Positions 1 to 64,000 of a stretch of 64,000 nt of DNA are shown here, one piece after another (within the stretch, counting starts at the first letter, position 1; each line of letters opens with the position of its first letter). The DNA comes from Cyanophora paradoxa CCMP329 (taxonomy: Eukaryota; Plantae; Glaucophyta). The stretch is from positions 1 through 64,000 of the forward strand of contig QPMI01000148.1 of the NCBI GenBank assembly GCA_004431415.1, given 5' to 3'. A program made the translations under genes and the position numbers. Under the pieces are notes generated by a model. It did not search any database. It had not been told where the DNA came from and was given only the letters and a program-made list of their open reading frames with translations.

Positions 1-1920
1 GTGAATGTCTGTAACATCGAGAGGATACCTTATTTTTAATCGATCTTCGGGGTCAAATCGCGGAATAGTTCCTGTTGCCTTCCAACTGATAGTAAAGGGA
101 GGAGCAAGGGACACTGCTGGGATAACAGAGAGATTAAATTTCGAAAAATACAACCCAACAGGATATGACAGAGCATATGTCACTGTTGCATTTCCGACAA
201 GTGTGAAGCCGGTGGTTGTTATGTTAGTTGCAACAAATGGGGAGTAGCCGGCTGGTGCATTTTGAGTGATGTAGCTGACCCATCATTGACCACATACAAA
301 TTCGTGTCTGTTATTTCAATAGTAGGAGGGGAAACAAATGGTGTCTCAAATGTGAAATTAAAATTCGCTGGAACCCCTGCAAGATATCTATATGTTGTTG
401 CTGATATCTCGGATGCCTGGAATACTTTGCTTCCACTCCGCACTACATTACTTGTGTCTTTCACATTGTGGTATAGATGCTGGGAGTCGGGAGAGCACCA
501 ACGAAATAGCATCTGGTAAATCAGACTTTGTTATACAGTTCTTTAAGATACTCCTTTTAAAAGGGGCGGTCAATTCTCCAATAGTAGCCGATGATCCTGC
601 GACCACAATATTACAGGTGTTTGCACTCAAAGTATAAACTGTGTTCCACCTTAAAGAATTCGCCCCAAGATCGAAATTCTGTGAGAAGGGCACGATATTG
701 CTACCTTGTAAATCTCGGTAAACCTTCACTCTGGGTTTGCTATCGAATTCAGGGGTGATATAATTGATGTTAAGAGTGAAACTAATAGTAGCTTCGGAAC
801 TCAATGAGTTGTTTCGGATGATAAGTAAATTGTATGTCTCGTTAATGACAAACGAAACCTGAAACCCTGTGGAGGTGACATTTTGGATAAATGCTTTATT
901 AGATTCATTATTGTTATAGATAGGATTATAATAAGTAGTGTGATCCACCAATGAAACAGTGGGTATATCGTCTCGAAACCTGTGACACCCAACTGATCCC
1001 AAGTGAATGTATATGTAGGTTTGCCTACATAAGCGACATAGACCCCATTTGCGAGCTGCTGAGGGTATCCCTCGACAGTGTAGGTCTCAGTTCGCGAAAC
1101 TGAGCGGGAAAGATTGCTGTTAAAGTCGTTATAGCTGATCAGAGCTCTCTCATCAGTGGTAAATCACTGGGTCGGACTGAGTGATTGAAAGGCAAGATTA
1201 TGTTACTTGTTTTTGAGGTCGTGCTATAAAGGTTAGTCGTGTGCAAGTCATCAAACCACCCATCATAGGCATACACATTGAGCCATTTCTTAACAGCATC
1301 AGTGTTAGATTGCCCGAGATTAAATTGATGATCGAGCAAAGGCACCAAATCGCGGGATAAATACATGATCGCATCAGTGATGGTGATAGCCCTGTTAAAA
1401 CAGCGAGCCCTGCCGTGTTTGCTGCGGTAGCAATTGATAAACCCGAGATTTCGAGATCCTGGGCTACATCTCGCTCGTTTTGTGAATCGCTCACTATAAA
1501 ACTCCTTTACAAGGTCGACCCCCATGACATCAATTAAATGCGGTCGAGTGAGGGTGATATTGCTTGTGATGCTCTGCGAATATTTAACAGGATCCCATTC
1601 GACGACAGCTGTCAGTGGGATGGGGCGGGCTTTATTGATTTCGTGCTGGAAGGTTCGCACAGTGGGGAAATTGCTGCCAAAGAATGCAACAGGTGAGCCC
1701 CCATGATAGATAACGAGGGCTGAGTTATCAGTGCCATAGGTAAAAGGGAGATTGCTGGTGATATCATATATTCAAGGTTGCTCTGATTTAATAGAAAGTC
1801 TTTTACCACAAGGTTCGAAGATATGGTCACATTGGAAGCGGTAATGTTACTGCTGAGCTCGAAACCGTCATCCAAATACAAGGTTTCCCGAGTGATAAAG
1901 GGGAGATTCGTGATACTCAT
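1..1920 (-). pseudogene. Frameshifted long beta-rich protein, putative virion fibre/receptor-binding protein (continues beyond window)
   Basis: Consecutive minus-strand ORF pieces (1612-1920, 1139-1660, 448-1002, 219-512) rich in T/S/N/I. Motifs FIQNVTSTGFQV and FNFTFETPFVSPPTI resemble H-lectin/tail-fibre-like beta domains; sits next to a penton gene. Confidence 0.45.
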
Positions 1921-1938
1921 TTGTAATATAAGATTATT

Positions 1939-2911
1939 TTAACCCGATAGCACCTCTAATATAAAGCTGTGATTAACGCCATTAAAGTCGACTACATTAT
2001 TGTAGGCATCGAGCCATTTAATTGTGAGGGTGTCTATATCATAAGCCTGATCGTGGGAATTAAAGAACTCCACAGTATCAATTCTGCGGAATGTCAGGTA
2101 GTAAACAAACGATCCCAAGGGGCTGGTTAGTGGAACCTTAGCAAGGTTACCATTTCCGCCCTCATCAGTCTTTGCTGCTACCATATACTTGTCGTAAAAG
2201 GGCGTAAACTCTTTAATTTGTAGGTAAACATAGGGGGTCGGATTAAGATTAATCGCATTCGGGAAGGTCACTGCATGTTCGAGAGGGAATGGAAGCACAG
2301 ATATTCCGGCGGGGTATTTTGTTTTGCCCTCAAAGGCTTGTAGAAATGAGTATTTTGGATTGCTGGGTGTGAGGGGTAAATAGTCTACCGTGAGATGCTC
2401 TGAATCCTCACCAACTGGAATTGTTTGATAAATATCCCCTTTGATCATTCCATGGAACCTTGCAAAGTCGTCATGTGCACAGCTCAGTGTGAGGGGAATG
2501 CTCGAATAAAACGTAATTTTCATAGTCGCTGGATTATAGAGCCACTTGTAGTAGACTGTGACGCTTTCGCTTGTGAGAGGGTTTACATCGACAAAGCTGC
2601 CCGAATAGCCTAAGTTCTTATTACCATATCCCCAAATCGCGGGGTGTAGTTTCCTATTCAGGGAAAGGGGAAAAGGTGATGCTGTTCGTCATTCCCTGTA
2701 TGGTCACGCCTCTGGAATTATCGGTGACAGCATAAATCGTGTTTGGGAGCTCGGCGCTCGCAATGCGCACCCCTTTTACGTTCAGAAGTCGCTGAGAAAG
2801 CTTTACTGTATATTCTCCCGGGTGCCCTGCACTGCGCTCAATAGAATCGATATTAACATTGACCCTCGTAAACTTGCCATTATAGAAATCGTTAACTGGC
2901 TTCCGAATCAT
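1939..2911 (-). pseudogene. Penton/minor-capsid-like protein 1 (frameshifted)
   Basis: N-term NIDSIERS..GEYTVKLSQRLLNVKGVRIASAELPN; C-term YVYLQIKE..LAKVPL..DTLTIKWLDAYNNVVDFNGVNHSFILEV. This is the pattern of PLV/NCLDV single jelly-roll minor capsid proteins. Confidence 0.75.
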
Positions 2912-2938
2912 TTTTATTTCCTATTAATAAAGAATAAA

Positions 2939-4118
2939 ATGCGCGAGTATCTCAGCATCAGTAGCCGTGATCGATCAGAGGGCTCGGCTCATTCCTATAA
3001 GGTGACCCTTCCAAAGCAATACCACAATGTGAAGAGCATCGCTGTGCGACAGATCGAATTTTCCAACACGATTCCGACGGTTCCAAGCCCTCAATTCTAT
3101 ACTGAATCGGGGAAACGAAAGCCGATGATGCTAATACGATTTTCATATCATTTCCTTACCGATTTTCGAGCGGTCAGCTGAATGGTGCCACTCAGGAAAT
3201 CAGAGATTCACAGGCAACTGCAATATATGACGCTTACAAAGCCATAGATGCTGGCGACCAAGCAACTATATAACCGCCTGATTACCTAAACACTTTCAGA
3301 AGATATACCCGATACAGAGACGTAGCAATTACGATCCTCCGGGCACATACTCGACTGGAACCGACCTTGCACTGCAATCGATAACATCTTAACGAAAAAT
3401 GGAACTGGCAACTACATCAAGGATATGATCGACACAAAATTAATCCAAGCTACGCATCGACAGGAGGAACCTTTTACCCGGTGTGAGATGTCGTTTTGAG
3501 AGCACATTAAATGCTATATGCTTTTATTCGAGTGATTATGTCTACATAGCTTTCACGAAATATGGACCGAGTAATGCACTGCGTCTACTGCGAATGAAAG
3601 AAAGGTGCTCGCCTATCGCACGATGACTCTTCTCGGGTTTACATCGATCAGAGAGAATATAATGATAGATCAATACAACGGATCGGGCTACACAGCCTTC
3701 GCTGGGAGCGGTGTCGTTTACTCAGCTGGTGATGCATTCCGCAATTATAATTCGACGGCTCTGGTCTTAGCATAGCGGAGGCACTGCCCGGATTATACAC
3801 CGGATAATGCAATAGTTTTAAAGATCACAGAGCCGGACTGCTCGCTTTTTACGACATGCACCGAGGCTACTAATGGATTCCTCGCTAAGATCCCGATTTC
3901 GAAAGGCACAGCCTATGCTGATGCTGAGCTAATTAATTATGGGCGGATGCTTTCACGAAATACTTTAACACCGCCTCTCCTTTGATAGTTTAACCGTTCA
4001 AATTCTCACGGAGAGCGGTTATAGGTATTTCCTCGGAAGCTGCGAGCACACATTCATTTTGGAATTACTATGGGAGTGGATGAGCCCGACGACGATTTAC
4101 AGCGCATTGTTAATAGGG
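2939..4118 (+). pseudogene. Penton/minor-capsid-like protein 2 (multiple frameshifts)
   Basis: Starts MREYLSISSRDRSEGSAHSYKVTLPKQYHNVKSIAVRQIEFSNT. Hand translation of 3810-4080 gives IVLKITE..GFLAKIPI..FDSLTVQILTESGYRYFLGSCEHTFILEL, paralogous to the divergent gene. Confidence 0.7.
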
Positions 4119-4240
4119 ATTCGCGAAAATGCTTATGAGGACTACCGCATTGCGGCAATTTAACGAATGCGTTGAGCGGGTGGCTGTAAAAAATAATCCG
4201 TTCTTCTAAAATAAATTTCTCAGCGAAGATAAAACGAAAT

Positions 4241-5671
4241 ATGGATCCACGACCTCGCTTAGCCGCCTCACGCTCAAATCCGTCCTCGAAACCCCGGAGG
4301 ATTACAAGAGCATGCTTTTGGATCGCGGATTTATTGTGGGCGTTGATAACAATTCAAGCCTTCTCGTGTTGAGGTGCTCCAATTGCGGATCCCGGCAATC
4401 TGTTCTCCTCTACTGGTGCTACCACTCGTGTGGTCTTCTATCTCCCTCGCTACAATTGGTGCAATGGTATTAGCCTCCAAGTTACCATCCGTCGGCGAAG
4501 GCGCTGACTGCCATCGCCAAGACCTCTGCTGACTGCTCGGCTGATCTATTCATACTGGATTCGTCGCGGGCTTCCTGGCTCGTTTTCAGCGAGTCAGCAT
4601 TAAATACGGGTCGTATGAGCAAATTATCCGCTGAGCGCCTGGTAGATTACGCTTTCCTCGCTAACACTCCGGCTGAATTCGACCAAAAGAAGCGCAAGCA
4701 TGGGCTGCATCTCGGACCGAAGTAGAGGGCGGCAACCAAGCTGGCGGCATTTTTACCATGCGAATTCCGAGCTTCCTCGATGCTGGCGTGCCATCGGTGC
4801 GCTCCCATCCGAAATCGCGGTCGAAGTATATTTCCAAACCCCTGCGCTGCTCGAAACTGCGGCGGTTCCTGGCGTTTACGCTCAGAATAACACGACTGCA
4901 ATTACTGCTGCCAATTCTACTGATGGCGAGACGACGCTTGCTGTTGCGGCTGCTTTCGGAAATATTAAGACCTTAGCTCACCCTAATGCCACTGCGATTT
5001 TCGATAGTGCGGCTCTCACACCTACACCTGCTCTTGCGAATCTGGAAATGACGACCCCTCGTATTATTATGGATGCTGTTAACATCGATGAGGAAACGAT
5101 GGGCGAAATCATTACTCGTGTTAAGACCTCTGGCATCGCCATCCCTACACTGATATTCAGTTTGCGGATTATACCGGTCTTGCTCTCGGCTCTGGTCTCC
5201 GCCTGTCACTATCTCAAATTTCGGGACTTGTTATGCACTTGTTGTCAAGGTTCGCGACGAAAACACACTCGGCGATAATAAAGGAGGGCACTCTAACTGT
5301 CCGCACCTTGCCTTCGATGATAATGTCGTGATGCAAGTTCTGAATAACAACAATTACCTATATTCTAACACTGGTGTCCCGCTGCAATCTGCGGCTATGG
5401 AGCTCGCCGATAAATTCAAGATGACTAACTGATCGATAGCAACAAGCGCCCATTTACACTGGCTTCTGCTTTGCTCTCGATGGTAAAGCGGCGCTCAAAG
5501 GTGAGAAGGCGACTGGCTACGTCGATCTAACGCAATCAGCGTCGAGCTTCCTATCCTCACACCCAATGGCACACCCTCGCCACCTGGACAAAGGTCGGTG
5601 TTCAGATCTCGGCTTATTGCCACAATATCCTTGTAATGAATGCCAACGGTCTCAGTAGAATTAGCGCCTGA
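4241..5671 (+). pseudogene. Double jelly-roll major capsid protein, PLV type (frameshifted)
   Basis: About 1.43 kb between pentons and ATPase. Fragments TTRVVFYLPR, FQRVSIKYG, PRIIMDAVNIDEETMGEIITRVKTSGIAIPT and C-term YCHNILVMNANGLSRISA* fit a PLV MCP in size, position and style. Confidence 0.7.
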
Positions 5672-5722
5672 AGGAATGAGGGCTGTCGCGTTTCGTAATT
5701 TTTATATGTTTCTTATAAGGAA

Positions 5723-6496
5723 ATGGATATACAAGATCTGAGTGAGTTTGACCCGGGAAGCCTGGAATTTCCGAATCGCGCCGTTTTTGTGGGCAAAACA
5801 GCACTGGGAAGTCAGTGTTTTTGAAATACTGCTTTACCACAACGAGGACAAGATAGATTCGGTGATGATATTCGCCTCCACGATCTGGAATCATCAATAT
5901 GATAATGTCACATCGTATCTGTATGAGGATTTCGACCATAAGCTGATCGACAATATAATAGAGAAACGCAAGGAGAGGATCAAGAAAAATGAGAAAGTCG
6001 GTAACCTGTTAATTGTGCTGGACGATTTTATTGATAATCCGAGTCTATCGATGTCAGGAAAGGGTGAGCCTATATTAAATCGTCTTTTCACTGCTGGACG
6101 CCATCTGTTTGTGAGCGTCTGGATTCTGTCACAGAAACTCACGAAGATCTCGCCGACACTCAGAGTAAACGCCGAATATATATTCCTGTTCTCATTGCCG
6201 AATAGAAAGGAGATGGAGAGCGCCGAGGACGAGTTAATCCATACGAAAAGCGGTGGTTCGAGAAGGTGATGACCGAATACAGTCACAGCTATCAGGTGAT
6301 CGTGGTAAACAATGCGAAATATAGCCTGGAATTCTCTGTTGGCAAGGCTGATCCGGTGCCCGACGAATATAAATTCAAGCGCTTCTTTAAAAAAGCGGCG
6401 GACGACATAAAGACCGCTGGTAAACAGCCGGTAAAACCGACGTCGGGCGCGGTAAATGGCGACCAACCCCAAACCACGATATTACGAAACCTGTGA
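5723..6496 (+). pseudogene. A32/FtsK-HerA family genome packaging ATPase (frameshifted)
   Basis: Walker A across a frameshift (AVFVGKT/STGKS), Walker B LLIVLDD, family motif LFTAGRHLFVSVWILSQ..ISPTLRVNAEYIFLF. Confidence 0.9.
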
Positions 6497-6656
6497 GTGG
6501 AAACGTCGCCACTTTAAAGCGATCCACCAAAAGAATAATAGAAGCCGACCTACTTAAAGACCCCAATCTATTGCTGGCATACCAAGAAAAGCGCCGCCCA
6601 AAATTTGCAAAGAAATTGGGTAAATTTTGAATAAATTTCTCGCATAATGATAAATG

Positions 6657-7300
6657 CCACCAAGAACTCGCGGAAAGCGATCCAAATGGAAGATCAAAGC
6701 GCTGTTGTCGCTGGCAAGATTAATCCTGCGGAGGATGCTGGTCGCACTGGCGGTGCTGCCGCTTCTGACCAAATAGATTTCGATCTGATTGACCCGAATA
6801 CAAAGGTTTCAGAGCGTGCTCAAAAGGCGGATGCTAAGCGGGAGCCGTCGATTCCACTGATAGAAAGCTGGCGGATCAATCCCTCGCCGAATCACAGCTC
6901 ACAGGCGAAAAGCTAACCGATAATAAGGTGGTAAAAGCCGAAGCAACAGCCGCTTTACCTGCATCGATGGAAGCCCCTAAAAAGCGGGCATCTGTCTATG
7001 TGACCAAGGGCGAGAAAGTCGGTCAGGAATTAGAGAGAAGTTTAGGGTGCTGGAAGCGCGACTGGCTACCTACGACACTACTGTGAGAGCCTTTGATGAT
7101 TTTACCAAGGACTACAAACAGCGCAAGCTGATTAAACAGGCTGTTCGAGTGGAAATGGAAAGAAGCGGGCAACTGTTCCCGATATTCAGACAGTCGAGAA
7201 AAAAGAGACAGTCATAGCTGAAAATGCACCAAAGCCGGGCGGTTTCGTTAACCCATCGGGTGTGCATGCACAGCCGGGTGCCAATCTGTCATCTATGTTT
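6657..7300 (+). pseudogene. Hypothetical viral protein (frameshifted)
   Basis: ATG at 6657 after the AT-rich upstream motif; K/E/A-rich coding-like fragments; no recognisable domain. Confidence 0.35.
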
Positions 7301-7521
7301 GGTGGGCGTCGTCGCTTCTAATGTGCAAGTCGTTCAAACATAAATGAATCCGCCCGTATTTAGAGCGGGTCTTAATATGAATTCCCTTGCAATAGGGACA
7401 GGTCGGCTCCACAAACACCATTATAAGGTCGACTAATTCGTATGGGAACACACGAGCAAGTAACACCCTCATTCCCTTTTCTTTTCTCCAATATTTAATA
7501 CGTTGTGCAATATTAGGATCT

Positions 7522-7797
7522 ATGAATTTCATCACGCAATGCATTGAGATGTTTCACCTGCATTTCACAAGCACGTGCCACAACTCCTGCTGCGACACAA
7601 CCGTAGAGGTTGACATTTCGGACGAGGATAATGGAGGAAGGCGATTATCTGTATATTCCAACCACAGCGATAATCACGATCGTCCCCGATCTCGATCGCC
7701 CTCGCCTGTGCCCGCTGACTCCAATATAATCCCACAGGTAGCAATAGAAGACGTGCAAGTATCCTATATAAGACGCCGTCGTGCCCTAATTTCGTAG
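7522..7797 (+). CDS. Hypothetical small viral protein, Cys/His-rich N-terminus
   Basis: 91-aa ORF with ATG start inside the viral block; no family recognised. Confidence 0.35.
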   Translation: MNFITQCIEMFHLHFTSTCHNSCCDTTVEVDISDEDNGGRRLSVYSNHSDNHDRPRSRSPSPVPADSNIIPQVAIEDVQVSYIRRRRALIS

Positions 7798-8012
7798 AAG
7801 GTCATATTCGCGTTGATTCGCCATATCCGCCAATTAATCCGCTTTATTTGGGCGAATACGATCGCTGAAACAATTTTCGCGGTAAATAGTATCGAATGCC
7901 CGACCCTGATCTCTACGCGATCCTATACAGGAAACGCGCGCAAAATGCACTGGAAGCCGCTATTAAAAAACGTAGAGAAGAGCTCGCTTCGGTCACAAAA
8001 AATGACAGCTCA

Positions 8013-8085
8013 GAAAATGATTTAAAGAAGAAATAGCAAAGACCACTGATAAAAATATTTTCTCAGCTTAAAGTAAGGTAAACCA
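8013..8085 (+). promoter_or_regulatory. Putative viral promoter motif, copy 1
   Basis: AAAATGATTTAAAG..AAAATATTTTCTCAGCTTAAAGTAA immediately before ATG 8086; near-identical to 15721-15794. Confidence 0.7.
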
Positions 8086-8307
8086 ATGGAGACGCATGCT
8101 ATGACTGTGTATGATAAGAACGGGAACCCGGTAGATCTCGATAAGGCGGGCTGGCGTGTCAGGGATATATATAAACAGCGGATGCGCTATAACGACGATC
8201 CCGAATATCGCGAATTAAAAAAGAAAAAGGCGCTAGAATATTACTACCGTCGCAAGCAAGAAGAGGGCATCCATAGTGGAAACCGCGGGCGACCCCGCAA
8301 GTATTAA
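8086..8307 (+). CDS. Small basic DNA-binding protein with C-terminal AT-hook
   Basis: Intact 73-aa ORF; basic helix YRELKKKKALEYYYRRK and terminal RGRPRKY AT-hook; conserved upstream motif. Confidence 0.7.
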   Translation: METHAMTVYDKNGNPVDLDKAGWRVRDIYKQRMRYNDDPEYRELKKKKALEYYYRRKQEEGIHSGNRGRPRKY

Positions 8308-8487
8308 ACGCAATCCGCCGCTGAATCCATTCCTTATTTTTCAAGCGGCTTTCCGATGCATATCGGCAAGCTCCCTAATCGGTTTTAGTCATCGGAAAAA
8401 ATTTGTAGGGCATTTAAAGACAACTCGCCAAAATTTGATCAGCCTAAGAAAATTAATTTCTTGCATTAAGGTAGAAAGACATCGAAA

Positions 8488-10890
8488 ATGGCGAAGATGA
8501 CGTTGAAACAAAAGACTTTACTCCAAGAGCTCGCTGATTGGCTGCGTGGCGATGAGACCTTGTCGAAAAACACGATTATTCCCATGAAAGACGAGGTTAA
8601 AAAGCCCGCCTACACCATAAAGGCGGTGTTTGGAACTGGGGAAGATACGACGAAGCCTTTGCTTCCAACGAGTTCACTAATTGGGGCATTCTGCTGTCGA
8701 ATTCGATGATGGTCGTTGATTTCGACGATGAGGAAACGTATCAGAAATTCGTTGAGATGTTTCCCGGTGATTTCGATGCCCATCAGCCGCTCGAAAAGAC
8801 TCGAAGGGCTACCATGTATTCTTTCGACGCCCTGATGAGTTTGATAAGCTGAAAATCACAGATAGCGCGCCGGCTTTTAAGGGATACAAGAAGGTCGACC
8901 TCAAAACCATCACTGGCACTGGCACTGCGGGACTTCTCAATGTATGCCCGAGCCCTAACAAGACCTGGTAATTAAGCCGTGGGCACCGTCGTGCAAGTTC
9001 AATGAGCCCTCTGACGCTTTCCGTAAATGGATTATCGAGAACTACGATTACAAGCATGCCAATAATCCACAGCCGAAAGCGGGAATTCGAGCAAGGATAA
9101 TACCGAAGCCGCTATTATTGCCGGACTGTGTGGCATGGGGTTCCTATTCCAAACATCTATGCACGCCGCGATGAGGGCTTTGACTTTAATTCGGCTAACA
9201 AGGGGTTCCTGTGTCCCTGCTGCGATGAATCCCACGATTCCAATAACTGGTGGGTGAAGAAAAAGCGAGATGGCAATTATAATGAGTATATTGTGAAAAG
9301 TTATAGCGAGAACTGCGAGCCGAAAGAGTTCTCTGTTAACATAGAGCTGACTGAGGAAGAGAAGCACCATTTAGAAATTAATACTCTCATTGACAAGACG
9401 TTTCAGTTGAAGGTGCCATTATCCTGTTGCAATTATCTGCGCCAAGATCCTGAAAGCGACCACGAAATATTCAAATAAGGTCTGGTTTAACCTTAACCCC
9501 AAAAATGGTATCTGGAAATATGATAAAACGGAGAAGTCGTTACTTTCTAAGATCCCCGAGCATGTGGCACAGTGGTTCTCTAAGAGGGCGGGCTATCATC
9601 TTTCCAATGCTCTCAGGGCAAGTGGAGATGATCTTGTGAAGGAAAAGCTGAGAAGAGCGCCAACATGTTGCTGGCAATTCACAAGAGGATTCAGAATACA
9701 CCGTATCAAAAGTCGCTGGAACCGCATATTATCACACAGCTGCAAGACGATGACTTTATGGCGACTCTGGACACAGTTCCCAATATTGTGGGGTTTACCA
9801 ATGGCGTGTTTGATCTAAATAATATGACTTTCCGCAAGGGGACGATGGAAGATATGGTGAGCAAGACTGTCGGCTTTGATTATAGCGAGGAAGTGGATCA
9901 GGAGAAGGTTAAAAGACTGAAAGACATTTATTTGGATATCTGTGGCGGAATATGGAACTCTACAATTACCTGATCAGCCTCTATGCATATGCACTCACAG
10001 GTAAAACCGACCTGCAACGTTCTATCTGTTCACAGGCGTCGGTGCTAATGGAAAGAGTGTGATTGAAACGTTTATGCAAGAGACATTCGGCGATTATGGT
10101 CGCCCGATTAGCATTACTTTGCTCACACAAGTCCACAAAGCAAATAGCCCGATTCCCGAGCTTGCTAATAAGCAAGGTGTCCGGCTCACCATGCAAACGA
10201 ACCTAATGATGGCGACAAGCTTCTATGCGGTATGATGAAGACACTGACAGGTGGCGAGCTCTGCACAGCCCGAGGACTTTTCAAGGATCCTATTGATTTC
10301 AAGCCTCGGTTTACTATGGTGATCCTGTGCAACAATAATCTGGAAATCGAAAAGCCCGACAAAGCTATTAAGCGTCGGTTCCGATCGATCCCATTCCGCT
10401 CTGTTTACTCACCTAATCCAAAGCCGGAGAGAAGAAAGCGGACGAAACCCTCATGGAAATGTTTGAGGGCGACGAGAAAAATGAATACAAGCGGGCAAAT
10501 ATTCAGATTCTCATCGATATGCTCGCTACTGGCAAAGTTAAAGAGATCCTGCAAAACCCGCCGCAATCTGTCATCGAGCATAGCGCCAAATACCTCGACG
10601 ACAGCGATAAGCTGGGTTCCTATCTGCGCGAAAACTACAAACCATCAGATGAGAAGGGCGCCCATGTTGCCTGCGATGAGGTATTCAAAGCTTGCGCGGA
10701 AATGATGCGAAGCTACGATATCAAGACAAAGGTTACCACTCGCACTATCAGTAACAAAGTGCTCGAAACATTCAAGATTGAATCGACTGTGACTACAATT
10801 AAAGGGAAGTCGAAGCGAGTTTATAAGGGGCTCACTAAGATCGCCAAGACACAGTTCGAAGACGAAGATGAGGACGATATTGAAGCATAA
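8488..10890 (+). pseudogene. Bifunctional primase-polymerase fused to D5-like SF3 helicase (frameshifted)
   Basis: PrimPol motifs VVDFDD and KTRRGYHVFF (8710-8830); Cys cluster CPCC..H..C; D5_N-like VGFTNGVFDL..FRKG..DMVSKTVGFDY; Walker A FTGVGANGKS (~10030); MKTLTGGE..ARGLFKDP; ILCNN; KAIKRRFRSIPF. Confidence 0.9.
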
Positions 10891-10907
10891 GCGACACGGA
10901 AACAATT

Positions 10908-11180
10908 AATAACTACATCATTTTTTAGTAACTACGCAACTACATAGCGAAGCTACGCAATTTAATACTGGAAACTACGCATTTAATACCAAAACTACGC
11001 AACTACGCAACTTTCTGCAAAAGGTTTGAAGGTCGGGGCGGCAAAAATTCTGAAAAGCGCAAAAGTTGCGTAGTTGCGTAGTTTCGGTATTAAGTGCGTA
11101 GTTTTGGTTTCAAGTTGCGTAGTTTTGCAAGGAAAGTCAAGTAGTTTCATGTAGTTTATTATATTAATTAAGTAGTTTAT
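10908..11180 (-). repeat. Iteron-like palindromic element, copy A
   Basis: Arrays of AACTACGCA facing arrays of TGCGTAGTT around a ~55-bp asymmetric core; its reverse complement aligns with copies B and C. Confidence 0.9.
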
Positions 11181-11657
11181 TATTTTGTATACTGTATATC
11201 GTGCCATTCTCAAAATATGATTAAGGTATATAAGCCTTCCTTTGATTGTATATACTGACAACACAATGACCGCTATCAGACCTACCTATACGCACGCCCT
11301 GACTGCGGACGAGATCACTCAAACCGCGACCATGGATATTGAAGCCACACAGGATCTTTTCAGGCGAATATTCGGTTACTACCGAATTGCCGTGGTAAAA
11401 AGACAAAAACCCATGTTATCAAATCTGACACTATGCAACTGACAATAGAGCTGCCCGAAAACGTAAGACTAACGGTAAGAAGTGTCACAAAGCTAACTTA
11501 GGCACTTGCAATTAATGGTATTGTTGCAAACTCTCAATACGACAAACTGGACAGGAAAAACGTTGTTTATAAGTCATTTCGGATATACAAGATTCACACA
11601 CAGAACTATTGCACTGCACACAAGCTAAATCTTCCGTTTCTATAACCTCTAAACAAA

Positions 11658-12005
11658 TCACACACTTAACTTCCCATCTTGTTTTTTAGAAAAGCCCGAT
11701 ATAACATTTTGTATTACCTCAATGCATTTCTCTTTCGTAATGTCAAGTGGTATTAACATTTTATATCCTTTGTAAACCAATGCGCATATGTGCTGCCTAC
11801 GAGGATGGTAAAACTGGGAAGCCATATTAAGATGTAAAAACATGTCCTGATGTTTACGCGTTTGTGATATAACAAAGATTACCTTCTTACGGGCATTCTT
11901 CTTTTCCCATTTGAGATAGTTCTTGTCTGTGCATTCTTTTGTTGCTTCTGTTACGGGAATATTTGTAAGTGTCTTACAATATTCTATTATCTCTTGGGTA
12001 TTCAT
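11658..12005 (-). CDS. Hypothetical viral protein
   Basis: Intact 115-aa Lys-rich ORF in an AT-rich patch; no family recognised. Confidence 0.5.
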   Translation of the reverse strand: MNTQEIIEYCKTLTNIPVTEATKECTDKNYLKWEKKNARKKVIFVISQTRKHQDMFLHLNMASQFYHPRRQHICALVYKGYKMLIPLDITKEKCIEVIQNVISGFSKKQDGKLSV

Positions 12006-12135
12006 TGTGTTTCTCTATATCTGATACACATAAAATGTTTTCCTCCGTGTCATTTTTTGAGATGTCCTTAAATATGTTTCCACATTTTTTGAACGCGTCC
12101 TTTCCCGAAATTAAAATGTTCCCTTAGAGTAAAAG

Positions 12136-15100
12136 ATGCCCGCCAAACTAATCGCCTTATAAAAGAGAAAAAGGACGAAATATTAGGCTTGTTAGGTAGT
12201 CTTTTAGTCACTGGGAGATCACCGAAGCCGAATACGATCGGAGGGCGGCGATCTTAGATCGAAAACCCCGCTTAGCTAACCTTGCGAATATTGCCGACGA
12301 GCTCTACAATCGCCTGGAAAATGTGGAGCGCTTCTATACCGAAGGGCGGCGCTTAGCCGTCATAGAACCCGATGAGGAAGACGGTTTTGCAATGAATAAA
12401 GCATACGCCTGGTATAGCTATAAGGCGGATGAACAGATAATCTTAGATCCGGTGGAATTTCTCACTACCATCGCTGCAAATCTGCCTGGGCGGCTGAAGA
12501 AAGGCTGGATGAACTGAAAGCTATTAAGGTGCGACTTACTTTCATCTGCCGATACGTAAAAGTGAGTGATCCTAACGTTTTTATCACCAAACACATATAC
12601 AGCGATTATTTCGTAATCACAAGGTCGCGCAATATTCTCACTGAGTTAGTGGGTGTAGCTCAGCAAATGAATGAACAGATGATACAGGTTGACAGCTACC
12701 GGCTCAGTAAATTAGATAAGCTACATGTCGCCGTTTTGTCATATGCGCCGATGGGCGGTTGCTACATTGAGACCCCGAATGGATTGGATTAAAGCGAGCC
12801 ACAGTAAATATTAAGAATATCGATGGTCACGACTGCTTTAATTACGCTATCCTCGCATGGCTGCACAGAAACGACATAAACAGACACAAACGTAATGATC
12901 CGTTCCAATATAGGCGGTGGATGACTGAGCTGGACTTCTCAGGCATTAATTTCCCGGTGGCTTGCGATGCTGCATTAATAGATCGTTTCGAGGACAATAA
13001 TCCCGAGCTGTCAATTAATATATATGGCGCCGACAATGCGACCCAAACCTTTTATCCACTGCACATGTCAAGTAATCCGCGTCGTAAATCGAAGGTAAAC
13101 CTGCTGCTGATCGAGGACGCAAACGGACAGGGTCACTATATTACGATAATGTCACTGAGCCGCCTCTTAAAGACCACCTTTGATAAAGCAAACGACGGGC
13201 GCATTTTCTACTGCGAAACCTGTTTGTCCCGGTTTAGATCACAGGAGAAACTCGATAGCCACACCGACTCTAATCGCTGTATCGATTGGCGCTGAGTAAA
13301 GGTAAATGCCCGGAGCCCGGAAGCTTTATTACTTTCGGACTGCAACACCTAAGGAAATGGTGTGGCTTCCTACTGTCTGCTACTGCAAGGTAGAGATGGA
13401 GTCGGTGCCGGTTCCTAATGAACCAAATCGAACCAAGCGAGAGGTAAAGTCGGTGGCACTTAATGTTGTTATGGGCTCTCATGTTGAAAATCACGAATTC
13501 GAGGGCGTGGATCCGCTGGGACAGATGTTTACCACGTTAGGGGAACTGTGCCGCGAGATGCTTAATACCCTATTTACCAATACACCTATGATTCCGCTCA
13601 CAGAGGCGCAAAAGCAAGCCTATAAAATCACCAAGCACTGCTATATATGCAATCAGCGGTTTACCCACGAAAACTTCCCTGTGCGCGATCACTGTCACCA
13701 AAGCGGCGATTATATAGGGAAAGCTTGCCGAAAATGCAATTTACACAGGAGGATCTCAAAGCAAACGAAAGTAGCCGTGGTCATTGATCGGATGGACGAG
13801 TGCGGGCATGCTATATTCAGGAAAATCGCACAGCAAGACGATAAGCTGCGGGTCGAGATCCTAAGTAAGAATTTCGACGAGTATCTCTCTTACAGTGGGG
13901 ACTTTACAAGTTTATAGACGCCTCGAATTTCATGGATTTTCAGGCGTCCGATGTTAATGATCTCATGGTAAAATTCGGTAAATTCAGTATGCTCGCACAT
14001 GAGCAATACGGTCTGGATCCCACGCATTATGTGAGCGCACCGGGACTATCGTGGGACGCGATGTTAAAGCATACGAGGGTCGCGATAGAACAGATCAGTG
14101 ATGCGGATCAATACGAATTTATTGAGCGGGCAATTAGGGGCGGCTTTGCGACCATGCCCACACGATATGCCGAGGCTAATAGCGAGGATAAACATATAGT
14201 GCTATTGGATGCGAATAATCTATATGGCTATGCGCTAAGTCAGCCTTTACCGGTCGGGGACTATCGCTGGGACGACACGAGCACAGCTTTTACCGAGGTT
14301 GTAGGGCGGAGTGCATTTATAGAGGTCGACCTTGCGTATCCGGACTATTTAAAGGGCGACCATCGCGATTTCCCGCTGATCGTGAGTAAAGAGGTAATTA
14401 CTGCGGACATGCTCGGCAAGTATCAGCGTGGGCTTTTGGAGATTAGCGGCGAGAAGCTCAGTAAAGATCCGAAGCTGATCGCCTCGTTTACGCCGAAATA
14501 TAATTACGTGGTCTCTCAGCCGATGCTGCTCTATATGGTAAAAAAGGGGATCGTAGTTACTAAGATCCACCGGGTTCTCTCGTTTGCAACCGCTGCATTT
14601 ATGAAGCCCTACATAGATCTGAACACGAAACTGCGAAAGGAAGCCCGGAATAAATTCGAGAGCGACTTCTTTAAATTAATGAACAATGCTATTTACGGTA
14701 AATGCCTGGAATCGTGCCGCGGGCGCTCAGTGGTAAAGATCGCGAATAGCACGAAGCTGTTTAAGAAATATGCGGCGAGCCCACTGGTAAAAGCGACGAA
14801 TGTATTAAACGAGACTGCGGTTGCATTCGAAATGTATAGTAAACACGTAAAACTCGACAAACCGGTGGCTATTGGCGCTTATGTGCTGGATGCCGCGAAG
14901 CTGCATAATTATAGCTTCTTTTATGACGTGATCCGACCGACTTTCGTGCAAGCTCAGCTGCTGTTCCACGATACCGACTCGTTCTGTCTGTATATAGAGA
15001 GCGCGGATCTGGAAGCGGGCATGCGAGCGATCAGCCCTTATTTAGATTGCCCTTATAGTCCCGAGAACCGGATGGTTCCCGGTAAATATAAAAATGAGAT

Positions 15101-15392
15101 GCCCGACGTCAAGATAGTGGAGTATGTGGGGCTGCGCCCGAAGCTATATGCTTTCCGCACTGAGAGCTACGACAAGGTAAAAATGAGCGGGACAGCCTCG
15201 AAAGAGGTGCATTTCGACGACTTTAAGCGCTGCCTATTTGACGGGATCACAAAAACAGTAACAGTAGTAAACAAGCAACGGCGATGCCACCACTTATATG
15301 ATTTGGAGAGCAAGCGGATAGCGCTGACCCAATTCGATAGCAAGCGCTGCATATCAGGCGACGGCATACATAGCCTTCCATTCGGCTGTTAG
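12136..15392 (+). pseudogene. Protein-primed family B DNA polymerase (Polinton type); 5' half frameshifted, polymerase domain 13932-15392 open
   Basis: Pol motifs LDANNLYGYAL, KLMNNAIYGK, HDTDS, EYVGLRPKLY and LDPTHYVSAPGLSWDAMLK. Upstream: vOTU-like NIDGHDCFNYAIL..INIY..NLLLI..GHY, zinc finger YCETC..H, EndoVII-like CYIC..VRDHCHQSG..ACRKCN. Confidence 0.95.
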
Positions 15393-15720
15393 TCGTCTAT
15401 CTTATCGTGCGTTCTTTTCTTGGTTTGCGCTCTAATTGAAGGAGCTGTCGCCTTAGGATATGGAGAAGCCATATGCACTTTAATCCGGGTCGTCAGGGTC
15501 GATTAGGAAGTAATTGGGATCGGGTGCGCGTCCCATACCGGATCATTCATTTTACTGTTTACTGCACGTTTTTATTGCGCGTTTTGCGGTGTTTATTGTC
15601 AGGATTTTCATTAATTATTAAAATCTCGACAATAAACGCTCAGGTAGCCTGATTTTATTGACAGTAAACGTGAGAGTCTCACCGCGGATCGTCAAAAAAT
15701 GAAAGCCCCGTGGGAAACGC

Positions 15721-15794
15721 AAAATGATTTAAGGAGAACGCGCTACATTTAGGCAACAGGAAAATATTTTCTCAGCTTAAAGTAAAAGGCGACA
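15721..15794 (+). promoter_or_regulatory. Putative viral promoter motif, copy 2
   Basis: AAAATGATTTAAGG..AAAATATTTTCTCAGCTTAAAGTAA before ATG 15795. Confidence 0.7.
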
Positions 15795-16421
15795 ATGAAG
15801 TATAAGTATGAGGGCAAGCGCATCTTTACTTCTGATATCGAAAAGGTCACGTTTAATCTATGGGACTTCTGCGCTTTATACGAAGCTATTAAAGAAGGAA
15901 GCCACGGACAAGGAAAGACGTTAGATATCACGGATATAAGCGACATCGGCTATTTTCCCGAGCACGATAATCCCAAATTATATGCCCTTTCGTCTTCCGA
16001 TTGCCGCTTGTTCTGCCTGGGAGAACGGAAAGGATGGGATCAATGGGTTATACATGATCAATATGTATCTGTTCACGGCTTTGTGTCTTTGATTGATTTC
16101 GCAAAGGTTTGTGGATTCGTGAATAATGTAACGGATAGAAGAATACCTCTGTTCCACAAGGAATCAGCCATGGATGTTTTGTTTGAAGCGCATTATAATA
16201 GGGAAAGGCACTATTTGGATATTCACAAAAACCTCGAAAAGCACCACACTAAATTCGCGGAATTCGGGCTTGTGATCCGAAACCGAGCTGCCTTGCGTAA
16301 ATACTTAAAAGAGAACGGAGGGATATGGGATAGTGACGCTCAGCTGTGGTATACCGAGAATCATAAAAGCAATCTACTGCAAGTGTTTGAGTGGTCGCAC
16401 GGATATCCCGATTTACCGTAA
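15795..16421 (+). CDS. Hypothetical viral protein with C-terminal DUF5710-like motif
   Basis: Intact 208-aa ORF; C-term KYLKENGGIWDSDAQLWY matches the KxxGxxWDxxxxxWY pattern. Confidence 0.65.
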   Translation: MKYKYEGKRIFTSDIEKVTFNLWDFCALYEAIKEGSHGQGKTLDITDISDIGYFPEHDNPKLYALSSSDCRLFCLGERKGWDQWVIHDQYVSVHGFVSLIDFAKVCGFVNNVTDRRIPLFHKESAMDVLFEAHYNRERHYLDIHKNLEKHHTKFAEFGLVIRNRAALRKYLKENGGIWDSDAQLWYTENHKSNLLQVFEWSHGYPDLP

Positions 16422-16492
16422 ATAAACAATACCTTTCTTGTCGCGTGCGAGTAAAATGTTACATTGATCTTTTTTATTGTCTGATGACAAGG

Positions 16493-17926
16493 ATGTCAAG
16501 ACCGCCGATAGTAAGACGATCGCAAGATTTAGAGGGGAGCACATTGCCGATCCCCGTGCCGAAAGAGAATAAAGAGAGCCGCATAGTAAAGCGGTCTGAT
16601 TTAAAGGCTTTGGTGCCCCGCGATGTGCCCGTAGCCCTTGCTGTCCCGGAGCAATCGAAAATCGCGCGTAAATTCTACGATCCGCAAACCGGTTTCAAAG
16701 GGATCACTAAGCTACGGCAAGAGCTGCCCGACGAGAATTATAAGAAATTGCAAGAGTGGTATAGCCGGCAAGAGGTCGTTCAGATTAATGCGCCGCACCT
16801 ATCCCGCAAACGAGACCCGGCTATACCAATCCGACAGCCTCTCGATACCTACGTAATTGATCTGCTATTCTTTCCGGCGTATGCTAAGTATAATGACGGC
16901 TACCAAGCGTTTTTAACTGGGATGGAGAACACGTTGCGGGTCGGCTATATTATACCGATGCGGGACAAGTCGGCTGCATCGACCTTAGCCGCCTTTATAC
17001 AGCTACAAAATAAGGCGCCGCGACCAATTTTTAAGATTCAAAGCGACCGCGGCTCAGAATTCACTAATAGCCTGTTAAGAGAATATTTCGAGAATCAGTT
17101 TATAGAGCATCAGATTGCGGACACAGCCGACCATCGCGCGCAAGGGCGCATAGAAGCATTTAACAAGCAAATGCGGCGGCTGATCACGAGCTACTGCATC
17201 GCTAATAATACGGCGCGATTTATAGATGTCCTGCCCGAGTTAGAATATAACTATAATAATACGGTGCACTCTGCGACCGGCTATATGCCCGCCGAGACCA
17301 ACGAGAGTCACTATAAGCTCATAGTTCAAAAAGAAGATGCGAAATTCAAGAAATCGATAGCTTATTTGGATCAGATTCAGCCGGGCATGTCAGTAAGGCT
17401 ACGCATCGAGAAGACGCCATTCGCTAAGGGCGGTAACAATTGGAGCCGAATCGTATATACTGTCGCCGCGCGCGAGGGCTATAAGTTTATGCTAACTGAT
17501 CCGGACGGCAATCGCGTAGAGGGTCGCTTTGCCTTCCACGAGCTATTGCCTGTCCAAGCTGTGGATTACCTAATGGCGCCCACAGTAGATGCATTAGAGG
17601 CGGCGAAGGACGAGGCGCGGGTCGATGCGCAATTGCGTAGAGAGGGCATAGAAGCCGCCGCGACTGTGCCGCAAGGCACTCTATTAGAGGATCGCGTGCA
17701 AAAAGAGAAACGCGTAAATAAAGAATTACAGCGGCTAGTAACCGCCGCCGAGCCTAAGCTATCCGGCGGCGTGAATAGCCAACGATGGTATAAGTCGTTC
17801 TCTAATCAGACTGAGAGCTATAAAGCGCCGGAAACCAAAGCTACATTAAGAAGTAGTAGAAAAGTAGCAACGGTAGCGCCGGTAGCTAATGGCGATCGAA
17901 AAGCGACTCTGAGACCACGAAAGTAG
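16493..17926 (+). CDS. Retroviral-like (RVE, DDE) integrase, Polinton type; start approximate
   Basis: Triad YVIDLLFF / IQSDRGSEF / QGRIEAFNK; FIDVLPELEYNYNNTVHSATGYMPAE; GMSVRLRIEKTPFAKGGNNWS. Reading frame intact. Confidence 0.95.
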   Translation: MSRPPIVRRSQDLEGSTLPIPVPKENKESRIVKRSDLKALVPRDVPVALAVPEQSKIARKFYDPQTGFKGITKLRQELPDENYKKLQEWYSRQEVVQINAPHLSRKRDPAIPIRQPLDTYVIDLLFFPAYAKYNDGYQAFLTGMENTLRVGYIIPMRDKSAASTLAAFIQLQNKAPRPIFKIQSDRGSEFTNSLLREYFENQFIEHQIADTADHRAQGRIEAFNKQMRRLITSYCIANNTARFIDVLPELEYNYNNTVHSATGYMPAETNESHYKLIVQKEDAKFKKSIAYLDQIQPGMSVRLRIEKTPFAKGGNNWSRIVYTVAAREGYKFMLTDPDGNRVEGRFAFHELLPVQAVDYLMAPTVDALEAAKDEARVDAQLRREGIEAAATVPQGTLLEDRVQKEKRVNKELQRLVTAAEPKLSGGVNSQRWYKSFSNQTESYKAPETKATLRSSRKVATVAPVANGDRKATLRPRK

Positions 17927-18289
17927 TAGGCGCCGCGGTGCTTTCGTAGCCGCCAAATCGCGCGCTTTGCGAATCAGACCGCGCCACTTTGTAGTAGTGT
18001 AGAACTACTCTATGCGCACGCGGATGCAAAGTATGACTAGTGGAGCCTTACGGGAACGCGCGCCGGCGCGCGCGACGTAGGGACACCTCGGTTTTCGGGC
18101 ACTTGTGCGATGGCGAACTTGCGCGTCGCGCCACGGTTGCGTAAGCTAGTCAAACTAGCACCAACATGCCCGGAAGCAAGTTACGAGCACGTAGCAATTG
18201 AGAGCGCGCCGAGATCGGCTCGCTGTCCAAAGTTATGCGGGGAAAACGGAAGGGGGTCTCCGCGAAGTCGCGATCGCCGGTGTTATCGA

Positions 18290-18565
18290 GTCGGGACTCG
18301 GGACTCGGGACTCGGGACTCGGAACTCGGGAAATTGCAACTTGCAAGCCGGTCAGTCGCTCAGCGGCTGGTCAGTCATATACACATATATATGCATTCAA
18401 GTTTTTGTTCGCAATTTGTCCACAAAATGACCACAAACCCGGTAGCCCCGATGTCCACAAATGTCCACAAAATGCCACCTTTACGGTATCCCCCCTGTCA
18501 GTCACCTTAACCGGTATCCCCCCTGTCACGTTCTGTCACCTTAACCGGTATCCCCCCTGTCACCC
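18290..18565 (+). repeat. Subterminal short tandem repeats
   Basis: (GGGACTC)x~5 at 18292-18330, TGTCCACAAA(A)TG x3 at 18417-18475, CGGTATCCCCCCTGTCA x3 at 18484-18563. Confidence 0.8.
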
Positions 18566-18964
18566 ATGAATGATAAATTAAATAAAATAAACAGTCGGTT
18601 ACGCTCACATCCGCGATTGGTCGATCGATCGAAAAACACATAAAAAACTACTTTGTGGCATGCTATATGTTTTCGGAATCGCCGCGATGTGATGACCCCG
18701 AATATGTCGGTGACGCCGGTATATATATGTATATGTCGTCATATGCGAAAAAAACAAAAAGACAAAACAAATTCAGAGTTGTGCGGAATATCTTAGACGG
18801 AGGTTCAGACATATATACGAAATATATACATGACTAAATCGTTTTTGTTTTCATAGAACTCGCATGTTGTTGGCATGTATCTTGCATAGTGGGCGGGGCG
18901 CACTGTTTCACACTAAGGTCAATCGATTTTCATAGAGTCTCAGACTGATAACAATAAGATAAAT

Positions 18965-19235
18965 AATAAACTACTTTATAATTAATAAAAACTACTTTAA
19001 ACTACTCAACTACCTATGTTAAACTACGCAACTTAATACCGCAAACTACGCATTTAATACCAAAACTACGCAACTACGCAAGTTTTTCACTTTTCTAATT
19101 TTTTTCCCCCCCTACTCTCAAATTTTTTCAGAAAGTTGCGTAGTTGCGTAGTTTTGGTATTAAATGTGTAGTTTTCGGTATTAAAAGCGATCAGATTGCG
19201 TAGTTTTCATGCGTAGTTACGTTAAATTGCGTAGT
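18965..19235 (+). repeat. Iteron-like palindromic element, copy B
   Basis: AAACTAC(GCA) array / core / TGCGTAGTT array. Confidence 0.9.
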
Positions 19236-19394
19236 CTCCGATTGCCCGCATGCATTTAGGTGCGAGACTATTGTGTAGCCTATAAAACGGTCGTGTTTCA
19301 GTGCGAAACTATCGCGTAGCTTCCCTTTATAGCATGCCGGCGCTCTTTAAGTAGAGAAAGCATGGTATATATCATAGAATCATATTGATATTAA

Positions 19395-19665
19395 TAAGAA
19401 ACTACTTTATAATATATAAACTACTTGAAACTACTCAACTTACCATGAAAAACTACGCAATTCGAAACCAAAACTACGCAAACGAAACCAAAACTACGCA
19501 ACTACGCAAGTTTTACACTTTTCTAAATTTTCCAGCCCCGAATTTCAAACTTTTTCTGAAAGTTGCGTAGTTGCGTAGTTTTGGTATCTTTTCAGTAGTT
19601 CCCGGTATTAAATTGCGTAGTTTCTTTGAGTAGTTGCGATAAATTGCGTAGTTTCTGTGCGTAGC
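19395..19665 (+). repeat. Iteron-like palindromic element, copy C
   Basis: As copy B, about 430 bp downstream in the same orientation. Confidence 0.9.
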
Positions 19666-20002
19666 CGCTCGATCTCGATGCGAAACTCATACATTTACAT
19701 GCGAAACTGATGCTCTCGATGCGCGCGAACGTTCCATGCAGCACATGGTAGTTGTTTTTGATGAAACGGCGCGTGATCGTCGCTTTTGCATTAAAAATTC
19801 AGAACAACACACATATACAACGCCCGGCTTTTAGACTGAGGCAAGTTATAATTAAACTAAGTTGAGTCACACCTAAACTATAATGAATCTCACGAGATAT
19901 ATAAGTCTACTCATCGAGAATATAGCTAAACTTCACATAAACTATACATATTTCACATATTTTATTAAAAAGAAGCTATAACCCACGATAATGCGTAATA
20001 TC

Positions 20003-20299
20003 ACACATAGAGAAAGCCCGCGTTTTATCATGAGGCGTGATATATTTTAACTAAGTTTAAAATCCACCTCAAATACAAATGATTACGAGAGATAGAGGTA
20101 AAATACATCGGAGATACGAATAAATTAAATAACAGTAAGGGTTTGGATAGTAATTTATAGGAAATACGCACATAAAAGAAAAGAATAAAGGATAAAATAC
20201 ACATAAATATACGTAAAATATGCAATAAATATAGGTAAAATATAAACAAAATATAATTAAACTTAGCCGAGGGATAAAACGCGGGCTTTCTCTATGTGT
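20003..20299. mobile_element. MITE-like AT-rich element with 27-bp perfect terminal inverted repeats
   Basis: ACACATAGAGAAAGCCCGCGTTTTATC (20003-20029) and its exact reverse complement (20273-20299). A degenerate tandem copy lies at ~19807-20002; no TSD identified. Confidence 0.7.
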
Positions 20300-20625
20300 T
20301 CCGGGATCGGGGCAGGCCCGGCGACCCGGGAGGAAGAGGAGAGGAACTTCGAATTCGGAAGAAAGCGCACATGTTTAAGCGAGAGGGGCGGCGAGGGCGG
20401 GGGGGGCCCCCTAGGCCTGTGCCCGGTCCCCCCGGGTCTTCTGGGGCCCGGGGGCCAGGCGGGGGGACCGGGCCGCCTCGGGCAGAAGAGGTAGAAGAGG
20501 TAGGCTCGGCGGCCCGAGGATCGAGGGGTGGGGGGTGGGGGTGGCCATGGGGTGGGGGGTGGGTGGGTGGGTGGGGGGGGGTACGATTTGCATTAGCACA
20601 CATGTACAACAACAACTACTAGGAG

Positions 20626-20656
<31 letters not shown>

Positions 20657-22795
20657 GAGTGGGCTTGCCCCGGCCCGCTCAAGCCTCGACCCCGGTGGAG
20701 GCCCCGGAGGCGGTCCCTTCCTCCCTTCGAGACCGCCTCCAAGGCCTCCGGGGCTCAAGCCGAGGCGGAGGCCCCGGAGGGAGAAGAAGAGGTAGGAGAG
20801 GTAGACCTGGGGGGGAGGGGGGGGGGAGGGAGGGGGCGGGTGGGCTTGCCCCGCTCAAGCCAGGGGAAGGGAGGGGGAGGGAGGGGGGAAGGGGGGAGGG
20901 GGGGGGGAGGCGGAGGCCCCGGAGGCGGCCTTGAAGGGAGGAAGGGAGGGAGAGGGGGGGTACGAGGCCTGCGGGCGGGGGTACGGAGCCTCGGCGGCCC
21001 GAGGAGGCGGGGCGCGGGCGGCGCAGGCCTTGCCCCGCCCGGGCCGCGAGCCTGCGAATCAGAGGGCGCGCCTCGCGGAACTCGGCGGGGAGCCCGGGCC
21101 TAGCTCGAGCCCGCCTGCGGGGGGGAGGGGGGGGGGGGGCGAGCGGTGCGCCCAGAGGGGTACGGGCCCCGCCGGCGCAGCGGCGGGCGGGCCGAACGGG
21201 CGCGGGGGCCCCCAAGGAGCTGAGGGCTCAGAGGAGGAGGCCCACCGGCGGGAGGAGGAGGGAGGGGAGGGGAGGGGGGGGGGGCGGGGGGGGGGGGCAA
21301 GCGAGGAGGAGGAGGGGCCCGGCTTCCCGTTCGCTCCGCCCGGCGGGAGGAGGGGGGGGTGGGGGGGGTGGGGTGGGGGTGGGGGGGGGGGGGGATGGTG
21401 GGTTGGCGGGGGAGGGGCCGCCGCGGGGCGCGCCCAGGCCTGGCGCCCGGAGCGCCCGGGACGGCGTGGGTACACGCACGAGGGCTCGCCGCTGCCCGCC
21501 CGGCCGGGTACGCCGTCACGGGAGGGCGGCGAAGGGGGGCGGGGGGGCGGGGATCGCGGGGCGCACGCGGAGAGGGGGAGAGAGCGGGCCGGCGTCACGT
21601 GCGCCGCCCGCCCGGCCCGCGCGCCCCGTATCGCGAGGAGGGAGGCCGAGGGCGGAAGAGAAGAAGCGCGGGCGCGAGGAGCGTGAGAGGGCGCCGGGGC
21701 GGCGCGGGTACGGCGGACGCGGCTGCCCTATAGATCTGGGCGCCCGTGCGCCTTTGCCGCTGGAGCGCGGCCCCCCAACCCGGCGTCGACGCCGCCGCCC
21801 GCGCCAACCTGCAGCAGCGCGCGCCGGCTCAGCCGCGCCCGGGCTGGGCGCCTGGGGAGGGCGACGTCTGCAAGAGGCAGCGTACTAGTACTCACCGACA
21901 CTGAGGGCCGTGTCGCCATACGCGCCTGCTCGCTGCGCGCGCGCGATTCGCCGGACGACGCTGAGCGGCTGTCGCAGAGGGCCGCGGAGTTGCTGGAGTT
22001 GCTGGGATCGATCAAGCGATGCCTCTGCAATGACGATCACCTGCCGCCAGCGCTCACACACGCGTGGAAGCGGATATGCCGCGGCCGCGCCCACGCCAAC
22101 CTGCTCGCCGTCACCGTACTCGTGTCGCCGTACGCGCCTGCTCGCTGCGCGCGCGCGCGCGATTCGCCGGACACTGTTCATGAGCGTGCCGCCGATCACC
22201 TGCGCATGCATATATGCCGCGGCCGCCGGCGCTCACTCTTCTCCAGCACTGAGAAGAGTGATCACGCACGACGATGCACGTGCTACACGCGCTACATGCG
22301 CGCCTGCGCGCTATTACAGTGCGATGATGCACTGCGATCTGTTGAGGGGGTACCGTGCCGGTTTATCGCAGCAGGTGCGCAGCCGGCGGTTTTCTTGCAC
22401 CGCCCGCCTTTCGCTCGCTTGCAGCTCACTTATAGCTTCGCGTACCGTGCGCGGGTTAGCGGCCAGCAGACAGCGCGCGACCGGCGAGGAACTGCTTAGC
22501 GCGTGGGCTCCGATCGGTTCCGAAAGCTCGTGGGCTGAGCCGAGCAGGCCCCATCGGTTCGCAAAGCTCGGCTCTGCTGCGGCAAGGCGATCCGTCGAAG
22601 GTGCGCGACGCCGCGCGGGCGCATGCATATGGCCTGGATTGCTGTTTCGATCCCGGGCTAGAACCTATGCATCGCTTCGCTCTGGGCCGCACGGGTGGCC
22701 TAGGAGATGCTAGGGCGCTTTCGGCTCCCACCCCGCCGGGCGGGGCGGGGGCGCGCTCCCCGCGGCGCGCTTCTGCCGCTGACCGCCCCGCAGGC

Positions 22796-34997: not shown

Positions 34998-35660
34998 ATG
35001 GGCTACGGGTGGATCCCGGAGGAAGGGAAGCTGGACCTTGGGGGGGAGGGCCGGACGGAGTGGCCGGCGGCGGAGATCGCGGAGGCGGGGCACGAGAACA
35101 TCCGCGTGCTCAACCTCAGCGGGAACAAGCTCACACGCATCCCGGGGGCTGAGCTCGCCAAGCTGACGAACCTGGAGACGCTGTGGCTGCAGTGCAACCA
35201 GCTGATGGAGCTGCCGCCGGAGATCGGCCGCCTCGCCGCCCTGCAGGAGCTGGACGTGAACAGCAACCAGCTGACGGCGCTGCCGCCGGAGATCGGCCGT
35301 CTGGCCGCCCTGCAGGTACTGGACGTGTACAACAACCAGCTGACGGCGCTGCCGTCGGAGATCGGCCGCCTCCCCGCCCTGAAGGAGCTGCGGGTACACG
35401 GCAACCCCGTCGTGGACTCGTGGCCCGAGCACGTCCGCTTCATGACCTCCATGTTTATGTCCGGTGGAGCCCAGTTATCCGCCGTTGTGTTTCACCTCCG
35501 CTCCCTCGCGGCCCCCGCCGCCGCCGTGCGCCCCGCCGCCGCGTCCCCTTCGCCCCCGCGCCCTGCCCCTCACCCCGCGCCGCAGCCCGCCGCCCCAGGG
35601 TGACGTGCGCTTCTGGAGCGAGGACGACGTCGTCGCGTGGGTCCAATCTCCCGGCCGCCC
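34998..35660 (+). pseudogene. LRR gene paralog 4, truncated after the start of a SAM domain
   Basis: 5 LRRs, then GDVRFWSEDDVVAWVQS; the rest of SAM/TIR is absent and duplicated SMC6 sequence follows. Confidence 0.75.
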
Positions 35661-35956
35661 CGGCCCACGGTCCGCCCACCGCGCCCGCCCGCCCACCCGC
35701 CCGCGCGCTGAAGCCTCTGACGCGGCCGGCCGGGCGCCCGCGCAGCGCGCCCCCAGCCGGCCGCCCAGCTTTTCACAATGCGGACACAAAGACGGACACA
35801 ATGCGGCTAAAGACGGCCGGCCGGGCCAGGCCGGGCCGGGCAGGCTAAAGACGGCTAAAGAAACAAGTGTCGAGTGCGAAGTCGTGAGACGAGTTTACGC
35901 CCCTCACTTCGCGCCGCTGCCGGCGCCCTCCCGCCGCCGGCGTCGGCCGCCGGCCG

Positions 35957-36423
35957 CCGATCCTTCACCACGACGGCCTTCACGCTCGCCGTCGGCAGCA
36001 AGTGCCAGTCTCCCTTCCGCGTTATGGACGAGTTCGGTCCGCCTGTACCCCCCAGCCTTTCGCCCACTACCCCCCCCCCCCCCATCTTCCTGACTTCGCC
36101 CCGGACGCAGACGTCTTCATGGACGCCCAGAACAGGCAGATCACGATGGACCTTCTGCACGAGGCGCACGGCTCCATCGAGGGCGGCCGCAAGCAGTTCA
36201 TCTTCATCACGCCGCAGGACATCGCGTCCCAGGTCACGGAAGGCGTCCACGTCCAGAAGGCCCGCCCCCTCATTTTTTTCAAACTCGAATTCGATCTTCC
36301 TCCGATCCGCCGCCTCCCCCGGCGCCTGCGCTGACGCCTGTACCCCGCCCGCCCCCGCAGATCCTGCACCCGCGCCTGCAGGGCACCAACTCCCAGATGC
36401 GCATGGACAACTACGTCGAGTAG
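35957..36423 (+). pseudogene. Duplicated 3' fragment of SMC6 (inverted)
   Basis: Near-identical reverse complement of 41739-42196 including introns (RSFTTTAFTL..VMDEF/DVFMD..QFIFITPQD). Confidence 0.9.
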
Positions 36424-36624
36424 ATACAGCTAGAGGCGGTTCGAAGCTAGCTCTAGCTGCGCGTGCACAGCGGGCCGTGGGCACAGCGTGAATAGTAGTG
36501 AGAATAGTACCAGCCCGAACCGAGTCGAGAAGAGAGACGGGTGTGATTCTTGAGAAGGGGGCGGGGAGGGGCAGGACGGGAGATCTAAAATTCCTACGTG
36601 GAAGAAGCAAGGGGAGGCCGGGGC

Positions 36625-37146
36625 CTATCGCCTGCGGAGGAGCATGTACAGGAAAACGATGACGCCGACGACGAACAGCATGAGGTAGCACATGTGCTTG
36701 CTCCCGCCCTTCTTCACCATGTCGTTCAGCTTGGTCATGGTGTTCTTGAGCATGCCGCCGACGCCCACGAAGTCGCTGTCCATCGTGTCCAGCATCTTGT
36801 TCTGCGACTTCACCTCGTTGCCGATGTCGATAGTCAGCTGCGACGGGCGGCGTCGGTCAACCGCGAGAGCGGGCATATGAGGGCCGGCCCCACGCACATT
36901 CTTCAGAAGCGCGACCTTGCTGCCGAGCTCCTCAATCTGCGAGTCGTTCTGCTGCTCCAGCAGCTCCTCCGACGCCGCGTGGAGCTGGGACGAGCCCGCG
37001 CCACCCGCAGTGCCGAAGAGCGCCGAGCGCGCGCCCGGGTTGCTCCGCTCGCTGCGGAAGAGCAACGCGGGTCAGACCCACTACGCGAGTGGCGAAAGCA
37101 AGCCGGAACAAGTGACCAGGCCGCGCCGCGCGCACCGGAGGTTCAT
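36625..37146 (-). CDS. BET1: BET1-like Qc-SNARE (spliced; 5' end uncertain)
   Basis: LEQQNDSQIEELGSKVALLKN/LTIDIGNEVKSQNKMLDTMDSDF plus a C-terminal TM anchor. The first exon needs a small indel to join the frame. Confidence 0.88.
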
Positions 37147-37329
37147 GTTGGCGCCGGAAGCCGAGTAAGGGTTCGGGCGCATCCGCCGCGCAACGACCCG
37201 CCTGTCTGCTGTTCGAGAACCCGCTTCTGCGCCTCGCTTCTGCGCCTGACTTCTTTGCTCGCACGGGTACGGGTCTACTTGGTCGAGGCGGGTACAAAGA
37301 GCGAGTGACGACCAAAAGCGGGACGGTCT

Positions 37330-40300
37330 ATGGGTTCGCCGGAGGCCCCCTCCGCGCATTGCGCCGCTCTCTGAGGGTCTTGTGCGCAGTACAAGACGCG
37401 CGGCAGGCGCTTCAGCGAGGCGCCGAGTCGGTGGTCGAAGAGCTGCTGGACATTGCCGCACAGAACTACCGGAAGGCCGTCGGGACGCCGATGCCCGCGG
37501 CTGTGACCAAGCGGCTCAACATCAGCCCCCACAGCGAGATTAACGGCGGCTTGCAAGTGCCGACGAAAGGCGAGTAGAGCGAGGCACTGCGCTAGCTAGC
37601 ACAGCTGCTGGGTCGCCCGAGACCGACAGAGGCCGCTTGAAACTGACTCCGCCGCGCCGCCGCACCCCGCAGGTGATGCCGTCCCTTCGCCGCGCTCCAG
37701 CAAGTTCCAGTCCGTCATGCCGACCGACGAGGAGCCGCTCGCGTCGAAGAAGAGCATAAGGAGCTTCAAGGTGCGTGCCAGCGCGCTCTTCGCGCCCGGG
37801 GCCCGCGCTGACTGTGCCCCGCGCAGCTGAGCCTGGACGCCATTCCCGACGAGAAGGCCGGCGACGCGGAGGCCGAGGAGGCGGAGGTCGAGTACGATGA
37901 CGCCATGGAGCGCGCGGCGATCAAGATCCAGAAGGTGGCACGGGGCTACCGGGCGCGCAAGAAGCACGGGCGGCGGGGCAGGCGGCGCGCCCAGAAGGAA
38001 CACTCGAAGGAGGAGCTGGAGAAGGCCGCGGTGACGATCCAGCGCTACGCGAAGGGGTACATCGTTCGCAAGTCGATGAAGCGCGAGCGAGGGGCCCCGG
38101 AGGCAGCGGCGGGGGCGGCGGGGGCGGCCGAGGAGGCCCCGCCGCCCACGGCGGACGAGCTGGAGGCCGCGGCGCTCATGATCCAGAAGCACGCGCGGGG
38201 GTACATCGTTCGCAAGAAGACGTCGCGGCAGGGCTCGGTGTCGAGCCAGGGCCAGCCGGCCGGCGGCTCGGGCGCTGCGGAGCCGTCCCCAGCCTCGCGG
38301 GAGGTGACGCAGGAGGAGCTGGACAGGGCCGCCGTGACCATCCAGCGCTACGCCAAGGGACACGTCGTGCGGAAGCGGATGTCTCGGCAGGGCTCGATGG
38401 ACAGCGGCAGCGGCGGCGGCGGCGGCGGCGGCGGCGGTAGCGGCGGCGGGCAGCGGAAGGAAGAGGGGGAGGAGCAGGGACCCAGGCCCACGAAGGAGGA
38501 GGTGCGGGGGGCGATGGCCGTCCTGGAGAGGCACGCGGCGGCGCAGCGGGGGCCCGGGCTCGACCCGGCGGCCTCGGCGGGGGCCCAGACGGCCGAGGAG
38601 CTCGAGCGGGCGGCGACCACCATCCAGCGTTACGCCAAGGGGTACATGGTCCGCAAGAAGCAGGGGCGGGGCCGGCGGCGGCAGCAGCGGGCGGCGGACG
38701 AGGTGGAGGCGGCGGCGGTCACGATCCAGCGGTACGCGCGGGGGTACATGACCCGCAAGCGGGCGGCGTCGATCCGGGCCTCCTCCTCGGCGGCCGGCGG
38801 CGAGGGCGAGGGCGAGGGCGGGGGCGGGGCGCCGCGGGGCCGGGACGAGGTGGAGCGCGCGGCGCTGACGATCCAGCGGCACCTGCGGGGCTACCAGGCG
38901 CGGAAGAAGCACGGGCGGCGGCGGCGGCGGCGGGCGTCGACGAGGGAGGAGGAGGAGGCGGCGGCGATCAAGATCCAGAAGGTGGCGAGGGGCCACCGAG
39001 TCCGGCGCTCCCTCTCCCAACAGCACCAGAAGGACGCCGGCGCCGGCGGGGGCGGGGGCGGAGCGGGAGGGGGGTACGGCTCCTCCGCGTCCGTCGCGAC
39101 TCGGGTCGTGGCGAAGGAGGACGCGGGGGTGCAGACCGACGAGCCGCTCCTGCCGCCGCCGCCGGCCTTCGGCGACAGCGGGAAGACGCCGCTGCCGTGG
39201 GCGCGGCAGCCGCCGCTGCACCACACGGCGGGGGCGCACTCGCCCGAGCCCGGCGGGTCGCCCTCGCGGCCGCGGAGCCCGCAGCGAAGCGCCCGCTCCG
39301 TCGCCTCGCGCCGCTCGCTGCGCGCGACGGACGACGACAACGACGTCGAGTACGACGCCGGCGGCGGCGCCTCGCACCCGCCGCCCGGCGCCGGCGCCTC
39401 CGCGCGGGGCGAGTCGCTCCGCGCCTCCGCCGAGTCGCGCTCTTCGCGGGCCCCCGCGGGGCCGGCGCCGCCCGCCCCGAGACCCTCTCGCCCGAGGAGG
39501 TCGCCGCCGAGGTGCGCCGTACCCCCTCCCGCTTCCTCCCCCCTCTTCCCCCCGCACCCGCCGAGCGGTCGCGGCATGCAGGTTGCGGCGCTGAAGCGGC
39601 GGGTGGACGCGCTCTTTCCCGAGGACGGCGCGGGGGCCGGCCCCGTGCCCACCGCCGCCGAGGCCGCCGCGGCCGGCGTACCCCCTCGGAGGTCTCCCCC
39701 CGCCCCAGCGGCCGGGCGGCTCGGCCGGCTCCTCCCGCGGGCGCTCGCTGGTCGGGTCGGGCGGGTCGGGCCGCTCGCCCTGGAGCGCCCGGCGGCCGCG
39801 GAGCAAGAGCCCCGGGGACAAGCAGGACACGGCGCGCTCGGGGCTGGGCCGCAGCGCCAACCGGCGGCTGCGGGAGGCGCTGCGGACGGCGGAGCGGGAG
39901 CGCGGCTTCCACGGGGGTACGACGCCGGTCTGGGAACGGCGTATCCCGGCCTACGACGCGGTGCTAGACCCGCACTGCACGTGGGTCGAGCGGCCCGCCT
40001 TCTGGAGCGCCGTGCGGGGCGCCCAGGTCCTCTCGCCCGAGCAGCAGCGGGCCCTCCTCCGCCGCGTGGCGCGGGGCGCCGGCAGCCCGATCGCGGCGGC
40101 GCGGCAGCTCGAGCAGATGGCTGCGGCCCTTCGCGCCGCCGTCGACGACGGTACCCCCGCGCCGACTCGGACGCCGGCCCGGGCTCCCCCGCGGGGGCCG
40201 GCCCCGGCCCGGCCACGCCTTCCCCCACTCCCGCTCCGCCTCGGCGGCCCTGCCGGCCCCGGACCTCTTCCCCCCTTCCGCGACCCCTCGCCGCCCTCGC

Positions 40301-41109
40301 GCCTCCGCGGCGCCCGCCCCGCCTCCGCCTCGGCCCTCGCCGCCGGCCCCGCCCGCGCCGCCGTCGTCGCGCGGCCCGCCTCGGCCGCCCCGGCGCGCGC
40401 CTGCGGCTCTCAGCGGGCGCCGGGGCCGGCCGCGCGGCGGGGCCGGCGGCGGCGGCCTTCTCGTCCGTGGAGGACGAGCTCGGCCCGATCGACCCGGCGA
40501 CGGCGGCCGGGGGCCCGGCGTGCGAGGCGGCGTGCGAGGCGGCCAAGGCGCGGCTGGAGCAGCTGTGGGCGGAGCTCTACTACCCGATGGGGGAGCGGGC
40601 GCGGGTGCGGGGCGCCCTCTTCGGGGCCTCCAACCCCTCCGTCCTGGCGGCCCTCCGCTCCCAGCTCGACGACGCCCTCGCCTACCGCTCTTTGGTCCGC
40701 CGTACCCCTGCCCGCCCCGCCCCCCGGCGGGGGTACGTTCTCATCGGGCGGGGGTACCGGTGCAGGTTGTGGAGGTGCTGCGGCAGATTCGGGCGCGGGA
40801 GGCGCTGCTTGAGGAGATCGAGGATGAGGGGGCGGGCCTGGACGAGGCGCGCATCGGGCAGCTGCTGCGGCTCTCGCGCGCCGCCCTCGCCGCCATCGCC
40901 GCCTGGCGCGACGCCTTCTGGTGGAACAAGGTCTTCATGTTCCGCGGTGCGCGGCGTACCCCCGCGGGCCTCGAGAGGCGTACCCCCGCCCCTTACAATT
41001 ACGCTGGGCAGGCGTGGACTACGCGGCGAAGGTGGAGGGGGACCTCCAGTTCCTGCGGGACCAGGGCGTCGACGTGGCGGGCGCGGGGGCGGGCGGGGCG
41101 CCCCCGTGA
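37330..41109 (+). CDS. Multi-IQ (8 motifs) calmodulin-binding protein, multi-exon; start uncertain
   Basis: Eight AAxxIQxxxRG/KGxxxRK motifs at 37910-39010. The helical C-term ending AWRDAFWWNKVFMFRGVDYAAKVEGDL weakly recalls CCDC87/MAP65-type tails. Confidence 0.8.
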
Positions 41110-41279
41110 CCGCCGCCAAGGGCGGGGCGGGGCGGCCCTCTTACAGATTGCAGCCGAGGTCTAGATCAAACAGGGGACCGAATGATGTTACTGAATGCAT
41201 TATATTAATCATGAATCTTGAATGAACGAAAGTGTCGACGCTGCATTTGAGCTCGCGCGCAACAGTACCGTAGTGCAGC

Positions 41280-41528
41280 ACATCCGCACTGCGGCAACGA
41301 GGTGAAGTCGCAGAACAAGATGCCATGATGCTGGACACGATCATCGGATGGACAGTGACTTCGTGGGCGTCGGCCGCCGGGCGGCATGCTCAAGAACCGT
41401 TGAACACCATGCATATGACCAAGCTGAACGACATGGTGAAGAAGGGCGGGAGCAAGCACATGTGCTACCTCATGCTGTTCGTCGTCGGCGTTATCGTTTT
41501 CCTGTACATGCTCCTCCGCAGGCGATAG
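41280..41528 (+). pseudogene. Duplicated 3' fragment of BET1 with multiple micro-insertions
   Basis: Reverse complement of 36625-36830, interrupted by six 6-8 bp insertions. Confidence 0.92.
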
Positions 41529-41738
41529 GCCCCGGCCTCCCCTTGCTTCTTCCTCGTAGGAATTCGAACTTCAGATCCCCCGTCCTGCCCCCTCCCCGCC
41601 CCCTTCTCAAGAATCACACCAGTCTCTCGTCTCGACTCTGTTCGGGCTGGTACTATTGATATAGTCACACTACTATTCACGCCGCGCCCACGGCCCGCTG
41701 TGCACTCGCAGCTAGAACTAGATCCAAACTACCTCCAG

Positions 41739-44700
41739 CTACTCGACGTAGTCGTCCATGCGCATCTGGGAGTCGGTGCCCTGCAGGCGCGGGTGCAGGA
41801 TCTGCGGGGGCGGGCGGGGTACAGGCGTCAGCGCAGGCGCCGGGGGAGGCGGCGGATCGGAGGAAGATCGAATTCGAATTTGAAAAAATGAGGGGGCGGG
41901 CCTTCTGGACGTGGACGCCCTCCGTGACCTGGGACGCGATGTCCTGCGGCGTGATGAAGATGAACTGCTTGCGGCCGCCCTCGATGGTGCCGTGCGCCTT
42001 GTGCAGGAGGTCCATCGTGATCTGCCTGTTCTGAGCATCCATGAAGACGTCTGCGCGCGGGGCGAAGTCAGAAGAGTCAGGCGTGGGGGGGGGATGGAAT
42101 GCCGGGTACAGGCGCACCGAACTCGTCCATGACGCGGAAGGGCGACTGGCACTTGCTGCCGACGGCGAGCGTGAAGGCCGTCGTGGTGAAGGATCGCTCC
42201 CCGCCCGAGAGCGTCTTGAGGTCCCGCGTGCTCTCCTGGTCCGCGCGCCCCGGGAGCACCGGCTGCGCGGGGCGGGGCGGGGCGGGGCGGGGCGGGGCGG
42301 TTGAGGCGGGGCGGGCGGCGAGGCACGGGGCGCCGACCTTAATCTCGAGGGTGCGATTTTGCTGGTCAAACGTGACCGAGCCGTTGCACCCCGGCCGGAG
42401 CTCCATGCACGTCCCGAAGATCTGTGCGGGTTTCAATGTTCGAAGATCTGCGCGGGCAGGACCGGCCAGGCCGAGCCGCTCACATAGTTGATTTCGTCGG
42501 CGTACGTCTCCTCCATTTTCTCCAGCTGCTTGATGCGCTTTCCCAGCAGACGGGAGAGCTCCTGCGTCGGCGTCAGGCGCGGGGAAGGGCGGGGGGGGCG
42601 GGCGGGGCGCGCGTTCAGGTTGTCCTCCGCCCCATCGCACTGCCGCTGCAGGGTTGCGAGCTTGGAACGGGCCGACTCGTACTGCTCCTTCGCCTCCTCA
42701 ACGCTCATTCCGCCGCGCCTGCGCCCAGCGATCAGCGCGACGGGAGCCCGTGCGCGGGCAGCCGGCTAGCCGGCCGGCCGGCGCGCACCGCTGCTGCTCC
42801 TCCTGGCGGTGCTTCTCGGCCCGCCTGATGTCCCGAGCGACAGAGTCGGGCGTCTTGCCCTCCAGGTCGACGTCCTCCCGGTGGCACATCTCCGCCGCCT
42901 GCCCCTCCGCGTCCGCCACCTGCCGCCGCTGCGCCTCCACCCGCTGCGCCGCGAGCTCCAGCGCGCCCTCCGCGTCCCGCAGCTTGCACTCTGCCTTCTG
43001 CACGGACCTCTCCGCCTTCCCGATGCTCTTCGTGAGGTTCTCGACCTCGTCCTGTCCAAGGGGCGTGAGGGAGCGAGGGGCGTGAGGGAGCGGCCGGCGG
43101 CGCGGGCGGGCGGGCGGGCGGCAGGGCGCCCGCGCACCGTGATTTCCTTGAGCCTCGCCTGCGCTTCGGCCTTCTGGTCCTCTGCGGCCTTGTGGGCCGC
43201 GGCCGCCGCGTGCGCCTCCTGCTTCATCCCCTCGATCTCCCCCTGCTTCGCCGCCAGCTCCCCCGAGCACTCGGAGAGGCGCTTCTCGAGCGCCTGCGGC
43301 GCCGCGGCGGAGCGTCAGGACGGGCGCGCCCCGGGCGAGTGCGCTTCTCTTCGTTCGCACGGCGACGTTGCCCTCCAGATCGGCGATCGAGCCCTCCTCC
43401 TGCTGCGGCTCGCGCTTCTCCTCGTCCTCGCGCTTGTACCGCGCCTGGAACATCTGCCTCTCCGCATCCCTGATGCGGTGCTGCGCGGGGCGTCGGCGCG
43501 CGCTCGCTCGCTCGCTCGCGGAGTGCAGACGTCGAGGGCTTGGAACTTGTCGCGGACGACCTTGAGCGCCCTCTCGGCCTCGCCCTTGCGGGACAGGGCG
43601 TCGGCCCTGGCCTGGGTCTCCTTCTTCATCTGCCGCCTGGCCTCTCTGCGAGGCGGGCGACGGCGAGTCAGGGGGCGGCTCGGCGCGGCCCGCAGGGCGC
43701 CGCAGGCGGCACGAAGGGAAGCGAGCGCACTCGATCGTCTCGTCGAAGTTCTCGTCGAAAAAGTTGATGGCCGTGCGGCGCTGGTGCGATTTCGTGATCT
43801 CCGTCATGCCCCTAATAGACAAGGACGTGCCGTCCGCCATTAAAACGCCGGAGCAGTCCTTTCGGTGCGCTGCGGAGGGCGGTCGCGGCGGCCGGATCGG
43901 GGCGCGATAGAAAGCGCAATCGGGGCCGGGGCGACGCACCGAAAGCGACCTTCTGCGCGTCGTCGGCGTTCTCGAAGAGCCACGTGCTCTCTATGCGGAA
44001 CGAGTCGACGAGCATGTTGAAGACGGAGGGGTGCGAGACCTCCAAGACCGAGGCAACCGTCACGGCGCCCTGCTCCGGCGCCGGCGCGTTCGCGGCCAGG
44101 TGCCGCTCCTGCGGGCGGCGTCAGGGACGGGAGGGGGGGGGGAAGGGAGGGGGGTACAGGCGCGCACCGGATACCTGTCCTCGCCCTGGCGCCGCGTGAT
44201 CACGGAGATGAACTGATCACTGCGGGTCGCGTCAGTCGGTCGGTCGGGCGGGAGGGCGGTTGGTCGGCCGAGCGCCCCGCGGGCGGGCGCGGGAGGGAGG
44301 AAAAGGGGGGTACGGGGCGCCGCGCACTCGACGCCGGCCTGCCTGGCCAGCTGCATGAGCCGCCTCTCGTCCTCGCGGTTCGACACGATGAAGGAGCGGA
44401 GCGCTTGGCCGACGCAGGCCTCGGCGGCGACGGCCCAGCGCCTGTCCTTCAGGCGCACGAACTTGCCTGCGGGGCAAAGCTCAGTGGGGCCCGGCCCGAA
44501 GCAAAGCGGCGCGGGCGCACCGATGGGGCCGACGGGTTTCTGACGGAAGTCGCCGGCGCGCTGCTCGACGAGCTTCACGAGCCGCGACATGTTGCGCGCC
44601 AGGGCCTCGATCCGGTCGCCCTTGGCCCCGATCGCCGTCTCCTCCGCAGCGCGCGCCTTGCGGATCGCCTCGTCGATCCGATTGACATCGGCCGCGAGGT

Positions 44701-46849
44701 CCGAGACGGCCTTGTGGGCTTGGTTGCGCTCGTCCACCATCTCCTGCTGCGCCCTCTTGAGCTCCTCGACCTCGTTGGAATACTCCTGCTCCGCCTGCGC
44801 CAGCCGCGCCACCCGCTCCTGCCACGCCTGCCGCAGCGACCTGGAGGGCAACAGCGTCGTCGTCGGCCCGGGGGCGGCCCGGCTCCCGCTCAGGCGGGGA
44901 CGGGGGCGGAGGGGCGGACTCGACGTCTCGGGACTGCTTGGCGCGCGCGGCGTCCAGCTCCCTCCGCGCCGCTGCGAGCTCCTTCTCCAGTCGCTTGACC
45001 TCTTTCTCCTTGCCAGACAGGGCGCTCTGCGGGCGCGGGCGCGGGCGGCGGTCGGCCACGGGCGCGCCTCGCGGGACGCAGATGATGAGCTCCCGCGCGG
45101 ACCTTGGCGCGGTTCAGGGTGCCCGTGGTGTCCGCGACGGCCGCGTAAGCGGCGTCCGCCGCCTGCGTTGCGTCGCGCTCCGCCTGGAAGCGCGAGTCGG
45201 CCTCCGGCTCGAGGGCCCGGTACTGCTCCTGCAAGTGGGCGCTGTTGGCGCGCGCCGAGTCCAGGGCCTGCTGCCCCCCGTCGACTCTGATCTGCGCCGC
45301 CCCCAGCTCCTCTTCCAGGCCCGCCAGCTTCTGCTCGCCACGAATGAACGGGCGTGAGCGCGCCGCTGAACAGGCCCGCGCGCGGCGAGGCGAGGCGGGG
45401 CGTGGGCGGCCGCGGGGCGCACGTTCTCCTCCTCCGCGACATGAAGCCAGGCAAGCTCGCACTTGTGCCGCTTGATAACTTCCTCCATGCTTTCCAGCTC
45501 CATCAGCTTCTCGTAGACCTGCCGCTTCTCCTCGACCGCCTTCTCCATCGCCGGGAAAGTCTGCCGCCCGCCCGCGCCCGCCGCGTCACGCAGCGTCGCA
45601 CGGAGCGCTGCGGGGGAGGGAGGGAGGGTCGCCGTGGCGGGGCCACCTTGCGCTTGTCCTCGAGGACGGCGCGGTACTGTTCGCACATCTGCTGGGCCTT
45701 CGTGTAGTTCTCGCGCGTCTCGTCGAACTGCATCGCGGTCGTGTAGAACTGCGCGAGACCGATCGTCAGGGGCGGCTCCGCGGGGCGGGCGGGCGGGCGG
45801 GCGCCGGCGCGCTCGCCTTGAAGAGCGACTTTTCGTCCGTCTTCTGCAGGAACTCCTTCGCCTGATCTTGCATCATAACGACGCAGGGGTTCCTGCGCCG
45901 GAGTCAGAGCCGATCGGGGGCAGCGCGGCGCGCTGGCGTAGCGCGCCCGACTTGGATATCCCAGTGATTCACGATGGCATCCACGAGACGACGCGCATCC
46001 TTGCCCTTCGTTCTCTGCCCTACACGCGCAAGCGTGAGTCGCCGCCGCCGTCCGCCGCCGGCCAGGAGCGAAGGGCCAACGCGGACCGTTCTCGCCGGTG
46101 ACGCAGAAATCGGATTGCCCGTTGGTGCGAATGGTGCGCTCGATGCTGATGTGCTTCCCGAACTCGTCCTGCCGGAACGGGTTGCTGCCCTGGTTGCACA
46201 GCACGACTTCCACCTTCGCCCTGCGCAGCTCTGCGTCGGCCCGGGCGGGCGGAGCTGGCCGCGTGTGGCGCACTCTCGAATCTCGTTGCTGCCTCCCTTG
46301 TTGAGAACGAAGTCCTGCGGCCGCAAGGTTGGCGTTCACCGCGGCAGGCGCGTTCAGGTGAACCTACCTTCAGGGACCGCGCCCTGTTGGTCTTGTTGGC
46401 CCTTGCGCCAAGGCAAACGATCAAGGCGGTCGCCATCGCACTCTTTCCGGACCCGTTGGCGCCTGCGCAGCCAGGGTCGGCTGAAGGGAGACAGAGGTGA
46501 ACATGCGCTCGGCGACGCGCGGCATGCACCAGTGACGTAGTTCATCTTCGGACCGAACATAGTGTCGACCTTCTTGTGGCTGCGCTCGTCTCGGTCCGCA
46601 GCGCGGGCAGCGCGGCTCAAAGATTTGAAAGTACCACATAAAATTGCTGAGGCGGATGCCCTGCACGCTGCCAGACACGAAGCCCTCCGGAGGCTTCGCG
46701 AAGTACCTCAAGCTCCAGGAGCTGTCATCCGGGGACCGCTTCCGCTTCCCAGCTTTTGTCTGCGCGGGCTGCGACGGGCCCGCCTGAGACTCCGGCTGTG
46801 CGTAGTCCTCCGTCTCCGACTCCTCCTCTAGCCGCCGGCGCGGGGCCAT
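41739..46849 (-). CDS. SMC6: Structural maintenance of chromosomes protein 6 (many introns)
   Basis: IRLSNFM..FGPKMNYVTG/ANGSGKSA..CLGARANKTNR; hinge PVGPIG..WAVAAEACVG; signature TLSGGERSF, Walker B VMDEFDVFMD, QFIFITPQD. Confidence 0.95.
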
Positions 46850-47075
46850 CGATCCTTTAACTTCGAATCCCTTGACGCAAGGGTACGGCGAACGCAATTG
46901 TAGCCGTACCCCTTCGATCTCGAAGAACTTCCAGCCTTCTTCTCCCCGTGAACCCCGAGCAGGGTGTGAGGGAGCATCCAGTCGATTTTAAGCAGGTTCG
47001 CGGTTCCCGCCTCTCGCCATCAGTGCGACTCGCGACCTGGCGCTTCTCGCAGACGATCAGCAGCCTCGAACCAAA

Positions 47076-47713
47076 ATGGTGCGACGCCCGCTGCGAACCC
47101 ATGTGCTTCGTGGCGATCTCACGATCCCGCTCCCGCAGGCCGACGACGCGCCCGCTGTGAACCCCAAGGCGTACCCGCTCGCGGACACGCAGCTGACCAA
47201 CAGCATCCTGGATCTTGTCCAGCAGGCTGCCAACTACAAGCAGCTGAAGAAGGGCGCCAACGAGGGTGCGCGAGATCCTCGCGCTCTGGCGTTCGCGAGG
47301 GTCGTCCCGTGATCGCGGGTCACTGCAGCCACCAAGACGCTCAACCGTGGCATTTCGGAGTTCATTATCCTCGCCGCCGATGCGGAGCCGCTCGAGATCC
47401 TTCTGCACCTCCCCCTTCTGTGCGAGGACAAGGTCGGCCCTGGGCACATCGGCGCGGGCCTAGCTCTCGCCGCCCTGACGCACCTCCGCTGCGCAGAACG
47501 TCCCGTACGTCTTCGTTCCGTCGAAGACCGCCCTCGGTCGCGCGTGCGGCGTGTCGCGGCCCGTCATCTCCTGCTCGGTGACGACCAACGAGGGCTCTCA
47601 GCTGAAGAGCCAGATCCAGAGTCTCAAGCTGTCCATCGAGAAGCTCCTCATCGTGCGTTCCTTTTCTTTTCTTATGTGTGCCCTTGCTGCCGCTCCTGAA
47701 CGTGCCGCAGTAA
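47076..47713 (+). CDS. SNU13: SNU13/15.5K (NHP2L1) L7Ae-family snRNP/snoRNP protein, 5 exons
   Basis: [81 protein letters not shown]. The ATG and the TAA are each separated from the body by an intron. Confidence 0.97.
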
Positions 47714-48389
47714 ATGGATGCGTGGGGCGAGGCTCGGACGATTTCCCCCGGCCTCGAAGCTCAGGAGCTGCCGGTCACATGCCTAGGAGCTGCCGGCCGC
47801 TTTCGATCGTCCTTCTCTCCTTGCTTGCTCCTTGTGAGTCCCCGCATCATTCGTGGCGGGCCGTATGAAGACCCGCTCTCCTCTTCCACTTCAGTAGGCG
47901 ACGTCTAGGTAGCTTTAGATTGTAGAGACTTGTGTAGCTAACTCGAATAGTGTGTCCGCTCAACTTTATGATTCCCGTGAACGCGTGTCAAGCACCCAAT
48001 GCCCATCAAGGTCCCCTGGGAGCGAGCCCCGGCCCTGCCGCGGGGCAGCTGCGCGCGTCTGATAGCATTATAGCTTTGTATCTGGATTCGTCGAGGTCGA
48101 CCAGCGCATACGCCGTCAACTGCAGCCGGACGCGGGCCACGCCCGCCAAGCGTACCCCTCAAAGCAGCAACACAAAGCAAGCCAGCATCTTCAGCAGCGT
48201 CAGAGTGCTGTCGCAGAGCTTGCAGCTAGCATAAACAACCCAGATCCAGTCCCTAAGACAGTCCCCCGCGTCAGCTCTCTGCGTGCCCGCCAGACTGCAA
48301 GCCAAGCCATGGAACTCCGGGCTCGGGTTCTCTTCAGCATGAGCTGATCCCTTGTGGCTCCCAAAAGGCCACCCAGCCCCGCAGGCAGC

Positions 48390-50472
48390 ATGGGGGTCGT
48401 CGACGAGGTGGTGTTCCGCGTGTACGGGCCGGCGCCCGAGCGCGCCCCTGTGGACACGCGGAGTAAGCTCTCGCTGCTGCGGAGCCCGCCGCGGGCGCAC
48501 TCCACGGAGCCATTCCCCCTGATCCGGCGCCACGCCAAGCGGCTCGTGCAGCCGCGCTACTCGTCGAGCCTCTCGGACCTCGCGCTTCCGTGGCGGCGGG
48601 CGCAGCTGCCGACGCACCCGGCCTTCTACGACGAGGTCAACGTCGACTGGAAGGCGGGGCTGCGCGAGGGCGGCCCGCGCGAGCCGCCGCTTTCGGTCGC
48701 CCCCATGGTTGCCCAGCCTCCTGTCTCCATCCCGCGCGCCTACCCGCGCATCGCCCCAAGCCCAGCGCTCACGGTGCGCGCCGCGCTCGCCCCGCCCCCT
48801 CTTCCCTCCCGAGACGCCCGCCGACTTCTGGCCGGCCGGCCGGCCGCAGGTCCCGTGCTCGTGCCCGCACGGCGAGCACCACGGGCACGGGCACGCCCGG
48901 GCCGCCCCTCGGCCCCTCGGCGGGCCTTTCAAGGCTGCCGGCTCGCATCCGCACGCCATCGGAGGCGGCGCCGGCGGCGGCGGCGGCGGCGGCGGTACCC
49001 TCGGGCTCCTCCCCCCCGATTCTCCAGTGAAGCCCTTCCACATCGCCCCGGCCCAGGCGCTCCTGGAGGCCCGGCGGCCCGAGACGGGCGGAACGGACGC
49101 GCCTGTACCCCCCGCCGGCCTCCAGGCGCCCCTTCGCCTCGCAGACGCGCTCCTGAGGGCCGACCAGCGCAGCCGGGCCGGGCGCGCCGCGCGGGGGCGG
49201 CGGCGCCCGCCCTCTCCCCCCTCCGCCGCCGACGGGGATCGCCCCGGGACGGGGGGTACCGACATGTCCGGCCTCCTCCGCATCGCGGGGGATCTGGAGA
49301 GCGCGCCCCCTACCCCCCCGCTCCTCCCCCTGGCGCCCCCCGTGGCGCCCGGCGGCTCCCGCTCCCCACCTCCGATCCCCGGCGGTGCCCCCGCCCAGCT
49401 CCACGCCTCCGACCTCGCCGCTTCGGGCGCCGACGCCCGATACGTCGCCCGTACCCTCCGCAAGGTCGCCTCCCCCCCCCCTCTTTTTTTCCGTTTCTGC
49501 GGTATTTGATACCCCGCCGCAGTTCCTGCCCGAGACAGTCTCTGCGGTGGCGCCGCAGGGATCGGCCCTCGCCGCCTCGCGTCTCGCGGACGCGCCGCCG
49601 CCGCCGCCGCCGCATCCGGCCGGGGCGCGCAAGAGCGCGCGGGGCGCCGGATCGAATGCGGGCGCCGGCGGCTCCTCGCGGAGGGGCGGAGGGCCCGGGC
49701 ACGGCATCCAGTCCAGCGGGAGCCTCTTGGCCCTGGGCCTCCAGATCGCGGAGAGCGTCGCGGCGAGGGCGGCCGAAGAGGCACGGGACGCGGCGCTGCT
49801 CGCGGGGCGCGAGGGCGGCGCCGGCGAGGGCGGCGGCGACGGAGAGCACATGGGCGACCTGCTCGTGGGCCGAGTGGGGCGCGTCAACGTCGCCCAGCGG
49901 GACAAGAAGGGGAAGCGGGACAAGAACCGGCCCAAGGGCGCGCTGCTGCTGCGGACGGCGAACGATCAGGAGAGCGGTCTCCCGACGGACATCGACGACT
50001 TCTTCTCGCAGATCGCCGACATGGCTCTGAAGGACGAAAAGGTCGTCGAGCGCGTCCGCGACCGGTGCGCGATTGAGATAAATAATATTTCGAATTCGAT
50101 CTGGTTCTGTACCCCCCTTCCTCCTCCTCGCTTTCTGACGCTTCTGGGGGGTACCGCCAGGATCGTGAACATCCTGGCCGACGCCCTCATGCGGGGGAAC
50201 CAGGAGGACTTCCTCTCCTTCTACGGTACCCCCCGCTCTCAACTCCACCCCCCGTCTCTTTTTTTCTCCCTCTGACGCGCCTGCACCCCCCCTCCCCTCC
50301 CTCCCCCTCAGACCGCATCCCGGTCGCTTTTACGCAGGCGGACTTGGACAATATGAAGCACCGGGCGTGGAAAATCGTCGAGCAGAAGGGGCGCGTGTGG
50401 GGAGACGGCGGCGCCGGCTCCGGCGCTGGCGCTGGCGCCGCCCAACCCGCGGGCGCGGCAGCGCGAAAATGA
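48390..50472 (+). CDS. Hypothetical multi-exon protein; start uncertain
   Basis: Coding-like exons (..PAFYDEVNVDWK..; ..DIDDFFSQIADMALKDEKVVER/IVNILADALMRGNQEDFLSFY/DRIPVAFTQADL..) separated by host-type introns; stop at 50472. Confidence 0.6.
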
Positions 50473-51227
50473 CACGTGAGCTTAAGCTACTATTCGAATT
50501 CGTAGTTAGCGTCGAACTCTATTATTATTCAGGATCCGTACTATAAGAGATCGAATACTTGTCCACCCCATGCATGCACAAGCTCGCGTTCGGCCCGGGG
50601 CAGCGACACTTCAAGTGTAGAGATCGTTTAATTCCGCTATTTATACTTCAAGAGCACGATATCCACTATAGCTATAGATAAGCGAATTAATAGTGATGCA
50701 GGCAATAATTGAATGTAGGACTACAGTACTAGGTTAAATCGTAAGAAAAGAAGTGATAAATCTAATTTCGAAGCTGAAATATACATCGAAGGCCCTGAGG
50801 GGTTCTCGACAGGGACGGGGCGCGCGCGGCATGTACAATACAGTCATTGAATGAAGGGAAGCGAGCACTATAGAGCTGTATACTAAGCACAGCGCATATA
50901 CGTATACCTATATATATATATATATCCAGCGCATCTACTAATACTGTTGATCACGAGGAAAATTGAGTTCCGAGCGCGAAGGGTTCGCACACACATTCAT
51001 ATTGAATGTCGAAACTCGGATCAAACACGTTCAAGGGGGCGGGGAAGACCCCCGGACGGTCCGGTACAAATGCATACGTGCATACGAAAACTGAATAACT
51101 TAGATGTACGTATACCAGTACTATTACTACTAGATTCGAATATATGCCCGAAGAGAAACCGGAAGCGAATGAAGCGAATTTAATATGAATTCAAAGTCGA
51201 GAACCGCCGCGCCGCCGGGCCTTCTGA

Positions 51228-52390
51228 TCAGAAGGACGCGGAAACAATCGGGTTGAGGGTGCCGAGGGGCGGCGCGTGCCCGTGGACGCTTCCGGGGGTA
51301 CCGTTCTTGAACTGGGGCAGGGGTACGGCGGGCGAGGCGGGGAGGCGGCCGAGGCGGCGGAGGAGGCGGGAGCGGGCGGGGCGGGAGGGTACGGTGTCGA
51401 CGGAGGCGCGGCGGGGTACGGATGCCTCGCGGGCTTCCCGTTCGCGATCGCGCTCCTGCTCCTCGCGATCGCGATCGCGATCGTCCTCCCCGTTGCTGCT
51501 ACCCCCGCCGCTGCTGCCGCTGCTCGGGTCCTCCGGGGGCGGCGAGGGCGGCTTGGAATTGGAGGAAGTGGGGTAGGGCGAGCCCGAGCGCAGCGGCGGC
51601 AGGCGGTCGCGATCGAACGAGGCCGGTCGCTTCGAGGGCGCGGGGAAGGAGGCCGGCGCCTTTCGGGGCGGGGGCGTCGCCACGCGCCGCGGCCCGCCTT
51701 GGGACCCAGCCGAACTGGAGGTCTCTGCAGCGGGCGTCGCTGGCCGCAGGCAGGGCGCTGACGCCGGGGCGTAGATCATCGAGCCGCCCATCGCTTCCTG
51801 CAAGGGGCAGCGGTCAAGCGTGGCCAAGGCGAGCGGGGTAGCTATAGATAGAGCGCAGGGAAATTGGCGTGTAAATCGTTGAATTAAAATTAAAGAGCGA
51901 ACCGCCTGGCGTCGGACGCAGTTAGCGATGGCGAGCCGGCGGAGGGATCGGCAGCCGGACGAGAGGTCAGCCAGCAGTAGCGCTATCGGATCAGCGTTGG
52001 ACCCTCCCGCGGCCGCGGCTGCTAGCGCTGCTGCTGCTGTCTCCTTCTTCGAATTCGCTGTCGGCGCCGCCGCCGCCGGCGGCGGCGGCGCAGGCTTGCG
52101 GGGCACGATGCAGGCGCCCAGCGCGACTTCGTGCCACTCGCGGAGGCGCCTCGAGCTCGAGCCGGCGCTGTCCTCGATCGTGAGGGAGGACGCCACGTGC
52201 CTTAGGAACGCGACCAAGTCCGAATTGATCTCGGACGCGCCGCTCCAGAAGCTGGCGAGGGAGACGAGGGACTGCCGGAACCACTCGCGCGTGACCCCGC
52301 GCTCGTTCCCCTTGCGGTCCACGTCAAAATCGACCTCGCCGATCTTCGAGCACTCGGCCAGATCCCAACTCGTCCTAAGAGACCGGTACA
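51228..52390 (-). pseudogene. Hypothetical gene or gene fragment
   Basis: 364-aa ORF with a coding-like N-part (GEVDFDVDRKGNERGVTREWF..) and a low-complexity tail; no family recognised. Confidence 0.35.
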
Positions 52391-55300
52391 GAGCGCTGCG
52401 CGCGCGCGAGGGATAGATCTAGATTAGATAAACAGGAAGGTGACGGACTCGGAAATATATATAACAGCAAGCAAGACACTCAATATAAACATATATAATT
52501 ACCGGTGAAAGCGCAGGTACATTTCTTTGTTCAGAGCTGTCGCGTCCCGGCTTCCAGAGGCGCAGAGCCAGAGCTGCAGGGGGCGCCGTTAGCGAGGCTC
52601 TAAATCTGGGAGGCACTAGTACTAAACATTCTCATGATCATATAATCAGACGCACCATGTCCAACAACTTGACCACCTCTGCGATGGGAGACATAGGAAC
52701 GGCCGAGGAGCTTGAGCCGGGGATCGGCCCAGCGACGGCGGCAGCAGAGGAGGCTGCCTTCGGGTATTCAACGTCGCAAGCCATGGCTCGAGCTCGGCCG
52801 GCCGCGGGACACACAACTGAACTGAGAGGGAGGTGCTTCGCTCGCTGCCACGTGCACAGCTGCCGCCGTATACGTACTAGCGCGACGCTGGGATGTCGGC
52901 AACGCTTCTTCCTGTGCTCAACGCGCTTCTCGAGCTCGAATCCGTCCCAACAAAAGACGGCCGCCGGATATACTGCCGAACTGGTCGGATTTACAGCCTG
53001 GCAGCCGCACGCGCGCAATGCGCACGGTACGCGTATACGTATACGCGGTCCCGGAGTCCTGGAGCTCGCTACACTTCGGAGACCGGCGGGAAGGCCGGCG
53101 AGAATCCGAATAGCGATGAAAGAGCTAGCGCTGCTGACTCAGTGCTGAGCCGACGTGTACGGCCGCGCCCACCGTCGAAGCTTAAGACGTGGCAATTGCA
53201 ATTGCCGCTTAAGAAGCCTGCAAGTTAGGCTGCAAGCCTGCAACCCGGCGGCTCGACTCGGACTCGGCGAGCATGCGCTGGCAGGCTCGGTCACAGCCTT
53301 GGTACCGGTGTTGCTCGGAGCATGCGCCGGCGCAGCGCCGCTTCTGCGCATGCGCAGCGAGAGTTGATGAGCTCCGACCGGGTACAGCGTATACGTCGCG
53401 CGTTCCTAGTAACGGCGGTACCGGTCCGTCGGCGGACTGTGTAAGTTAACAGTGTAACGTATAACGGCGGACGCCGGACCGTCGGACACTGCGGACAGTC
53501 GATCGTCGTCGACTCGTCGTCGACTCGACGACGAGTCCGACGAGTCGACGTCGAGTCGTCCGGTCAACCGACGATCGCGACCGGTACCGCGGTCCGCGGC
53601 CGCGGTCCGCGGAGGCTCGATTAATATAATTTGTAATGGAATCAGGCATGATCTGCCTCCGAGGCTCCGAGTCCGAGGCTCCGAGCGGACGTACCGAGCC
53701 TCAGAGGAATCATGCGCATGCGCATGCAAGCCATTGCAACTTGCAAGGATGCGCGGAGTCGCCGCGGAGCACGAGTTTTTTTATGATCTGGCGGCTTGAA
53801 CCCCATAACTTCCAAGCCTAAATTGAAGTATACCGGCTCCAAGCCGCATTGTGGGTACGTATATACGTATACAGGCAGGCAGCATGGCGCATGGCCCATG
53901 CATATGGCCATGGCCAGTACGTTCGACGCGTATACGTACGATCACAATCAGTGAATTGATATCGATCATGAGCTAGGAGCCAAAGACAAGCTTAAGTGAC
54001 CCGGCCCAGCCTGCATGCGCAGCTGCGCATGCCTGACTGCATGCACAGTTGTAAATTAAACTTGAGATGTGTCACACTGTGGAATGTATACGTATACGTA
54101 CGTGCACGTGCCGCAGTGCCACGGTGTGTCACATGAGTCATGCACTGCGGCACACTGTGTGACAGGCCCTGAGGACCCCCGTGTATCTAGTCGTGTCGGC
54201 TTGAAGGCAAGTCGGAGCCTCGGCCTTCCCACGCTGCCATGGCCAGGCTGTTCGGAGCTCATGATCAAGCCGACGTTTAAAATTTAAACAAACTTAAGAA
54301 GGCGCCGGCGGCGCCGGCCGCCGCACTGAGATTGAGTGACTGAATCGAATTTTTTGTTCCACATTCAAGAAGAAAACAACGCGGTGATGAAGGTTTCGCA
54401 AAAATTAAAACTCAAAGGGCTTTGATTCAAATCAATGCGCGTGTTCGTAACGAGAAGACTCGGAACGTTTGAACTTCCTTAATCGAGGCTCCGAGGCAGC
54501 GGCGAGGCTGTCCGAGCCAGTGATGAGTCTCTAATTTATAATACAAAATAATACTCATTTATATAATTATTATAATAAACATTACTGTAATAGTCCCAGG
54601 GCGGCAGTTATTGATAACAATAAAATAACCGGGGGGGATACAGGCTACAAACACTCTAAACGCTGCGTAATTCATGCTTAGCAACGCCTACGTCAAAAAG
54701 AAACGAAGCGCAGCAAGCTATAAGAGTCGTACAGCATCTTTGGCGTTCCGGCAGGTCGCCCGCCCGCCCGTCCAGCCACGGGGGTACAGTGGGTACGGCG
54801 CCTCCCTCTGGTGAATTCGAAACCACGGGAATTTAGATGTCTGCATTCTGAAATCCACAGTATAATAGCTTAGGCGATGTTCTTATCCCTTTTCTAACGT
54901 TTTCGAGCTGTACTGTGAGGTGCGGGGCCCCGGGGTGCCCTCTCTATGGAGCGTTATTTATAATACGCTAATCGTTATAATAATATTATATAACGTTAGT
55001 GTAATATTATAATAAAAGTGCGGATTTTGGTCTAATCTGTAATCCGATCACTGGTCCGAGCTCGAGCGCTCGTAATAGACTAATGGTTCAAACGCTAAGT
55101 TAATCGAATTCGAATCTATGATGTAACATTGATGTTTCTGCTCATGTCATGAACCTAATGATTGTCATCCATGAATGACCATGATGTACATGTTAGACTC
55201 ATGTATAAGGCTCATGATCGCCGCTTATCCTTGTTCTTGTTTTTTGTTTGACTCTCGGAGATTCGAGCTTGCAGATCGGCTCGAGCTCTCGAGCTAGCGC

Positions 55301-57139
55301 CTCTCGGAGCATGCGAATCGCCGCGGCCTTCGCAGTGTGGGGTGGAAGTGACCCGTTGTGACGGGACGCGTCCATTCACACGAGCTATCAGCAAACTTGA
55401 AAAAGCTACTTGCAAAAAATTACATCTGCGTGCGCGCCGTATACGTACGCGTACGCGGCAGCGTGGGGCAGATCTATATAGCTAGCGATGCAATTGAATA
55501 TATAAAGAGTCTCTAGATCTATGCGAGCACGCCCGCAGCGCTACGGCCCTACCGTAGGCGGGCACCGCGGCACGCCGCACGCACTGTACATGTGGCACTG
55601 CAGCTGCAGGGCCCTCGAGCTCACGCTGCCAGAAGGCTTCAAAACGCATTAATGTGGGGGTCCGGGTCCAAAAACGCATTACTTACCGGCGCATTACTTA
55701 AGTGTTTTACGGTACCGGAGGCGGGCACGTGCACGCACCGTGGCACTGCAGGGCCGCCGGGCCAGTGCAGGCGTTGGCGTTGGCTGGTGTGACGAACTTG
55801 AAGCAGCTCCTGCGCAAGCGATCGCCGGTCAGAATTAATTATGTTGGACGTTTTCTTTATATAATTATCTTCATGAACAGTCGACCTTGGGGGAAGGAAG
55901 GCCCTTCGGTCCAACGGTACGTAATTAACTACCACGTATATATACGTATACTGGTCGGCTGCAGCTGGTAAGCAGTGTACTAAGCACTGCTAAGCAGTCA
56001 CTGAGTGGTAACTTCTCACAGAAAAATTCAAAATGCGAAATTCGTATGAATATTAATTAAGACACGTAGCATTTTGACGGTAGCAGTACTAGTGGTACCG
56101 GCCGCGATAGGCACTGGTACTACGGTAGCACGTGTACCAGTGTACGTATCATCTTCTCTAAACAGTCAGATCATATGCATCACTGAGTCATTTTGTATTC
56201 GGGCTGCATGCATATGCATGCGCAGCTATACTAGCTATAGTATCTGCTGCCTGGGAGAGCCTCGGAGTCTTAGAGTCGGAGAGCTGCATGCGCAGCTGCT
56301 AATTATAATCATGATCATGATTTATGATACATTCGCGCGTGCTTCCGGCCGCGGGGAATCCGAGATTTTCAGAACGTATACACACCAGCGAATTTATTTT
56401 TTCTACGGTGCAAAAGAGATGGCGTTCGTACGTTCAGCCCTCAGTCACTGAGTGAGCACTTCTACTGCCTCTAGTACATAATAGAGTCTATAGCTAGCTC
56501 ACACCTCGATAACTGCGCAAGCCGCTCTGTGTTCGGAAGCCTTGAAGTTCGGAACATGAATCGGATCCGATGATCTACGCATGCTGATCATGATCATGCA
56601 TATGAGCCGCACTGCGGCACTACGGCACTGCGGAACTCGGAAGCTCATTGATGCCATGATGTAAGCTTAAGCGCTCAGCGTGCGGCCGTAGCTAGCTGTA
56701 GCCGCGGTCGGTGATCATGACAAACTTCGAATTCGGAAGTTAAAAAAATCGCGATTGCGCTTCTTCTTTAACTAAACATGTACATAAGAAATCGTAGATC
56801 GTGGTTCATATGCCAGCTGCAGCAGACCAGATGTAGCTAAACTACACGGCGCGCGACTCGGCGATCAACCAGGAGGCGAGGTAATTATAAATATACTAGC
56901 AGACCGCGCCCGGCCCTGTGCAAGAGTGGCAAGTGCGGGCCACGCGCGGAGGTGCAAGGGGGGGTACTGGTACACATTGCAGGGTACTTAGGGTGGGAGG
57001 GGGGGGGGCGGAAGGGGGGGAGGGGGGAGGGGCAGAGAGGCAAGGCTGGCTGCCGGGCGAGGCGGGCGGGGTGGCGAGGCGGGCAGGTGGGGTGGCGTCG
57101 CGGGCGGCGGGACCGGGCAGGCAGGCAGGCGAAGGCGGC

Positions 57140-57795
57140 GGCGGGCAGGGAAGCGGGCGGAGGGGCAGGTGGCGCCGGGCCCTGCGCATAGCCTGCACAT
57201 ACGCAGAGCCGAGGCGTCAGCTCGCCCCGGACAGCGGCCGTGCGGGGGCGGGGCCCAGCGGGGGCGGCCGGGCCAGGTGCGCGGCAGCAGCGGCGGAGCG
57301 AACCTGGAGTCGACGACGCTGGAGCAGCCGGCAAGCCTAGGGCGCCGGCGGCGGGCGGGGAAGCGGGCGGAGGGGCAGGTGGCGCCGGGCCCTGCGCATA
57401 GCCTGCACATACGCAGAGCCGAGGCGTCAGCTCGCCCCGGACAGCGGCCGTGCGGGGGCGGGGCCCAGCGGGGGCGGCCGGGCCAGGTGCGCGGCAGCAG
57501 CGGCGGAGCGAACCTGGAGTCGACGACGCTGGAGCAGCCGGCAAGCCTAGGGCGCCGGCGGCGGGCGGGGAAGCGGGCGGAGGGGCAGGTGGCGCCGGGC
57601 CCTGCGCATAGCCTGCACATACGCAGAGCCGAGGCGTCAGCTCGCCCCGGAAAGCGGCCGTGCGGGGGCGGGGCCCAGCGGGGGCGTCCGGGCCAGGTGC
57701 GCGGCAGCAGCGGCGGAGCGAACCTGGAGTCGACGACGCTGAAGCAACCGGCAGGGCGGCGGGCGGGGAAGCGAGCGGAGGGGCAGGTGGCCTAG
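57140..57795. repeat. Tandem repeat, 210-bp unit x ~3.1
   Basis: AAGCGGGCGGAGGGGCAGGTGGCGCCGGGCCC recurs at 57151, 57361 and 57571; units near-identical. Confidence 0.95.
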
Positions 57796-60700
57796 GGCCT
57801 AGGGCCTAGGGCCGAGGCGCCAGCGCGCTCTGGAGAGCGGCGGCGCGGGGGCGAGGCCCAGTGGCGCCGGCTAGCTCGGCCCATGGCCAGCTGCAGCTGC
57901 AGCGAATACTGCGGGCGCTGGGGCGCTGGCCGCGGGTCAAGACACGCGCGCGTGGCGTTGAGGGCTAGCTATCTAGGCCTAGGCGTTCACTCGTACGCGT
58001 GCGAGGCCTAGGCAGCCCGCCGCGGCGCGGCTAGGCTGCGCCGTACTTGCAATTGCTCACCGGCATGACAGCTCATTGTGACTGCGCTTGAGGGTCTAGA
58101 CATATCGATATCGATATCTAAATCTTAGCTGGAGTCTGCTTGAACCGGAGTTCGTCAGAAACCGAGAGCGAAGCTTAAGGCGGAACGCCGCGGCCCGAGC
58201 TCGAGGCCGCAGCCGGAATTCGAAGCGCACCGGAACGCGGCGTCGCGAGCAGAGCTGCGCATGCGAGCTCGTGCACATGTAACAGCTGCTTCGCTTCTTC
58301 GCTTGCCATGGCCACCTGCTCCATTCCCCCCTGCTCCATTCCCCCCTGCTCCATTCCCCCCTGCTCCAGCTTGAAGCACGGGTACTGCAACACGATATCG
58401 GCCGAAACTCTCGGGAGCGCTTTTTTTCGGCGCCCGGTACAACAGGTACTTGAGGCGGCCTAGCGCGCGACGCGCCGCTTCTCGAGCCAAGGCATGTATG
58501 ACAGAGTTTGTAGAGCGCATTTAGAGCAATCAGGAGCACGTGGTTTGGCGCATATAGCAATAGCAGGTGAGGAGCGGCTTCGACATGTTTGCGCAGCCCC
58601 GCCGGCGCCATTGCATTTTTTTCCGCCGCTCGCAGCGGCTATGGTGCGATCACACCTGGGGGGGGGGGGGGCTACGTCGGGAGGAGACTCTCGACACCAC
58701 CTACCTACTACTTCACCATACCTAGTCCTCGAGAAACTTACCTGATCTACTCTTAGCCTCGCACACACTAGATATAGCCGCCCCGACCGACTCGCTGGGC
58801 CCGCCCAAGCGAGCGCCTGCCTTGCCTCCCTCTCCCGCTCTGCCTCCCGCTCGCTCTCTTGGCCCTGCCTCCCATTCACGACCTCGCCCGCGCTCCTCGC
58901 GCCTCGACAGGGAGGGAACGATGGATCGGAAGGCTTGGCGGAAGGCTTCGGCTGGTCGTTGCACCCACCAGATACCCGGCCATCGTGCCAGGACCGTGGG
59001 TTGAAGGACCGCCGCGGAGGGGGGCTCGCAATTGCCCGCGGCGGGGGTGCGGCGGCTGGTTCGAGGCTGGAAGCCCTGCTGACCGAGAAATCCGACCCTC
59101 CCCTCCCCGCCACGGCCGGCGCCGACCTTCTCCGTCCCGCCCCACTTCTTCCCCGCAACGTCCCCCTCGCCTCATTCCCCTCGGCCCCTCTACGCCGACG
59201 TGCTTCCACCCGCGCTTCGGGCGAGCGGCCCCTCGACGCGGAGCCCGCCGCGCTAGCTGTAGTCGCGGCCGCGTCGAGAGTAGGCAGATTAGACCGCGGG
59301 TCCGTCCTGGCTTTCCTACCGTACAGTAGAACAGCCCGCGAGCTCCGGACGTCCCGACGGTCCCTAGGCAGGCAGCACTAGCAGTAGTAGTGTTTTAATT
59401 TACCTCCCTCTCGTAGACCCTGGGTAGTCCTCTCGGTAGCCTAGTCCTAAGCTAGGCTAGATGTATAGGTAGTAGCTCTCTGCTCTGGGTTAGCTTTGCT
59501 TTAGTTTACGTCTCCTTGACTAGCTCCACCCTGTCCGATGGCTGATAGGTTCCCTACCCGGCGTAACCAGTAGGCTCATCTTTCGACTTGACACTTTACG
59601 GACTCCTCAGTTCTATCATTAGCCGTATTGTCTCGGTGTGTGCGAATTCACTAATGGGTGCGATCACACCTATACGAGAGTGCATGCAAAGAATCTCATC
59701 TTACAAAAATTGCTAACACAGAAAGTACGCCGCACCAATTCACCAGGGGAGCAAGGGAGGGGGTACCCCCCCTTGCAATAACGGAAGGGGCGGACGGCCA
59801 CGGGGATGAAGAGGGAGGGTGCTCGAGGGAAGGGGGAGGACGGGGGCGGGACGGGGCCGGGGGAGAGGGGGGCGGCCGCGGTCCGAACGGGGGGGAGGGG
59901 CGGGGGAGGGGGCAATTGTAATACAAAGTACATGGCGCTGCTACTAGTTCTAGTACTAGAACTAATCGTAAGCGAGATCCGTCGGAAGGCAGGCGGGCGA
60001 AGCTCGAGCTCAGCTCGAGTCGCTGGCTCATATGAATGATCACGATCACCATCATCGCGATCGAGTTACTAAGAGGAGAGGGAGGCGCGGCGGGGCCGCC
60101 CCAGGACAGGGCCCGCGGGGGCGCTGGAGGCGGAGGCCATGGAGGGGCGGTCCCGCAGGATAGAGGCGGACGTGAGTAGCGGGGCGTTGGCGCGCCGCGG
60201 GCGGATGATCTGCGGAGCGGGAGGGGAGGGGAAGGGAGGGGAGGGGGCGGCCGTGAGTCAGGTCCCAGCGGGAGCGGGAGCGGCGCTGGGGTTGGGTGGA
60301 AGGGTAATGAGCGGGGGTGGCATGGGTGGTGCGGAATAAGGGGGTGGAGGTGGAGGGGATAAGAACGAAGGTAGAAGGGGGGGGGGGGGGGCAAGGGGCG
60401 CGAAGAGAGGTGGGGGGGGGGGGGGGGGGGATATAGAGCCTGCATGCTTAGGGTGACGAGCCGGAGGGGGACGGGGGAACCTTTTTTCCGAGAGCGCTAT
60501 GAATAGCTAACTGGGGAGCTCCCTCCTAGCCAAGCCTCTAACGGCCCCCTAGGCAAGGGCGCGTGGGAAGGGACCGGGGGCCGGCGGGAGAAAGGGAGGG
60601 AGGGGGGGAGCGGGGGATAGGGAGAAAGGAGGCAATCGCAAAATTATCAATTGCAAGGACGGGGACCTTCTTTTCGGAAGCTGGAGAAGGGGAAAAGGAG

Positions 60701-61191
60701 GCAGCCGCAGGGGCGAAGGTGGGGATCCGAAGGGGAAGGGAGGGAGGGGAGGGGTAGGGGAAAAGGAGGCTATTGCAAGCTTATTAATATTAAGGGCGCG
60801 GAGCTAGGCAAGGGCGCGGGCCTATCTGGATCTCGTTGGAAGGTGGGGAGGGGTAGAGAGAGAGGGGGGGGTAGGGGAAAAGGGACCTTCTTCTCGACGA
60901 GGATGCGCGTGATGAGCTGGAAGAAGGAGTTGATGGCCTGCGCCGAAAGAGGGGGGAGGAGAGAGAGTCAGACGAGGCGGGGGGGGGGGGGGGGGGGGAG
61001 GGGGTGGGGGGAGGGGGCTCCGGGCGCGTTGCGCTTCACGAGTTATAAGGGAGAAAGAGAGCTCTAAGAGATCTAAGCTATATATAGACCCGAATCCCCG
61101 CCCTCAAATTAGTTCGGAACGGCGCACCGCGATGACCTCGTCCTCAAAAGGCCTCTGAGGCCTCTGATGAGAGATCTAAGCCCTAAGATAG

Positions 61192-61620
61192 ATTCCCCTT
61201 GTCTTCAGCTAACTATAGCTAGGCAACAAGGAAATCGCTCCAATCTGAAACCCCTGTCCTGCGAAATATGGCCCCGTTTGAAATCAAGACATCTAAGATG
61301 ACTTCCTCCTTAAGCTTAGAGCTCTAAGAGTTCTAAGCTCTAAAGATAGACCCTCTAGATCTAGATCCCTCTAGATCTCCTAGAATTTTTGTTATCGGAC
61401 GCACCGCGATGACCTCGTCCTCGGAGGCCTCGGAGGGGTCGAGCCCGTCGGGGACCCCCCCCCGCCCCGCCCGCATCGCCAGCGCCAGCGCCGCCGCCGC
61501 CGTCGCCTGCGCGCGAGCCCAAGTTGGATATCTTGTAGATCTCAAGGCCTTAAGGCCTTAAGATAGAACCGGACCGGGGCGAGTGTTGCCTAGCTATAGT
61601 TAGCTGAAGACAAGGGGAAT
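61192..61620. repeat. 37-bp perfect inverted repeat pair
   Basis: ATTCCCCTTGTCTTCAGCTAACTATAGCTAGGCAACA at 61192-61228 and its exact reverse complement at 61584-61620. Confidence 0.85.
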
Positions 61621-62669
61621 TGGAGGGCGGCGCAGGGGCCGCCTACTGCGCACGGGCCCAGGTTGGGTGTATAGAGGGCGACCGGACCGGGGGGTACACA
61701 GTCTCCTGGGGCTCTCGCATTGCCTAGATTCTTGATATAAGACCAGCCTCGGATTACTGTCAAAAGAAAATGATCTGGATCTCCGCGCACGGCGAAGCTC
61801 TAGATCTTATCTCTAGATCGATGTCTTGTAGATCGTAAGACCTGGCTTCTGATCTAGATGGCGGGGACCGGGCGCACGGCGCGCTGGATCTCGGGCTCGG
61901 GTGCCGCCTCGCTGCCGCGGCGGGGCACGGGCGGCAGCCGCGACGTCTTCCGTGCCATCGGCGGTCCCGACCCCGCAGCCTCGTCGCCCTGCGGGGCGGC
62001 TTGCAATCAGTTCGGGCGCCTTTGCTATAAAAGAGAGTAGGGCGGTGCTGCTCAGGAGGACAATTCGGGAGGATGGACGGGTGCCCCGGACCTGGCCGGG
62101 GGCTTCGGGGCCTTAAGGGATAGTACTAGGCCAGAAAGGGGCGGTGCGCAGTTGCCAAGGGATCCTGGGCCGAGAGAAGAAGCCCTAAGGGATGCTGGGC
62201 CGGCTAGAGAAGGCCAAGGGGAGCCTAAGCCTAAGCTTCAAGGGCCGAGGGACGGGAGCCTCGAGCCTGGCCTCGGATGCTGGGCCGAGAAGCCCTAAGG
62301 GATGCTGGGCCGGCCGAGGATGGTTGGTTGCTGAGGCTTAGAAAAGGCCAAGGGGAGCCTAAGCCTAAGCCTAAGGGGCCGATCGCGAGGGCCGGGGGCT
62401 GCGACTAAGGGACTAAGGGGAAGCCTAGAGCCTAAGCCTAAGGGGCCCATCGCGAGGGCGGGTAGCCTCGGACCTGGCCGGGGGCCTCGGAGACGGATGC
62501 GAGGGGCTGCTGCTGCTGCTGCGCGGGGGGCGAGGTGGGGTCAGGTGAGCCTCGGAGCTTGTACATTCCTTGGTGAGGTGAGAGGAGGAGGCGCCCTTGC
62601 GGCGCCCCTTAGAAGCTCCTGCCCCCTAGCCCCCTACCCTCCCCCCCCCCCCCCCCCCCCCCTCTCTTG

Positions 62670-63790
62670 TTCTCACCTGCTCGAAGGAGTGGCGGGCGAC
62701 GGCGCAGCGGAGGAGGGCCTCCTCGAACTCCGGCAGGATCAGCTCCTCCAGGTTGTCCTGGGGGTGGGGAGGGGGGAGGGGGAGCGTCAGAGGAGGGGGG
62801 GTCTAGAGCGAGCGGCCGGGAACGGTGCCCAGCGCTACAGCCAGATCCACAGCTAGCGGCGTCGGGAAGGGGGGGGGGGAGGTGGGGGGGAGGGGGGGGG
62901 GCGGGGACGGCGGCCCAAGGGCACCTTGGCGTGGTCGTCCGCGATGGTCACGTCTGGAGGGCGGGGGGTACGTCAGCGGGGGTGAAGGGGGGGGGGAGCG
63001 GGGACGGGTAGGGCAGCGGGCGCGCCGTCGTCTGCGGGCGAGGGGGGTAGGAGTCAGGGTCCGAGCCAGGGACCGCGATGCACAGGGGGTACAGGGGGCA
63101 CAGGGGGTACAGCTCAAGGGCGGGGGTACAGGCGCACCGATGACGGGGTCGGCCTGGCTCGTCGCGAAGGCGTCCTGGGGGAGGGCGAAGAGGGGGGGGG
63201 GGGGGGGCGGTCAGCGGGCGCGCCACAAGTTGGACCGGAGGCGCCCACAGAGAGCGGTGGCGCCCAAGGCAAGGGAAAGGCTGTGGGAAGCGAAAGATGG
63301 CAGGGCCGCTAGAGGCGAAGCGGAAGGCAAGCGGAGCGGCCTGCCCCCCCCCCCCCCCCCCCCCCCCCCCGCCACATGCTAGAGCGGGGACCGCTAGAGC
63401 TCGAGCCCGTCCCGTCCCGCCCCGCCCCGCCCCGCCCACCCCCGCGTCCCCACGGGCCGGCGCCGGCCCCGGCCGGGGCGCACCTGGATGTCCTTCTGGG
63501 AGAGGGCCCGGTCCTGCGCGGCGGGCGCGGGGGCGCCGTCAGCCCTCGGCCCGCTCGGCTCGGCTCCGACGCTTAGAGGAAGCGTGGGGGCGGGGGGCGA
63601 GGGCGAGGGCGGGGGGACAGGGGCGAATGGCGAGGGCGGAGGGAGGGACACGCGCCACCCCGAATGGCGTCCTCTAAGCGTCGGAGCCGGGGTGGGGGGC
63701 GAGGGGGGCGGAAGGGGGCACGGGCGGGCCTGGAGGAGGCCGAGGTCGCTGAACATCGCGAGGTACTCCCGGATCGAGATCTGCGGCAAG
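62670..63790 (-). CDS. Partial intron-rich gene with very short exons (ends undetermined)
   Basis: Exon-like pieces ISIREYLAMFSDLGLLQ, DRALSQKDIQ, DAFATSQADPVI, DVTIADDHAK and DNLEELILPEFEEALLRCAVARHSFEQ, bounded by AG and GT/GC. Confidence 0.5.
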
Positions 63791-64000
63791 GCAAGGCTCT
63801 GTGAGCAGCAATCCGGCGGGGGGAGGTCAGGCCGGCGGCGGGGAGGTCGGCGGGGCTCTATATAGCGCAAAGGGGTCGGCGCCGGGCGATGTACATGTCC
63901 CGTGAGCAGCAATCCGGCGGGGGGGGGGCGGCGGTGGGCGGCGGGGCCCTGTCTTCTGCTCCCGGATCGAGATCTTAGCGGCCGCGACGGCGGGCGAGGC

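What the first reader, a model, noticed from the sequence alone, without database searches (positions are those of the whole stretch)
10908..19665. Three iteron-like palindromes; inverted copies bracket the PolB-integrase module
Seen: a ~270-bp element of converging AACTACGCA arrays around an asymmetric core lies directly after the primase-helicase stop (copy A). It recurs twice in the opposite orientation near the right end (B, C). The copies are diverged yet keep motif spacing. Established: converging short repeats are how SF3-helicase origins are built (SV40 pentamers, phage P4 ori). Inference: replication origins bound by the D5-like protein. A versus B/C also form long inverted repeats around 11.2-19 kb, so this segment may be invertible or a separately acquired sub-element.
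Basis: partly seen in the sequence, partly recalled or inferred. Interest (0 to 1): 0.72.

Follow-up and report, generated by a model that had tools for sequence, protein, structure and literature searches.

The report
Phage-style replication origins in Polinton-like virus
A small DNA virus embedded in a host genome carries three copies of a 270-base mirror-image repeat block, one right behind its primase-helicase gene; they are likely start sites for DNA copying, built like those of bacterial phages and phage satellites.

Summary
All 24 AACTACGCA copies in the window fall in three converging 4+4 arrays (A, B, C; 79-83% alike; A inverted to B/C). They lie in a 45%-GC, multi-copy Polinton-like virus. 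A starts 20 bp after the stop of a D5/SF3 primase-helicase whose tail matches a domain reported to fold like the phage P4 origin-binding winged helix. Repeats are better conserved than spacers, and their spacing (8, 20, about 21-22 bp) is fixed. The same geometry follows the stop of 3-4 of 14 phage P4-type primases and 0 of 50 giant-virus-type D5 genes. It matches the published SaPI origin layout. Best reading: helicase-loading origins (inferred; binding untested). The invertible or acquired sub-element idea gets no support: no target duplication, and polymerase depth tracks capsid depth while this helicase allele plus A has about one third. A second, unrelated PLV-like contig also has two inverted arrays. 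Verdict: new variant of a known origin type, not found described for PLVs in five searches.

The parts
10908..11185 (.). Array A: converging AACTAC(GCA) repeats (6-7 per side counting degenerate ones) around a 57-nt asymmetric core; putative origin directly 3' of the helicase gene
18959..19240 (.). Array B, inverted relative to A (82.7% over 226 nt); 56-nt core; in the non-coding right end
19390..19655 (.). Array C, tandem partner of B (period about 440 bp), inverted relative to A (82.4% over 250 nt); 55-nt core
8488..10890 (+). D5-like primase-helicase gene, in several reading-frame pieces in the window: Prim-Pol-like N-terminus (lead), D5_N, SF3/P4-family helicase core, C-terminal tail
   Evidence: D5_N E 1.6e-8; TIGR01613 E 7.8e-11, below cut-off; 416 phage records hit; Prim-Pol lead
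10453..10890 (+). Helicase C-terminal tail, predicted winged-helix (candidate origin-binding) domain
   Evidence: Atlas Pox_D5-containing clusters, score 0.95-0.96; PHROG primase C-termini; profile A6 hits C962R 791-913, E 6e-8, whose tail is reported to fold like the P4 origin-binding domain
12200..15392 (+). [quoted passage not shown]
   Evidence: PF03175 E 1.2e-12; N-terminal pieces match PolB loci
16484..17926 (+). rve-type integrase
   Evidence: PF00665 E 0.008; matches in 7 of 10 PolB-relative loci
5742..6269 (+). A32-like packaging ATPase (capsid module marker)
   Evidence: PF04665 E 2.2e-5
20003..20299 (.). Right end of the low-GC element: 27-bp perfect inverted repeat (20003-20029 / 20273-20299); host-type GC begins at about 20300

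Best explanation
The three arrays are likely iteron-type replication origins of an endogenous Polinton-like virus, which its own D5-like primase-helicase would recognise through a predicted winged-helix tail. Shown: position, repeat layout, fixed spacing, conservation of repeats over spacers, gene content. Inferred mechanism, by analogy with SaPI Rep, P4 alpha and pRN1 ORF904: helicase tails bind the repeats on both arms, two hexamers load facing each other, the 55-57-nt core opens, and the N-terminal primase primes synthesis, which the element's PolB or host polymerases extend. Inferred layout: A is the gene-linked copy and B/C are end-borne copies. An internal copy of a terminal-inverted-repeat sequence is necessarily inverted to one end, which would explain the A versus B/C orientation without an invertible segment. 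The prediction is a B-like copy at the unseen left end, in A's orientation.
For: Position 20 nt after the helicase stop. Spacing from the centre is 8, 20, 20-22 in five arms and 8, 20, 32 in one arm of B with a 10-nt insertion. Repeat columns are 93-96% identical between copies against 71-77% for other columns, Fisher p 5e-5 to 8e-4. The strict detector finds exactly A, B and C in the element, 0 in 43.7 kb of host and 0 in 50 shuffles. The same geometry follows the stop of 3 of 14 (strict) or 4 of 14 (loose) phage P4-type primase genes, each with its own motif, and of one more phage helicase gene (L087). The published SaPI origin has 6-12 iterons right after rep, half on each side, pointing in opposite directions, bound by a C-terminal winged helix (PMC9371898 passages). 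Tail-domain evidence. One contig of run X19 runs from 9665 to 10968, joining the helicase 3' end to A's first arm. A's depth bin (0.37-0.64 of capsid) follows the helicase (0.31-0.40), not the polymerase. The B bin is 2.1-2.3 times capsid in 3 of 4 runs, a weak hint of a copy at each end. Gezel-14T is reported to carry a >300-bp repeat both in its TIR and just downstream of its helicase module (PMC11296320 section 9).
Against: No binding or replication data exist. B and C have no helicase gene or remnant beside them. The core is not clearly AT-rich (0.56 in A) and has a G/C run, unlike the SaPI centre. The helicase core is at least as close to giant-virus-type D5 proteins (31-51%) as to phage primases (up to 44%), and 0 of 50 such loci carry an array after the stop. 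That includes L045, the one locus with a similar Prim-Pol N-terminus. 10 of 14 phage primases show no array with either detector. In L034, two inverted arrays sit between divergent genes and upstream, not downstream, of a probable replicase. Depth is not a copy number (tool warning): the B bin is only 1.1 times capsid in X19, the C bin is 0.2-0.9, and bin 7403-8069 is also high. The element also encodes pPolB, which needs no internal origin (general knowledge).
Confidence: 0.62

Rival explanations
1. The arrays are binding sites for a different element protein, for end recognition by integrase or terminal protein, packaging, or promoter control, and A lies behind the helicase only by chance or by rearrangement.
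For: Two of three copies are in the non-coding right end with no helicase beside them. The B-bin depth exceeds the helicase depth about 3-7 fold. In L034 a pair of inverted arrays lies between divergent genes. L011 has an ATTACAT 4+4 array after PolB with no helicase match.
Against: Same inner geometry as the arrays after phage P4-type primase stops. A's depth follows the helicase. The element's very end has its own, different 27-bp inverted repeat. Loose ends at 9884 in 3 of 4 runs suggest that other copies carry a diverged helicase allele rather than none.
Confidence: 0.2
2. A and B/C are recombination ends of an invertible or separately acquired PolB-integrase sub-element.
For: They form 226-250-bp inverted repeats about 8 kb apart. 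The copies look mosaic by eye, which fits exchange between them. L034 shows a similar inverted pair 8.1 kb apart.
Against: The pair is only 82-83% identical. No direct repeat of 6 nt or more flanks A..B or A..C. Polymerase contig depth is 0.58-1.08 of capsid depth, so the two modules seem to travel together, and the helicase allele plus A is the minority part. PolB and capsid modules have similar GC (47% and 46%) and trinucleotide profiles (r 0.85). No strand-switch joint at the arrays among the 15 of 44 joints shown.
Confidence: 0.1
3. The unit is a non-autonomous palindromic mobile element (MITE- or REP-like) that inserted three times.
For: Strong hairpin potential (DNA fold z -10 to -13). 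The same inner 16-mer doublet occurs in 4 GC-rich bacterial-looking metagenome contigs, one beside a REP-associated-transposase-like gene (E 6e-10, below cut-off).
Against: 0 exact motif copies in 43.7 kb of host DNA in the window. No target duplication at A and only one chance-level 6-mer each at B and C. The homologous unit is lopsided and its arms are only 81-83% symmetric, while repeat spacing is fixed. The bacterial hits have only the inner doublets and different flanks, and were selected by the pattern itself.
Confidence: 0.06
4. A is an RNA hairpin that ends the helicase transcript, as in the giant-virus hairpin rule (recalled).
For: The 220 nt after the helicase stop fold with z -9.2.
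Against: 0 of 8 other element gene ends tested fold better than shuffles (z -0.8 to 2.2). B and C follow no gene. A terminator would not need fixed repeat spacing with free spacer sequence. Rfam gives only sub-threshold hairpin matches.
Confidence: 0.05

Closest known systems
SaPI origin of replication bound by Rep / PriRep5 (PMC9371898; passages read)
   Same: Origin immediately 3' of the SF3 primase-helicase gene; 6-12 short repeats split on both sides of a centre and pointing in opposite directions; C-terminal winged helix as reader.
   Different: Here the element is a Polinton-like virus that also encodes pPolB and an rve integrase; there are three copies; the repeat is 8-9 nt; the core is pyrimidine-skewed with a G/C run rather than plainly AT-rich; binding is untested.
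pRN1 ORF904 stem-loop origin, and phage P4 alpha origin (PMC4234260; abstract, passages and section 18 part 1)
   Same: Prim-Pol, SF3 and winged-helix architecture (Prim-Pol is only a lead here); an essential palindromic region just downstream of the gene; in P4, repeats bound by the winged helix.
   Different: pRN1's origin is a roughly 100-nt stem-loop without iterons; P4 alpha has a Toprim primase; both are prokaryotic and single-copy.
PLV end-module hypothesis and the Gezel-14T repeat (PMC11296320; passages and section 9 part 1)
   Same: Proposes that PLV inverted repeats serve as origin for D5-like primase-helicases, and reports a >300-bp repeat both in the Gezel-14T TIR and right after the helicase module; models a helicase taking over from PolB-rve.
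   Different: The text I read describes no converging iteron structure, and those helicases pair with tyrosine recombinases. Here PolB-rve and the helicase coexist. Its supplements (short repeat arrays flanking helicases) were not seen.
Terminal 52-nt palindromes of Halocafeteria virophages and PLVs (10.64898/2026.07.28.741278; passages)
   Same: Palindromes in TIRs proposed to act in replication, linked to non-pPolB replicases; some elements carry pPolB plus D5.
   Different: Those are short terminal hairpins next to the target duplication, proposed to self-prime. These are 270-bp subterminal and internal repeat arrays with a long unpaired core.

Membership tests
SaPI/P4-type iteron origin | Located immediately 3' of the primase-helicase gene | tested here: met
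   A begins 20 nt after the stop; not true for B and C
SaPI/P4-type iteron origin | At least two short repeats on each side of a centre, in opposite directions, 6-12 in all | tested here: met
   4+4 exact 9-mers per copy, 13-14 counting the 6-mer
SaPI/P4-type iteron origin | AT-rich centre | tested here: inconclusive
   Core AT is 0.56 (A), 0.70 (B), 0.69 (C) against about 0.55 for the element, with T-tracts around a G/C run; the most AT-rich stretch (0.76-0.88) is at the outer end of one arm
SaPI/P4-type iteron origin | Cognate SF3 helicase with C-terminal winged helix | tested here: met
   SF3 core. The tail matches Pox_D5-containing clusters, and as a 17-sequence profile it matches the C962R tail, reported as P4-OBD-like. 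Sequence-level only: the single-sequence fold was uninformative
SaPI/P4-type iteron origin | Sequence-specific binding and initiation at the array | not testable with these tools
   needs EMSA and a replication assay
Polinton-like virus / Polinton | Packaging ATPase, pPolB, rve integrase, GC distinct from host | tested here: met
   (41-50% GC by module against 68% in host)
Polinton-like virus / Polinton | Double jelly-roll major capsid protein | tested here: inconclusive
   The candidate at about 4650-5700 had no Pfam or PHROG hit; a minor-capsid-like piece hit DUF5901 weakly (E 0.006)
Polinton-like virus / Polinton | Terminal inverted repeats and target-site duplication | not testable with these tools
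   the left end lies outside the window and no genome is held
MITE / REPIN | Near-perfect terminal inverted repeats with target duplication | tested here: not met
MITE / REPIN | Dispersed copies in host DNA | tested here: inconclusive
   0 in 43.7 kb of host window; the whole genome was not available
Invertible segment / nested element | Both orientations, or independent presence, among copies | tested here: inconclusive
   no strand-switch joint in 15 of 44 joints shown; depth argues against independent presence

The most novel reading that the evidence does not exclude
This virus family is caught mid-way through a replicon takeover. A primase-helicase with its own phage-style origin has entered a PolB-integrase Polinton-like virus, and copies of that origin now sit at the genome ends, so one element can replicate either by protein priming or from internal origins. 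Copies lacking this helicase allele would be copied in trans. Paired inverted origin arrays, as in the unrelated contig L034, would then be a general and overlooked feature of Polinton-like viruses.
Probability: 0.3. Interest if true: 0.78.

Novelty: new variant of a known kind. Interest (0 to 1): 0.57.

Why it matters
How Polinton-like viruses with D5-type primase-helicases start replication is open: the papers read here only hypothesise that the terminal repeats act as origins. This locus names a 270-bp sequence, a 9-bp repeat and a roughly 100-residue domain that can be tested against each other with one gel-shift assay. It also offers a sequence signature (tandem pair, core, inverted tandem pair) to scan PLV collections. 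If true, it carries the phage-satellite origin design into eukaryotic viruses and gives a test case for the published model of replicon turnover.

Tried and rejected
Relatives of the helicase were not found by word-index searches (0 hits each), by the HMMER scan of 1.84 billion representatives with the tail (0), by viral-contig scans (0 confirmed) or by tblastn of the tail against phages. The exact array pattern gave 0 hits in viral contigs and 0 in prokaryote genomes. The 4 metagenome hits were rejected as unrelated bacterial REP-like doublets. The single-sequence fold of the tail had mean pLDDT 54, and the fold search had no match with Z 5 or more; this is inconclusive. The alignment-based fold did not finish before the session ended. 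No RNA holder was listed, which says nothing on expression. The 469-bp perfect fold-back at the end of L045 was set aside as a likely assembly fold or hairpin end. Rfam hits were sub-threshold miRNA-type hairpins, and the sigma-70 and terminator scan was at chance level. Earlier findings by place, sequence and relatives were blank. No finer read-level view of A, B and C than one search was obtained, so inversion and copy linkage rest on that one coarse, truncated output. The rest of contig L034 was not held, and Gezel-14T was not in the collections.
Full report
OBSERVATION. The 9-mer AACTACGCA occurs 24 times in the window against 0.20 expected, in three clusters of four forward then four reverse copies: A 10930-11124, B 19022-19218, C 19451-19653. 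A is inverted to C (82.4% over 250 nt) and to B (82.7% over 226 nt); B and C are direct (79.3% over 280 nt) and form a tandem pair with a period of about 440 bp. A's first AACTAC lies 20 nt after the stop at 10890.

SETTING. Positions 1 to about 20300 are 41-50% GC by module against 68% in the rest of the window. They encode an A32-like ATPase, a D5-like primase-helicase (8488-10890), a protein-primed PolB and an rve integrase: a Polinton-like virus, with the major capsid gene not confirmed by any profile. The left end is outside the window and no genome is held. 20 of 24 listed runs, all of one coded organism and from 18 studies, hold 65-68% of the sampled words. Contigs of 4 of these runs cover all 30 bins with many variant letters, as a multi-copy family would. 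The 12 of 119 indel rows shown are one or two letters missing in the window and present in 3-4 of the 4 runs. The many frame breaks are therefore likely read errors of the window (inference).

ANATOMY. From the centre outward, repeats are spaced 8, 20 and 20-22 bp in five arms, and 8, 20, 32 in the arm of B that carries a 10-nt insertion. Further out the spacings are 10 and 19-21 on one side, 13 and 18 or similar on the other. Columns inside repeats, masked from one copy and scored in the other two, are 93-96% identical against 71-77% elsewhere (Fisher p 5e-5 to 8e-4). The two arms of a copy are only 81-83% alike. Fixed spacing near two helical turns with free spacer letters is what a protein-binding array looks like (general knowledge), more than a structure kept for pairing, although each copy folds strongly (DNA z -10 to -13). 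The 55-57-nt core is pyrimidine-skewed with T-tracts around a G/C run; it is only moderately AT-rich.

THE PROTEIN. The helicase core matches P4-family primases in 416 phage records (TIGR01613 E 8e-11, below cut-off) and giant-virus-type D5 proteins at 31-51%. The N-terminal piece is a Prim-Pol lead (Atlas 0.96 with weak recognition; 33% over about 54 residues to the Prim-Pol protein of L045). The tail resembles Pox_D5-containing Atlas clusters (0.95-0.96; the family is on 12-44% of members) and the C-termini of three PHROG primase families. A profile of the tail plus 16 D5 tails matches C962R residues 791-913 at E 6e-8. The paper on that protein says its tail (833-910) folds like the phage P4 origin-binding winged helix, while noting that direct DNA binding is unclear (PMC10516667, passages). 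That profile is driven mostly by the 16 relatives, to which the window's tail is 12-21% identical. My own structural test was inconclusive.

COMPARATIVE TEST. I picked 14 diverse phages by hand from 40 rows spread over the 416 hits. A loose detector found converging arrays starting within 50 bp of the primase stop in 4 of 14. A strict one (tandem pair, 15-130-nt gap, inverted tandem pair) found 3 of 14, plus one 470 bp downstream in BPP-1. Each has its own motif. The strict detector gives A, B and C in the element, 0 in 43.7 kb of host and 0 in 50 shuffles. In 50 giant-virus-type D5 loci (689 kb, with several near-duplicates) no array follows the stop (0 of 50), and the single strict hit is a perfect fold-back at a contig end. 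Among 19 other loci there were four hits: L011 (after PolB), L086 (same contig as L045), L087 (40 bp after a phage helicase stop) and L034. L034 is a 15.7-kb contig with an A32 ATPase, a phospholipase A2-like gene and a fibre gene. It holds two inverted, 82%-identical copies of a different converging array 8.1 kb apart. One copy is just upstream of a large ORF that I read, from recalled motifs and with no profile hit, as a PolA-type (TVpol) replicase. So the geometry is typical of phage-type primase origins, absent after giant-virus-type D5 genes, and recurs as an inverted pair in another PLV-like genome.

COPY STRUCTURE. The tool warns that contig depth is not copy number, so this is a hint only. 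Single long contigs give, relative to a capsid-module contig, 0.33-0.38 for the helicase 3' half in 4 of 4 runs and 0.58-1.08 for PolB. Binned depth gives A 0.37-0.64, B 2.1-2.3 (1.1 in X19) and C 0.8-0.9 (0.2 in X19). One X19 contig spans 9665-10968, from the helicase into A. Loose ends at 9884 in 3 of 4 runs continue with a helicase-like but different sequence, suggesting diverged alleles. Thus PolB seems to travel with the capsid genes, and this helicase allele with A is the minority part. That is the reverse of what a separately acquired PolB-integrase sub-element would most simply predict. No direct repeat of 6 nt or more flanks A..B or A..C, and no helicase remnant lies by B or C. None of the 15 of 44 joints shown switches strand at the arrays; the other 29 were not shown, so inversion stays open.

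MECHANISM. Most likely (0.62) the arrays load the primase-helicase: tails bind the repeats, two hexamers face each other, the core opens and the primase starts synthesis. Every step is inferred from SaPI Rep (PMC9371898, passages), P4 alpha and pRN1 ORF904 (PMC4234260; abstract, passages, section 18 part 1). B and C would be end-borne copies. If B lies in a terminal inverted repeat, A is simply an internal copy and must be inverted to one end, as reported in outline for Gezel-14T (PMC11296320, section 9 part 1). Rivals: another protein's binding array (0.2), invertible or nested segment (0.1), MITE/REP-like unit (0.06), RNA terminator (0.05; 0 of 8 other gene ends fold).

LITERATURE AND NOVELTY. 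Searches returned no paper describing an iteron-type origin in a PLV, Polinton or virophage; one search was empty; others were for background. Passages of PMC12220804, 10.1101/2025.10.09.676808 and 10.1101/2022.07.28.501842 mention primase-helicase genes or TIR units but, in what I saw, no such arrays. 10.64898/2026.07.28.741278 (passages) describes 52-nt terminal palindromes. I opened no supplements; those of PMC11296320 on short repeat arrays flanking helicases could bear on novelty. The library lacks most subscription papers. One earlier AI note (e1-1932072) reports a similar block after a primase-helicase in another alga; I did not test it and do not count it as support.

VERDICT. Real feature; likely a phage/SaPI-style origin in a Polinton-like virus; the sub-element idea is unsupported. 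New variant of a known kind; interest 0.57.

Noticed in passing
L034:2331-2542 and 10685-10893: PLV-like IMG/VR contig with two inverted, 82%-identical converging-repeat palindromes (outer AATTCCAA repeats, inner AGACCAC doublets) bracketing an 8.1-kb capsid-type segment; both lie between divergent genes, one just upstream of a probable TVpol-type replicase (motif reading recalled).
   Followed up: partly
window 8052-8076 and 15761-15785: Identical 25-bp direct repeat just upstream of two short ORFs (about 8089 and 15795). Contigs skip or replace sequence right after both (joints 8054-8178 and 15792-16406), and ORF 15795 has only 0.12-0.25 of capsid depth: possibly variable gene slots behind a shared promoter-like motif.
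   Followed up: partly
window 20003-20299 (and 19808-19863): 27-bp perfect inverted repeat enclosing an AT-rich 243-nt stretch at the element's right boundary, with a third degenerate copy (77%) at 19808; could be integrase-binding end motifs or a small inserted element.
   Followed up: no
window 9884: Contigs of 3 of 4 runs leave the window sequence here and continue with a different helicase-like sequence: a mosaic or diverged helicase allele in other copies.
   Followed up: no
window 18291-18331, 18451-18562: Other tandem repeats in the right non-coding end: a 7-bp unit x5.9, a 10-bp unit x2 and a roughly 34-bp unit x3.
   Followed up: no
L001-L004: Bacterial-looking REP/REPIN-like palindromes with the same inner 16-mer doublet; in L001 adjacent to a REP-associated tyrosine transposase-like ORF.
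   Followed up: partly
L011:5725-5861: ATTACAT 4+4 converging array between convergent PolB and integrase genes of a Polinton-like contig.
   Followed up: no
L045:13299-14236: 469-bp perfect fold-back at the end of a 24-kb contig that encodes a Prim-Pol/PriCT_2/D5 protein and an SF1-type helicase; hairpin end or assembly artefact.
   Followed up: partly
window 22800-35600 and 36000-42200: Host side: four tandem leucine-rich-repeat-like gene copies (69-bp repeats) and a roughly 700-bp, 85-99% inverted repeat pair (35958-36738 / 41415-42196) around a repeat-protein gene.
   Followed up: no
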